A stretch of DNA of 56,113 bases from contig CALDUB010000201.1 of NCBI GenBank assembly GCA_937923465.1, positions 1 to 56,113 of the forward strand, read 5' to 3'. The DNA is from an uncultured Saprospiraceae bacterium. GTDB taxonomy: Bacteria > Bacteroidota > Bacteroidia > Chitinophagales > Saprospiraceae. Below the pieces are notes generated by a model. It ran no database searches, was not told where the DNA came from, and saw nothing but the letters and a program-made list of their open reading frames with translations. Below, piece by piece: positions 1 to 56,113 of this stretch (positions are counted from its first letter, which is position 1; every line of letters begins with the position of its first letter). Made by a program: the position numbers and the translations under genes.

Positions 1-3000
1 GTCAGCGCCGCACGAAAATATAACCAATCAACAGGCAATACAGCACTTTCATCAACGACCACAAATTGACTAAAACTCGTGATACCATTATCTGCGCTAA
101 AAGTAACATCACCACTTGCGCCAGCCGTTATTGCATCCGCAAAATCAAGAGAAGTTCCCCAAGTGGCTAAGTCATCATTTGAATTACGTTTGTACAACTT
201 AAATGCAGAAGCATCTTGACCTTCAGTTATCGCTATATCTCCAAATTTAATGCTTTCTAAGGCATCGAAATTCGCATTGTTACCATAGTTATTGACTATC
301 CAATAAGTATCGCCAGCAGGCATGATATTTGGCATTTGGTCAGGGTTTAAGTCAATGCGCGTCGCCACTAACTCTCCGTCAGGATTAGTCCCACCTGTCG
401 GAAAAGTCAAAGTCAAATCTGTATCTGTAAAAACTTTTTCGCCACCTGTCGTGATGTCCATTTTGAAACTTTCACCGCCACCGACAGGAGCAGTTGAAGT
501 ACTGCGTGTTGCGTTGCCACCTATTGTTCCATTATTGAATTGACCACGGTCGTAGACAGTTGTACCGTCCTCGTTAAATTGAAAATAACCCACCAAGTCA
601 GTATCTGAAACTTGGTCTAAGGTCAAGTGCCTCATTTGTCTGATTTCATCTTGAGTCAATGCTCGTTTCCAAAACTCTACTTCATCAATAGCGCCCTCAA
701 AAAAATCAGAAATAATCCCGTTTTTATAACGTGCACCAATCAAAATATCTCGATTGCTACTACTTATACTACCTGTCATGTTTACGGTGCTTTCTAATTC
801 TCCATTGAGATAAACTTTCATTTGACTGCCATCATAAGTTCCAACGGCGTGGTACCATTTTCCTGCAACTAAGCTCGTAGTTGTGACAGCATCCCACGGC
901 GAGACTTCGCGGTGCACGACTAGTTTTCCGTCTTCAAGACCCAAGAAAAATTGTCCTGTAACGAAGCGGTCAAATTTGGAAATAATATAGCCATTCATAT
1001 TGTCAACGGAGGGTTTTATCCAAGCTGAAAAAGTGAAACTTTCTGTCCCGTTAAAATCTAAATTGTCAGGTCTGCCAAGATTGACATAACCCGTCGTACC
1101 AGGACTTAATGCCATATCAGGAACATTCTCAGGCGTACAATCCGACGGATGCACGGTGATGAAATTAGTAAGCGTCTGTGTATCTGTTCCATGCGCATCG
1201 GTGACGGTTAAAGTCACGTCGTAAGTGCCTTCTATTCCAAAAACGACAGTCGGATTACGGTCTGAAGAGGTCGCTGGCGTAGCACCAGGAAAAGACCAAG
1301 CATAAGTCGCGCCTGTCAGTGCCGTCGAGCGGTCATAAAATTGTACAGGTTCACGCGCGCAGTAGACGTCTAATTTGTCCGCAGACATCTGAGCTAGGGT
1401 AGAAGAGGTCTCAAATAAATCTACCTCCCAGACAGAACGACTTGTTCCATTACGCAGTTTGTTTTCATTGTAATAAGGAATTAATCTTGTCGAGTAAGTG
1501 TATGCAGGCAAACCATTGCTATACAAAGCCCAGTCGGTCATATCGCGATTTCGGTAGTAGACCGTACGACGCGTACCGAGGTAAATACCGCCATTGGTAC
1601 CGCGTTGTAAAGTTATATTTGTCGCATGTTCTCCGTCTAAAATACTGGTCGTCCAGTTCGTCCAATTTGCGCCACCGTCTTCTGAATAATAGACTTTTGC
1701 TCCATCTAAAGAATTATATCCACCACTTTGAGGGGTTCTTGCTATCCATACATTCAAAGGATTTTCGGCATCAACGACAACATCTAATGGTGCCCAAGTC
1801 TGACTCGTAAATGGAAAACTTAGCTGAGTCCATGTCGCGCCTGCATCTGTAGTTTTGTAGAGATTTTTTTGGTCCCACCAACCTGGATAAGTGGCGACAT
1901 ACATCACATCTGGGTTTAAGAAACAAATGTCCATTGCCGCTAACTGTTCTCCAAAATCATGAATCATGGTAAATGTCCCACCGTCATCTTCTGTTTTCCA
2001 AAGGGCGTTTTCTGTCGAAGTATAAATGATATTTGGATTAGTAGGGTGAAAAAGCATGTCGCTATCCTCTCCAGTAATGTACGATGAATTGGTCTGTTGC
2101 GCAAAGGAATAATCTGTGAAACCTATATTTCTATCGCCAGGTAAGACGCGCTTTCCAGCATCCATATAAATCGTTTTTTCCTTGCCTGGATTAATGTATC
2201 CACGGACATTATCTCCACCTGCACCACCAATGGCTGTCGAAATCCAGCCATTCGTATAAGTATCTCCGTCTTTTAGTAACGTTGAATTGTGATAAGTCCC
2301 TCCAACCATAACATCTCCGTCTTGAAAACCCGCACCAAATCCCCAGAAATCAGTCCCCGCAATGCCATACATACGACGAGAAAAAGAAGCCCCATTATCA
2401 TCTGAATAATAAATACCACCGTCACAGGCCACCCAAATATCTCCATTAGGCAAGTACCGTAAGTCGTGAATATCAGCGTGAATATAAGTTGATTTGTGAG
2501 GGTGACTCCATTTCGCAGGACAACTCCATGTTAGACCGCCGTCTAGCGTTTCCCAACGTTGGACACCAGCTACTGAAATGTGGTCGGCATTCGTTTTAGA
2601 AATATCCAGAGCCATGTCATAGTAATATTGACCTCCGTCAGAGTCTCCCGCATCAGAATATCCCATGAAATTAGTATTAGAAGAAGACGCAGGTCCGCCA
2701 GGTTGCGTACCACAACAACTGAAAGTCCAAGTCTCCCCAGCATCTATACTTTTGTAAATACCAAACAATCCCGTACCACCATTTACCGCTCCAGAAGCTT
2801 GTGCGATAACCAGATTTGGGTCAGCAGGGCTAACCGCTATTTCCGTACGACGTTGGTGTTCATTCGTACCCAAACTCAGTACATTACAAGTCATTATGTT
2901 GCCTGTCGTCCATATATTAGAACCGTTAGCTGTTCCATTATTAGAGCCTTTACTATCTGTGATTGTTGTTCCTGTATTTTCGTCGATTTTCCAATAATGG

Positions 3001-4541
3001 AGCAAGTCAGAATAATTAGGATGCGTATTATCTATAGCAGAACAAGTCTGGTTTTTAATGGTAGCGGCATCCAAAGCAGTTGACCAAATCCGAACATCAG
3101 ATACCCTCGCATTTAATCCGTCCCCATAACTTAAAGTACCGTCTTGAAGTAGAGCTAAAGCCAGAGTTGTTGCAGTGCTATTTGCCAATACATCTGTGCT
3201 CGTACTCACTTGGGCACCGTCTTGATAGAGCGTTTTTGTGCCGTCTTGGTCGTAACTAATCGCGAGGTGGTGCCATTCGTTATCATTGATTGTATTTCCG
3301 TCTAAATCAATGCGCGTAGTACCGTCACCAATGTTAAATTTCCAGCCTGAACCATTAGCTGCCACTACGAAACCTGCGTTGCTTCCAGATGCCCAGTTTT
3401 TATTAGAAATAATAGACGGGTCGCCAGTCCAACTTGCAGATTTAATCCGAAACTCTATCGTGAAATCAGCATTAGCACCGTCTCCCAAGTTAGGATTAGA
3501 GGCAAAAGAAATATAGTCAGAAGTACCTCCTGTATTTTCTAAAGCATTGAAAGTAGTCGAGGAAGAAGATGCGATGCCAGGCCAGCCATTGCCTTTCATT
3601 GTCCATGTTATGCCGCTATCTATTGATTTATAAAATTCGGTGTGGTCTCCATTCTGTTTCACGGCGTAAACGATAGTGTTATCTGTTGGGTGAAATTCCA
3701 TTTCTTGCCACTCGCCGCCTTTTACTTGTGTGAAATTTGCTCCGCTATCTACTGTTCTAAATAAGCCATTATCTGCACAGATGAAGAGTATATTATTTAG
3801 AGTAGGATGCATGACAATGTCATTTGCATACCTATCTTCTGAATTGAAAACTGCATCTCCAACAACTGCCCAAGATGCACCTGCATCGGTTGTTTTGTAA
3901 AGGTCGCCACTGGCAGAGAAGTAAACAATATTGGCGTTAGTGTGGTCGATTGCTAAGGCTCGGCAGCCTGTCAGGGGTAAGTCGTCCGTTGTAGGAGTCC
4001 AATTTAAACCATAGTCTGTCGATTTGTAGACGCCAGCTGTTGCCGTACCTGCCCACATCATATTGGCATCTGTAACAGATTGCTCGACGGTATAAACATG
4101 ACCTGAACCTGGCGCATAACTACGCCCCGCTGCATCATGGTCATAGTCAATCGGTCCGATACATTCCCAATTTGTTCCTGCCACCGCAGTATTCTTAGCA
4201 AAGGCACGGCGTTCCAAGTATTTTGCCTCGTTTTCTAAAATTTTTTCTTTGTTGATATTACCATCATTCCAAAAGAGACCATTGACATCGCGAGCGATAT
4301 TACGCATCCAATGCTTGTAATATTGCGTGTCTTGATTTTTAACAAAGTCATGAGCAAGATAATATTCATCATACAGTGTTTTAACTTCCCCTGGGTCGGC
4401 TTCGTCGGAGTACATTAACTGTACCCAATCTGGCAATTCTGTATTGTCCGAAGTATTGTATTTCGTCTCTTGATGCTGTGCGGATAACGAGCAAAAGCAG
4501 AAGACAAAAATGGTCATTAAAAGTAAGTGGGACACTTTCAT
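1..4541 (-). CDS. Secreted multidomain surface protein with its C-terminus cut by the window edge. It has about ten BNR/Asp-box repeats (sortilin/GH74-like propeller), LamG/concanavalin-like jelly-roll inserts and one PKD domain.
   Basis: Absent from the supplied ORF track because it runs off the edge. Manual reverse-complement translation from ATG (cat at 4539..4541) gives MKVSHLLLMTIFVFCFCSLSAQ (signal peptide) and stays open to position 1. Asp-box motifs include STDYGLNWT, TTDAGASWA, SIDSGITWT, SIDAGETWT, TLDGGLTWS, TTDAGATWT and SEDGGANWT. LamG-like stretches are WHHLAISYDQDGTKTLYQDG and WYHAVGTYDGSQMKVYLNGE. PKD-like stretch is YAWSFPGATP...GTYDVTLTVTDAHG. Confidence 0.85.
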   Translation of the reverse strand, partial: MKVSHLLLMTIFVFCFCSLSAQHQETKYNTSDNTELPDWVQLMYSDEADPGEVKTLYDEYYLAHDFVKNQDTQYYKHWMRNIARDVNGLFWNDGNINKEKILENEAKYLERRAFAKNTAVAGTNWECIGPIDYDHDAAGRSYAPGSGHVYTVEQSVTDANMMWAGTATAGVYKSTDYGLNWTPTTDDLPLTGCRALAIDHTNANIVYFSASGDLYKTTDAGASWAVVGDAVFNSEDRYANDIVMHPTLNNILFICADNGLFRTVDSGANFTQVKGGEWQEMEFHPTDNTIVYAVKQNGDHTEFYKSIDSGITWTMKGNGWPGIASSSSTTFNALENTGGTSDYISFASNPNLGDGANADFTIEFRIKSASWTGDPSIISNKNWASGSNAGFVVAANGSGWKFNIGDGTTRIDLDGNTINDNEWHHLAISYDQDGTKTLYQDGAQVSTSTDVLANSTATTLALALLQDGTLSYGDGLNARVSDVRIWSTALDAATIKNQTCSAIDNTHPNYSDLLHYWKIDENTGTTITDSKGSNNGTANGSNIWTTGNIMTCNVLSLGTNEHQRRTEIAVSPADPNLVIAQASGAVNGGTGLFGIYKSIDAGETWTFSCCGTQPGGPASSSNTNFMGYSDAGDSDGGQYYYDMALDISKTNADHISVAGVQRWETLDGGLTWSCPAKWSHPHKSTYIHADIHDLRYLPNGDIWVACDGGIYYSDDNGASFSRRMYGIAGTDFWGFGAGFQDGDVMVGGTYHNSTLLKDGDTYTNGWISTAIGGAGGDNVRGYINPGKEKTIYMDAGKRVLPGDRNIGFTDYSFAQQTNSSYITGEDSDMLFHPTNPNIIYTSTENALWKTEDDGGTFTMIHDFGEQLAAMDICFLNPDVMYVATYPGWWDQKNLYKTTDAGATWTQLSFPFTSQTWAPLDVVVDAENPLNVWIARTPQSGGYNSLDGAKVYYSEDGGANWTNWTTSILDGEHATNITLQRGTNGGIYLGTRRTVYYRNRDMTDWALYSNGLPAYTYSTRLIPYYNENKLRNGTSRSVWEVDLFETSSTLAQMSADKLDVYCAREPVQFYDRSTALTGATYAWSFPGATPATSSDRNPTVVFGIEGTYDVTLTVTDAHGTDTQTLTNFITVHPSDCTPENVPDMALSPGTTGYVNLGRPDNLDFNGTESFTFSAWIKPSVDNMNGYIISKFDRFVTGQFFLGLEDGKLVVHREVSPWDAVTTTSLVAGKWYHAVGTYDGSQMKVYLNGELESTVNMTGSISSSNRDILIGARYKNGIISDFFEGAIDEVEFWKRALTQDEIRQMRHLTLDQVSDTDLVGYFQFNEDGTTVYDRGQFNNGTIGGNATRSTSTAPVGGGESFKMDITTGGEKVFTDTDLTLTFPTGGTNPDGELVATRIDLNPDQMPNIMPAGDTYWIVNNYGNNANFDALESIKFGDIAITEGQDASAFKLYKRNSNDDLATWGTSLDFADAITAGASGDVTFSADNGITSFSQFVVVDESAVLPVDWLYFRAAL

Positions 4542-4887
4542 GAATAATATTTTTTATAGAAATGAAATAAAAATCAGGTAACTTTTGGCTATAATCTAAG
4601 CTAATATAACAGTGAGGGTAAAATAGGATGGGGTAGGAGGATACTTTATGTCTGAGACCTTTTTCGGGTATTAGTGCAAAGGTATAAAATTAGTGGTTAA
4701 GTATTAAATGTTTTTTAATACGTTTTGCGACAGGGTATTTTAGCTAAAAAATTGGCAGCTATAGGGTAATATGTGCGTGTTTAGAGCAATATATTTATCA
4801 AAAAAAATGTTTAACTTTACATCATTATACGTCTGTTTTTTTTCTGAAAAAAGCAGCATTCTTTACACCAGAAAAAAACTAACAAAT

Positions 4888-6075
4888 ATGAGAAAACAAA
4901 TAATATTGGCAGCAGTTGCGCTGTTTTTTGCAATTCCGTCAAATGCACAATGTCCAAGTAATTCACGTGGAAATGTTCACGTCGTTCAATCAGGACAAAC
5001 GCTTTACAGCATTGCAAAAATGTATGGTACAAGCGTTGCCGAATTAACGCGTGCAAATAATTTGACTGATAATACCTTAATTTCGGTTTGTTCTGAGTTA
5101 AACATTCCTCAAGCGGAATTTACCGCACGTAGTACAGCTCCTCAACAAAATAGCAGACCTACTTTCGTACCAACGGGCTATAATAGTACGACAGTAGCAC
5201 CAGCAAGAACAAATACAAGTAGCTTTGCTTCTCGTCTTGCCGCAAACCGTGGTACACACATCGTAGCACAGGGAGAAACACTACAAAGTATTGCAAACTA
5301 CTATGGCTATACGCCAGAAAGAATGATAGAAATGAATAGTTTAGCAAACAACTATCAGCCAAATGCAGGTGCTGTTTTAGTTGTAAGCGAGTGTTACTTT
5401 ACACAAGGTTATAAAGGAGAAGCTGGAAAATTGGGCGACTCTGGTATCGATACAAGACCAATAAATCCAACTACGACAACGTATCCACCTGCTCAACCAC
5501 AGACTAATAAACCTCAACCAAGAGCAAATACGAACGCTCCACAACCTGCGGCGGCTTCTTACATGAAGTCAGAAGAATTAGCAATGATTGATGAGGTAAA
5601 TCTAGTTCGTTCGAATCCAGCGGGTTATATTCCTTACATCGAAGAGTATAAAGCAAAAATTCAACGTGGCGAGGGTTTTGGTTCTGCTGCTGTTTGTGAT
5701 GAGTTGATAGCGGAATTGCGCAATACACCAGCTTTGTCTGTTTTAAAACCAAGAGAATGTTTATACCGTGCAGCTCGTAATCATGGAGAAGACCAACGTC
5801 CTACAGGTAGCGTTGACCACGTAGGTACAGACGGTTCTTACCCTTGGGATAGAGTTTTACGGGGCTGTCCAGAGTTGACAGACGGTAATGAAAATCTGGT
5901 TGGAGGACCTTCAACTGTACGTGAGTCTGTTATTATTTTACTTATAGATGATGGTATTCCAAATCGCGGTCACCGCAAGACTATGCTACAAAAAGAATGG
6001 CAATACTTGGCTTGCTATAAAATCGGCAAAGTAGGAATGATGCCAAATAGTTGGGTGCAGAAATTCGCATATTAA
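4888..6075 (+). CDS. Secreted protein with two LysM domains, a Pro/Thr/Gln-rich linker and a C-terminal CAP/SCP (PR-1-like) domain
   Basis: ORF track 4771..6075. Preferred start is ATG 4888, giving the signal peptide MRKQIILAAVALFFAIPSNAQ. LysM-like stretches are HVVQSGQTLYSIAKMYGTSVAELTRANNL and HIVAQGETLQSIANYYGYTPERMIEMNSL. CAP-like stretch is EVNLVRSNPAGY...ARNHGED...NRGHRKTML. Confidence 0.85.
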   Translation: MRKQIILAAVALFFAIPSNAQCPSNSRGNVHVVQSGQTLYSIAKMYGTSVAELTRANNLTDNTLISVCSELNIPQAEFTARSTAPQQNSRPTFVPTGYNSTTVAPARTNTSSFASRLAANRGTHIVAQGETLQSIANYYGYTPERMIEMNSLANNYQPNAGAVLVVSECYFTQGYKGEAGKLGDSGIDTRPINPTTTTYPPAQPQTNKPQPRANTNAPQPAAASYMKSEELAMIDEVNLVRSNPAGYIPYIEEYKAKIQRGEGFGSAAVCDELIAELRNTPALSVLKPRECLYRAARNHGEDQRPTGSVDHVGTDGSYPWDRVLRGCPELTDGNENLVGGPSTVRESVIILLIDDGIPNRGHRKTMLQKEWQYLACYKIGKVGMMPNSWVQKFAY

Positions 6076-6082
6076 GGGTTTT

Positions 6083-6163
6083 AGAGTTGTAAAGTTTTAG
6101 AGCTTTAAAGTTTCCGTTCTTACTTGTACGCGGAACTTTGCAACTCTAAAACTTTACAACTCT
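6083..6163. repeat. Long hairpin made of stuttered words, placed directly after the LysM-CAP stop; probable terminator
   Basis: The outer stem is a perfect 20 bp: agagttgtaaagttttagag (6083..6102) with ctctaaaactttacaactct (6144..6163). The inner stem pairs aaagtttccg (6107..6116) with cggaacttt (6131..6139). Confidence 0.6.
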
Positions 6164-6311
6164 CCAATTCTTAACCTTTAAATAACAAAAGAACGTAGAC
6201 CTTATACTACTCAAAATCCAAAAGAATACTTTACTTTTACACTTCCTTTTAGCAACACGCCTTTTTTTGAGAACCGCCTTTATTTCATTTTCCAAAACTT
6301 ACAATATAAAC

Positions 6312-7187
6312 ATGAAAAGATTTTTTCTACTCCTCGGCGGCATTCTATTCTTAAATCTTAATATTCTTTCTGCTCAAAAGCTCTTTCTCGGACCAGAGTT
6401 AGGTGTTAATTTATCACCAACAGTCGAAACTGGAAACACTCAAAACTACCAATTAGGTGTCAATGGTGGTTTACGTCTAAGCTATGCTTTTAATGACCAA
6501 TTATCTTTGAGGTCAGGTGTTTACTTTACTCAAAAGCATCAATCATTTGACTCTACCTCGGTTGGGTCCATTTTAGATGTCATCAATGGCGCATTAGGTG
6601 GCTTTGGTGGTGGTGGATTTGATGCCGAAGAGTTACTGGAAGGAATAGGAGGTGCAGGCTTTAATTTGGATGTTAATCGTCGGTACGAAGGAATAATTAA
6701 AGGTAACTTTATTGAAATTCCGTTGATGATAGAAGCAACAACAGGAAGTGTTACATTCTCTCTTGGAGGATATGCTGCATACATGGTAAGTGCAGAAAGC
6801 AATACAACGATAACTGAAACGACACCTTTGTTGCAAGTGGTAGATATAGAAGATTTGTTAGGAGAAGGAGCAGGAGGAATAAGTGGTTTGTTTGATTTGT
6901 TCCTACCAAAAGCGAATGGCACATCGACAGAGATAGATGCTTCTTTAAGAAATTATAATACTTTTGATTATGGAATTAAAGGAGGTATTTCTTATACTTC
7001 ATCAGATAATTTAATCTTTGACTTATCTTATCAGCACGGATTGCGTGATTATCGCGTTAATCGCCCTGTTGATTTAGAAGAGACGACATTTAATGAGAAT
7101 ACTTTTGAGCCATTCAAAAATATAACTTTTACAATGGCTTATCAATTTGGATTAAAGAAAAAAGCAGATAGCGTTTTTATGCCTTAA
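6312..7187 (+). CDS. Outer-membrane beta-barrel protein (OMP_b-brl_2/porin-like) with a Gly-rich loop
   Basis: ORF track 6267..7187 (TTG start). Preferred start is ATG 6312, giving the signal peptide MKRFFLLLGGILFLNLNILSAQ. The sequence shows an alternating hydrophobic beta-strand pattern with an aromatic-rich C-terminal strand (ITFTMAYQFGL). Confidence 0.75.
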   Translation: MKRFFLLLGGILFLNLNILSAQKLFLGPELGVNLSPTVETGNTQNYQLGVNGGLRLSYAFNDQLSLRSGVYFTQKHQSFDSTSVGSILDVINGALGGFGGGGFDAEELLEGIGGAGFNLDVNRRYEGIIKGNFIEIPLMIEATTGSVTFSLGGYAAYMVSAESNTTITETTPLLQVVDIEDLLGEGAGGISGLFDLFLPKANGTSTEIDASLRNYNTFDYGIKGGISYTSSDNLIFDLSYQHGLRDYRVNRPVDLEETTFNENTFEPFKNITFTMAYQFGLKKKADSVFMP

Positions 7188-7211
7188 TATTTTGCATGAA
7201 ATTCAAATAAG

Positions 7212-7246
7212 AACAGCCCTTCCTTTTTATAAAAGGAAGGGCTGTT
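7212..7246 (+). terminator. Intrinsic terminator hairpin after the OMP gene
   Basis: The sequence aacagcccttcctttt-tat-aaaaggaagggctgtt forms a 16-bp perfect stem and is followed by ttgg. Confidence 0.7.
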
Positions 7247-7296
7247 TTGGTTATAACGTGAAAGTGCTAAAATTACGGATTACCACAAAAAAAGAA

Positions 7297-7320
7297 AAGC
7301 AGCCGAATGAACGGCTGCTT
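7297..7320 (-). terminator. Intrinsic terminator for the 7335..11024 gene
   Basis: The stem aagcagccg/cggctgctt has a 6-nt loop. On the minus strand it is followed by ttttcttttttt. Confidence 0.75.
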
Positions 7321-7334
7321 TATTGCTAACGGGA

Positions 7335-10300
7335 TTAAATTCGAAAAACTGTGAATGCCCGGCTTATAGTTCTTTGCCCGGCAATCTCTATAGAGATGTA
7401 ATAAATACCATCTTGTAAGTCTGACACATCAATTTCCTCAGGTTCACTCGAAAGACTGTTTACGACGGATGCTCTTATAAGTTGTGCAAAGGTATTATAA
7501 ATTTTCACATGTGCGGTCTGTCCAGCGTATTTTTGTAAAGGTAAATACAAATTTTGTGAAGAAGGGTTTGGATAAGGGATGAATGCATCCAAATCTATAG
7601 CAAAAAACACCTTTTTATTCTCACTGTATTTATAGTCTCCATTACTATATATTTGTTTCACACGATAAATGTTCTCTCCGAGAGGTGGATTTTCGTGTTT
7701 TGTTCGATATACATTAGGTAAATATCCGTCTGTAAGACTCTCTTGTTCTTCTAATTCCACAAAATTGATACCATCCAATGAATGTTCAATGATGAAATTT
7801 TGATTTTTATATTCTGTATTTGTTACCCAATGCAATTCTACTTCACGCGCAAAAGGCTGAGCTGTTAAATCCAATATTGGACTAAAACGATTACTTCCAT
7901 TACCACAGCCACTATTATTGATAACGACAGAGTAATCTTCAAATTCTCCTCGAACAACATTAGTACAAGCATTTGAGATGTTGTCTATATTTGTTGCAAC
8001 GCGCATTCCCGTTGTACCTGCTGGCGCAGAAGAAGGGATTTGTACATCAAAATTTATTTCTGTACCAGACACACCGTCAGCTACTAACTCGCCTGTATCT
8101 TCAAAATCGCCGTCTTGATTATAGTCAATCCAAACTTTCCAATTCATATCATAGACTAACCATGAAAAGTCAGGCGTCAAACTTAGTTCGTAAGTATTTC
8201 CTGCGTCTACATTGGCAAATTTATCTGTAAAACGACCATATTGTTCTTTATGGCTGCTATTATCTAAGTCCGCAAACTGAACACGAGAAATCCACTGCCA
8301 CCAAGGTTCTGTTCCTCTAACTGTACAGTAGCTTGGTGCTGTACCTGTTGGTGTCGTTGGGGTAGTCGTTGTACCGCCGCCAGTACCTGCTTCACTACCT
8401 AAAATGATAGTGTAATCTTCTACTTCACCTTCTGCATAAGAATAGCAGGGCGCGGGGAAACTACCACCTCGCAATGCAATCCTCATACGGGTAGCACCTA
8501 GCTCTACGTTGGCAGGAACTTCAAAAAAGGCATTCACTGTAGTATTGCTATTTTTAAAGATAATTAACTCTCTATCATCATTAAAATCTCCGTCTCGATT
8601 ATAGTCAATCCAACCTACCCAGTTATTCATAACCGCTTCATTTCCAGGAGTTAAATTTGCTATGTAAACACTACCTGGCGCAAGAGTTGCGGACTGTGAA
8701 GTAAAGTCGGCATAGCCTTCTTTTGCGGAGCTATTAGATAAGTTTTCTAATCCTATACTACTAATCCAGAAATTATTTGGATTATCTCCGCGCATCTCAC
8801 AATAGTCCGTTGGTGCATCTGATACAGGTGTATCTTGCTCTATTATTTCTTTAACAATCGCATTACTTATGCCTTCAAAATTATCACAGTTTGCGCGGCG
8901 TGCCAGACGTCGGAAATAAGTCGTCTCGCTTAAAAATGGAGGGTCAAAAGTAGCTGCATTTGCATTCGGAATATTTGTCCAAGCAGCTGATAATGAAGGC
9001 GCAGATTGCCATTGATATTCTAAATTTCCTGTTCCGCCTGTTGGCAAAGCATTATTACCTAAAATATTAGCATTAAAAGCTTCGCAATTGCTTTCATCAC
9101 CATTAATTTCTCCTCCAGATGTTACATTGTCACACGAATTTGCTGTAGGAGGATTGCTGATATAGATGCTGACTTGATTAGAAGGAAGATTAGAATTTCC
9201 TGCAATATCTATTGCTTGTGCAAAAGGTAAATTAACGCGCACATTACCAACCGCAAGAGGAGTAACATTCAGTATATAATTTGCGCCATTACCGCTGAAT
9301 GAAGCTACAGTACCATTGATGACTGAAAAGTCATTTGCCGTTAAGCCAGTAACAATTTCACTGAAGTTAACTGAAATCTGTAAACTACCATCAGGGTTAA
9401 AGCCTATAAAATTCAATTGAGTACTTGGCAGAGTCGTATCTGTACTTTGTCCCTGAGCTTCGACTTCTACATACATATAGTCTGAAATTTCGTGAAAAAT
9501 TCCGTCATTCATTAATGTACCATAATCATAAGCAGTGAATTTCATTAAATAAACACCTGGAGTATCAAATTGAGCAGTAGTATTAGCGATATTCTCATTA
9601 CTAAAAGAGACATTACCGTTAGTTGGAGCATTTACAACATCCCATTTGACAGGGAAACTAGAATTGATTGCTCCATTTTGAAATATTTGCCCATTTAAAT
9701 TTAATGTCGTATTCGTCGCGATTTCTCTATCATTTCCAGCTTCTGGCCAATATCCTGTGTTGATGTGATAAGGAGCTTGGACAGTCGCAGGAAACTCATG
9801 GCGCCATAAATTGAAGCGTCCGTCCCAATATTCTGTTGGGTGATTATGACCTAAGTCGCGTGCATGAATAATAATTTTTTTGCCAGACAATTCGTTCAGA
9901 GCTGCAAAACTTGTCGCTGCAGGAGTCACGTCATCTGCATAGCTAACTACAGCCAAGGTAGGACCCGTGTATCTGCGCGCAAAGTATGCCGCGTCATAGT
10001 AACGAGACGCAGAGAGCGTCTGTTGGTAGTGGGTTGCTTCGTTTACTAAATAATCAGAACGTTGCACATAATAAGGAAAACCACTTGCTGTACCTTGGTC
10101 ATAAGCTGCATGTCTACACATCGCAGGATTACTAATAGATAGGGACTTGATGCGGTCATCTAGTCCTGCTGCAATGAGAGCTAGACCTCCACCTTGGCTT
10201 ACACCTGTCACACCAATATTTTGTCCATCAAAATCAGACCTTGTGTACAAATAGTCAATCATTCTTAGCGTACCCAAAATAGCATAACGATAATAGTAAT

Positions 10301-11024
10301 TGTTTCTATCATTGATAATATTTGGCTCGTAAGCAAGAGGGTCTTGTGCATCTGGCTCGGCATTATGAATAGAAATAGAGACAGAAAGAACTTTTGCCCG
10401 ATTAGCTATAAAGTCTTGCGGACTAGCTGTATTCGCATCGCTGCTATAAGGAGGAAGAGTAATAATCGCAGGAAAATTACCGCCACCATTAGGCACACTG
10501 ATGTAAGCGTAAAGGCGTCGATTGTCAACATTTGCTAAGCTGAGGCGATAGTTCGTCACTTCCGAGTCACCTGATAGGTAAGTTAACTGAGGGTCAAGAG
10601 GAATCGCCGCAGATATGTTTTTTTGATTATTCCAAAATTGGTCAAAATCAGCAGGCTCATCGCTAAATAGTTCGATATTTTCACTTTCAAAAACGGCTGC
10701 TGCAGTTTTTGTCACTCCATTCAGACTAAGTTCACACAATATAACTTCCGCACTCGTTCCTTGAAAAGGAATAGAGGTTGGAACATTTGCAATCACAGAA
10801 ATACTACCAGTTGTAATAGCAGGTGTGATATTGTCGTATTTTATTTTATAAGTTGCGGTTCCACTTTGTGTAGATATCAGAACGAATTCTGCCGTTTCTC
10901 CTATACTATAATTTGCTTTTGTGCGGTCTGCTTTTAGACTAAATTGAGCAAAAATAGAAACAGTTAAAAATAAAAAAGCAAAACAGAGTAACCCCCTCAA
11001 ATGGTGTTGAGTGTTGAAGAACAT
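7335..11024 (-). CDS. T9SS-secreted multidomain protein. It has an N-terminal acetyl-xylan-esterase/CE7-like alpha/beta hydrolase, Ig-like modules, two GEVED domains, an FN3-like pre-CTD module and a T9SS C-terminal sorting domain.
   Basis: ORF track 7335..11051. Likely start is ATG 11024 (MFFNTQHHLRGLLCFAFLFLTVSIFAQ). The nucleophile elbow is GVTGVSQGGGLAL. GEVED motifs are GEVEDYTIILG and GEFEDYSVVINN. The CTD reads YPNPSSQNLYLPL...GIYYISIEIAGQRTISRAFTVFRI. Confidence 0.85.
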   Translation of the reverse strand: MFFNTQHHLRGLLCFAFLFLTVSIFAQFSLKADRTKANYSIGETAEFVLISTQSGTATYKIKYDNITPAITTGSISVIANVPTSIPFQGTSAEVILCELSLNGVTKTAAAVFESENIELFSDEPADFDQFWNNQKNISAAIPLDPQLTYLSGDSEVTNYRLSLANVDNRRLYAYISVPNGGGNFPAIITLPPYSSDANTASPQDFIANRAKVLSVSISIHNAEPDAQDPLAYEPNIINDRNNYYYRYAILGTLRMIDYLYTRSDFDGQNIGVTGVSQGGGLALIAAGLDDRIKSLSISNPAMCRHAAYDQGTASGFPYYVQRSDYLVNEATHYQQTLSASRYYDAAYFARRYTGPTLAVVSYADDVTPAATSFAALNELSGKKIIIHARDLGHNHPTEYWDGRFNLWRHEFPATVQAPYHINTGYWPEAGNDREIATNTTLNLNGQIFQNGAINSSFPVKWDVVNAPTNGNVSFSNENIANTTAQFDTPGVYLMKFTAYDYGTLMNDGIFHEISDYMYVEVEAQGQSTDTTLPSTQLNFIGFNPDGSLQISVNFSEIVTGLTANDFSVINGTVASFSGNGANYILNVTPLAVGNVRVNLPFAQAIDIAGNSNLPSNQVSIYISNPPTANSCDNVTSGGEINGDESNCEAFNANILGNNALPTGGTGNLEYQWQSAPSLSAAWTNIPNANAATFDPPFLSETTYFRRLARRANCDNFEGISNAIVKEIIEQDTPVSDAPTDYCEMRGDNPNNFWISSIGLENLSNSSAKEGYADFTSQSATLAPGSVYIANLTPGNEAVMNNWVGWIDYNRDGDFNDDRELIIFKNSNTTVNAFFEVPANVELGATRMRIALRGGSFPAPCYSYAEGEVEDYTIILGSEAGTGGGTTTTPTTPTGTAPSYCTVRGTEPWWQWISRVQFADLDNSSHKEQYGRFTDKFANVDAGNTYELSLTPDFSWLVYDMNWKVWIDYNQDGDFEDTGELVADGVSGTEINFDVQIPSSAPAGTTGMRVATNIDNISNACTNVVRGEFEDYSVVINNSGCGNGSNRFSPILDLTAQPFAREVELHWVTNTEYKNQNFIIEHSLDGINFVELEEQESLTDGYLPNVYRTKHENPPLGENIYRVKQIYSNGDYKYSENKKVFFAIDLDAFIPYPNPSSQNLYLPLQKYAGQTAHVKIYNTFAQLIRASVVNSLSSEPEEIDVSDLQDGIYYISIEIAGQRTISRAFTVFRI

Positions 11025-11307
11025 AGTCGTTGTTTTTTGCTGACACAACATAGATGTACTTAACGCCTATATCGTACTAACATTTAAAATTGAATCTAAC
11101 TAAAGAAAGGGGGGAGGCTCTTTAATCTTTAAGTAACGTGAGTCTGAAAATAAAGGGGGGAATGTTTTGAGAGTGGAGGGGATTTCTCAAAGCAATAGAT
11201 TTATTGTATTCAAACAAATCTATTAATTAGTAAAAATAATGAATTGTTGTCCAAGAGTCTTATTTTTGAGAAAATTTTATCAAAAATACATATAAACAGT
11301 GAGTGTA

Positions 11308-11847
11308 ATGGACATGAAAACTCAATTATTGGTAGAGCATTCAAGAGCTAATGCTGATTTGATAAAGGAATGGGTCGGCACAGATGAAAGTCGTTTTGCT
11401 CTATTAGTTAGTCTATTTTTAGAAAATGAATATAGAGTTTCACAGCGCGCTGCTATGGTCTTGGGACACATTCATGACACACATCCACACTTGTTACAGC
11501 CATTCTTGCCACAGGTAATTCAGCACTTACATAAACCTGACATTCATGATGCAGTGAAACGCAATATCGTTCGTATTTTGCAAAATGTAGAAATTCCAGA
11601 AGAACATTATGGAGAAGTAGCAGATGTCTGTTTTACATGGTTAGAAGACCCCAACGTAGCCGTAGCTATCCGAGTCTTTTCTATGTCTGTATTATGGAAT
11701 ATTTGTCAAAAAGAACCAGAGTTAATGCCAGAATTGAGAGCAACTATAGAAGATTGGATAGACTATAGTTCGACTGGATTTAAAAGCCGAGGGAATAAAG
11801 TGTTAAAAATGATAACAAAGTATGAAAATCAGAATAGGGTACGATGA
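11308..11847 (+). CDS. Hypothetical all-helical protein, possibly a HEAT/ARM-like repeat fold
   Basis: ORF track 11299..11847 (GTG start); the first ATG is at 11308. It has no signal peptide and shows a helix-rich periodicity (LLQPFLPQVIQHLHKPDIHDAVKRNIVRILQNV). I recognise no family motif. Confidence 0.55.
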   Translation: MDMKTQLLVEHSRANADLIKEWVGTDESRFALLVSLFLENEYRVSQRAAMVLGHIHDTHPHLLQPFLPQVIQHLHKPDIHDAVKRNIVRILQNVEIPEEHYGEVADVCFTWLEDPNVAVAIRVFSMSVLWNICQKEPELMPELRATIEDWIDYSSTGFKSRGNKVLKMITKYENQNRVR

Positions 11848-12515
11848 ATCCCCTAGAAAAGGTGACTTTTACGATTTCTAACTGAAAAAGATTGAAATTA
11901 TTGCAAGTTTTTGAATTGAATTAAGTTTCTTTGCATCCTTATACGAGACAACTGGTTTTTTTGTTATATGTTGTCTTAACATTTTGTTAGAGAATCTACC
12001 AATTCATACATCTTGAGAAAAATCGTAATTCTGCAATGTCAGCCGGCTGACTTATAGCTACTGAAAGAACAATACTTCTTATAGTCAGGATTTCGAAAAA
12101 TACACATCACACCCTTTAATCATCACAAAGAAATTTTTCTTTTAGAATGCTGGTATTCAGTGTTTTATGAGAAATTTGTTGAACAGTAATATTATCAATT
12201 TGAGAATTGAATAACTTTATTGCTAAAACAGAAACCTGATTATTCAAATATTTCGGTGCAAAAAAAAGTGCTTGAAACTCTAATTTTGAGCAATGGAAAG
12301 GAAATAGGGCTGAAAATGTCCGAAGCCTACCGTTTTTTGCAGAGATTCAATCATGGTTGGTCAGTTTGCTGACATGACAGGTTGAATCGTTACAACGAAG
12401 CATTTAATAATTATTAATATTGCACGTTTTTACCCCTGCCGGGTGAAAATTTTGGACCATAATATTTTAGGCTTGATTATTCTCAAAAACAAGCCTATTC
12501 ATAAAATCGGACTTT

Positions 12516-15500
12516 ATGGCACGTTATCTACTTATTTTTTCTTTTTTACTAATGGGACTGGTGTCTGCTACCGCTCAGTCCGCCCTGTCGGGTAAAGTAA
12601 CCGACGCTGATACGGGAGAACCAGTTCTTTTCGGTGATGTAGTAGTTTATCGGAACGGTGCTCTCATCACAGGAGAGCAAACTGACTTTGATGGAAATTA
12701 CATTATTTCTCCAATCGACCCAGGTACTTATGAAATTGTTTTCAAGTACGTTGGTTATGATGATGTGAAATACGATGGAGTTTTAATCAATGCTGATAAG
12801 GAAACAAACTTAGATGCTGTAATGGCATCAGGAGTTACTCTTGAAGGAGCTGTAGTCATTGAGTACAAGATTCCTTTAATTGAACAAGACAACACCACAC
12901 AAGGTGCGTCTTTAACGAGTAAGGATATTGCTAATCTTCCTTCTAAGAACATTAACGGTATTATCTCGCAAGTAGCGGGTGCTGGTTCTGCGGATGAGGG
13001 AGACGCGGTATCTATTCGTGGTTCTCGTTCGGATGGTACTTACTACTACATTGACGGTATCCGTGTATCTGGTAACTTGATTCCTCAGTCAGAGATTGAG
13101 CAACTACAGGTTATCACAGGTGGTATCGGTGCAAAGTATGGTGATGTAACGGGTGGAGTTATCTCTATCACGACTAAAGGTCCTTCTGCCAAGTTTGGTG
13201 GTGGATTTGATGCGGAGACGTCAAGATACTTAGACCCTTATGGCTACAACTTGGTATCTGCATATTTAAACGGTCCTATTATTAAGACTAGCGAGGGTAA
13301 TGCATTATTGGGTTACCGTATCTCTGGTCAGTACCGTTACTTAGAAGATGATGACCCGTCTGCGGTTGACATTTTCCGTGTTAATGATGAGGCTTTGGCT
13401 AGATTGGAGCAAAGACCAACTTACGTTGGTGGTGCTACAGCTGATTTCTTAACAGAAGACGATGTAGATGTTTTAGATGTTCAGCCATTTGAGCAAAACG
13501 AACGTTTAGATTTAACAGCAAAAATAGATGCACGTTTGAGTGATGCAATCGATGTTGCAGTGACAGGTACTTACTCTGGTGAGACTGACTTTTTTACTCC
13601 AAACGAAACAAGTGCAACATTGGATAACTGGCGTTTATTGAACGCACATAATAATCCTTTCTTAGACGAAAAGCGTTACCGTGGTAACTTCCGTTTCCGT
13701 CACCGTTTAGGAAAATCTCCTGAGAGTGGCAGTGCAGATGATGCTCAAGCAGCTAAAGGAAATGCTATTCGTAATGCTTCTTATACTATTCAAGTTGGTT
13801 TGGAGCAATATGATTATAAATTAGGAGACCCTAAGCATGGTGAGAATCTATTTGATTATGGTTATGTTGGTTCTTTTGATGCATCTTATGAACCAGAGTT
13901 TGGTTTTTTACGTGATGATGCAGGTGTTCAAATTTTAGATGAATTTGGTAATCCTGTTATTGCACACCAAGGTTATCGTACAGAGGCAGGCGAAGCAGGT
14001 TTCGTACCTGGTGATGTTAATCCTGTCTTAGCAAACTACAACTTTTTCAATACGCCTATCGACGGTCCTCAAGTAGTATTTGGTAACTTAGAAGGTTTGC
14101 CAGCACAAAACGGACGTACTTCGGATTTATTTACGGATAGTTATAACTTCCACACTAACGTGGGTTCTGTTTATAACCGTTACGAAATTCAAGACCAACA
14201 AACGTTGACTGCTCAAGTAAACGCTGGTTTTGATTTATTACCAGGTGGTTCAGAAAACGGTAAGCACAGTATAGAATTAGGTTTCTTGTACGAGCAAAGA
14301 ACTAACCGTTCTTACTTCCTTAGACCACGTGAATTATGGACAGTTGCAAGACAAGCCGCAAATGGTTTTGATGGTGTTGACCAAAGCAATGTTCTTAACG
14401 AAGTTTACGTTAATCCAGATAATTTCAATGATTATTCAAACGAGCCTGTTGCAGGTTGGACACCAGTACAATTATATGGTGCAGGTGGTGGTGTGTTAGG
14501 AAATGATGATTTCTTTGAAAATATTAGAGAGTCTTTAGGTGTAGACAGATTTACAAATGTAAATACAGATGCTTTGACACCAGACCAGTTGTCTTTAGAT
14601 ATGTTCACGGCATCTGAGTTAAATACACAGTCTGCATTACAGTTTGATTACTACGGATATGATTACTTAGGTAATGATTTTGACGGTACATTTGAGGATT
14701 TCTTTACAAGAAAAGACGAAGCAGGAAACTTAACGCGTCCTGTTGCACCTTTCCGTCCTACTTATACTGCTGGATATATTCAAGATAAATTCAAATTTAG
14801 AGATATCATCATTCGTGCAGGTGTACGTGCTGATATTTATGATGCGAATACGAAAGTATTGAAAGACCCTTACTCTTTATATGAGTTGGAGACAGCATCT
14901 TCTTTCCAAGAAAAATTTGGTACAGCTTACCCAAGTACAATTGGTGACGATTTCGCAGTATATGTGGATGGTCAAGAAAGTACTTCAGTAAAAGCATATC
15001 GTGACGGAGATACTTGGTATTTTCCTACAGGTGTACAAGCAAATAGCTCGACAGAAATCTTTGGAGGTACAATAGCTCCGGGTAAGAGAGTAGACCCTGA
15101 TGTGAATATTAGAGATGAAGACTTTGATGTCAATACTTCTTTTGAAGATTACAAACCACAAGTTAACATCATGCCTCGTATCGCATTCTCGTTTCCGATT
15201 AGTGAGGACGCAAACTTTTTTGCGCACTATGATATCTTAGTTCAACGTCCACCAAATAACAACGTGGCAAGTCCTTATGAGTACTTGAACTTTGATAGCC
15301 GTAATACTACAGCAAACTTTCCTAAGGCGAATGCTAACTTGAAGCCAGAGAAAACGATTGACTATGAAGTTGGTTTCCAACAAAAATTGAGTAACAGCTC
15401 TTCTTTGAAGATTGCAGCTTACTACAAGGAGTTGAGAGATATGATTCAGATTCGTATTTACCAAAATATTGAATTTATCTCGAATTACTATTCATATGAT

Positions 15501-16211
15501 AACATAGATTTTGGTACTGTAAAAGGTTTCTCTTTCCAATACGATTTGCGTAGAACAGGTAACGTTAGTTTGAATGCTTCTTATACATTGCAATTCGCAG
15601 ACGGTACAGGTTCTGATGCCAACTCTTCTCGTGGATTAGGTTCTCGTGAAATTTTACGTGCATTGTATCCATTATCATTTGATGAGCGTCACCGTGTTAA
15701 TCTTAACATGGATTACCGTTATTCTTCTGGTAAGAAATATAACGGACCTGTGTTATTTGGAAAGCAAATTTTTGCTAATGCAGGAGCTAACATCCAAGTA
15801 GTAGCTGTATCTGGTCGTCCTTATACTGCAACGACAACTCCTGAGGTATTATCAGGAAGTCAGACAAAAGGTGGATTGAACAGTTCTCGTTTGCCATGGA
15901 GAAATACGGTTAACTTCCGTGTTGACAAAGACTTCTCTTTACGTCAAGGAAAAGAGGGAAGTAATGGATTAAACTTAAACGTTTACTTCCGTGTAGCTAA
16001 CTTGTTAAATACAGGTAACATTATCCAAGTTTATTCTGCTACAGGTTCACCTTCTACGGACGGTTACTTAGAGACGGAGCAAGGACAGGTAAATGCTGCT
16101 GGTTTGGCTGCTACTCAAAGTTATTTGAGTTCTTACCAATGGCGTTTGTTAAACCCGAACTTTTTGAGCTTACCGCGCAGAATGTACATCGGTGCAAGAG
16201 TAGACTTCTAA
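12516..16211 (+). CDS. Oversized TonB-dependent-receptor-like outer-membrane barrel (CarboxypepD_reg domain, plug and a very large barrel)
   Basis: Signal peptide is MARYLLIFSFLLMGLVSATAQ. The CarboxypepD_reg-like stretch is GKVTDADTGEPVLFGDVVVY...GTYEIVFKYVGY. Plug-like stretches are SIRGSRSDGTYYYIDGIRV and GGVISITTKGP. The protein ends ...MYIGARVDF, with a terminal aromatic residue. Confidence 0.85.
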   Translation: MARYLLIFSFLLMGLVSATAQSALSGKVTDADTGEPVLFGDVVVYRNGALITGEQTDFDGNYIISPIDPGTYEIVFKYVGYDDVKYDGVLINADKETNLDAVMASGVTLEGAVVIEYKIPLIEQDNTTQGASLTSKDIANLPSKNINGIISQVAGAGSADEGDAVSIRGSRSDGTYYYIDGIRVSGNLIPQSEIEQLQVITGGIGAKYGDVTGGVISITTKGPSAKFGGGFDAETSRYLDPYGYNLVSAYLNGPIIKTSEGNALLGYRISGQYRYLEDDDPSAVDIFRVNDEALARLEQRPTYVGGATADFLTEDDVDVLDVQPFEQNERLDLTAKIDARLSDAIDVAVTGTYSGETDFFTPNETSATLDNWRLLNAHNNPFLDEKRYRGNFRFRHRLGKSPESGSADDAQAAKGNAIRNASYTIQVGLEQYDYKLGDPKHGENLFDYGYVGSFDASYEPEFGFLRDDAGVQILDEFGNPVIAHQGYRTEAGEAGFVPGDVNPVLANYNFFNTPIDGPQVVFGNLEGLPAQNGRTSDLFTDSYNFHTNVGSVYNRYEIQDQQTLTAQVNAGFDLLPGGSENGKHSIELGFLYEQRTNRSYFLRPRELWTVARQAANGFDGVDQSNVLNEVYVNPDNFNDYSNEPVAGWTPVQLYGAGGGVLGNDDFFENIRESLGVDRFTNVNTDALTPDQLSLDMFTASELNTQSALQFDYYGYDYLGNDFDGTFEDFFTRKDEAGNLTRPVAPFRPTYTAGYIQDKFKFRDIIIRAGVRADIYDANTKVLKDPYSLYELETASSFQEKFGTAYPSTIGDDFAVYVDGQESTSVKAYRDGDTWYFPTGVQANSSTEIFGGTIAPGKRVDPDVNIRDEDFDVNTSFEDYKPQVNIMPRIAFSFPISEDANFFAHYDILVQRPPNNNVASPYEYLNFDSRNTTANFPKANANLKPEKTIDYEVGFQQKLSNSSSLKIAAYYKELRDMIQIRIYQNIEFISNYYSYDNIDFGTVKGFSFQYDLRRTGNVSLNASYTLQFADGTGSDANSSRGLGSREILRALYPLSFDERHRVNLNMDYRYSSGKKYNGPVLFGKQIFANAGANIQVVAVSGRPYTATTTPEVLSGSQTKGGLNSSRLPWRNTVNFRVDKDFSLRQGKEGSNGLNLNVYFRVANLLNTGNIIQVYSATGSPSTDGYLETEQGQVNAAGLAATQSYLSSYQWRLLNPNFLSLPRRMYIGARVDF

Positions 16212-16233
16212 GAAGGACATCTTGATAAGTAGA

Positions 16234-16299
16234 GACTTTAGATGTTAGGTATTAGATTATAAACTCTTTGTTTGTATTTAATGTCTAACATCTAAAATC
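16234..16299. repeat. Intercistronic hairpin built from ttagat/atctaa words
   Basis: The arm gactttagatgttag (16234..16248) pairs with ctaacatctaaaatc (16285..16299), 14 of 15 positions, with a 36-nt loop. The same word recurs at 22918..22941. Confidence 0.5.
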
Positions 16300-16340
16300 C
16301 AAAAAAATATATAATTAGAAATTTTTTAAAACTCGGAGCT

Positions 16341-19300
16341 ATGAATTTTAGAAAGTGGTATTTAATGAGTTTGTTGGCTTTGTTCTTCGCCTTTTCGGCG
16401 AATGCACACATTAGCCCTTTAAACAACTCACCGAATAACTCGACACCGAATGAGGGGAACAATAGTAACCCTGAGAGTGTCGCTTCCTTCCGGAATGACT
16501 GTGTGAAGCCGGTGGAACAAATTGACCAAGATATAAACAACGTACGTGCACGTCTAACGACTGGTGGTGATGTATGGTGGGACCGTTCTGAAGGAAAGTA
16601 TATCGTCCCAAAACCACTAGAAGCTGGTGATAAAGAGGTATCGGCTATCTTTGCTGGTGGTGTATGGTTAGGTGGTATCCAAGAAGGTGGATACAAAGTA
16701 GCTGCACAGCAGTATGGTAATGGTAACGCGGATTCGCGTGACTTCTGGACTGGACCATTGAACCCAAGTGAAGACCCTGTATTACGTGGTACTACAGCAG
16801 ATTCTATTTGTGCTGATTGGGACCGTTTTTGGGTAGTAACTGGTGCTGAGATTGATGAGCATATTGGTAACTACAATACAGCTGTGAGTCAAGGTACAGA
16901 TTATGACCCATCTGATATTCCATTAGGAGTAAAAGGATGGCCTGGTAAAGGAAATCCTTACTTTGTGCAAATCAATAACTTTGATTTGCCTAATACAACG
17001 CAAGGTTTGGGTGCATTTTGGGATGCAGATGGTGACGAAAAGTACAACCCTGCAATGGGAGATTTTCCAATCATTGAGATTGAAGGATGTACAGCTCCTC
17101 AATATCCTGACCAAATGTTTTACTGGATTTACAATGATGCAGGTAATGTTCACACAGAGTCTAACGGAGATAGAATTAGAATGGAAATCCAAGTTCAATC
17201 ATTTGCATACGAAACAAATGATGCCTTGAACGATATGACTTTCCAACGTTATAAGTTGATTAATCGTGCTTCTAACAAAATTGACTCTACATTCTTTGCA
17301 ATGTGGGTAGATGCCGATTTAGGATGTTTTACAGATGATTATATCGGTTGTGATACAACACGTAGTTTAGCGTACTACTACAATGTTGACCCAGAAGATG
17401 GTGATGTTGGTACACAATGTGGTGCTGTTGAAACTTACGGTACAACAATCCCAGCTTTGGGTATTGATTATTTCCGTGGACCAAAAGAGCCTTTATTTGA
17501 TGATAACGGCAATCCAATTGTAGATGAGTTGGGTGACCAAATAGAGAGAGAGTTAGGAATGTCATCATTTACTTACTTCAATAACCCAGGGGAAGGACCA
17601 CCTCCAGGTGCAGAAACTGACCCTAATACTGTTATTGAGTACTACCGTTACATGAGTGGATTGTGGCGTGATGGTTCACCATTTACAGAAGGTGGAAATG
17701 GATACGGAGGTACAACTCCAGTTAAGTACGTATTCCCTGATGCACCAGATAACCAAGCAGGTTGGTCAATGTGTACAGCGGCAGCGGCTAATAACCCTGA
17801 GTATGACCGTCGTACAGTACAAGCATCAGGACCATTTACACTTTTACCAGGTGCGGTAAATGAGTTAATCGTAGGTGCTGTATGGGTGCCAGACTTTGAT
17901 TATCCATGTCCAGATATGTCTCGTTTATTCAATGCAGATGATTTGGCTCAAAACCTTTTCAACTCTTGTTTTGATATTTTGGATGGTCCAGATGCTCCAG
18001 ACATGGACATCATCGAGCTAGACCGTGAAGTTGTATTAGTTTTAACGAATAATGAAGACCCTTTCGTTAATAATAATGCAAACGAATTGTATGCAGAGGT
18101 AGATATTAATGCGCCAATTGGTGCAGATACATTGTATAATTTCCAAGGTTACATTATCTATCAATTGATTGATGGTTTTGTCTCTACAGGTGATTATAAT
18201 GACCCTGATAAAGCGCGTATTATTGGACAAGTAGATGTGAAAGACGATGTTTCTACAATATACAATTGGAGTGCTTTAGCTGATACACCAGACTTTATTG
18301 GCGACCCAGTATTTACTGCAACAAAAGAAGTAGAAGGTGCCAATACAGGTATTCGTCACACATTTGTTGTCAGCAAAGACCAATTTGCAGGTGGTAATAA
18401 TGCGACTTTAGTTAACCATAAGAAGTACTTCTTCTCTGTAGTTGCTTATGGATACAACAACTGGCAAAACTTTGACCCTGCCTTAGGTGAAGGTCAAGCA
18501 TTACCTTTTGTTGCTGGTCGTAAAAATATCAGTACATATATTGGTATTCCACGTCCAATTACAGATAGAAACTTAAACGCTGCTTACGGCGACGGTGCTC
18601 AAATTACACGTCTAGACGGTAAAGGTAATGGAGGTAACTTCTTAGCTGTTACTGACGAAACGTTAGAAAATATCAAAAATTCTGCTTCTTTTGGAATCGA
18701 CGGAGGTCGCTTTGACCAGCCAATCGTTTATCAAGGAGGATTAGGACCAATCGATGTAAAAGTTTACAATCCACTAGAGGTTAAAAATGGTCAATTTAAG
18801 TTGGACATTTTAGATGAAAACTTTGCTAGTGATGGTGATTTGAAGAAATGGAGAATGACAACAGAAGCAAATGTTGTTGTTGATTCTGAAAAAACAATAG
18901 ATGCTCTTAACGAGCAAATTATTGGAGAGTACGGATTTACAGTATCTATTGGTCAGGCTTCAGAGCCAGGCTCACAGACGGAAGATGAAAATGGTGCTAT
19001 TGGCGCAGTAGAAGAGTATACAAACGAAGCAGCAGACCCTTGGTATATTGGTATCCCTAATACAGGAGGTGATCTTATTGGTGGTGCGCAGTTTTTATCT
19101 ATTGGATTAAACTTTGCGGCTCCAAATGATATTGCTACAGAAGACCCGAAAATGTCTCTTGTAAATATTGGAAGTGGATTTTTCCCTTACAAATTAGCAG
19201 AATATCGTACAGCTCCTTACTTATTTGGTAATGTATCTCCAGCATGGCAAAACAACAGTAACAACTTAGTAAGAAATACAACATCTTACGGAGATTTGAA

Positions 19301-20402
19301 TAACGTAAACATTGTCTTTACTTCTGATAAATCTCTTTGGTCTCGTTGTGTTGTTGTTGAAACTGCAGGTTACTCATCAAACGTAATTCCAGCTATTGGC
19401 GGTGCGAATAGTTTAGACCCTCGTGAATCTCCAGGTGTAGGTACAGAAGATAGTAACGGTGACGGTTTACCTGATCCAGACGGTAGCGAAATGGGTATGG
19501 GATATTTCCCAGGTTATGCAGTTGATGTAGAAACAGGACAACGTGTGAATATTTTCTTTGGAGAAAATTCATCTTATGATTGTGCTTCTAACCCAAGCTT
19601 CTGTGATTTCTACACTGATGGCAAGCCAACAGGTGGAGACATGATGTTCAATCCAACTTCTCAGTTCTTTTCTCCATTTGGAGATGCACAAAACCCTACA
19701 GCTTTTAATTTAGTATTGGGTGGTCAGCACTTTGTTTATGTAACTAAGCAACCTTATGACGGATGTGCAGCTATTTATGAAGGCTTGAACGGTAACTCTT
19801 TAGCTAGAGTAAATGCATTGAAAGAAGTTACTTGGACAGGAGTTTCATTCTTGAATCCTGATACGGAAATGAAGTCTTATGCAGACGGTTTGATACCAAC
19901 TGATTTGACTATCAAGTTGCGTGTTAATAGTACTTATGAGTACGAACAAGGAACAGAAGCAGAAGAGGGAACTAACCCTGCATATGAGTTTTCTATCGAC
20001 GGAAAACAAGCAGAAGATTTAGATGCTGTAGGCGTTGAAAATCAATTAGACCTCATCAATGTTGTTCCAAATCCTTACTATGGTTTTTCTGACTACAACG
20101 GTAATAATACTGATAACGTAGTTAAGATTACGAATTTGCCAGCTAAGTGTGTCGTTTCAATATATACTTTGGACGGTAAATTTATCCGTAGATATGATCG
20201 TGATGAAACAGGTCAAGCTCCTGTTGGTTCAGGTATTGCGAAGACTCAAGTAATCACAAGTATCGATTGGAATATGAAGAATAATAAAAATATTCCGATT
20301 GCTGGTGGAGTTTATTTGATTCATATAAATGCAGAAGGATTAGGTGAGCGTGTGCTCAAATGGTTCGGTACTAACCGTGCTCTTGACCCGTCTAACTTAT
20401 AA
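16341..20402 (+). CDS. Large secreted protein of unknown function with a T9SS-type C-terminal beta-sandwich domain
   Basis: Signal peptide is MNFRKWYLMSLLALFFAFSANA, with no lipoprotein Cys. I recognise no catalytic motif. The C-terminus reads VVPNPYYGFSD...CVVSIYTLDGKFIRRYD...GGVYLIHINAEGLGERVLKWFG. Confidence 0.8.
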   Translation: MNFRKWYLMSLLALFFAFSANAHISPLNNSPNNSTPNEGNNSNPESVASFRNDCVKPVEQIDQDINNVRARLTTGGDVWWDRSEGKYIVPKPLEAGDKEVSAIFAGGVWLGGIQEGGYKVAAQQYGNGNADSRDFWTGPLNPSEDPVLRGTTADSICADWDRFWVVTGAEIDEHIGNYNTAVSQGTDYDPSDIPLGVKGWPGKGNPYFVQINNFDLPNTTQGLGAFWDADGDEKYNPAMGDFPIIEIEGCTAPQYPDQMFYWIYNDAGNVHTESNGDRIRMEIQVQSFAYETNDALNDMTFQRYKLINRASNKIDSTFFAMWVDADLGCFTDDYIGCDTTRSLAYYYNVDPEDGDVGTQCGAVETYGTTIPALGIDYFRGPKEPLFDDNGNPIVDELGDQIERELGMSSFTYFNNPGEGPPPGAETDPNTVIEYYRYMSGLWRDGSPFTEGGNGYGGTTPVKYVFPDAPDNQAGWSMCTAAAANNPEYDRRTVQASGPFTLLPGAVNELIVGAVWVPDFDYPCPDMSRLFNADDLAQNLFNSCFDILDGPDAPDMDIIELDREVVLVLTNNEDPFVNNNANELYAEVDINAPIGADTLYNFQGYIIYQLIDGFVSTGDYNDPDKARIIGQVDVKDDVSTIYNWSALADTPDFIGDPVFTATKEVEGANTGIRHTFVVSKDQFAGGNNATLVNHKKYFFSVVAYGYNNWQNFDPALGEGQALPFVAGRKNISTYIGIPRPITDRNLNAAYGDGAQITRLDGKGNGGNFLAVTDETLENIKNSASFGIDGGRFDQPIVYQGGLGPIDVKVYNPLEVKNGQFKLDILDENFASDGDLKKWRMTTEANVVVDSEKTIDALNEQIIGEYGFTVSIGQASEPGSQTEDENGAIGAVEEYTNEAADPWYIGIPNTGGDLIGGAQFLSIGLNFAAPNDIATEDPKMSLVNIGSGFFPYKLAEYRTAPYLFGNVSPAWQNNSNNLVRNTTSYGDLNNVNIVFTSDKSLWSRCVVVETAGYSSNVIPAIGGANSLDPRESPGVGTEDSNGDGLPDPDGSEMGMGYFPGYAVDVETGQRVNIFFGENSSYDCASNPSFCDFYTDGKPTGGDMMFNPTSQFFSPFGDAQNPTAFNLVLGGQHFVYVTKQPYDGCAAIYEGLNGNSLARVNALKEVTWTGVSFLNPDTEMKSYADGLIPTDLTIKLRVNSTYEYEQGTEAEEGTNPAYEFSIDGKQAEDLDAVGVENQLDLINVVPNPYYGFSDYNGNNTDNVVKITNLPAKCVVSIYTLDGKFIRRYDRDETGQAPVGSGIAKTQVITSIDWNMKNNKNIPIAGGVYLIHINAEGLGERVLKWFGTNRALDPSNL

Positions 20403-20436
20403 GCTGTTCGTAAGAACGACTTAGAAATAAATTTTT

Positions 20437-20470
20437 AGCAGATACTCTTTTGCAAAAAGGAGTATCTGCT
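20437..20470 (+). terminator. Hairpin after the 1353-aa gene; a weak terminator with no clean T-run
   Basis: The arm agcagatactc (20437..20447) pairs with gagtatctgct (20460..20470), and the stem extends through tttt/aaaa. Confidence 0.55.
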
Positions 20471-20600
20471 TCATAAATAAAAATAACTGACAAGATATAA
20501 GCTAGAAGTATAGCAGTTGTTAGTGGAGACGTTTTAAAAAAAAAGACGAATTTTCTAACATCCAATATCTTAGTGGTTATATTAAAGTAACAGCATAAAC

Positions 20601-21671
20601 ATGACTAAATATATTTACTTCATTTTGTCTTTTGCATTAATTTGTACGCTGACAGAGACTGCTCAAGCAGGTAACCCTGACCGTCAAGGTGAGGCGGGGG
20701 CATTTGAGTTGTTAATGATGCCATGGGCACGTAGTGCCGGTTTACACAGTATGAACACTTCAAGTGTATCTGGTGTAGACGCTCTTAGATTAAACATCGC
20801 TGGAGCTGCGCGTATCAACAAAACTCAAGTAAACTTGGGGCACGCAAAATACTTGCAAGGCTCAGGCATTGACATGAATTCATTTGGCTTATCTCAACGA
20901 GTAGGTGAGAATGGGGCTATTGCATTCAGTGTTATGTCTTTAGATTTTGGTGATATTCCCGTTACAACAACGAATCAACCAGAAGGAACAGGAGCGACTT
21001 TCTCTCCAAGTTTCATTAATATTGGAGTTGGTTACTCTCACGTTTTCGAAAACAAAGTATCTGTTGGTGTTTTGTTTCGTGGTGTGTCTGAAGGCGTTGC
21101 CGATTTAAGAGCAAGTACATTTGCTGTAGATGCAGGTGTTCAGTACGTAACTGGTGAAGATGACAACTTTAAATTAGGTATCTCTTTACGTAACGTAGGT
21201 GGTACTTTACGTTTCCAAGGTGAAGGTATCGTTCGTAGTGTAGAGATTCCAACTGGAGGCGCTACTTACAACTTAGCTATCGAGGAACGTACAGCAGAGT
21301 TTGAATTACAATCTCAGTTAAATATTGGAGCTTCTTACGACTTCCGTTTCACAGATGTACACCGTGTAACAATACTTGGTAACTTTACTTCGAATGCTTT
21401 CTCTCAAGACCAATTTGGTGCTGGTGTAGAGTATTCGTTAAGAGATATTTTTGTCTTACGTGGTGCATACCGCTACGAGGTAGGTTCTTCAAATATCAAT
21501 GAAGCGCCACTTTATTCAGGTTTAGCAGGAGGTTTTTCTCTTCAATTGCCATTGAATAAAGAAGCTAAAGATGAAGGTCTTTTTGGTACTCAAGTTAGTA
21601 TTGACTATGGTTACCGTGCTTCTAAAATCTTAGGTGGTACGCACAACATTGGTTTGCGTTTTGACCTCTAA
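20601..21671 (+). CDS. PorV/PorQ-like (FadL-fold) outer-membrane beta-barrel protein
   Basis: Signal peptide is MTKYIYFILSFALICTLTETAQA. The N-terminal motif GEAGAFELLMMPWARSAGLHSMNT...ALRLNIAGAA resembles the PorV/PorQ family signature. The protein has beta-strand periodicity and ends HNIGLRFDL. The family call is by eye only. Confidence 0.6.
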   Translation: MTKYIYFILSFALICTLTETAQAGNPDRQGEAGAFELLMMPWARSAGLHSMNTSSVSGVDALRLNIAGAARINKTQVNLGHAKYLQGSGIDMNSFGLSQRVGENGAIAFSVMSLDFGDIPVTTTNQPEGTGATFSPSFINIGVGYSHVFENKVSVGVLFRGVSEGVADLRASTFAVDAGVQYVTGEDDNFKLGISLRNVGGTLRFQGEGIVRSVEIPTGGATYNLAIEERTAEFELQSQLNIGASYDFRFTDVHRVTILGNFTSNAFSQDQFGAGVEYSLRDIFVLRGAYRYEVGSSNINEAPLYSGLAGGFSLQLPLNKEAKDEGLFGTQVSIDYGYRASKILGGTHNIGLRFDL

Positions 21672-21706
21672 GAAACTAGAGTAGAGTATTTATTGCTCTC
21701 TAAATG

Positions 21707-21745
21707 TCGCATATTTTCTTTATGAAAATATGCGGCATTTTTTTT
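21707..21745 (+). terminator. Intrinsic terminator after the PorV-like gene
   Basis: The 12-bp stem tcgcatattttc/gaaaatatgcgg has a 5-nt loop and is followed by a T8 run. Confidence 0.8.
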
Positions 21746-21807
21746 GCAAACAAATTTGTGATATACAATATTAGATTTTTTCTTAAAATGTCTGTATATT
21801 TGACCTT

Positions 21808-21862
21808 ACGAAAGGCAGAAACACTCTAATTATCAAGTGTCTCTGCCTTTCGTCTGTTTTGT
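21808..21862 (+). terminator. Orphan terminator-like hairpin in the greA leader
   Basis: The arm acgaaaggcagaaacac (21808..21824) pairs with gtgtctctgcctttcgt (21837..21853), 16 of 17 positions, and is followed by ctgttttgtt. A TAtaTTTG motif lies at 21795..21802 just upstream. Confidence 0.45.
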
Positions 21863-22039
21863 TACACGGTACTAAGACTCAATAAAGTCTTACTTTTCCG
21901 ACCTTCATTAACTTTCAATAGCACATTCAGGTCAATTTTTCTTTCTGCCTCGTAGCGGAACGATAGAACTGATTGCTTATTTTTATTGTTAGTGACTGTG
22001 CAAGAAACATTTGTAAAAAAAAACTAAAAGCCAAAAAAT

Positions 22040-22516
22040 ATGTCACAATATTCTTACATGACTCCTGGGGGTTATGAAAAACTAAAAAGTGAGCTAGAAC
22101 ACCTCAAAACAAAAGGACGCGCAGAGGCTGCTGCAGCTATTGCCGAAGCACGCGATAAAGGAGATTTGTCAGAAAATGCAGAGTATGATGCTGCAAAGAA
22201 TGCTCAAGGTTACTTAGAGGCTAAAATTAATGACTTAGAAAAGCATTTTGCAAATGCACGTGTCTTGGACGCTTCACAGTTAGATAATAGCGAGGTGCGT
22301 GTACTATCAAGTGTTACAATTAAAAACACAAAGGTAAAACGCGAGATGACTTATACTTTAGTAAGTGGAGCAGAAGCGGATTTGAAATTGAAAAAGATTT
22401 CTGTAGACTCTCCAATGGGGAAGGGATTGTTGGGTAAGAAAGTAGGAGAAATTGCAGAAGTTAGTACACCTAATGGTGTGATGCAATTTGAAATCATAAA
22501 AATCGAAATAGGTTAG
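22040..22516 (+). CDS. greA: Transcription elongation factor GreA
   Basis: The sequence MTPGGYEKLKSELEHLK...ARDKGDLSENAEYDAAK matches the canonical GreA N-terminal coiled coil, and the length of 158 aa fits. Confidence 0.95.
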   Translation: MSQYSYMTPGGYEKLKSELEHLKTKGRAEAAAAIAEARDKGDLSENAEYDAAKNAQGYLEAKINDLEKHFANARVLDASQLDNSEVRVLSSVTIKNTKVKREMTYTLVSGAEADLKLKKISVDSPMGKGLLGKKVGEIAEVSTPNGVMQFEIIKIEIG

Positions 22517-22519
22517 ATT

Positions 22520-22912
22520 ATGTCGAGTATCTTCACTAAAATCATCAAGGGTGATATCCCTTGTTACAAAATAGCTGAAACGGAGCACTATTTCGCATTT
22601 TTGGATATCCGTCCACTAGCGAAAGGACATACTTTGTGTATTCCAAAGCAAGAAACAGACTATATTTTTGATTTAGAAGATGATACACTTTCTGGACTGA
22701 GTGTCTTCTCTAAAAGAGTAGCAAAAGCTATAGAAGCTATTGTACCCTGTAAGAGGGTAGGAGTTTTAGTCGTAGGAACAGAAGTTCCTCACGCGCATAT
22801 TCATCTTATTCCTTTTCAGCAAGAAGGACAAATGAGTATCAAATCTAAGCCAATCAAAATGGAAAAGGAAGAAATGCAAGAGTTAGCAGTAGCTATCTCT
22901 GCAAAATTCTGA
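22520..22912 (+). CDS. HIT-family (histidine triad) nucleotide hydrolase
   Basis: The N-terminus is IFTKIIKGDIPCYKIAE and the histidine triad reads VPHAHIHLIP. It starts 3 nt after the greA stop. Confidence 0.9.
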   Translation: MSSIFTKIIKGDIPCYKIAETEHYFAFLDIRPLAKGHTLCIPKQETDYIFDLEDDTLSGLSVFSKRVAKAIEAIVPCKRVGVLVVGTEVPHAHIHLIPFQQEGQMSIKSKPIKMEKEEMQELAVAISAKF

Positions 22913-22949
22913 TTCAAGTCTAACATCTAATATCTAACATCTTTTCAAA

Positions 22950-23339
22950 ATGAAACTATCATTCACACTCTTATTACTTTCTTTTTTGTTTGTAGCTTGT
23001 CAAAATGCAAGTACAACAACAGCAGTACAAGGCGAAAATTCTGCCTACACACAGTTGTCAGCAGCAGATTTTAAAGCAAAACTAGCAACGGTTGAGAATC
23101 CTCAACTTATTGATGTGCGCACACCACGAGAATTTGAAAAGGGAAATATATCTGGTTCAAAAATGATTAATTTTAAAGATAGAACTTTTGCCGTAGAGAT
23201 GGCAAAATTAGATAAGAACCGCCCTTTATTCATCTATTGTCAATCAGGAGGAAGAAGTTTGAATGCTTGCAATCAAGCTGTAACTGACGGATTTACAGAG
23301 GTTTATGAACTAGATGGTGGCTATGGAGATTGGAAGTAA
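22950..23339 (+). CDS. Rhodanese-domain lipoprotein
   Basis: The lipobox is LLLLSFLFVAC, and the active-site loop is FIYCQSGGRS. Confidence 0.85.
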   Translation: MKLSFTLLLLSFLFVACQNASTTTAVQGENSAYTQLSAADFKAKLATVENPQLIDVRTPREFEKGNISGSKMINFKDRTFAVEMAKLDKNRPLFIYCQSGGRSLNACNQAVTDGFTEVYELDGGYGDWK

Positions 23340-23372
23340 AGTGCTGTTTTTTATATTCGTGCAAAAATAAAG

Positions 23373-23410
23373 CCCTCTCGAATTAAGTATTCGAGAGGGT
23401 TTTATTTTTA
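23373..23410 (+). terminator. Intrinsic terminator after the greA-HIT-rhodanese operon
   Basis: The 11-bp stem ccctctcgaat/attcgagaggg has a 5-nt loop and is followed by ttttattttta. Confidence 0.8.
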
Positions 23411-23546
23411 TTATCATACTCATTTCACAAAGATATACTTCAACATATTTTGAAATATTCTGTTAAACAAATTATCTTGAAAGTTAAACAGAGTTGACAG
23501 TTAGTTAATAGCTAATAATCAGTAACTAATAATCAAAACAAAGGAC

Positions 23547-25055
23547 GTGTCAAAAAAAGTAATAGTAATAGGTTCTGGATTCGCTGGTTTAGCATCAGCA
23601 TGTTGCTTAGCTAAAGAGGGCTATGATGTGACGATATTGGAGAAAAATAGCGTGGCAGGCGGTCGTGCGCGAAAGTTTGAAAAAGACGGATACGTTTTTG
23701 ACATGGGACCGAGTTGGTATTGGATGCCCGATGTATTTGACGACTTTTTTGAACTATTCGGAAAAAAGTCTTCTGACTATTACGATTTGGTACGTTTGGA
23801 CCCTTCTTATCAAGTTATCTTCGAGAAAGATGAGTTTATGCAAGTGCCTGCCAAGTGGGAGGAATTGCTGGCTATGTTTGAGCATTACGAACCTGGCAGT
23901 GGAAAGAAGTTAGAGAAATTTTTGGCAGAGGCAGAATATAAGTATAAAGTAGGTATCGAAGAATTTGTCCACAAACCTGGACATTCTATTTTCGAATTCG
24001 CTGATATGCGTGTAGTTTCCAGTCTATTCAAGCTACAGATGTTTTCTTCTGTATCTTCTCAGATTAGAAAACTCTTCACAAATAAACGTCTAGTTGAGCT
24101 TTTAGAGTTCCCTGTTTTGTTTCTCGGTGCAACTCCTCAAAAAACTCCTGCTCTTTATAGTCTAATGAACTATGCGGATATGGTCGGCGGAACTTGGTAT
24201 CCAATGGGAGGTATGCACAAAATTATAGAAGGCATGGTGAGTCTAGCAGAAGAACTAGGCGTGACAATTCTTTTAAATCAAGAGGTTAGGTCAATTAAAA
24301 CGACTAACGGCACCGCTTCTGAAATCATAACAGATACCAAAACTTATCATCCAGATGTCGTCGTCGGTAGCGCGGATTACCATCATGTTGAGCAGCATCT
24401 TCTAGAAGAGAAAGACCGTCAATACACGGAGGCTTATTGGGACAAACGGACAATGGCGCCTTCGTCATTACTGTTCTATCTAGGAGTCAATAAAAGATTG
24501 AAAAATTTGCGTCACCATAATCTGTTCTTTGATACAGACTTTGAGTTGCACGCACACGAGATTTATACAGAACCAAAATGGCCAACAGAACCATTATTTT
24601 ACGTCTGCGCGCCTTCTATTACAGATGATAGTGTCGCACCAGAAGGTTGTGAAAACGTTTTCGTTTTGATACCTCTAGCACCTGATTTAGAAGATACAGA
24701 AGCATTGCGTGAGCAGTATTTTGATATGGTTATGAAACGCTTAGAAAACCTAACAGGGCAAGAAATTCGTAGTTCTATTACTTACAAACGTTCTTTTGCC
24801 CACAAGGATTTTAAAGAAGACTACCATGCTTATAAAGGAAATGCATACGGTTTGGCGAATACTTTGCTACAAACAGCATTTTTAAAGCCAAAGTTAAAGA
24901 ACCCAAAGGTAGATAATCTCTATTATGCAGGACAATTGACAACTCCTGGGCCAGGTATGCCGCCGTCGTTAATCTCAGGACAAGTAGTGGCTAAGGAGAT
25001 TACAAAGAAATTTCCTGCCCAAAATAAACACGACATTCCTGCTGTAACCATTTAA
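23547..25055 (+). CDS. crtI: Phytoene desaturase
   Basis: It uses a GTG start. The Rossmann motif is KKVIVIGSGFAGLASA. The CrtI-type C-terminal motif is LYYAGQLTTPGPGMPPSLISG. Confidence 0.92.
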   Translation: MSKKVIVIGSGFAGLASACCLAKEGYDVTILEKNSVAGGRARKFEKDGYVFDMGPSWYWMPDVFDDFFELFGKKSSDYYDLVRLDPSYQVIFEKDEFMQVPAKWEELLAMFEHYEPGSGKKLEKFLAEAEYKYKVGIEEFVHKPGHSIFEFADMRVVSSLFKLQMFSSVSSQIRKLFTNKRLVELLEFPVLFLGATPQKTPALYSLMNYADMVGGTWYPMGGMHKIIEGMVSLAEELGVTILLNQEVRSIKTTNGTASEIITDTKTYHPDVVVGSADYHHVEQHLLEEKDRQYTEAYWDKRTMAPSSLLFYLGVNKRLKNLRHHNLFFDTDFELHAHEIYTEPKWPTEPLFYVCAPSITDDSVAPEGCENVFVLIPLAPDLEDTEALREQYFDMVMKRLENLTGQEIRSSITYKRSFAHKDFKEDYHAYKGNAYGLANTLLQTAFLKPKLKNPKVDNLYYAGQLTTPGPGMPPSLISGQVVAKEITKKFPAQNKHDIPAVTI

Positions 25056-25063
25056 AAACAATG

Positions 25064-25102
25064 TGCTTCGATAAATTCGTTGATTGCAAATTTATCGAAG
25101 CA
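25064..25102 (+). promoter_or_regulatory. Perfect 14-bp hairpin in the crtI-crtB intercistronic spacer
   Basis: The arm tgcttcgataaatt (25064..25077) pairs with aatttatcgaagca (25089..25102), with an 11-nt loop and no T-run. Confidence 0.45.
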
Positions 25103-25116
25103 TCAAAACTAATACT

Positions 25117-25953
25117 ATGCTTTCCTTATATAATGAAGTTTGTAATGAATGTAGTAAGTTAATTACTAATCGCTATAGTACCTCTTTTTCTATGGGTATT
25201 AAGGTGTTTGACTCTAAGTATCAGATGCCGATTTATGGAATTTATGGTTTCGTGCGTTTTGCAGACGAAATTGTAGATACTTTTCATGGCTTTGATAAGG
25301 GGGATTTGTTGCGTCGGTTTCGCGAAGATACTTTTACTGCCATTGAAGAAAAAATTAGTTTAAATCCTGTTTTACATTCTTTTCAAGAAGTTGTACACAA
25401 ATATGGTATTGAGCGTGAGTTGATTGATGCTTTTTTGGATAGTATGGAAATGGATTTGTATCATGAACGTTACCACGATAGCTTATATAAGAAGTATATT
25501 TACGGCTCGGCAGAGGTTGTTGGTCTGATGTGCTTGCGTGTCTTTACAAATGGAGATACAGAAGAGTATGAGCGCTTAAAAGCGCCAGCGTGTAGCCTCG
25601 GTTCTGCATTCCAAAAGATAAATTTCTTACGCGATATGAAGAGTGATTTTGATGAGCGTGGACGGGTTTATTTTCCAGGAGTAGATTTTGTCAATTTTAC
25701 GAATGAAGACAAAATTACCATTGAAGCCGACATCAAAAAAGATTTTGATGATGCTTATCAAGGGATTATAAAACTACCAACTGGCGCCAGATTGGGCGTG
25801 ATGTTAGCTTATGTTTACTACACTAAGTTATTTGCTAAAATCAAAAAAGCAACAGCTGCTCATGTAAAAGAGGAGCGCATCAGAGTACCAAATGGACGTA
25901 AAATGACCTTGTTATTTAGTACGGCAGTGAGACATCAACTAAACTTATTATAA
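25117..25953 (+). CDS. crtB: Phytoene synthase
   Basis: ORF track 25084..25953 (TTG start); preferred start is ATG 25117. Squalene/phytoene synthase motifs are YGFVRFADEIVD and NFLRDMKSDFDERGRVYFP. Confidence 0.92.
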   Translation: MLSLYNEVCNECSKLITNRYSTSFSMGIKVFDSKYQMPIYGIYGFVRFADEIVDTFHGFDKGDLLRRFREDTFTAIEEKISLNPVLHSFQEVVHKYGIERELIDAFLDSMEMDLYHERYHDSLYKKYIYGSAEVVGLMCLRVFTNGDTEEYERLKAPACSLGSAFQKINFLRDMKSDFDERGRVYFPGVDFVNFTNEDKITIEADIKKDFDDAYQGIIKLPTGARLGVMLAYVYYTKLFAKIKKATAAHVKEERIRVPNGRKMTLLFSTAVRHQLNLL

Positions 25954-25986
25954 TTTTAGCTGATTGATAAGAAACAACAAATAAAC

Positions 25987-27135
25987 ATGGAGAAACATTA
26001 TGATTATATCATCACTGGTGGCGGTTTGGCAGGCATCAGTTTGGTGCACTTCCTTCAGCAATCTTCTTTGCAAGATAAGCGGGTATTAATCATAGATAAA
26101 TCCAAAAAATCTGAAAACGACCGAACTTGGTGTTTTTGGGAGCGCGAAAGGAGCCCTTTCGAGTTTTTAGTCTATCATCGTTGGCAGCATTTAGATTTTC
26201 ATACGCCAAGTTTTTCACAAACACTTAACATTGAGCCTTATACATATAAGATGATTCGTGGTATTGATTTTTACCAATACGGAGAAGAAATGTTAATAAG
26301 TCACGTAAATGTTGATAAGTCTGTGGAAAACGTGCATGAAATTGTGAATACGGACTCTGGAGTGTTAGTAACTACCGAGCGAAATAGCTATACCGCAAGC
26401 TTTTGCTTCAATAGTATTCGCTTTGAAAAGATAAATAAAAAAGAAAATCATTATCTCGATCAGCACTTCAAAGGCTGGACAATTCGGACAAAAAAACCTT
26501 ACTTTAGTCCAGATAAGGCGACACTCATGGATTTTCGAGTGCCACATCAGGGGGAAACACGCTTTGTTTACGTACTTCCAACAAGTGAAAATGAAGCCTT
26601 AATCGAAGCAACACTTTTCTCACCAGACTTACTTCAATCCGAAGAATACGACCGCATTATTACTGATTACATCAAAGAATATTTGCCAGAAATAGGGGAA
26701 TATGAGGTCACGCATGAGGAGTTTGGAGTTATTCCAATGACAGATTTTAAATTTTCTGCGGGGGAAAACAATATCGTTAATATTGGCACCGCTGGTGGTA
26801 ACACTAAAGCTTCTTCAGGTTATACTTTTTGTTATTTGCAAAAGCATCTGCAAAAAATGGTAGCACAGTTAGAAAAGACTGGAAATCCACATGTTAAGAA
26901 GAGTATTAGACAGAGGCGTTCGGCTTGGTTAGACCGCATTTTTTTAAACGTTTTACAAAATCACCGTGTACCACCACCGAAGGTATTTGGTACTTTGTTT
27001 GAAAATAATAAACCGTCTCAGGTTTTGAAATTTATGTCAGAAGAAACCTCCTTTCCTGAGGAGCTTCGAATTATGAGTACGATGCAAATCGTTCCGTTTT
27101 TCCGTGCTATGCTCAGCACAATGCTTCCTATCTAA
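25987..27135 (+). CDS. crtY: Lycopene cyclase family protein (CrtY-type)
   Basis: The N-terminal FAD/NAD motif is YDYIITGGGLAGISL. It is 382 aa long and lies immediately downstream of crtI-crtB. Confidence 0.8.
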   Translation: MEKHYDYIITGGGLAGISLVHFLQQSSLQDKRVLIIDKSKKSENDRTWCFWERERSPFEFLVYHRWQHLDFHTPSFSQTLNIEPYTYKMIRGIDFYQYGEEMLISHVNVDKSVENVHEIVNTDSGVLVTTERNSYTASFCFNSIRFEKINKKENHYLDQHFKGWTIRTKKPYFSPDKATLMDFRVPHQGETRFVYVLPTSENEALIEATLFSPDLLQSEEYDRIITDYIKEYLPEIGEYEVTHEEFGVIPMTDFKFSAGENNIVNIGTAGGNTKASSGYTFCYLQKHLQKMVAQLEKTGNPHVKKSIRQRRSAWLDRIFLNVLQNHRVPPPKVFGTLFENNKPSQVLKFMSEETSFPEELRIMSTMQIVPFFRAMLSTMLPI

Positions 27136-27233
27136 AGTATCACGGTCGTTCCACGTCGTGCCTATACATTCAAAATTCATTTGAGTAGTAATCCACTCTA
27201 CTGAAACACGGCGTAGAACGACCGTGATACTTT
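27134..27233. repeat. Very long hairpin overlapping the cyclase stop codon; probable terminator or repeat element
   Basis: The arm aaagtatcacggtcgttc (27134..27151) pairs with gaacgaccgtgatacttt (27216..27233) as a perfect 18 bp. The stem extends to 27160/27207 with one mismatch and one G-U pair. The 46-nt loop contains the attcaaaattca word. Confidence 0.6.
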
Positions 27234-27333
27234 AAAACGAGAACAATTATCACCTTTTTCGTCTTTTTAGAAAAATCCCCGTAAATTTGCAGGACGACAA
27301 TTTTACAACTCTATCACTTTTCAATTTTTTTCC

Positions 27334-28422
27334 TTGTCAAAACAGAAAAATATCCTTGACGGACAGTCTATAAACCTGCGCGCACGCCAAACAGTGTACG
27401 CTCTCGCTGCACTTATTGATAAGGCAAATCCTTCGTCAGAAATCGTCGTTAATGCGGATGATTTACTGCGCTTCATTAATAATACACCAGGTGAAAAATG
27501 GTCAAATATTTACGAACCTATTAATCAAATATTTATTCACCTAAATCAACATCCGTTAAAAATAGAAAGTACTGATAATCAGGATTTTGTGCGGGTTAAT
27601 TGGTTGGGGCATCTGGAAGTAAAAGCAGGACAAATACATGCACAATTTACGCCACGCGTCATTGAGTATTTTATGCGCAATCAAGGTTTGCCGCATGCGC
27701 AATTGTTAGAAGATTTGCGCCCGTATAAATCAAAGTTTACAGCTAAGATTATTCGTCTTTTTCAAAAGCATTCTAAAGGGAAAAACTCAGAAATCGAGTT
27801 TGCTTTCAAGCACGATTTAAATGAATTAAAGCATTATTTTCAAGTAGAGGAGAAGTATTTGCGCTTTTTTGATTTTGAAAGATTCGTATTGTTGATAGCA
27901 CAAAAAGAGCTAGAAGAAAATGACATTTTACCATTTTGGTTTTCATTTGAAAAAATCAAACAAGGTCGGAATATCAAAGACATTAGTTTCACTGTTTATG
28001 TGCGTCCAAAGGTACTTTTAGACCTGCGTCCACAGTTACGTGCCACTCAAATAGGGGAGACGGGGCAACGTGATATTTTTGATGAACAGAGGGCAGGAAT
28101 TTTTGATGCAGAACAGCAGCAAATTTTCGAAAAACTCACAAAGGAATACAATATAGGAAAGGCATTTGCTCAAAAAACCTTGCTCAATTTAACACTTGGG
28201 CAGGCAAAAGCCTATGAACGATTGATTGAATTTGGAATCAACAAAACAACAGCTTTTTCGCTCTTGAAAAAATATTGTAATCGTAAAGAAATAGCAGAAA
28301 AAGAAGAGGCGTATATCAATAGTCTGATAAAGGAAGTTCGAGAAAAAGAGGAGCATTCGAAAGGTTCGAGCACACGGACGAGTTTATTGGAGAAGGAACT
28401 GCGTTCTAACTATGAATTATGA
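27334..28422 (+). CDS. Rep_3-like (RepA/RepB-type) replication initiator homologue with a C-terminal extension of about 120 aa
   Basis: It uses a TTG start and no ATG is nearby. The layout matches Rep_3 proteins in three places. NLRARQTVYALAALID corresponds to LxLxExRLxL. The central stretch is KSKFTAKIIRLFQKH. The C-terminal part is YLRFFDFERFVLLIAQKELEENDILPFWFSFEKIKQGRNIKDISFTV. Confidence 0.6.
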   Translation: MSKQKNILDGQSINLRARQTVYALAALIDKANPSSEIVVNADDLLRFINNTPGEKWSNIYEPINQIFIHLNQHPLKIESTDNQDFVRVNWLGHLEVKAGQIHAQFTPRVIEYFMRNQGLPHAQLLEDLRPYKSKFTAKIIRLFQKHSKGKNSEIEFAFKHDLNELKHYFQVEEKYLRFFDFERFVLLIAQKELEENDILPFWFSFEKIKQGRNIKDISFTVYVRPKVLLDLRPQLRATQIGETGQRDIFDEQRAGIFDAEQQQIFEKLTKEYNIGKAFAQKTLLNLTLGQAKAYERLIEFGINKTTAFSLLKKYCNRKEIAEKEEAYINSLIKEVREKEEHSKGSSTRTSLLEKELRSNYEL

Positions 28423-28432
28423 ACGGTTTAAC

Positions 28433-28480
28433 GATGAACCTCGTCTCATCAAAATTACTATTGCTGAGACGAGGTTCATC
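28433..28480. terminator. Bidirectional terminator hairpin filling the gap between convergent genes
   Basis: The arm gatgaacctcgtctca (28433..28448) pairs with tgagacgaggttcatc (28465..28480) as a perfect 16 bp with a 16-nt loop. Confidence 0.7.
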
Positions 28481-28481
28481 A

Positions 28482-29459
28482 TTATTTCCTTCTTTCTACC
28501 ACGAAATTTACTAGGTCTTCTAAAGACTCGCGCACTTCTGAGTTAGGAAAAGTATGTAGTATTTTAAAAGCCTCATCACGGTATTCGTGCATGGCTTTTT
28601 TAGCGTATTCCATGCCGCCACTTTGTAGTACAAAATCAATGACTTCGCGGACTTTATCTTTCTTTTCGTTGTGTCGTTTGATATTAGTAATCATTCGACG
28701 GCGGGTGCTTCTATCCGTATTCTCCAAGGCATAAATCAATGGCAGGGTCATTTTTTTTTCCTTGATATCAATTCCCAAAGGCTTACCAACATCATCTGAA
28801 CCGAAGTCAAATAAATCATCTCTAATCTGAAAAGCGATACCAATTTTTTCTCCGAAAAGACGCATTTTTTCGATAACTTCCTCGTCTTCCGTTACCGCAG
28901 CGGCACCCGTAGAACAAGCTGCCGCAAAGAGCGAAGCCGTTTTTCCACGGATAACTTCATAGTAGATTTCTTCTTTGATATCTAGGCGGCGCGCCTTTTC
29001 CATTTGTAGTAATTCTCCCTCAGCCATGACTTGCACCGCATCAGAAAGAATATGTAGAAGGCGGTATTTTTTATGCTTTAAAGCTAAGGAAAGACCCTGT
29101 GTCAAAAGATAATCACCCACTAAAACGGCAATCTTATTTTTCCACAAAGCATTAATCGAAAAGAAGCTGCGACGCTCATAACTATCATCCACGACATCAT
29201 CATGTACCAAACTCGCGGTATGCATGATTTCGACTAAACTGGCTCCGATAAAACTAACTTTTTCGGTATCATCACCACACAATTTTGCACACAAAAATAC
29301 AAACATCGGGCGCACTTGTTTTCCCTTGCGTTTGACGATGTAATAGGTAATCCTATCCAATAATGGCACTTTACTGCGCATCAATTCGCGGAAGTGTTTC
29401 TCAAAGTCGCGTAACTCTTCCGCTATTGGTTGTTTTATGCTATTGAGCGTTTTGACCAT
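28482..29459 (-). CDS. Polyprenyl diphosphate synthase (trans-IPPS, IspB/GGPPS-like)
   Basis: The first Asp-rich motif is LVHDDVVDDSYERR and the second is FQIRDDLFDFG. Confidence 0.9.
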   Translation of the reverse strand: MVKTLNSIKQPIAEELRDFEKHFRELMRSKVPLLDRITYYIVKRKGKQVRPMFVFLCAKLCGDDTEKVSFIGASLVEIMHTASLVHDDVVDDSYERRSFFSINALWKNKIAVLVGDYLLTQGLSLALKHKKYRLLHILSDAVQVMAEGELLQMEKARRLDIKEEIYYEVIRGKTASLFAAACSTGAAAVTEDEEVIEKMRLFGEKIGIAFQIRDDLFDFGSDDVGKPLGIDIKEKKMTLPLIYALENTDRSTRRRMITNIKRHNEKKDKVREVIDFVLQSGGMEYAKKAMHEYRDEAFKILHTFPNSEVRESLEDLVNFVVERRK

Positions 29460-29720
29460 TTAATTGAATGATGAATTAATTTTCTTTTTGGAAGTTTACG
29501 TTATTTGAAAAAACTAGAGTTTGTCAAATAACCAAAATTTATAGTGTTAGTATTACACCTTGCTGACTATAAATACCTTTAAAACACAAATTTGTTTACC
29601 AACTTTCAATTATTTTTGAAAGTATTGTAATTAGGGTGCAAGTTAAGTTAAAAAAGTTGATTCTATAGGGAGAAAATGGATTTTTAGTAAGGATAAAATA
29701 TTTACCTTTACGAATAGATA

Positions 29721-29740
29721 AGTAAGTGACCTCACTTACT
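29721..29740. promoter_or_regulatory. 20-bp palindrome upstream of ogt; candidate operator
   Basis: The palindrome agtaagtga-cc-tcacttact has 9-bp perfect arms and lies about 55 nt upstream of ATG 29795. Confidence 0.3.
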
Positions 29741-29794
29741 CAATTTTAAAAATCTGTATATCAAATACGGAGTGACTACATAAAAAAAGAGAAA

Positions 29795-30283
29795 ATGCTC
29801 GAAACTGCATATTACCCCTCACCCTTTGGAGTCTTTGAAATCAAAGGCAGTAAACACGGTATCCAATCAGTACAGTTAAAGCCTGATTTGAAAGACCCTG
29901 GCGTTCCTGCTCCACCTGCTTTGGCGGACTGCGTACGTCAACTCAGCGAATATTTCTCTCGTCAACGGGATACTTTTGATTTGAAATTAGACTTGTCAGA
30001 CGGCTCTGCATTTTTTCAATCTGTCTGGGCTGAGCTCTTAAAAGTCCCTTATGGACACACGACTACTTATTCCGCATTAGCAGCGAAAATTGGTGATTTA
30101 AAAGCAGTACGCGCCGTAGGAATGGCAAATAAGCATAATCCAATCGCTATCATCGTTCCGTGTCATCGCTGTATCGCTAAGAGTGGCGAACTGCAAGGTT
30201 ATTTCTATGGATTGGATATGAAAAGAAAGTTATTAGAATTGGAAAATCCGATGAGTTTTGCGGAGCAGGGGAGTTTGTTTTAA
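29795..30283 (+). CDS. ogt: Methylated-DNA--protein-cysteine methyltransferase
   Basis: The active site is IIVPCHRCI (PCHR motif). Other matching stretches are TTYSALAAKIG and RAVGMANKHNP. Confidence 0.92.
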   Translation: MLETAYYPSPFGVFEIKGSKHGIQSVQLKPDLKDPGVPAPPALADCVRQLSEYFSRQRDTFDLKLDLSDGSAFFQSVWAELLKVPYGHTTTYSALAAKIGDLKAVRAVGMANKHNPIAIIVPCHRCIAKSGELQGYFYGLDMKRKLLELENPMSFAEQGSLF

Positions 30284-30355
30284 AGGTACTGGGAACTTTA
30301 GTTGCCAAGACGAGAGTGTGGAAAAATATAAATAGTCATTTCTAAATAAAGAAAC

Positions 30356-30841
30356 ATGGGTCTTGAAATTGAAAGAAAATTTTTATTGAAGAATGCAAAA
30401 TGGCGAAAAAAGGTTAAGCAAGAAATTCAAATTAAGCAAGGATATTTAAACTCGAATAAGAAAAGAACAGTTCGAATTCGGATTGCTGATAATACTGGAT
30501 TTATCACAGTAAAAGGTAAAACAAAGCAAGCAACCCGGAAGGAATTTGAGTACGAAATACCAATAGAAGACGCCAAAGAGTTATTGAAGTTATGCAAGAA
30601 ACCTATCGTAGAGAAAACGAGATATTTAATAGAATATAAAAAGAAGACTTGGGAAATTGATGAATTTTATGGAGTGAATCAAGGGCTTGTTGTTGCTGAA
30701 ATAGAGTTAGAAGATGAGAATGAAGAAATCTCAATTCCTAAGTGGATAGGAAAGGAAGTAACCTTAGATGCTAGATATTATAATTCTAGTTTAATTGAGA
30801 ATCCATTTTTGAAATGGGGAGATAATAATAGCAACGAATAA
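30356..30841 (+). CDS. CYTH-domain protein (triphosphate tunnel metalloenzyme)
   Basis: The N-terminal signature is LEIERKFLL. Other matching stretches are WEIDEFYG and VVAEIELEDE. It is 161 aa long. Confidence 0.85.
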   Translation: MGLEIERKFLLKNAKWRKKVKQEIQIKQGYLNSNKKRTVRIRIADNTGFITVKGKTKQATRKEFEYEIPIEDAKELLKLCKKPIVEKTRYLIEYKKKTWEIDEFYGVNQGLVVAEIELEDENEEISIPKWIGKEVTLDARYYNSSLIENPFLKWGDNNSNE

Positions 30842-30967
30842 ATAACTTATAATTAAAAAAGTGGCAATAATCTAAAAACAAATAAGCGTGTAAACAGGCA
30901 TCATCCAATTCTATCTTCGAATACTATGTATATCGGAATTGGCGAGGCGAGGATATAACAAGAAAGT

Positions 30968-31618
30968 ATGAACACTGAAAAAATAAAAACTCAGCTAGGA
31001 CTCTTTCAATCAAAGGATAAATTTTCAGACGAAGAATGGAAAAGGAGAGGATTAAATCCTTCAGCAAATGAAATATCTTTCAAATTGAATGCAATGTTTA
31101 ATAAACTCGCAGCCGATTTAGTGCAAGCAATAGGAGACGGAAAAAGGGCAAGAGAATTATCATCAATTTTGAAAAAGGGTTTAAAGAATTTTTCTAAATC
31201 GGATTACGATACAGAAGAAAGAGAGTTTATCTGTGATTACTTTTTTGAACTTAGCGAAATCATTAATATTGATTTTAAAGAGAATTTAAATAAGTGGATG
31301 TATGGTTCTGCTCTTATTTATTTTTTGAAAGTAGCTACCTTTTTGAAAAGTATTGGAAATAGAACAGAGACCTTAACACAAGATTGTACGAAATGTGAAG
31401 CAAAATTAGAAAGCTTCATTACTGCAAAACAGAAAGATATAGTCAGTGTTTCCTATAAAATTGTGAAATGTAAATCGTGCAATGAGTTCAATTTAATGGA
31501 TTGGGGAGATGGTGTTAAAAGCTTAAGTTTTGGAGAATACGAGATAGTGGAACAATTATTTAAAGATAATTATACTTTGGAAAAAGCAAATTTACGTTTA
31601 GAACAACTGAAGAATTAG
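30968..31618 (+). CDS. Hypothetical protein with a C-terminal CxxC...CxxC zinc-ribbon-like motif
   Basis: The ORF is 216 aa, Lys/Glu/Asn-rich and visibly A/T-rich. The Cys pairs are DCTKCEAKL and KCKSCNEFN. Confidence 0.6.
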   Translation: MNTEKIKTQLGLFQSKDKFSDEEWKRRGLNPSANEISFKLNAMFNKLAADLVQAIGDGKRARELSSILKKGLKNFSKSDYDTEEREFICDYFFELSEIINIDFKENLNKWMYGSALIYFLKVATFLKSIGNRTETLTQDCTKCEAKLESFITAKQKDIVSVSYKIVKCKSCNEFNLMDWGDGVKSLSFGEYEIVEQLFKDNYTLEKANLRLEQLKN

Positions 31619-31751
31619 CGATGACTTAAAAGCAAAAAAATAAAATGAATTCGCATAATCTGTATTTTGGAGAAAACAGGATTAGAAAATAACAAGAAGA
31701 AAGTGAAAATTGACAAAAGCCCATCAGCTAAAATATCATCCAACCCAAACA

Positions 31752-34700
31752 TCAATTCTTCTTCCCCAACAGCACAGGCAAACAAACAGACTCCGGACAA
31801 GCCACTTGCAACAAATAATCTTCCACTTCCCCGTCCGAGGCACAATCACCTGTCCCACAAGGAGTAGCGGAGTTCAAATCATCCGTACTCAAGCGCGCAC
31901 GTAAGGCAATCTCCCTATCTTGAGCAGCATTTACAGGTACATTAACTGTTAAATGTATTTTCTCTATTACACCTGTAGACGCATAAATATTATCCCAGAT
32001 TTGCTCATTAGTATCTTCAAAATCTCCGTCACCATTCCAGTCTATCCAAACGCGTAAATAAGCATCCATACCTCTCTCATTGTAAAAAGATACGGGGATA
32101 TTCACAGTATTTCCTGGGACAAACTGCATATTTGGGAGGATACTGATACCGTCATCCGTGTCCATGTCTGCATTTGTATCTCCTCCAGTTGGAATATCTG
32201 ATGAGACGGCTGCGCCTAAAAATAAATTAGGAACGACAATATGACAAGCAGGGTTTGGACAAGGTCTAAGACTATTAGAGTAGTCTTGATAGTCTGGACA
32301 AAAGTCAAAAATTTGATACTCAAATCTTAATTCCGTTGTTTCACAAACACAGTTAAGGTCATTTTCAATAAGTCCAATTATTCCATTGGTAATATCACAA
32401 CCATTGGTGTTAATTACTTTATCGAATACTAAAGTACTACCAACAGTTGCTGGACCTTGTACAAGCACAGAATCAAGAGCAACTCCAGTTGCTTGACCCA
32501 TATTATTCACACAGAAAAACCTTACTTTTAGACTTTCATCTGCGGGTATCGGTGTATCTGTAATATTTATCATGACATCAGACAAATCTAAACTAGCATC
32601 AATAGGACAATAAATAGCATTGTAGCTGGTTAGTGTTGTAGCTGGTTTGTTAATTGATACTTCCAAATTTGTGCTACCAGTTGCTACTACTGTATTTCCA
32701 CAGCTCGCTCCGTCACAAAGTAAGCCAGTGATAATCGCAGTAGATAAAATCTCTACATCTTCATCGCCACAAGCCATATTGTTACTGGATGTAACATCAA
32801 AATTAATATTAAAAGTCGGATTTGTAATACCTGCTGGATAAATGAAAATTACACTTTGTCCGTCAGAATTTTCATCCGTGCGCACATAAATAGGACAGTC
32901 CATTGAGGTGCAATTTACACCTCCGTCTAGGCTGATTCCTACAGGTAAATTAATGTATAAACTATCATTTCCACCTGTCGTTCCTCCTGATAAGATAAGG
33001 TCAATTGCTACATTTTTTGTTTGTGAGCAATCGGTAAATAAATCATCTGGTGTTATATCAGAAGAAATAGAAGTACTATAAGGCAAAGTGATACCATTCA
33101 AATTATAATTTGAACTCTTGATTCTTTCTCCATTTCCTGTTACTCCTTCTCCACACAATTCGGTGGCATAAACAATCGTCCGCAACGGGAAGCCACTTGT
33201 TAGACTACAGCTAGATTTCATTTTCCAACGCAAAATAAGCTCGTTCATTGTTGGGTCTTGACCTGCACCAGCTAATCCTTTTCCGTCAAAATTAGTAGCA
33301 TCTAAATCTGCTAAAAGAATATTAAAACTACCTCCTGTACCATTAGTAAAAGCCATTTCTCCCAATGCATCCCATGAGCGAGGAGTATTTGTAGCGTCTA
33401 CACCTTCGACCTCAATTGTTCCCGAGCCAGCCACATATTTCAAACCAGAACCTGCATTAGGAATTAACATGTCAAAATTAATATCATACAAACTCCCTGC
33501 ATCAGAACTAACAAAGCGCATCTCCACTGGGAATTCTTCACACATATCAATGAGGTTACTATTAAAATTGCCAGCTGCTGGATTACTGGGCTCGGTTGGT
33601 GTATCTTGTAATGGCGTAATAGTAGCTGAAACTGCTGCCGCTAGGTCATGAACCTCTAATCTAGTATCTTGCATGCAGTCCACGACTTCCTCCAATGTCG
33701 TCGGATATCCAACACACGAGTAACTATATTGCACATCCAATACTTCATCAATACAACTATTATAAACTGAATAAATTCTAACGGTCTTACAGGCTGCACC
33801 TGCTACTTCTCCCAATTGCACTAAGGTATTACTTCCTCCAAAATCTATTAAAGTAGTTGCTACCTCCATACCTGAGGAAATATCCATTACTCTGTCTATT
33901 GTCAAACCAGCAGTAGAGTCCTTAAGTATCAGATAACCATAATCCGTACCAAGCGTTGCTGTCTGATTACAAACTTCCACGTCCCATGCAATGGTATCTG
34001 TTAGACCTTGTACGACCTGATTGAGAGGAGTCAGTACAAAGGAAGTTCCTTCATAATCGTTGCTATAAATACCTGATAAAGAACCCATTTTTATAGAGTC
34101 TGAATAGAGATATTCGCTGTAATAAACAGTTGAGGGAAATTGCTTTACACCTGGGTCTACTGTACAGCTGCCTGTAAAGCCAGCTAGAAATCTTGGGTAA
34201 TGGGTCCCTCGAGTATCAGATAGATTATAGTTTATTGATTTTAAGACTAAGTCTCCAGCATCATTATAATAAGTTGTATCTCCCGAAGAAAGACTTACTG
34301 CTTGGGTATTTCCTGTAAATTCAAAACCTAGAGGAATTTGATAGATAGTTGAATCTATGCGATAAACGGGTCTAAATTCATCTGGAAATGGGTCGTCTGT
34401 TGCTGAACTGACGGTAGGAATAATTCCTGCAGATATTTCTTCACACCCTCTTTTGATGGGACCCAATCTATTCGATGACCTAATTAAAGGATACTCGTAA
34501 AACATAACAGCACCGTAATTATTACAAGATTGCTCTACGTTAAAAGCATCTAGAAAAAAATGCTGTCCACGCATATTTAGACTATGTACGGCGGATTTTG
34601 TAAAATCATTTTTTAGTGAAAAGGTTAAATCTAGATTAACAGAATCTGCATCAAAGGTACCTATTCCGCCTGCTCCTCTACCTAATACAAAAGTAGGGTC

Positions 34701-37040
34701 GATTAAATCCATTGTAGAAGTAAGATTAAAAAGTGCCTCAAAGGAGCCATTCCCCAAATCGGTAATCGTGGGTGTAGGAACAGGGAAAGTATAATAATTA
34801 CTACCAAACTGACCATCTACATCATAAAAAGTAACCTCGCCGTCTTCAAAATTGGTGACATCTGTTCCGCTTTGTGGCGTATAGCTTAATCTAAAATATA
34901 CATTTTCGGTTTCGGCATTACTCATCACTCCTGGGGTCTGTATATTGTAATTATCGAAAGGTAAAAGCCAATTAAGAGCATGAGTACCCTCTTCTAAATC
35001 AACTAATTGAGTCAAAGAGCTGTCGGTATATCCTGCTGAAGTCCTTTTACTTGTCAAAGACCTTGTGCTTATTGCTCCAGCACAACCAGGGCAATGTGGA
35101 ACCATTTCGATAGTAGAGCAATGAACATCCTTATCTTCGTAACAATCTGCACATTTGGCAGATGTGGTATAGGGGAAAACAAGAGGTGTCGTATTATCCC
35201 ACAAATCGCAATCAAAGGCTAAGTCAAAATGAAATTCGGTAGTTGTATAAGAAGTTCTATTGATAGTATAAAAAACAGTGTCTGCTGCTGCATTTGTCGT
35301 GATGAGAGAATTAAAGGTCGTAGTATTTAAATTGGGAGTCGTGCTCGTCAGTGAAATTCCTGAGGGTAAGGCTACAGCAACTGTAAATTCGAAGTCAGTA
35401 TTTAAGCTATTTAAACCTGTTCCGTTACAATTAATAGTAGTACCATAAGCTTGAAAATTAGGATTGATGACAAGCTGAAAACTATCTTTGTCATTTATGT
35501 CTGTAGGTCCTAATCCTGTTGTGCTAATAAAGTAATCTCTAATAATGTTGTTGTAAGATAAATCAACTCTACTTCCAGACCTTTCGACACCACATTGGTT
35601 TTTATGATTTACATCAAAGTAGTCGTGTTCCCACTTTAAAGCATCGCCTCTTCCTGTACTACAAGCTAGGTCATTGGGAGTTAAATCTATATCGTAACAG
35701 ACCGTTATCTCAACCCCCGCACCTAAATCATCAAAGAAGCCGTCATTGTCTAAATCATCTAAGCCTCCAGGTCCGTCTACATCTGTACCATGGACATCAA
35801 ATCCTATATAAGAAATACTTGCCACCCCCGAAGGAGGAGTAGTTAGTGTAATTAAAGAATCATTTATAGTATAGTTCTCCCTCGTCAAGACAGTAGATGC
35901 ATTTAAAACATTATTAGAAGGCGTAGAGACTGGAGTGTCATTCCCTCCTGAGCCATTTAAAATACTTAAATCCATTGCAAAATCTTCTACTCCTGTAGCC
36001 AGATTTCTGATTCGGACACATTTTCTAACGGCATTACAAAGGTCAACTGCTGGATTGGTTACAATGGTTACTTGAATTTCAGGAACACCATTCTTGATAC
36101 TTACACTTGTTGTATTTGTTCCATTTGGAGGACATGGATTATCTATATTTAATCCATAAAAAGCTGTAATATTCGAAGATGTAGAATTGCCAACTCCGCA
36201 TTCTAGCATCATTACATCATAAGAAAGTGTAAAGAATTCATCTTTTTCAAAAAGAATATCCCCATTACCAGAGGTACCAACAGAACCGTTGATACTTGAT
36301 ATAACTGTGTCGTCAAAATGTACTAAATATCCTTCTGTATTGACCGTGATATTTCCTGCAGGAATAGCGACTCCATTCACATTGAAATTTGTAAATAGTA
36401 GCTCGCTGGTATTGACGTAATCTGTTAACCAAAATTCGTTTAAACTGCCAAAACTACCATTAGTAATATTGTAACTTCGGGTCACAGTCTCACCAATAGC
36501 CATTGCGGCACTCGGAGCGTGTGTTATTGCGCCTACTACCAAGTTTCCATAAGTAACATCATAGGTTGCAGCATAAGCGTCGCTACTGTTATTAGAGTAT
36601 GTCACCTCTGTTCCTCCTACTAAAACATGCAGCGTATCGGCGAATGTGCCTCCCATTATTTTATGGTCTCTGGCAGTACAAGTGGCTTTTCGAGAAAAAG
36701 TGAAACTAATCTGTTCTCCCGCAGCAATATTATCAATATTAAATAATGCAGGACTATCTCCTATAGATGAAATCGCAGTGATAGTGGCCGTTCCGCTTGG
36801 CGTGGCGATTAATCCACCATCATACACAACTCCAACTCCCATATCTACTTGAAGCATGACATTACTCATTGGCGTACCATTATTGGTAAACTCAAAAGTA
36901 ACAGTACTGTTTCCGTTATAAAGCTCCAAAGCATTAGCAGAACCAGCCGGAATAGCTGGACCCCATGTAATCGACTGTCCGAAAGCACTGTTTATTAAAA
37001 AAAATAAAATAAAAATAGAGTAATAATACTTATTTGTCAT
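31752..37040 (-). CDS. Giant secreted Cys-containing surface protein with a C-terminal GEVED domain and no T9SS sorting domain
   Basis: Signal peptide is MTNKYYYSIFILFFLINSAFGQ. About 1600 aa are Thr/Ser/Asn/Gly-rich beta-type sequence with no motif I can assign. The C-terminus reads WIDWNGDGDFEDT...GEVEDYLLQVACPESVCLPVLLGKKN. Confidence 0.85.
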   Translation of the reverse strand: MTNKYYYSIFILFFLINSAFGQSITWGPAIPAGSANALELYNGNSTVTFEFTNNGTPMSNVMLQVDMGVGVVYDGGLIATPSGTATITAISSIGDSPALFNIDNIAAGEQISFTFSRKATCTARDHKIMGGTFADTLHVLVGGTEVTYSNNSSDAYAATYDVTYGNLVVGAITHAPSAAMAIGETVTRSYNITNGSFGSLNEFWLTDYVNTSELLFTNFNVNGVAIPAGNITVNTEGYLVHFDDTVISSINGSVGTSGNGDILFEKDEFFTLSYDVMMLECGVGNSTSSNITAFYGLNIDNPCPPNGTNTTSVSIKNGVPEIQVTIVTNPAVDLCNAVRKCVRIRNLATGVEDFAMDLSILNGSGGNDTPVSTPSNNVLNASTVLTRENYTINDSLITLTTPPSGVASISYIGFDVHGTDVDGPGGLDDLDNDGFFDDLGAGVEITVCYDIDLTPNDLACSTGRGDALKWEHDYFDVNHKNQCGVERSGSRVDLSYNNIIRDYFISTTGLGPTDINDKDSFQLVINPNFQAYGTTINCNGTGLNSLNTDFEFTVAVALPSGISLTSTTPNLNTTTFNSLITTNAAADTVFYTINRTSYTTTEFHFDLAFDCDLWDNTTPLVFPYTTSAKCADCYEDKDVHCSTIEMVPHCPGCAGAISTRSLTSKRTSAGYTDSSLTQLVDLEEGTHALNWLLPFDNYNIQTPGVMSNAETENVYFRLSYTPQSGTDVTNFEDGEVTFYDVDGQFGSNYYTFPVPTPTITDLGNGSFEALFNLTSTMDLIDPTFVLGRGAGGIGTFDADSVNLDLTFSLKNDFTKSAVHSLNMRGQHFFLDAFNVEQSCNNYGAVMFYEYPLIRSSNRLGPIKRGCEEISAGIIPTVSSATDDPFPDEFRPVYRIDSTIYQIPLGFEFTGNTQAVSLSSGDTTYYNDAGDLVLKSINYNLSDTRGTHYPRFLAGFTGSCTVDPGVKQFPSTVYYSEYLYSDSIKMGSLSGIYSNDYEGTSFVLTPLNQVVQGLTDTIAWDVEVCNQTATLGTDYGYLILKDSTAGLTIDRVMDISSGMEVATTLIDFGGSNTLVQLGEVAGAACKTVRIYSVYNSCIDEVLDVQYSYSCVGYPTTLEEVVDCMQDTRLEVHDLAAAVSATITPLQDTPTEPSNPAAGNFNSNLIDMCEEFPVEMRFVSSDAGSLYDINFDMLIPNAGSGLKYVAGSGTIEVEGVDATNTPRSWDALGEMAFTNGTGGSFNILLADLDATNFDGKGLAGAGQDPTMNELILRWKMKSSCSLTSGFPLRTIVYATELCGEGVTGNGERIKSSNYNLNGITLPYSTSISSDITPDDLFTDCSQTKNVAIDLILSGGTTGGNDSLYINLPVGISLDGGVNCTSMDCPIYVRTDENSDGQSVIFIYPAGITNPTFNINFDVTSSNNMACGDEDVEILSTAIITGLLCDGASCGNTVVATGSTNLEVSINKPATTLTSYNAIYCPIDASLDLSDVMINITDTPIPADESLKVRFFCVNNMGQATGVALDSVLVQGPATVGSTLVFDKVINTNGCDITNGIIGLIENDLNCVCETTELRFEYQIFDFCPDYQDYSNSLRPCPNPACHIVVPNLFLGAAVSSDIPTGGDTNADMDTDDGISILPNMQFVPGNTVNIPVSFYNERGMDAYLRVWIDWNGDGDFEDTNEQIWDNIYASTGVIEKIHLTVNVPVNAAQDREIALRARLSTDDLNSATPCGTGDCASDGEVEDYLLQVACPESVCLPVLLGKKN

Positions 37041-37196
37041 AGTGTTTGATAAATTAGCAACTTCACTATTTTAGCGAAACTGTCTACTTGTCTTTATACA
37101 AATACCGTACTATATTATTTAAATCAATAGTAATGGGGGATAAGTAACTTATAAGGGAAGGAGTAGAAATAGTCTTCAAACTTAAATAATCAAAGC

Positions 37197-37388
37197 TTGC
37201 AAACAGGAATCATTCAATTCTACCTCAAAGACCGAGGTTTCGGATACATACGTATTCTCGAGACAGGCGAAGAATACCATTTCGCCGAAAAAAATTTAAT
37301 GGAAAAAATAAAAGACAAAGACCAAGTACAGTTTGAATTAAAGAAAACGAAACACGGATTTTATGCCGCAAATATAAAGAAAGTGTAG
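37197..37388 (+). CDS. Cold-shock-domain-like small protein
   Basis: It uses a TTG start. The stretch GIIQFYLKDRGFGYIR matches the CSD pattern GxVKWFNxxKGFGFI. It is 63 aa long. Confidence 0.65.
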   Translation: MQTGIIQFYLKDRGFGYIRILETGEEYHFAEKNLMEKIKDKDQVQFELKKTKHGFYAANIKKV

Positions 37389-37436
37389 TAAGAGACTCAT
37401 CATTAAACCGTTCATAGTTCATCGTTAAAAAAAGAT

Positions 37437-38033
37437 ATGATTTACGAATTTGAGGGCTTTCGCCCAGTCATCCACGAAAGTTCATTTATCCACCCGCAGG
37501 CGGCAGTTACGGGCAATGTCATCATTGGCAAGAACGTGTACGTCGGACCAGGTGCAGCCATACGTGGCGATTGGGGTGGTATCGTCATAGAGGACGGCTG
37601 TAATGTTCAAGAAAATTGCACGATACACATGTTCCCAGGGGTGACGGTATTGTTGAAGGAAGGAGCTCATATTGGACATGGTGCGATTGTGCACGGAGGT
37701 ACTATCGGGCGAAATGTGTTGATAGGGATGAATACCGTTATCATGGACGATTGTGAGATAGGAGATGAGTCGATTATTGGCGCACTCTGTTTTATTAAGG
37801 CAAAATCGATTATTCCACCGCGTAGTTTGGTCGTCGGCAATCCTGCTAAAGTTATTAAACAAGTCAGTGATGAAATGATAGCTTGGAAAACGAAAGGGAC
37901 GCAGTTGTATCAGGGTTTGCCAAAACAATGCTATGAAACTTTGAAAGAATGTGAGCCATTGAGGGAGATACCTGTGGATAGACCGCCGCAAGAAAAACTA
38001 TTTGAAGTTTGGAACAAAATTAAGAACGCTTGA
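37437..38033 (+). CDS. paaY: PaaY-like hexapeptide-repeat protein (gamma-carbonic-anhydrase fold)
   Basis: By eye it is colinear with E. coli PaaY. Matching stretches are FRPVIHESSFIHPQAAVTGNVIIGKNVYVGPGAAIRGD and the PaaY-type C-terminal tail AWKTKGTQLYQ...CEPLREI. Confidence 0.8.
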   Translation: MIYEFEGFRPVIHESSFIHPQAAVTGNVIIGKNVYVGPGAAIRGDWGGIVIEDGCNVQENCTIHMFPGVTVLLKEGAHIGHGAIVHGGTIGRNVLIGMNTVIMDDCEIGDESIIGALCFIKAKSIIPPRSLVVGNPAKVIKQVSDEMIAWKTKGTQLYQGLPKQCYETLKECEPLREIPVDRPPQEKLFEVWNKIKNA

Positions 38034-38057
38034 CGGACTCTGATAGCTTATCGGGAT

Positions 38058-38174
38058 TGACGGTGGACGGAGTGTTGTTTGAATATTTAAAAAGCAAAAG
38101 GTATTTACAGAACATGTCTGTAAATACCTTTTGCTTTTTTAGAGTAGTCTAAGTCACACGCCGTCCACCGTCAA
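38058..38174. terminator. Nested double hairpin: a bidirectional terminator (38090..38138) enclosed by an outer stem made of gacgg/ccgtc words
   Basis: The inner stem aaaagcaaaaggtatttacaga/tctgtaaataccttttgctttt is a perfect 22 bp, flanked by an A-run and a T-run. The outer stem pairs ttgacggtggacggagtg (38058..38074) with cacgccgtccaccgtcaa (38157..38174), 17 of 18 positions. A third ccgtccacc word lies at 38196..38204. Confidence 0.8.
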
Positions 38175-38207
38175 GTCAAGCGCAGCGACCGTATACCGTC
38201 CACCATT

Positions 38208-38504
38208 TTAATTCAAAGAAAACTGTAGTACCTGCTCCGAAGAGTTGTGAAACATTAGTTCTGTCAAATGAGGAACTAAGTAGTCCGCCAATGGCATAGA
38301 GGCGATAATTTCCATGACTTCAAATTCGTTTTCTGCCATGAAGATAGCCCACAAACCTGAACGGTCCATAGCAAGGGCGTAAGACTTCAACTTGCCTTCT
38401 GCGAGTAGGAAGTTAATATGATTTCTATGTGCTGGGATAAGTCTTGCGAAATCTTCCGTAATTTCTTGCGGAACTTCGAATTCGACCATAAATTGCTTTT
38501 TCAT
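38208..38504 (-). CDS. Small alpha+beta protein, muconolactone-isomerase-like (dimeric ferredoxin-like fold)
   Basis: ORF track 38208..38549; preferred start is ATG 38504 (MKKQFMVEFEVPQEITEDFARLIPAHRNHINFLLAEGKL). The family call is tentative. Confidence 0.55.
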   Translation of the reverse strand: MKKQFMVEFEVPQEITEDFARLIPAHRNHINFLLAEGKLKSYALAMDRSGLWAIFMAENEFEVMEIIASMPLADYLVPHLTELMFHNSSEQVLQFSLN

Positions 38505-38747
38505 ATATCGTATTTTTCGTGTTATCGTACACTCCTCATTATCAAGCATTCAAAATTCGTGCACAAATTGAAAGAACGGTTCTAAAACGCATTTTACTCT
38601 AAAATAGTTTTATTTTAAATGTCAAGATTTTGTTTAAAACCGAAAACAAAGATGTCGTTTATATAAGTATAGACTTATTTTGTCAGCAAAAGTTACAGAT
38701 ATACTTGATTTTTCTACGATTTCATGAAATGTTAAATAAATACGAAT

Positions 38748-39440
38748 TTATCCAATTTCGGAAAATAAATCTAATTCCTCTGGCACTTCCTCATGCAAAT
38801 GCGGTGAATTATTATGGACAGAATTAACCATTTCTGACACCCGATAAATATCAAAAAAGTCATTTTTGACAGGTTGCAACAGAGAGTTGATATCTTCTAA
38901 TGAATTATTATCTAACCACAATTGACATTCCAAGGCATCTGTAAAAACGACTGGTGCACGATTATGCAAATTTGCCATTTCGGCATTAGGAGTGGTCGTG
39001 ATGATAGAAAAACTTAGTTTGGTAACACCATAACTTTTCCACTCTTCCCAAATTCCTCCCATGATGAGTAAAGAACCGTCTTTTGGACGAATACGATAAG
39101 GTAATTTGCGGGTACCACTGCGTCGCCATTCATAAAAACTATCGGCGAGCACCAAACAGCGTTTTTGACGGATAGGAACACGAAAAGAAGGTTTGGTAAA
39201 GATGCCTTCGGCGCGGGCGTTGATGAGTTTTCCTTGATTTTTGCCGTCATTTGACCAAGAGGGGATAAGCCCCCATTTCAAATATTGTAGCCCAAACGGC
39301 TGTTCATTAGTGACAACAAGGGCAGATTGCGTTGGTGCAATATTGTAACTTTCGTGTAAACTGACACTGACATCCTCTACGAATGGAAGTTGTGATTGGA
39401 TTTGCTCTTTTGTAGCAATCATGGAATAGCGACCGCACAT
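38748..39440 (-). CDS. SOS-response-associated peptidase (SRAP/YedK/HMCES family)
   Basis: The N-terminus MCGRYS carries the catalytic Cys2. Other matching stretches are INARAEGIFTKPSFR, DSFYEWR and HNRAPVV. Confidence 0.92.
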   Translation of the reverse strand: MCGRYSMIATKEQIQSQLPFVEDVSVSLHESYNIAPTQSALVVTNEQPFGLQYLKWGLIPSWSNDGKNQGKLINARAEGIFTKPSFRVPIRQKRCLVLADSFYEWRRSGTRKLPYRIRPKDGSLLIMGGIWEEWKSYGVTKLSFSIITTTPNAEMANLHNRAPVVFTDALECQLWLDNNSLEDINSLLQPVKNDFFDIYRVSEMVNSVHNNSPHLHEEVPEELDLFSEIG

Positions 39441-39548
39441 AGTTTTTCGTTTTCTCTTAGATTTGTGTAATTTATTGTCGGTTCTCGCTGTAAATTTAGT
39501 GAAAAATGGTGAGAATGTGTTATCAGACCAAATTTGAACTTTTAATTC

Positions 39549-39588
39549 AAAAAAAAATCAGATGATATGAGGCTACACATCATCTGAT
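39549..39588 (-). terminator. Intrinsic terminator for the TonB receptor gene
   Basis: The stem atcagatgat (39557..39566) pairs with atcatctgat (39579..39588). On the minus strand it is followed by a T8 run (39549..39556). Confidence 0.8.
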
Positions 39589-39647
39589 TTTGATTTTATT
39601 CATCATCCACACATCGGAAAATTTTTGCGGATGATTACAGCTTGTCT

Positions 39648-42137
39648 TTAAAATCTAACTTTTACACCCAACAAATAATTCACTCCAGCCTGCGGATACA
39701 AACCAGTCAAATTATATGCGCCTTCACCACTCTCGCTACGCGCATATGGGTCATCTGCAATCGGATTGTAAGACGGTGAATTGAAACGATAAATCCAACC
39801 AGCAGTACTAAACTGAGCATTCGTCAAGTTGCGCACCATGAAGTTAAAAGCAATCTCTTGTACCACTTTTTTCGGACGCAAAGTATAGCGAAGACCACTA
39901 TTCAAAAACCAGTAAGAAGGCAATGTCGCACTCTCGTTAGAAGTATTATCTAAGTATTGCTTCCCGACTAATTTATCAGAAATAGAGAAACTCAAATCGT
40001 GATTTTCTGTATTTGGTAAAATGTGGAAAGTCAACTCTGTTGCTTTGATTAGATTTGGAGAAAGCGCCAAATCAGTATCTGTGTGACTAATCGTATCTTT
40101 GCCCCAAGTATCCCAGTTGTCTACAAATTCATCGAACGCTTCAACACGGTTTTGACTAAGTGTCAAATTGGTGTTTAACTCAATAAAATCATTGAATTTA
40201 ATACCACCGACCAACTCAATACCTGCGCGGTAAGCTTTTGGTGTATTAGTACGAATAGACGCGCCAACATCATTTAACTCACCCGTTGGGATGAGCGCAT
40301 TTTTGTAATCCATGTAGTAAAAATTCGCGCTAATAGCTGCATTGCGCCAAGATTTTTTGACCCCAAGTTCTGTGTCGTAAAGTGTCTCATGCATCGGTAC
40401 TGTTCTATTTCCATCCGCGTCGATTGGCGCATCTGTAAAGTCACCACGATTTGGTTCACGATTACCGACTGCGAAAGAAGCATAAGCTGAGAGGTTCTTT
40501 TCTGTTTCAAAAAACAAACCTGCTTTTGGATTGAAAAAACCGTATTCGTGCGCTTGTGTAATGTCCCGACCGTTATTATCACGACCGTCGATGCTGTAAT
40601 CTAATGCACGGTATTGTAAATCAACAAAAGCATTTAATTTGTCAGAAAGAACGTAGTTCGTTTTCAAATAAATATTAAAATCTGTCTTTTCTCCTCTGTT
40701 CTCATAGTAGCGGCTGCCTTGTTCGGATGTGCTGGCAAAGCGTGACCAAATAACCTCTCCAAAGTGGTCACCAAGGTATTGATTCCAGGCACCACCTAAT
40801 GTCATTTGCAATTTATCATCTGTGCTCGTGTAGCCTAAACTGTAAGTCGTTCCGTAGAAATGATTATCCAACCAACGACGTTGTATGAGGTCAGAAGAAT
40901 TGATAGTTGTAGAGTCAATTCTGAACTCCTCTAAGCCATATTCTGCAAAGTCTGCCTCGCCTTCATAGTTTTCAAAAAATCCAAAACCACGCGTATAATG
41001 TCCTGCTAAACTCAAGTCAAAATTATCAGTCAATTCACGGCTGTACAACATTTGGTAGTGACTTTGCGTGTAATCATCTACCTCGTTATTGTGTGGTTCT
41101 CCAGGTCGTGCAGTACCTGCGGAGTTGAATTTTCTTAACTCATCATCATCGCCATATTGGACAGGCACGCCGTTCCACGCTTGATAAGTGACCTCGTGAC
41201 CAGAGAAGGCATTGATGCGCAACATACTGCGTTTGCCATGATAAGCACCCGTTAAAAAGTAGGAATTTAAGTCCACCGATGCACGGTCGATATATCCGTC
41301 AGAAGTCAAACTAGATACACGTCCACCGAACGAAAATTTATCATTCAACATACCTGTTCCAAATTGGACATTACCTTTCATAGTCCCAAAAGAACCGACC
41401 GTACCGTTTACTTCTGTAAAGGCTTTTTGTGTGTCTTTAGCTGTATTTATATTAATGGATGCACCAAATGCACCTGCGCCGTTAGTTGATGTACCAACAC
41501 CCCGTTGTACTTGCACGCTACTCGTCGAGGAACTAAAATCTGGCATATTCACCCAAAAAACGCCTTGTGACTCGCTATCATTTAAAGGAATACCGTTAAT
41601 CGTTACATTGATACCATTTGGCTCGACACCACGAATACGAATGCCCGTGTAGCCAATACCTGTACCCGCATCAGAGGACACAACCGCCGAAGGTGTCCAA
41701 CGTAGCAAGAAAGGAATGTCTTGACCGAGATTAATTTTCTCGATTTCCTCTTCGCTTACATTCGTGTATGTGAATGGAGCATCGTCGGCTGCGCGAGTAG
41801 ATTTGACGATAATCTCATCAAAATTGAAAGCTGCTTCTTTCATTCGTAATGAAAAAGAAGTCACTTTGTTGTCGGTTGTTTTTACCGTTTGAGTATTATT
41901 TTCGTAGCCGAGGTACGAGAAAAATAACTCATAATCTGTGTTTATATTCAGATTGTTGAGACTGTAGGTACCGTCCATTTCGGTTACCGTTCCGTTGGTG
42001 GTGCCATTGATTAAAACGGTTACACCAATTAAAGGATTTCCATTTTGGTTGGTGACTGTACCAACAATGGAGGCGTCTTGTGCGCAGGCAAGTGCTGGCA
42101 GCAAGAGGATTGCAAATAGTAAATTTAAAAATTTCAT
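39648..42137 (-). CDS. TonB-dependent receptor (CarboxypepD_reg, plug and barrel), probably for thiamine or a thiamine precursor given the TPP riboswitch in its leader
   Basis: Signal peptide is MKFLNLLFAILLLPALACAQ. The plug stretch is GIRIRGVEPNGINVTINGIPLND. The protein ends YLLGVKVRF. Confidence 0.9.
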   Translation of the reverse strand: MKFLNLLFAILLLPALACAQDASIVGTVTNQNGNPLIGVTVLINGTTNGTVTEMDGTYSLNNLNINTDYELFFSYLGYENNTQTVKTTDNKVTSFSLRMKEAAFNFDEIIVKSTRAADDAPFTYTNVSEEEIEKINLGQDIPFLLRWTPSAVVSSDAGTGIGYTGIRIRGVEPNGINVTINGIPLNDSESQGVFWVNMPDFSSSTSSVQVQRGVGTSTNGAGAFGASININTAKDTQKAFTEVNGTVGSFGTMKGNVQFGTGMLNDKFSFGGRVSSLTSDGYIDRASVDLNSYFLTGAYHGKRSMLRINAFSGHEVTYQAWNGVPVQYGDDDELRKFNSAGTARPGEPHNNEVDDYTQSHYQMLYSRELTDNFDLSLAGHYTRGFGFFENYEGEADFAEYGLEEFRIDSTTINSSDLIQRRWLDNHFYGTTYSLGYTSTDDKLQMTLGGAWNQYLGDHFGEVIWSRFASTSEQGSRYYENRGEKTDFNIYLKTNYVLSDKLNAFVDLQYRALDYSIDGRDNNGRDITQAHEYGFFNPKAGLFFETEKNLSAYASFAVGNREPNRGDFTDAPIDADGNRTVPMHETLYDTELGVKKSWRNAAISANFYYMDYKNALIPTGELNDVGASIRTNTPKAYRAGIELVGGIKFNDFIELNTNLTLSQNRVEAFDEFVDNWDTWGKDTISHTDTDLALSPNLIKATELTFHILPNTENHDLSFSISDKLVGKQYLDNTSNESATLPSYWFLNSGLRYTLRPKKVVQEIAFNFMVRNLTNAQFSTAGWIYRFNSPSYNPIADDPYARSESGEGAYNLTGLYPQAGVNYLLGVKVRF

Positions 42138-42299
42138 GTAAAAAAAATAAAGGAAAAATGTCTACACAAACAGGGATTGCCTGTGTTATTTCTCAAAGCC
42201 TTCGCAGGAAGCGGAATCTGAATTACGAATGACGAATCACGTCTTACGAAGTGGGACTTAGTAAGACGAGGGAACGTTTCTCGTTTTTAAGAAAGCATC

Positions 42300-42459
42300 C
42301 TCATTTCCCTTCCCGGAATTATCCGGGCAGGTTCGAAGGGTATTATCTCAGGAACATTTTTAAATTCAAATGCAAGTATCAAATTCAAATAGTCGAAGAC
42401 CGTTTTGAATTTGAGTTTTGAGATTGAATTTGAACTTAGAAGGTTCCACCCCTAATGAG
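42300..42459 (-). promoter_or_regulatory. TPP (THI-box) riboswitch aptamer with an expanded P3
   Basis: The minus strand reads ctcattAGGGGTGgaac..[80-nt insert]..gttcCTGAGAtaatACCCTTcGAACCTGcCCGGATAATtCCGGgAAGGGAaatgag. P1 pairs ctcatt with aatgag. The aptamer lies about 160 nt upstream of the receptor ATG. Confidence 0.85.
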
Positions 42460-42546
42460 CGCCACAAAAGTAGAGATTAGTTATTAAATGAGATATTTTT
42501 TTTGGGAGTTTTACATTTCTTTGATAAAGGCAGAAGCTTTTACTTT

Positions 42547-42948
42547 GGTTCTTTCTGAAATCGGTTGGTAGCATTTGACATTAGACTTGTTACTCAAATC
42601 GTAACTTTCCTTATGGACACGTGAGTCTAATGTCGTCAACTTACATATCCGCATGGAGGGGAGGAAGCATCTTGTTTTTATTTACCAAGTATGGCTTTCA
42701 ACGAAGGCATGATTGAGAAGCGGATGATGCTGATTTGGCGGATTAAGGCGGATTTTTATCTATACAAAAAAGTAAATCCGCCCAAATCCGCATTATCCGC
42801 TAAATCCGCTTTTCTATCATACATTCGTTGCTACTACAAGACAGTACGCTTCCACTCCATACGGACACGTAAGTTGACGACATTCGACTTACGTGTCACC
42901 TTTTGAGTAGCGTCTTGCGATTTACCAACCAAAATCATAAAGAACCTT
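42547..42948. repeat. Palindromic element of about 400 bp, MITE-like or a structured RNA, copy 1
   Basis: Its arms (42547..42655 and 42858..42948) are inverted copies. The right arm has its own 10-bp hairpin, gacacgtaag/cttacgtgtc. The core hairpin (42720..42809) is made of gcggatt/aatccgc words. A second copy lies at 55640..55915. Confidence 0.7.
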
Positions 42949-43009
42949 TACTTTGTATTTTTTATTAAATTGTGTTTGAAAAAAAACTTCGCGCCTTTAC
43001 GTTCAATCT

Positions 43010-44119
43010 TTAAGCGGCTAATTCTGCAAATGCCTTTGTAAACCGATTAATCGCCTCCTGTATAATTCCTTCTGTCTGCATAAAATTAATACGATAGTGA
43101 AAAGGCATTCCAAAAGTAGCACCGTCAGCGATATTTAAATTATAATTTTCGGCTAAGAAAAGAGGCAATTCTGCACTATGGGTAAATCCTGCAACATCAC
43201 AGAGTTTCTTTAGATTTGGGAAAAGAAAATAAGCACCGTCGGGTAAAAAGACTTCTGAATGGGCATTTTGCTCAAAGAAACTAAACAACTGCTGGCGACG
43301 AGGCATGCCCATTTGCTGCCAAATTAAAGCATAAAGGCGTTCTTTTTGAATAGCGGTCCATGCTATTCTCTGAGTCGCAACAGGAAGTCCGTAGGTTATA
43401 AGTCTTTGGAATTCTGTCAGTTGATTAATGAATTCTTGATTGTGAGAATAGGCGTAAGCTATACGCCAACTCGTCAAGCCGAATGATTTTGAAAAGCCAT
43501 TAACAGTGACTATTTGCTTGGCTATCGAAGGGAAAAAAGAGAGAGAATAGAATGGTTTGTCTGTATCAAAAATTAATAACTCATAAACTTCATCAGAGAG
43601 TATAATCAGCTTAGGAAATTTTCTGATGACCTTTGTTATTGCTGCAAGTTCTTCATGTGTATAGACGCCGCCGCCAGGATTGCCCGGATGTGTGAATATC
43701 AACATTTTTGTCTCTTGAGTTAGGTTTTTTTCTAACTCACTAGCAGTAACTTTATATTGATTTTTAACATCGGTTTGTACGCCTTTGATGCTTACATTTT
43801 TAGCCTTTAGCACATCGTTAAAATAGCTCCATGTAGGTATTGGAAGAAGAACTTCGTCGCCTTCTTTGAGTAGCTTATTAACGATAAGATATATCGCTTG
43901 TGTGGCACCTTGGGTGACTAAAATATTTTCTTCAGTTAGGGTCTGTATGCCGTTTTCAATCTGCAATTTTGCTGAAATCGCTTCCCTAAATCCCTCCAAA
44001 CCTTGAAAAGGAGAAGGAACATGATATTCCGCATCCGTTAATTGGTCAGTCAGAGACAAATTAAGGTGATGAAAATTGGGAATATTGTGATAACCTACTG
44101 CGAGGTTTATGTTTTGCAT
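43010..44119 (-). CDS. PLP-dependent aminotransferase, class I/II
   Basis: The PLP-lysine context is VNGFSKSFGLTSWRIAY. Other matching stretches are THPGNPGG and LSDEVYE. Confidence 0.88.
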   Translation of the reverse strand: MQNINLAVGYHNIPNFHHLNLSLTDQLTDAEYHVPSPFQGLEGFREAISAKLQIENGIQTLTEENILVTQGATQAIYLIVNKLLKEGDEVLLPIPTWSYFNDVLKAKNVSIKGVQTDVKNQYKVTASELEKNLTQETKMLIFTHPGNPGGGVYTHEELAAITKVIRKFPKLIILSDEVYELLIFDTDKPFYSLSFFPSIAKQIVTVNGFSKSFGLTSWRIAYAYSHNQEFINQLTEFQRLITYGLPVATQRIAWTAIQKERLYALIWQQMGMPRRQQLFSFFEQNAHSEVFLPDGAYFLFPNLKKLCDVAGFTHSAELPLFLAENYNLNIADGATFGMPFHYRINFMQTEGIIQEAINRFTKAFAELAA

Positions 44120-44320
44120 GAATGAAATTTAATAGCTTTTCTAAGTCCTAGTATAGGAAATGATTTGCTTGGGTTGTCAAACAAAATATACATAGTTTTG
44201 GTTGCAAAAGTAGTGCGAGAAGAGGTGTGTTTTTACGCATAATTGGTTCATTATCAGGCATAAATGAAAAAGAGTAGTTTTAATCTATGTTTTTATATTT
44301 TTAATGAGTGAAGAATGGCT

Positions 44321-44375
44321 TTAAACGTAAAAAGGGTTTCTGGATTAAATATCCAGAAACCCTCTTTACGTTTAA
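44321..44375. terminator. Long hairpin downstream of the thioredoxin-fold gene
   Basis: The arm ttaaacgtaaaaagggtttctggat pairs with atccagaaaccctctttacgtttaa, 24 of 25 positions, with a 5-nt loop. Confidence 0.65.
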
Positions 44376-44478
44376 AAGAAGTTAGGTTTTAGGTAATGTG
44401 TCAAAACGGTGGATACTCACTACCAGGTTTTATAGGTTATAAGCTTTTGTAATTAATAACCAATAACTCAATCATCAT

Positions 44479-45036
44479 CTACTTCTTCCACTTAATATTA
44501 CAACCCGCACTTGGATATTGAACATCAGAAACTTCTCCACCTGCCAAAATCGTATCCAAAGCTTCGCGTAAATCTTTACCCGTTAATGCTTCTCCATTAC
44601 TTGGACGAGAAGTATCAATACGACCACGATAAGCCAATTTACTCTCTGCATCAAAAACATAGAAATCAGGCGTACAAGCAGCATCGTATGCTTTTGCAAT
44701 ATCTTGTGACTCGTCATATAAATAAGGGAAATTAAAGCCTTCTTGCTTTACTAACTTTGTCATTAAATGTGGTGCATCTTGTGGGTAATTAACGACATCA
44801 TTCGAGCTAATGGCAACGAACCCGATACCTTTCGCATTATACTCATCAGAGATACGTTTAATTTCTGCATTCACATGGATGACGTAAGGACAGTGATTGC
44901 AAATAAACATCACGACGGTTCCTCTTTCTCCTTTGACGTCGTTAAACGTTAAATTTTCACCTGAAACTGTGTCTGGTAAATTAAAATCTGGGGCAGCAAT
45001 TCCCAGGTCTAACATATTTGATTCTACTAAAGACAT
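44479..45036 (-). CDS. Thioredoxin-fold protein (AhpC/TSA-redoxin family, CxxC)
   Basis: Matching stretches are APDFNLPD, the redox motif VVMFICNHCPYV and the C-terminal GCNIKWKK. Confidence 0.85.
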   Translation of the reverse strand: MSLVESNMLDLGIAAPDFNLPDTVSGENLTFNDVKGERGTVVMFICNHCPYVIHVNAEIKRISDEYNAKGIGFVAISSNDVVNYPQDAPHLMTKLVKQEGFNFPYLYDESQDIAKAYDAACTPDFYVFDAESKLAYRGRIDTSRPSNGEALTGKDLREALDTILAGGEVSDVQYPSAGCNIKWKK

Positions 45037-45367
45037 AAATCATTTTTTTTGGTTCTTCACTAAAAGAATGTTCTTTTTGCAAAGTTACTTTTATTCTAAA
45101 CATCTTGATGCTTACATGGTTTGATTTTTGCGCATAGAAGAAAGAATTATCTTCCGTGATTATTGCCCTATATGTGACTTCTGAACTAATTATCGTTAAA
45201 AGACATATAGTTTTTATCTCTTTTGCAAACAAGTCTTGTATTCCTTATTTACAAACGAGTCTATTACCCTTCTGTAGAGTCCTCGCGTCAACATTCTGAC
45301 CTAGGTACAATATTTTACTCAACTCCCTCATACTTAATTTCTTTTCCAACGTATAAAAACAATTGCA

Positions 45368-47035
45368 ATGCATAAACTATTTTCACTTTTTACCATACTG
45401 CTAATTGTCTCTGGATTGTCTGCACAAGTATCTATGAATATGACCTTGTTAGATAATTGGGATGACCCTTCTTTACCTATTCATTCTGGATTAAGATATA
45501 ATGATTGTTGGGGATATACTGCTCCTGATGGTAGAGAATATGGTATTATAGGCTCTGCCGGGAAAATACACTTCATTGATATTACCGACCCGACAGATAT
45601 TGTAGAGGTAGCAAGTTTTGGTAATTTGAATGCAAATGGCGACAATACACTTTCTCTTTGGCGAGACTTTAAGACTTATGGTAATTATGCTTATGCTGTT
45701 GCGGACCAAGGTACTACAAATGAGGGACTGATAGTTTTTGACCTGAGTGGATTACCCGCTACTGTCTCAAAAGTACATCAATCGACGACAAGTTTTAATA
45801 GAGCGCACAATGTATTTATAGATGAGGCAAAAGCTAAAATGTATATCCCTGGTTCGAATACACATAATGGAGGCATCATTGTTTTTGACCTGACAAATCC
45901 TGCCGTACCTGTAGAGATTGGTTCTCCAAATATGAATGGTGGTTACTCACATGATATATATGTGCGTAATGATACGGCTTATTGTTTTCACGGAGTTTCT
46001 GACATGTATGTTTATGATTTTGCAGACCCTACTGCCCCTGTGGAGCTGGGGTCTTTGACAGTTTACAACAATAGTGGATACAATCATAGTGGTTGGTTGA
46101 CGGAAGACAGTAAGAACCTTATTTTTTGTGATGAGAGCACAGGTAGGAAAGTTAAAGTAGCCAACTTGCAAGATTTAAGCGAAATCAGTGCGCCAGACTC
46201 TTCTTACTTTTTCGCCAATCTAGATAATCAAAGCTCACTTGCTAATATCGCTCACAATCCTTTTGTTAAAGGCGATTACGTTTACGTAGCATACTACCGA
46301 GAAGGCGTGCAAGTGTGGAATATTAGTGACCCGACAAAGCCAGTTTTAGAAGGTTACTACGATACAAATACAAACACAAATGCGGGTGTCTTTGACGGTG
46401 TATGGGGTGTTTTTCCTTATTTTAATTCAGGTTCAGTTATTGGTTCTGATACCGATACGGGTTTATATGTTTTTAGTGTGAATAGTATTTTACCAGTAGA
46501 GTTAAAAGAGTTTACGGCAACTAAAAATGGGAAGCAAACGGAATTAAATTGGATAACTGCTTTTGAAAGAAATAATGAAGAATTTGAAGTGCAGCGCAGC
46601 ACTGACAAAGAGAATTATACAGTTATTACTACAGTAAGAGGACAAGGGAATAGTGAAGGTGATGTGTTTTACAAAGCCTTCGATGATAGTCCTGTAGCAG
46701 GTGTAAACTATTACCGTTTAAAGCAAATAGATACAGACGGAAAGTTTGAATATTCAGATGTTAAATCTGTTGAGTTCTCGCCAGAAATTAGCGTCAATAT
46801 TTATCCTTCTTTAGTCCAAAATGGAGAGCAAATTACTTTTGAAATCAAAGGTATTTCCAATACTGATTTTACTTTTAGTGTGACAGATATTGCAGGAAAG
46901 TTAATTGAGAAAGGAACAGTTTCTCGCTTTTCTGACAGTTATGTTTTTTCTACAACTGATTTATCTTCAGGCGTTTATATTGTAGACTTGAGTGATAAAA
47001 CACAGACCTTTAGTCAGAAGGTGGTGGTAGAGTAG
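45368..47035 (+). CDS. Choice-of-anchor-B / LVIVD-repeat beta-propeller protein with an FN3-like pre-CTD module and a T9SS sorting domain
   Basis: Signal peptide is MHKLFSLFTILLIVSGLSAQ. Family stretches are YNDCWGYTAPDGREYGIIGS and WRDFKTYGNYAYAV. LVIVD-like repeats are GLIVFDLS, GIIVFDLT and GVQVWNISDP. The CTD reads IYPSLVQNGEQITFEI...GVYIVDLSDKTQTFSQKVVVE. Confidence 0.8.
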   Translation: MHKLFSLFTILLIVSGLSAQVSMNMTLLDNWDDPSLPIHSGLRYNDCWGYTAPDGREYGIIGSAGKIHFIDITDPTDIVEVASFGNLNANGDNTLSLWRDFKTYGNYAYAVADQGTTNEGLIVFDLSGLPATVSKVHQSTTSFNRAHNVFIDEAKAKMYIPGSNTHNGGIIVFDLTNPAVPVEIGSPNMNGGYSHDIYVRNDTAYCFHGVSDMYVYDFADPTAPVELGSLTVYNNSGYNHSGWLTEDSKNLIFCDESTGRKVKVANLQDLSEISAPDSSYFFANLDNQSSLANIAHNPFVKGDYVYVAYYREGVQVWNISDPTKPVLEGYYDTNTNTNAGVFDGVWGVFPYFNSGSVIGSDTDTGLYVFSVNSILPVELKEFTATKNGKQTELNWITAFERNNEEFEVQRSTDKENYTVITTVRGQGNSEGDVFYKAFDDSPVAGVNYYRLKQIDTDGKFEYSDVKSVEFSPEISVNIYPSLVQNGEQITFEIKGISNTDFTFSVTDIAGKLIEKGTVSRFSDSYVFSTTDLSSGVYIVDLSDKTQTFSQKVVVE

Positions 47036-47040
47036 GGTTT

Positions 47041-47098
47041 TACCGCAGAGGCACAGAGACGCTGAGTTTTCTCTCTGCGTCTTCGTGTCTCCGCGGTA
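47041..47098. terminator. Imperfect 22-bp hairpin between convergent genes (ccgcagaggcacagag-type Bacteroidota repeat)
   Basis: The arm taccgcagaggcacagagacgc pairs with gcgtcttcgtgtctccgcggta with two mismatches and two G-U pairs. It is flanked by ttt and aaaa. Confidence 0.6.
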
Positions 47099-47110
47099 AA
47101 AATATTCTTC

Positions 47111-47977
47111 TTAAAATCGCTTCAAGTCCTCCACTCTAAATCCCCATTCAGGTGTCCCCACATCTCCTTCCGATAAATTACTATACCAAGGGCTTCCGTC
47201 CGCATTTGACATGTTTTTTAGCACATGAATTTCTTGTGCTGGCATGTAACTTTGTGCCAACAAAAAACGACGTTCGCTCGTCTCCTTATTCTCTACCACA
47301 TCCACGACAACGACCGCATGACCAGGACTGCCACCTTGGATAAAAACGTCTCCAACTTGAATGTTTTCCATAGAAACTGGGTTTAATTCTTTCGCCAAAG
47401 AAAGCGTTCCTGCATAAGAGAAAATGATATTCATATACTTGCGAAAAGATTTGTAATCATTGCTAGCCTCCGCAGACTTTACCCACGAAACCTTATTCCC
47501 AGATACTTTTACCCGATAGCCTTTCCGCCATTTATCGTAGTCAATCCTATCGCCACTCACAAAATTAAAGTGAATATTTTCATAATCCTGCTGTGCGTAC
47601 AAATGTTCTGCACGCAAACGCATAATGGCATCTGCACACTGCTGCAAGTCTCGTTTTCCGACGTCTATGTTAATAACTGCCTCGTAAACATCATTGTACT
47701 TTTCTTGACCGTTGTAATAATGTACTTTTGCGCCATGTGGATGTAATGGTAGATTTTGTAAGTAGGCTTCATAAGAATTTTCTGGTGAAGTGCTACGTGT
47801 AAAACCTGTAGGCGGCAAGAAACGCGTTTGTATCGTCTGACCTATTGGGTCAATAAATGTGTCTTCTGGAATGGGACTCGGTACAGCAATCGTCACAGCA
47901 GGAGAGGAGGATTGACTTTCTCCCGTCTGACAAGAGCCGAATAGTAGAAGAAGGAATAAAAAAGAATAGATTTTCAT
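47111..47977 (-). CDS. Lipoprotein of unknown function, possibly DUF4846-like
   Basis: The lipobox is LLLLLFGSC. A conserved-looking stretch is DLQQCADAIMRLRAEHLY...GDVFIQGGSPGHAVVVVD. The family name is from memory only. Confidence 0.65.
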   Translation of the reverse strand: MKIYSFLFLLLLFGSCQTGESQSSSPAVTIAVPSPIPEDTFIDPIGQTIQTRFLPPTGFTRSTSPENSYEAYLQNLPLHPHGAKVHYYNGQEKYNDVYEAVINIDVGKRDLQQCADAIMRLRAEHLYAQQDYENIHFNFVSGDRIDYDKWRKGYRVKVSGNKVSWVKSAEASNDYKSFRKYMNIIFSYAGTLSLAKELNPVSMENIQVGDVFIQGGSPGHAVVVVDVVENKETSERRFLLAQSYMPAQEIHVLKNMSNADGSPWYSNLSEGDVGTPEWGFRVEDLKRF

Positions 47978-48134
47978 TTGATTTTTTTGGTTCTTTCACA
48001 ATTACCGCTTGTCGCATCGCGCGCAGGTGACAAAGAACGATTTTTTAATAAAAATGCCAGATTAAGATTCTCGCATTCAAAATTCATCATTCAAAATTCA
48101 AAATTTAACAAAATATATAAACGGTACTACAGCC

Positions 48135-49412
48135 TTGCAATATTTCAATTTGCTGCGCTTTGGAACGACCATTTTGCTGATGATTATTTTGGCAAAATTC
48201 CTCCCGCAAGAGGACATCGCCGTTTATGAGATGTTCTGGTTTACGGCGAGTATGCTTAGCTTTTTTTGGGTAGCAAGTAGCATCAATGCTGCATTGACTT
48301 ATCTGCCAAAATTAAATGAACAAGAAAGTAAAAAAGCCTTGTTCAATATCTTTCTGTTTTTTACCGTTGTGAGTATCGTGATGTCGGGCATTCTTTATTT
48401 GTCTGCGGGCTGGTTTACTCAAACGTTTGGGATGGAGGAAGAATTGCCTTACATCCCCTTGTTGTGTCTTTTTTTAGTCTTTCAATCGCCGTCTTGGTTG
48501 GTACAGATTTTTTATCTCCTTTTGAAGAAATACAAAGAGATATTCGTCTATGGAACGATAGCTTTTAGCTTGCAATTAGTTGCAGTTCTCGTTCCTCTTT
48601 TAATGGGCTGGGGCTTAGAAGAAATCTTTGTTGGGCTGATTCTTATGTCTGCTGTGAAGTTTGTTTGGTTACTCGTTTTGATATTCAGGCATACGACCTT
48701 TTCTATTGATTTTCAGATGCTTGCGCCGTTTTATGCTTTGGCGCTACCTTTGGTTTTAAAAGCATTTTTAAATAGAGGTTATGAGTCAATAGACGGCTTG
48801 ATTGTTAATTCATATTTTCAAGATGAAAGTGCCTTTGCAGTCTTTCGATATGGTGCAAGGGAGATGCCTTATGTTGCACTTTTTATTGGTGCAATAGTGA
48901 CAGCTTTGTTACCTAAAATGGCAAGTAATCTGGAGGTAGGAATGGAGAACTTAAAGAAGCAAACTTTTAATTTATCTAAATGGATGTTTCCGCTTTCTGC
49001 GATATTTATGTTGGTGAGCCCTTGGATTTTTGAATGGGCATTTAGTCCAGAGTTTCGAGACTCTGCTTACGTTTTTAATGTCTATTTATTGATGTTGTCC
49101 AGCCGAATATTGTTACCACAAACGGTCGTTATGGCAAAAGAGAAAAGCTACTTTTTACTCTTTTCTGCTGCCATTGAAATTATAGTAAACGTATCGCTGA
49201 GTTTGATTTTTGTCCATGTTTTTGGATTATTGGGAATTGCTTTTGCTTCAGTCATTGCATTTTATGTCAATAAAATAAATCAGATGGTTTATCTGAAAAC
49301 GAAACACGGTATTTCGCCGCATAAATATATCTCAGTGCGTCCGCATTTTGCATTTAGTGCTTTGTTGTATGGGAGTTTTGTGCTTTCTTTGTTTTTGCAT
49401 GGGCAAGTTTAG
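48135..49412 (+). CDS. Polysaccharide/oligosaccharide flippase-like membrane protein (MOP/Wzx superfamily)
   Basis: It uses a TTG start and is hydrophobic and multi-helix throughout. The N-terminal stretch LLMIILAKFLPQEDIAVYEMF resembles Wzx TM1 and the following loop. Confidence 0.7.
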   Translation: MQYFNLLRFGTTILLMIILAKFLPQEDIAVYEMFWFTASMLSFFWVASSINAALTYLPKLNEQESKKALFNIFLFFTVVSIVMSGILYLSAGWFTQTFGMEEELPYIPLLCLFLVFQSPSWLVQIFYLLLKKYKEIFVYGTIAFSLQLVAVLVPLLMGWGLEEIFVGLILMSAVKFVWLLVLIFRHTTFSIDFQMLAPFYALALPLVLKAFLNRGYESIDGLIVNSYFQDESAFAVFRYGAREMPYVALFIGAIVTALLPKMASNLEVGMENLKKQTFNLSKWMFPLSAIFMLVSPWIFEWAFSPEFRDSAYVFNVYLLMLSSRILLPQTVVMAKEKSYFLLFSAAIEIIVNVSLSLIFVHVFGLLGIAFASVIAFYVNKINQMVYLKTKHGISPHKYISVRPHFAFSALLYGSFVLSLFLHGQV

Positions 49413-49639
49413 AAAGGTTGTAAAGTTGCTGAAAGCAAAAACATTTCCCTTCAAATCAAATCTAATCCAGAAAAAATACGTTATTGTAAAATAATACTTG
49501 ACAAAATTTTAGCAAAACGTGTGATTCGCAAAACGTGACTCGGATTTTGACTCAATACCAATAACTATCGGGACTGGGTCAAAACAAAGTCACACGACAA
49601 GTCATATTCGTACTTCGTAAATCGTAAATCATATCTCAT

Positions 49640-50572
49640 ATGTCTCAATACTTAGATAATATAGATGTCCGCAACCTTGGAAATTTAGACCTTTTGGCGA
49701 AACAAGTCGTCGAGGGTTTTATCATTGGTTTGCACAAAAGTCCGTTTCACGGATTTAGTGTAGAGTTTGCCGAGCATCGTATTTATAATCCAGGTGAGCC
49801 AACCAAAAATATTGATTGGAAGGTATTCGCGCGGACGGATAAGATGTATACGAAGCGATATGAAGAGGAGACGAATTTGCGTTGTCAAATCGTGATAGAT
49901 TCGTCAAGTTCAATGTACTTTCCTGAAGTGTCGAAAGAGACAGATACTTACATGAATAAGTTGCGTTTTTCTTCTTTGGCAGCGGCGGCATTAATGAATT
50001 TATTGAAGAAGCAACGCGATGCATTCGGTTTGTCTATCTTCGATGAAGCGGTGAATACGCATACCCGTGCGCGCGTGAGTACAAAGCATTACCAATTACT
50101 ATTGGGGCATTTGGATAATTTGATTCATAATCCAGTACGTGATAGGAAAACCTCTGCAGCAGAGGCTTTGCACCAAATTGCAGATAGTATTCATAAGCGT
50201 TCGATGGTGATTATCTTTAGCGATATGCTGGAACAATCAGAAGAGAGTGAAAAGCTTTTCGCGGCATTACAACACCTCAAGCATGCCAAGCATGAAGTTG
50301 TGCTTTTTCATGTAGTTGATAAGTCAAAGGAGATGGATTTTGAATTTCAAAATCGCCCATATCTATTCGTTGATATGGAAACAGGAGAGCAAGTTCGTTT
50401 ACAGTCTAATCAAGTAAAAGAACAGTATGTAACGCAGATGAAAGCGTTTAAAGAAGAGTTGAAAATGAAATGCTTGCAGTATAGGATTGACTTTGTAGAG
50501 GCGGATATTAATGCTGGTTTTAAGCCAATTTTGCAGCAGTATTTGGTGAAACGGTCTAAGATGCGCGGATGA
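49640..50572 (+). CDS. DUF58-domain protein (vWA-like, usually associated with MoxR/Bat)
   Basis: Matching stretches are FHGFSVEFAEHRIYNPGEPTKNIDWKVFARTDKMYTKRYEEETN and VIDSSSSM. Confidence 0.88.
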   Translation: MSQYLDNIDVRNLGNLDLLAKQVVEGFIIGLHKSPFHGFSVEFAEHRIYNPGEPTKNIDWKVFARTDKMYTKRYEEETNLRCQIVIDSSSSMYFPEVSKETDTYMNKLRFSSLAAAALMNLLKKQRDAFGLSIFDEAVNTHTRARVSTKHYQLLLGHLDNLIHNPVRDRKTSAAEALHQIADSIHKRSMVIIFSDMLEQSEESEKLFAALQHLKHAKHEVVLFHVVDKSKEMDFEFQNRPYLFVDMETGEQVRLQSNQVKEQYVTQMKAFKEELKMKCLQYRIDFVEADINAGFKPILQQYLVKRSKMRG

Positions 50573-50575
50573 TTT

Positions 50576-50772
50576 GAAGTACGATTTACGAATTACGAAG
50601 TACGACTGCTCTTACCTTTTATATGACTTGGTTTTCTAAGTCAGAACTGCCGTACTTCGTAAAGTATACTTCGTAAATCATATCTCGTAAATTATTCAAC
50701 TATTCCTACTCCCATACAATTTAAACATCCAAGTTAGAACGGTCGTACTTCGTAAATCGTACCTCGTACTTC
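50576..50772. mobile_element. MITE-like element of about 197 bp, copy A, with terminal inverted repeats of tacgaag/cgtaaat words
   Basis: The left end is gaagtacgatttacgaattacgaagtacgac. The reverse complement of the right end is gaagtacgaggtacgatttacgaagtacgac. It fills the whole gap between the DUF58 stop and the stop of the minus-strand gene. Confidence 0.7.
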
Positions 50773-51374
50773 TATTGATTTTCCTCCACAAAAAGCGCCC
50801 AGTCACTCACTTCCTTCTTTCCACGTTTCGCAAATTCTCGCGAAAGCGAACTCGGTACACCAAATCTATTTTCTAATTCATTATAAAAATCATCGCCGTC
50901 CTCGGGTTGTTCTTCCTGAAAAATACCTTGCATAGTTTTGTAAGTACTTCCTGCTGCTTTTAAAACTGAAAACCAGTTTTGTGCAGAGCTAATTTCGTCG
51001 CTAAAACCAAAGTTCTCCCTTATATTTTTGTAGTAATTGCGCTCATCTTTCGTTAAGCCGATACGTTGCATTCCGCCTTCTGTGCGAACATCATTTTTAC
51101 CTTTGTTATTTGCGAAAAGCCTTGCTAATTCACGTACTGTTGACTCAGTTTCCTTATCAATCTGAGTCGCTTCTTTTGGTTTTTCTGGACGTTTTAAGTT
51201 GTCGTGAGAACTCCCATCCGTCCATTCTACATCGGTAACAGATTTATTAACCATAAAACAGCCATACTTTCCGACGATGAAATAAGCCATAATTAAAATG
51301 GAAAGGACGCCAAGAACGACTTCGTATTTCTTGATGATTTTTTTCTTTTCTTTAGCTGGTGGTACTTCTGACAT
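50772..51374 (-). CDS. Hypothetical single-pass membrane protein
   Basis: ORF track 50772..51464; preferred start is ATG 51374 (MSEVPPAKEKKKIIKKYEVVLGVLSILIMAYFIVG, which is Lys-rich then a TM helix). I recognise no family motif. Confidence 0.6.
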   Translation of the reverse strand: MSEVPPAKEKKKIIKKYEVVLGVLSILIMAYFIVGKYGCFMVNKSVTDVEWTDGSSHDNLKRPEKPKEATQIDKETESTVRELARLFANNKGKNDVRTEGGMQRIGLTKDERNYYKNIRENFGFSDEISSAQNWFSVLKAAGSTYKTMQGIFQEEQPEDGDDFYNELENRFGVPSSLSREFAKRGKKEVSDWALFVEENQ

Positions 51375-51448
51375 TAAGTTGATTTTTAATATTTTAAAAC
51401 ATCGAAACAAAAAATTCGTTACATTTGCTAGCAGGGGACTTAAAAATA

Positions 51449-51796
51449 ATGAATACGAACACATATATGGATACTATAAAAAACCTTACTAAAAGTTACT
51501 ACAGTATTAGTGAAGTCGCGTCAATGTTTGACGTGAAAAGCTCGTTAATTCGGTATTACGAAACTGAATTTACTTTCTTTAAACCGCACAAACGCAACGG
51601 AGAACGCCGTTTCACGCCCAAAAATATTGAAGATTTTGGAATGATTCACAATTTAGTAAAAGAAAGAGGATTTACTCTTGATGGCGCAGCAAATGAGATT
51701 AAGAATATGCGCGCTCAAAAGAAGCAAAAACATTTAATGTTACGCAAGTTACAGAGTCTTAGGACGAAGTTAATTAAAATGAAAGAGGAGGTGTGA
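51449..51796 (+). CDS. MerR-family transcriptional regulator, short with no obvious effector domain
   Basis: ORF track 51425..51796; preferred start is ATG 51449. The HTH stretch is YYSISEVASMFDVKSSLIRYYETEF...GERRFTPKNIEDFGMIHNLVKERGFTLDGA. Confidence 0.85.
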   Translation: MNTNTYMDTIKNLTKSYYSISEVASMFDVKSSLIRYYETEFTFFKPHKRNGERRFTPKNIEDFGMIHNLVKERGFTLDGAANEIKNMRAQKKQKHLMLRKLQSLRTKLIKMKEEV

Positions 51797-52001
51797 AGTA
51801 CGATTTACGATTTACGAAGTACGACTGCTCTTACTTTTATATGGCTTGGTTTTTCAAGTCAGAACTGTCATACTTCGTAAATTATACCTCATACCTCGTA
51901 AATCATTCAACTATTCCTACTCCCATACAATTTAAACATCCAAGTCAGAGCAGTCGTAAATCGTACTTCGTAAATCGTACTTCGTAAATCGTACCTCGTA
52001 A
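51795..52001. mobile_element. MITE-like element of about 207 bp, copy B, in the same orientation as copy A
   Basis: It begins inside the MerR stop codon (tGAagtacgattt) and ends at the stop of 52002..52997. A 41-nt tract, attcaactattcctactcccatacaatttaaacatccaagt, is identical to copy A (51905..51945 versus 50694..50734). Confidence 0.7.
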
Positions 52002-52997
52002 CTACCTCGCGACTAAGCCCAAAACATCCTCCGCAAACTTAAAAGTCTCTTTCCTTACTGCATCGAGATTCGTGCTTTGCAAAGGCGACAACATCACATG
52101 CGCCCCATTTGGAAAAGCATGCAAAACCTTTTTTTCATCTGGCGTATTGACTTCCTCAAAAAACGTTTTCATCGCAGGAATAGAAACCGTTTTATCTCTA
52201 TGTGTCTCATCTTTATAATAATATCCCACAAAAAGTGGCTGGGTTATTTTCTGAGAAATCTCCGAAGACATTGTCTCTTCAATCAAAGCTTTTAGAGCGA
52301 CAATTCCTTCTAGACGGTAGTCCATAGTCCAATAAGGCGCGCAGCTTTCAGGAATCGGAACATGGCGATATTTACTACCAGATACTTGTTGAGCTATTTC
52401 TAATCCCCAGGGCAAAGTTAGCATGTCTGAAGTTGGATTAGCCAAGTCAATATTAGGGGAAAAAGCCATTTGGGCATTAATCATCTCTGGGTTTTCCGCT
52501 GCCAAATAAGCGGACAAAGTCCCACCCGTCGAACAAGAAATCACAATCACTTTTTCTCCCAAAACATTCCCAATAGCAATGGCTTCTTTCGCACTATCCA
52601 CTAAGTCTTTTGGAGTCAAATCTTTGAAACTTTCCTTATCCAAAATGCCATGTTTTGCCAAACAAGGAACATACAGATTCGCACCATATCGCTGCGCAAA
52701 TTCCTTATGAATTGGGTCGCCTTCCATTGGACTCGCCGAAAATCCATGTAAATAAACGACGCTATGTTCCGTTTTTTGCTTTGTGCTATCTGCCCAAAGA
52801 ATGTAACTTTCATTGCCTGCTTTGAAATTTTTAACGCTGATGTGCTTTTTAGAAACGAAGTCTTCTGTTTCAGTCAGAGACATGTTTATTTTCTCAATTT
52901 TGCTTGTGAAAGCAGGATAGTCAGGTTTTGGTCCTGCAAAGAATGCGATTGCCAAAAGACCAAGAGAAACCATAGGAATAAGATAGCGTTTTTTCAT
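52002..52997 (-). CDS. Secreted or membrane-anchored alpha/beta hydrolase (esterase/lysophospholipase-like)
   Basis: The N-terminal hydrophobic segment is MKKRYLIPMVSLGLLAIAFFAG. An oxyanion-region stretch is VVYLHGFSASP. The nucleophile elbow variant is VISCSTGGT. Confidence 0.8.
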   Translation of the reverse strand: MKKRYLIPMVSLGLLAIAFFAGPKPDYPAFTSKIEKINMSLTETEDFVSKKHISVKNFKAGNESYILWADSTKQKTEHSVVYLHGFSASPMEGDPIHKEFAQRYGANLYVPCLAKHGILDKESFKDLTPKDLVDSAKEAIAIGNVLGEKVIVISCSTGGTLSAYLAAENPEMINAQMAFSPNIDLANPTSDMLTLPWGLEIAQQVSGSKYRHVPIPESCAPYWTMDYRLEGIVALKALIEETMSSEISQKITQPLFVGYYYKDETHRDKTVSIPAMKTFFEEVNTPDEKKVLHAFPNGAHVMLSPLQSTNLDAVRKETFKFAEDVLGLVAR

Positions 52998-53187
52998 TTT
53001 GATATTTTTTATTCACAAAAAATACTCATCAGGTGACTCAAAGTCATTTGATGAGTATAATAATTTATGGATAACTGAATAAAGAAAACTATTAAGTTTC
53101 CAGAAATATTTTACCGTCACCTGACAGCAGCCAATCGACAACTAATTTACACAAATTTACTACCTTAGCAGCGAAAATTCGCTATAT

Positions 53188-54348
53188 ATGAAAAACAAGT
53201 CAATACAAATTCGTTCAGAGCATTTAGACGGTGCCGAAATCTCTTGGTTTGCGCCCATTTGTAACGGTGATACGGAATTCCTAGGAGAGATGCCCGACCA
53301 GTACAAGAGTAATTGGAAAAATGCTTCTGAGATATTGTTAACCGCTGATAAATTGGGTTATAGAAATATTCTTTGCCCGTCTTCTTATCAGGTCGGACAA
53401 GATACGATGACCTTTGCTTCTGCGGTAGCGCCATTGACAAAAAATATTAATCTTTTAGCCGCGATACGTTGTGGGGAAGTGCATCCGCCGATGTTGGCGC
53501 GTGCGATTGCGACGCTTGACCACATCTTAGAAGGACGTTTGACGATAAATATCATCTCCTCTAATCTGCCAGGGACAGAGGAAACATCCGAGACCCGCTA
53601 CAAGCGTTCACGTGAGGTTATCGAGATTTTAAAACAAGCTTGGACAAAGGCAGAAATCGATTTTAAAGGCGATTTTTACAATATTAAATTACCAACTGCG
53701 CCTGTCAAACCTTATCAACAAAACGGAGGACCTTTGCTTTATTTTGGTGGTTATTCTCCTCCTGGAGTTGATTTGTGTGCAGAGCATTGTGATGTGTATT
53801 TGATGTGGCCAGAAACGGAAGAACGTTTGGGAGGCTTGATGCAAAATATGAGCAACAAAGCAGCTGAATATGGGCGAAAAGTAGATTTTGGTTTACGTAT
53901 CCACATGATAGTCCGCGAGACGGAAGAGGAAGCGCGCGCACACGCTAGAAAACTCATGTCAAAATTAGAACCTGAAAAAGGAAAAGAAATTCGCGAACGC
54001 GCCTTAGATGCAAAATCTTACGGCGTATCTCGTCAGGCAGATATGCGTACTCTAGCAGATGAAGAAGGATATGCAGAGCCAAATTTATGGACAGGAATCG
54101 GTCGCGCTCGCTCGGGTTGTGGCGCCGCTTTAGTTGGGAATCCACAGCAAATTATAGCAAAATTGCAAAGGTACATGGACATGGGCATTCGTTCTTTCAT
54201 TTTTTCAGGTTATCCGCACTTGGAAGAATGTGAGATTTTCGCTAAATTAGTACTGCCGCATTTGAAAACAGTTTCTTTGCCAGAGGTGCAGGGACGCAGA
54301 CCGAAAGAAACGCCTGCTACACCTTTGGGGGTAGGGAAGAGGGTTTAA
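53188..54348 (+). CDS. LLM-class flavin-dependent oxidoreductase (SsuD/luciferase-like monooxygenase)
   Basis: Matching stretches are [31 protein letters not shown] and the C-terminal [15 protein letters not shown]. Confidence 0.88.
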
Positions 54349-54382
54349 ATTCAAATTCAAGTATCAAATTCAAAATTAAACT

Positions 54383-55603
54383 ATGAATCTTAATCCCGTC
54401 GTCTTATCCATTCCTATTTTCTTCACGCTCATGGCGGTGGAACTCATCTACGAGCGCATCACAAAAAAGCATACCTATCGCCTACATGATGCCGTGACGA
54501 ACATCAGCACGGGCACACTTTCACAAGTATCAGGCGTATTTCAAAAGATAATAAAAATTGGAATTTACGTTTTTGTCTTTGAGCATTTTCGCTTGTTTGA
54601 TTTGCCTTCTAATGGCTGGACTTTTGCGGCAATTTGGGTTTTGTATGACTTAGGATATTACTGGGAACATCGTATGGCGCATACGGTTAGCCTGTTTTGG
54701 GGCGGTCATGTGGTGCATCATCAGAGTGAAGATTACAACCTATCAGTGGCATTGCGACAGACATCGACGGGAGCGCTGTGGGGCTTTTTCTTTTACTTGC
54801 CTTTAGCTTTAGTTGGATTTGACCCGACGCAGTTGGTCTTGGTGGCAGGCTTTAATTTGTTGTATCAATTTTGGATACATACCGAGCATATTCAAAAGAT
54901 GCCTGTCTGGTTTGAAGCCGTTTTAAATACACCTTCTCATCATCGCGTACACCACGGTCGCGACCCAAAATACATCGACAAAAACTACGCTGGAGTCTTC
55001 ATTACTTGGGATAAAATGTTTGGGACATTTAAGGAAGAAGAAGAACGTCCAAACTATGGTGTGACAGTTCCTATTAAATCTTGGAATCCACTTTTTGCTA
55101 ATTTTTCGCACTATATCGACCTGTTTGCCGTGGTGAAAGAAGCGCGAACTTTTAAAGATAAATTAAAGATTTTATTTTACCCTCCAGGTTGGTTGCCAGA
55201 CTATATGGGTGGACATCAAAAGCCCAAAGTCGTAGCCTCTGACTATCAAAAATATGATGCGACAGTTTCGAAAGGGATGAAAGTGTATATCTTTTTGCAG
55301 TTCTTTATTTTGTCTCAAATTACCACACTTTTTCTTTTTGAAAATGAGAATTTTACGACTCCCTTAATTGTTGCTTTTTCTCTTTGGATTGGCTGGACGA
55401 CGGTGATGTTTGGTTTTTTTGCGGAGAAGAAAAATACTTGGGTACATGTGATTGAAGTGTTGCGATTATTGGCTTTGCCTGTCTTAATGTTGGGACTGAT
55501 AAACATAGAATTTGAACTGCCAAGTTTTATTTTGGCTCTTACTATTGGGCTTGTTTTACTTAGTTTTATAGGTTATTGGCTTGTGAATAAATATGAAAAA
55601 TAA
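54383..55603 (+). CDS. Fatty-acid hydroxylase/sterol desaturase-family membrane protein with an extra C-terminal multi-helix extension
   Basis: The His boxes are HRMAH, HVVHH and HHRVHH. The last ~120 aa are additional hydrophobic helices (FLQFFILSQITTLFLF..., WIGWTTVMFGFF..., LLALPVLMLGLI..., LALTIGLVLLSFIGYWL). Confidence 0.85.
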   Translation: MNLNPVVLSIPIFFTLMAVELIYERITKKHTYRLHDAVTNISTGTLSQVSGVFQKIIKIGIYVFVFEHFRLFDLPSNGWTFAAIWVLYDLGYYWEHRMAHTVSLFWGGHVVHHQSEDYNLSVALRQTSTGALWGFFFYLPLALVGFDPTQLVLVAGFNLLYQFWIHTEHIQKMPVWFEAVLNTPSHHRVHHGRDPKYIDKNYAGVFITWDKMFGTFKEEEERPNYGVTVPIKSWNPLFANFSHYIDLFAVVKEARTFKDKLKILFYPPGWLPDYMGGHQKPKVVASDYQKYDATVSKGMKVYIFLQFFILSQITTLFLFENENFTTPLIVAFSLWIGWTTVMFGFFAEKKNTWVHVIEVLRLLALPVLMLGLINIEFELPSFILALTIGLVLLSFIGYWLVNKYEK

Positions 55604-55639
55604 CAATTTTCTTACTTATTTGCGCGTTTGTTCCTTCCA

Positions 55640-55915
55640 AAGAAAAGACCAAAGTCGAATGTTGTCAATTTAGGAAGCATTTTGCTATGATTCTCTAAGT
55701 GTGACTTTCTAAGAAGACATGATTGTTAAACAGATGATGCGGATTTGGCAGATTAGGGCGGATTTTATTGAACTGAAAATAATGGATCCGCCCAAATCCG
55801 CATCATCTGCCAAATCCGCTTTTCTATCATCCATGGGGACACGTAAGTTGATTACATTCGACTCACGTGTCCATAAGGAAAGTCACCGTTTGAGTAATTA
55901 AAATCAAACTTTATC
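55640..55915. repeat. Palindromic element, copy 2, with a degenerate left arm
   Basis: The core (55732..55819) is made of gcggattt/aaatccgc words. The right arm ggacacgtaagttgattacattcgactcacgtgtccataaggaaagtcac is nearly the reverse complement of the copy-1 left arm (42610..42650). Confidence 0.65.
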
Positions 55916-55943
55916 AATCTATTTCATAAAGAACTTCTCATTT

Positions 55944-56113
55944 TAACAGCCCCACATTACTTCCACTTCATAGTTTTGTAAAAAGTAATCCCTATCCACC
56001 ATTATAAAAATAATCTCGTCGCCGACTTCACATTCTTGCATAATATCTTCAAAATTAACCTCTTCAAATACTTCATCAGAATACATCCACAACGAACGCA
56101 TGTATTTTTTCTT
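55944..56113 (-). CDS. C-terminal fragment of a hypothetical protein; the N-terminus lies beyond the window
   Basis: Manual translation of the minus strand gives ...KKKYMRSLWMYSDEVFEEVNFEDIMQECEVGDEIIFIMVDRDYFLQNYEVEVMWGC, then TAA at 55944..55946. It is absent from the ORF track because it is partial. Confidence 0.45.

Follow-up and report, generated by a model that had tools for sequence, protein, structure and literature searches.

A gene trio of environmental Bacteroidota that may join a T9SS-exported surface protein to a TonB-dependent transporter

Introduction

One stretch of DNA from an uncultured Saprospiraceae bacterium raises the question of what a very large secreted protein is doing between the genes of two outer-membrane barrels. 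The window (the whole stretch of 56,113 nt that was analysed) carries three genes in a row, which an initial annotation had described as an oversized TonB-receptor-like barrel (gene 1), a T9SS cargo protein (gene 2) and a PorV/PorQ-like barrel that carries the cargo (gene 3). T9SS cargo is thought to be either released or covalently linked to lipopolysaccharide, and to our knowledge PorU and PorZ are the only T9SS cargo proteins kept on PorV/PorQ barrels. TonB-dependent transporters of Bacteroidota, for their part, are usually paired with a surface partner encoded directly downstream. Is gene 2 ordinary cargo, a piece of secretion machinery, or the surface partner of gene 1?

Layout and conservation of the locus

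The three consecutive plus-strand genes were recovered just as they had been described, with gaps of 129 nt between genes 1 and 2 and 198 nt between genes 2 and 3 (Table 1). Both gaps contain an inverted repeat found by inspection. The one between genes 2 and 3 has no T-run and so is not a typical terminator. The sole terminator-like site lies 3' of gene 3, with none between the genes, and although the hairpin there was called by consensus match only, it suggests that gene 3 is the last gene of its transcription unit. No riboswitch was found at the trio locus, and its neighbourhood contains no regulator, enzyme or ABC importer. Canonical T9SS cargo genes are found elsewhere in the window, at 7335..11051 and 45368..47035, so the organism uses T9SS.

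Table 1. Coordinates of the trio genes and of the features within and between them.
Feature	Position	Strand	Details
Gene 1, oversized TonB-dependent transporter	12516..16211	+	1231 aa; signal peptide …SATA / QS
CarboxypepD_reg-like domain at the N-terminus of gene 1 (aa 24-114)	12585..12857	+	PF13620 46.3 bits, PF13715 42.9 bits
Gene 1 TonB-box-like motif GAVVIEY (aa 111-117)	12846..12866	+	family consensus LDEVVVT
Gene 1 plug (aa 130-215)	12903..13160	+	PF07715 35.6 bits vs cut-off 23.9
Gene 1 beta-barrel with terminal F; long insertions between its strands are conserved	13197..16208	+	AF2 secondary structure
Inverted repeat, gene 1-gene 2 gap	16237..16296	+	tttagatgttag … ctaacatctaaa, by sequence inspection
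Gene 2, secreted protein of an unnamed family	16341..20402	+	1353 aa
Gene 2 type I signal peptide, lipobox absent	16341..16406	+	MNFRKWYLMSLLALFFAFSANA / HISP
Gene 2 Asp-rich motif	17304..17354	+	WVDADLGCFTDDYIGCD, conserved
Gene 2 best-conserved body motif	19506..19571	+	FPGYAVDVETGQRVNIFFGENS, alignment
Gene 2 tail, a divergent sorting domain of T9SS type A (aa 1241-1342)	20061..20366	+	family-level homology
Gene 2 C-terminal extension, 11 residues	20367..20399	+	GTNRALDPSNL, past canonical domain end
10-bp inverted repeat, gene 2-gene 3 gap	20438..20469	+	gcagatactc … gagtatctgc, by inspection
Gene 3, PorV/PorQ-family barrel	20601..21671	+	356 aa; signal peptide …ETAQA / GNPD
Terminator-like hairpin, 17 pairs and T-run	21702..21746	+	31 nt past gene 3 stop

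The initial annotation had expected homologues of all three genes to occur together, and with very few exceptions they do, more than chance would give. A complete trio in the same order was found in 67 of 70 evaluable loci, each from a different GTDB species (41-62% protein identity), and in the other three gene 2 has no adjoining gene 3. At more distant loci, with 36-41% identity, the trio was complete in six of six cases, with gaps of 9-52 nt. The trio is an undescribed module common to many environmental Bacteroidota.

Gene 1 is a TonB-dependent transporter

Gene 1 is a genuine TonB-dependent transporter of unusual size. The CarboxypepD_reg domain, plug and terminal aromatic residue that had been noted in it were all found: PF13715 and PF07715 are matched, and the protein ends in …RVDF, with a terminal phenylalanine. 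The Pfam CarboxypepD_reg match spans aa 24-103, and the N-terminus also matches PDB 6ytc, a TonB-dependent receptor N-terminal domain (E 2.6e-3). GAVVIEY is, by motif resemblance only, a putative TonB box; the consensus with which it was compared was drawn from 68 gene 1 homologues.

The structure of aa 116-1231 was predicted with AF2 (pLDDT 81.4, pTM 0.80), and Foldseek matched the model to PirA, PhuR, FptA, PfeA, FhuA and BtuB at E values of 6e-22 to 1e-18, with target-normalised TM-scores of 0.55-0.70. HasR was also among the structural matches. By fold match rather than strand count, gene 1 is a 22-strand beta-barrel. Weak NCBIfam transporter barrel matches fall at aa 929-1071; PF00593 has no match in gene 1 itself and is matched in several orthologues.

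As the initial annotation had pointed out, gene 1 is much longer than the 829-aa receptor at 39648..42137, which has CarboxypepD_reg, Plug and TonB_dep_Rec_b-barrel matches. Some 400 extra residues of gene 1 are found in long inter-strand segments. Conservation of these insertions is 0.53-0.80 (most 0.64-0.71), and that of the remainder of the protein is 0.69. The insertions are about as conserved as the strands, which suggests that they form a constrained interface.

Gene 3 belongs to the PorV/PorQ family

Gene 3 carries GEAGAFELLMMPWARSAG and had been read as PorV/PorQ-like. The PorV/PorQ family model NF033709 agrees, scoring 117.5 bits where 90 would suffice, and it is matched by 28 of 28 gene 3 orthologues; TIGR03519, on the PorP/SprF side, is matched weakly, by only 13 of the 28. 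A profile built from these 28 orthologues matches F. johnsoniae PorV (6h3i_F) at E 4.7e-14. Gene 3 is neither PorQ proper (equivalog model NF033711, 68.4 bits, cut-off 220) nor PorV proper (NF033710, 49.7 bits, cut-off 250). By these profile scores it is a member of the PorV/PorQ family and the orthologue of neither.

Gene 2 has a body with no known fold and a T9SS tail

The description of gene 2 as a secreted, motif-free protein with no lipobox proved accurate. The signal peptide is of type I, its cleavage context (…AFSANA / HISP) has no cysteine lipobox, and the whole protein has zero Pfam or NCBIfam matches at E <= 0.01. It is predicted to be mostly beta, with FN3-like modules. The AF2 model of aa 47-1246 (pLDDT 80.4, pTM 0.54) gave no convincing fold, with weak structural matches at TM 0.10-0.16, and structure and profile searches found no binding or catalytic fold. 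The family is large, with 1,532 clusters (50% identity) at E <= 1e-30 and at least 2,914 close-database matches. Length is tightly fixed within it, identity between families is about 50%, and many cysteines are conserved. Within the Asp-rich motif, D324, D326, G328, D332 and D333 are fixed or almost fixed in two alignments (A1 and A5), making it a possible metal site; in the best-conserved body motif F1056, P1057, G1058, Y1059, G1066, R1068 and E1075 are invariant among 35 diverse members.

The C-terminus had been taken for a T9SS sorting domain, a claim that falls short for the single sequence and stands for the family. The gene 2 tail scores 18.6 bits on TIGR04183, under the curated cut-off of 23, and does not match PF18962 even at E <= 10. 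A tail failing the T9SS models was the outcome that the initial annotation had named as refuting it, and for this one sequence that outcome formally holds at curated cut-offs. Across the family, TIGR04183 is matched by 30 of 32 tails (best E 2.7e-7) and PF18962 by 5 of 35 members. Alignment of the family tail to canonical type A domains with hhalign gave 98.6% (E 1.1e-15), with seven of the eight template tails coming from paralogues of the same gene 2 family. Some trio orthologues of gene 2, such as P0413, are named 'T9SS C-terminal target domain-containing protein'. At the level of the family, this homology clearly identifies the tail as a divergent sorting domain of T9SS type A.

Its closest relatives are the tails of PorZ and PorU. 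The gene 2 tail itself matches the PorZ model tail at E 2.5e-4, the PorZ tail is matched by 32 of 32 family tails and the PorU tail by 28 of 32, and PDB profile searches matched PorZ (5m11, E 3.3e-3) and PorU (6za2, E 5.5e-3). The hhalign match stops at KWF, ahead of the C-terminal extension. The alignment gives the extension the pattern G..R..D...F/L-COOH, and a loose form of this ending is present in 357 of 397 full-length family members. Where gene 2 paralogues stand in tandem, the copy adjacent to gene 3 always has the full extension, and it is missing from the extra copies in 4 of 5 cases.

Proposed function of the trio

The tails of PorZ and PorU are retained and dock on PorQ and PorV (PMC10202324). 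Since the gene 2 tail is nearest to these retained tails, gene 3 looks likelier to be a permanent anchor than a shuttle.

The trio may be an outer-membrane module in which a partner exported by T9SS, seated on a PorV/PorQ paralogue of its own, works for a TonB-energised importer, a reading given nearly even chances. It builds on sequence and synteny, namely the observed domain identities, tail homology and conserved gene order, from which we infer that the tail is retained and docks on gene 3, that gene 2 touches gene 1, which way transport runs, and that there is a ligand at all. Gene 2 would be exported by Sec and then carried across the outer membrane by T9SS, using its divergent type A C-terminal domain. 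Its tail, probably uncleaved like those of PorZ and PorU, would dock lastingly on the neighbouring gene 3, with the 11-residue extension as the determinant, and this would fix the 140-kDa protein at the cell surface with no lipid anchor. The long conserved loops of gene 1 would contact gene 2, which would capture or process a ligand that gene 1 imports with TonB energy. The plug, the TonB-box-like motif, the confident barrel and the terminal phenylalanine of gene 1 count in favour of the module, as do the lipobox-free signal peptide and T9SS-related tail of gene 2, the family membership of gene 3, the conserved order of the trio with its closing hairpin, the full extension of the gene 2 copy beside gene 3, and the canonical T9SS cargo genes of the window. 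Its single copy, its housekeeping surroundings and the identity of about 50% across families count against it, fitting envelope machinery equally well. So do the score of this particular gene 2 tail under the curated T9SS cut-offs, the three loci where gene 2 has no adjoining gene 3, and the lack of any sign of a ligand among riboswitches, regulators, neighbouring enzymes or ABC importers and the fold matches of gene 2.

On this proposal the trio would be a counterpart of SusC/SusD (RagA/RagB) whose surface partner arrives through T9SS. The two systems share a transporter with a CarboxypepD_reg-like domain, a plug, a TonB box (putative in gene 1) and large extracellular regions on the barrel, and in both the surface partner is encoded directly downstream on the same strand. 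The initial annotation was nonetheless right that this is no SusC/SusD pair. A SusC/RagA identity was rejected for gene 1, which does not match TIGR04056 (NCBIfam scan, E <= 0.01) and in fold comes closest to classical transporters of siderophores and haem. A SusD identity was rejected for gene 2, which has no SusD-family Pfam match and no lipobox. Unlike the SusD lipoproteins of about 500 aa, it is 1353 aa long, carries a T9SS tail and is not a lipoprotein, and the trio adds a PorV/PorQ-like barrel, encoded by its third gene. HasR/HasA and TbpA/TbpB also resemble the proposed module, with a dedicated extracellular protein that hands a ligand to a plugged 22-strand barrel, but their partners are small hemophores or lipoproteins that use the type I or lipoprotein pathway, with no T9SS route and no PorV-like anchor.

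Alternative explanations

Genes 2 and 3 could instead be a third pair of the PorZ/PorQ or PorU/PorV type, a T9SS accessory or surface biogenesis complex with a task such as processing, attaching or delivering glycolipid to cargo, with gene 1 as a hub of that process, structural or in transport, and not a nutrient importer. This is unlikely. In the PorZ-PorQ and PorU-PorV pairs of the Porphyromonas gingivalis attachment complex, the retained C-terminal domain of a T9SS substrate docks on a barrel of the PorV/PorQ family (PMC10202324). The gene 2 tail is closest to these two proteins, gene 3 is of the same barrel family and scores better on the PorQ than on the PorV model, and a single-copy, strongly conserved trio in a core-genome setting beside greA, HIT and ruvC is a pattern typical of machinery. 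The resemblance of gene 2 ends at the tail. Its body is unrelated to the beta-propeller PorZ or the C25-type peptidase PorU; NF052228 and NF033707 are unmatched over their full length, aligning with the tail only (PorZ model positions 663-743, PorU model positions 1022-1077), so both identities were rejected, and the best fold matches of the body include neither 5m11 (PorZ) nor 6za2 (PorU). The pair also differs in that gene 3 stays below the cut-off of either equivalog model, the gene 2 tail has its conserved extension, and the two genes are linked to the gene of a TonB-dependent transporter that retains the plug and TonB-box-like motif of an importer.

Gene 1 could also be an ordinary large TonB-dependent transporter that works independently and adjoins a T9SS cargo/carrier pair through stable gene order, which seems improbable. 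greA and HIT, presumably unrelated in function, are as syntenic with the trio as the trio genes are among themselves, so gene order alone is weak evidence that gene 1 joins genes 2 and 3, and gene order is what there is to point to their physical association. The hairpins in both intergenic gaps of the window and the plain annotation of gene 1 homologues as TonB-dependent receptors fit independence as well. Set against this are gaps of just 9-52 nt between genes 1 and 2 in distant lineages, the placing of the terminator-like site after gene 3, the conserved long loops of gene 1, and the lack of any alternative partner gene adjoining it.

Still more doubtful is the appendage reading that the initial annotation had offered as an alternative. 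Gene 2 would then be an adhesin on the surface or a subunit of an appendage used in gliding, attachment or predation, with gene 3 as its anchor and gene 1 as its base. Gene 2 is large and mostly beta, with FN3-like modules and many conserved cysteines, and SprB/SprF and Aureispira GhpA/GhpB are known cases of large T9SS substrates adjoining their own carrier or anchor barrels. Gene 2 has no repeat architecture, however, and its fixed length and roughly 50% identity across families are unlike fast-evolving adhesins. The grappling-hook analogy drawn in the initial annotation did not survive: GhpA has 5,898 aa and Ig repeats, and its partners are homologues of PorP and PorE, the type B partners on which the hooks rely. 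Compared with SprB/SprF and GhpA/GhpB/GhpC, which are type B systems, gene 2 is no Ig-repeat filament and has a type A-like tail, gene 3 is of the PorV/PorQ and not the PorP/SprF family, and the trio includes a TonB-dependent transporter, a plugged barrel with no known role as an appendage base.

Very improbable is a TonB-dependent role of gene 1 in exporting or releasing gene 2, like the one that Oar of Myxococcus reportedly has for PopC: gene 1 shares the large size and N-terminal CarboxypepD_reg domain of Oar, but its Pfam-A scan (E <= 0.01) returned CarboxypepD_reg, CarbopepD_reg_2 and Plug only, with no match to the Oar-like barrel model that the Pfam copy used presumably contains, and the T9SS sorting domain and PorV-like partner already explain the export of gene 2.

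Significance

The proposed module, in which gene 2 would serve gene 1 from an anchor on gene 3, could represent a new class of TonB-dependent uptake in Bacteroidota, with a T9SS-exported ligand-handling subunit whose sorting domain, uncleaved and extended, would hold it non-covalently on a dedicated PorV/PorQ paralogue next to the transporter. This wider claim is tentative, with perhaps one chance in three of being right. If true, the trio would join T9SS and TonB-dependent uptake, two hallmark outer-membrane systems of Bacteroidota. It would also add a third pair in which a tail is anchored on a PorV/PorQ barrel, as a core module in Saprospiraceae, Lewinellaceae, Cryomorphaceae and related lineages, and a third pair this widespread would make tail docking on a PorV/PorQ barrel a general way of building surface complexes. 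The gene 2 family, more than 1,500 clusters (50% identity) with no Pfam or NCBIfam model or convincing fold, is core in abundant environmental polymer degraders such as the Saprospiraceae of activated sludge and marine particles.

Organization and conservation of the locus

Three consecutive plus-strand genes encode a TonB-dependent transporter (gene 1), a large secreted protein (gene 2) and a PorV/PorQ-like barrel (gene 3). Re-calling the open reading frames reproduced exactly the positions and strand in the initial annotation, with gaps of 129 nt between genes 1 and 2 and 198 nt between genes 2 and 3. All three products begin with a type I signal peptide, and a lipobox cysteine is absent from all three. 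The surrounding window is ordinary chromosome, and the closest public genome is that of an uncultured Saprospiraceae bacterium with 85-92% protein identity. Two other proteins in the window carry canonical T9SS type A sorting domains, which indicates that the organism uses type IX secretion.

Features of the window around the three-gene locus
Feature	Position	Strand	Description
Secreted protein	7335..11051	-	1238 aa; acetyl-xylan-esterase/S9-like hydrolase domain, Big_12, two GEVED domains and, at 43 bits, a canonical T9SS type A sorting domain; upstream of the trio region, in divergent orientation
ORF	11299..11847	+	182 aa, GTG start, no family match; upstream of gene 1
Non-coding stretch	11848..12515		668 nt, separates the 182-aa ORF from gene 1
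Gene 1	12516..16211	+	ORF, 1231 aa
Inverted repeat	16237..16296		Gene 1/gene 2 gap; 12-bp stem, no T-run
Gene 2	16341..20402	+	ORF, 1353 aa
Gene 2 body motif	aa 322-338		WVD.DLG...DDY.GCD, conserved
Gene 2 body motif	aa 1056-1077		FPGYA.DVETG.R.N..FGE.S, conserved
Inverted repeat	20438..20469		Gene 2/gene 3 gap; 10-bp stem, no T-run
Gene 3	20601..21671	+	ORF, 356 aa
Terminator-like hairpin	21702-21740		3' of gene 3; the only strong one in the window
greA, HIT-family, rhodanese and carotenoid genes			Downstream of the trio
Carotenoid cluster	23547..27135	+	Phytoene desaturase-like, phytoene synthase, lycopene cyclase; adjoins greA, HIT and rhodanese on their downstream side
Rep3_C ORF	27334..28422	+	362 aa; plasmid initiator Rep, WH2 domain (E 1.4e-10); between carotenoid and polyprenyl synthase genes, otherwise chromosomal housekeeping context
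ORF	31752..37040	-	1762 aa; sole Pfam match a C-terminal GEVED domain, aa 1661-1744; no annotation elsewhere in the protein
LVIVD-repeat protein	45368..47035	+	555 aa; canonical T9SS sorting domain (31.6 bits); second ordinary cargo

The inverted repeats in the two gaps might serve in transcript processing or attenuation and so set subunit ratios. Upstream of gene 1 no riboswitch or other RNA element was matched in Rfam at gathering or E <= 1 thresholds, and a sigma-70 promoter scan gave 37 hits against 36 expected, which is chance for a consensus that is not applicable to Bacteroidota. The gene upstream of the trio varies among genomes and is elsewhere often a 2-hydroxyacid dehydrogenase; no regulator or informative neighbour around the trio points to a ligand.

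Scanning a single genome for each GTDB species yielded 80 loci, every one from Saprospiraceae, Lewinellaceae or similarly labelled metagenome-assembled genomes, including Membranihabitans marinus, Neolewinella antarctica, N. agarilytica and Lewinella sp. JB7. In 70 of these loci the flanks were long enough for the check, and in 67 of the 70 gene 2 is immediately preceded by gene 1 and immediately followed by gene 3; the three exceptions all retain the extended gene 2 tail. The same order recurs in six loci of a far more distant branch, one of them a complete Cryomorphaceae genome, where gene 2 is 36-41% identical and the gaps are just 9-52 nt. The co-occurrence of all three homologues anticipated in the initial annotation was thus borne out. 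However, greA and HIT, and in the distant branch ruvC, are equally syntenic, so gene order by itself is no proof that gene 1 works with genes 2 and 3.

Gene 1 is an oversized TonB-dependent transporter

Pfam places a CarboxypepD_reg-like domain at aa 24-103 and a plug at aa 130-215 of gene 1, and a motif resembling a TonB box, GAVVIEY here and LDEVVVT in the family consensus, stands ahead of the plug. No Pfam barrel model matched the barrel, and NCBIfam barrel matches were weak (aa 929-1071). AlphaFold2 was used to predict the structure of aa 116-1231 from an alignment with 67 homologues (pLDDT 81.4, pTM 0.80), and Foldseek neighbours of this model are the classical TonB-dependent transporters PirA, PhuR, FptA, PfeA, HasR, FhuA and BtuB (E 6e-22 to 1e-18, TM 0.55-0.70 normalised by target). 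Together, the domains and the transporter-like fold of the model establish that the oversized TonB receptor seen earlier is real. The NCBIfam scan found no SusC/RagA signature, and the protein is not a SusC.

The surplus over a normal transporter, about 400 residues, is spread over a number of long segments between strands. In 68 orthologues most of these segments score 0.64-0.71 for conservation, the remainder of the protein 0.69; the outlying segments score 0.53 and 0.80. Loops of receptors usually show lower conservation, so segments about as conserved as the remainder hint that they may face a fixed protein partner.

Gene 3 is a distinct PorV/PorQ paralogue

Gene 3 scores 117.5 bits against the PorV/PorQ family model, above the cut-off of 90 and in agreement with its first assignment, and falls under the equivalog cut-offs for PorQ (68 vs 220) and PorV (50 vs 250) and under that for PorV2 (36 vs 325). 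By this sequence classification it is a distinct paralogue inside the family, slightly closer to PorQ. A profile of 28 orthologues retrieves the F. johnsoniae PorV structure (E 4.7e-14); single-sequence PDB searches with all three trio proteins gave nothing useful, and profiles alone succeeded.

Gene 2 has a body of an unnamed family and a divergent T9SS-type tail

Gene 2 matches nothing in Pfam-A or NCBIfam release 20 at E <= 0.01, and a Pfam scan of 35 diverse relatives found tail domains only (FlgD_ig, Por_Secre_tail). The family is large: at least 2,914 matches are present in a 90%-clustered database, nearly all labelled hypothetical, and when 50%-identity representatives were searched exhaustively, 7,041 matched at E <= 1e-3, of which 1,532 reached E <= 1e-30. 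Cluster look-ups for the distant relatives returned mainly metagenome proteins; the taxa recorded were Saprospiraceae, Lewinellaceae, Cryomorphaceae and "Chitinophagales/Sphingobacteriales" genomes assembled from metagenomes.

The AlphaFold2 model of residues 47-1246, which leaves out the tail, is mostly beta with FN3-like modules (pLDDT 80.4, pTM 0.54). Its best fold matches, in the PDB to the beta-supersandwich parts of GH94, GH65, GH116 and GH161 enzymes, and in BFVD to FN3-like proteins, including those of phages, and to GH65-like ones, were rejected as functional evidence (TM 0.10-0.16). The two conserved body motifs, with the numerous cysteines among the conserved residues, would be in keeping with a protein that acts outside the cell and has a defined site.

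In the initial annotation the C-terminus was also said to look like a T9SS sorting domain. Taken alone, the last 127 residues of this sequence have no Pfam match, fall below the TIGR04183 cut-off (18.6 vs 23 bits) and only weakly match the C-terminal regions of the PorZ equivalog (E 2.5e-4) and PorU (13 bits). Read strictly, this is an outcome that the initial annotation had named as refuting its interpretation, but at the family level the assignment holds. Among 32 diverse tails of this type, all match the PorZ tail (best 7.8e-13), 30 match TIGR04183 (best 2.7e-7) and 28 the PorU tail; profile-profile alignment with canonical type A tails gives 98.6% probability (E 1.1e-15), and PDB profile searches retrieve the sorting domains of PorZ (5m11) and PorU (6za2). 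Fully canonical type A tails occur in a minority of the family, and several members, including the Cryomorphaceae trio orthologue, already bear the name of T9SS sorting-domain protein in NCBI or JGI annotation.

The profile alignment stops at ...KWF, and the last 11-14 residues form an extension past the canonical domain, G..R..D...F/L-COOH, here GTNRALDPSNL (C-terminal sequence ...KWFGTNRALDPSNL). A loose form of this ending is matched by 357 of 397 full-length members. Some Saprospiraceae carry one or two extra tandem gene 2 paralogues right after the gene 3 orthologue (loci L003:15298-23311, L009, L019 and L031 in other genomes); for one of these the NCBI annotation reads T9SS type A sorting domain protein. 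In such loci the extension is complete in every gene 2 copy adjacent to gene 3, whereas in four of the five additional copies it is truncated or altered.

Possible function of the trio

PorU and PorZ are T9SS substrates whose uncleaved tails stay bound to PorV and PorQ, and cognate PorV-like barrels have been proposed to shield such tails from cleavage (PMC10202324). By analogy, gene 2 would leave the cell through the T9SS and afterwards stay attached to gene 3, a reading supported by a tail nearest those of PorZ and PorU, the conserved extension and the private PorV/PorQ paralogue encoded next.

Taken singly, the TonB-dependent transporter, the type A sorting domain and the PorV/PorQ barrel all belong to known kinds. 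Their combination is new to us, and no paper describing it was found in the literature on PorV-like and PorV2 proteins, on the T9SS with TonB-dependent transporters, or on Bacteroidota BAM complexes, whose BamG/FadL and BamP proteins are unrelated. The evidence for the trio as a whole is entirely sequence, model and synteny.

Gene 1 appears to keep all parts of a TonB-energised importer and sits relative to gene 2 as susC does to its surface partner, which, with the conserved long loops, favours an uptake complex; we hold this tentatively, at slightly less than an even chance. The trio is unlike SusCD in the nature and anchoring of the surface partner. A complex akin to PorZ/PorQ that assists the T9SS or envelope biogenesis, to which the tail and gene 3 lean, seems unlikely; the trio differs from PorZ/PorQ and PorU/PorV by its cargo body and linked transporter. 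Somewhat less probable again is a gene 1 functionally independent of genes 2 and 3. An adhesin or appendage has a small chance; the likeness to Aureispira grappling hooks drawn earlier was rejected. Those hooks, like other type B cargo/PorP systems, differ in tail type and barrel family. Oar-like export by gene 1, for which no Oar-like Pfam match was found, is very improbable.

In the favoured uptake complex, gene 2 would be the subunit that handles the ligand outside the cell.
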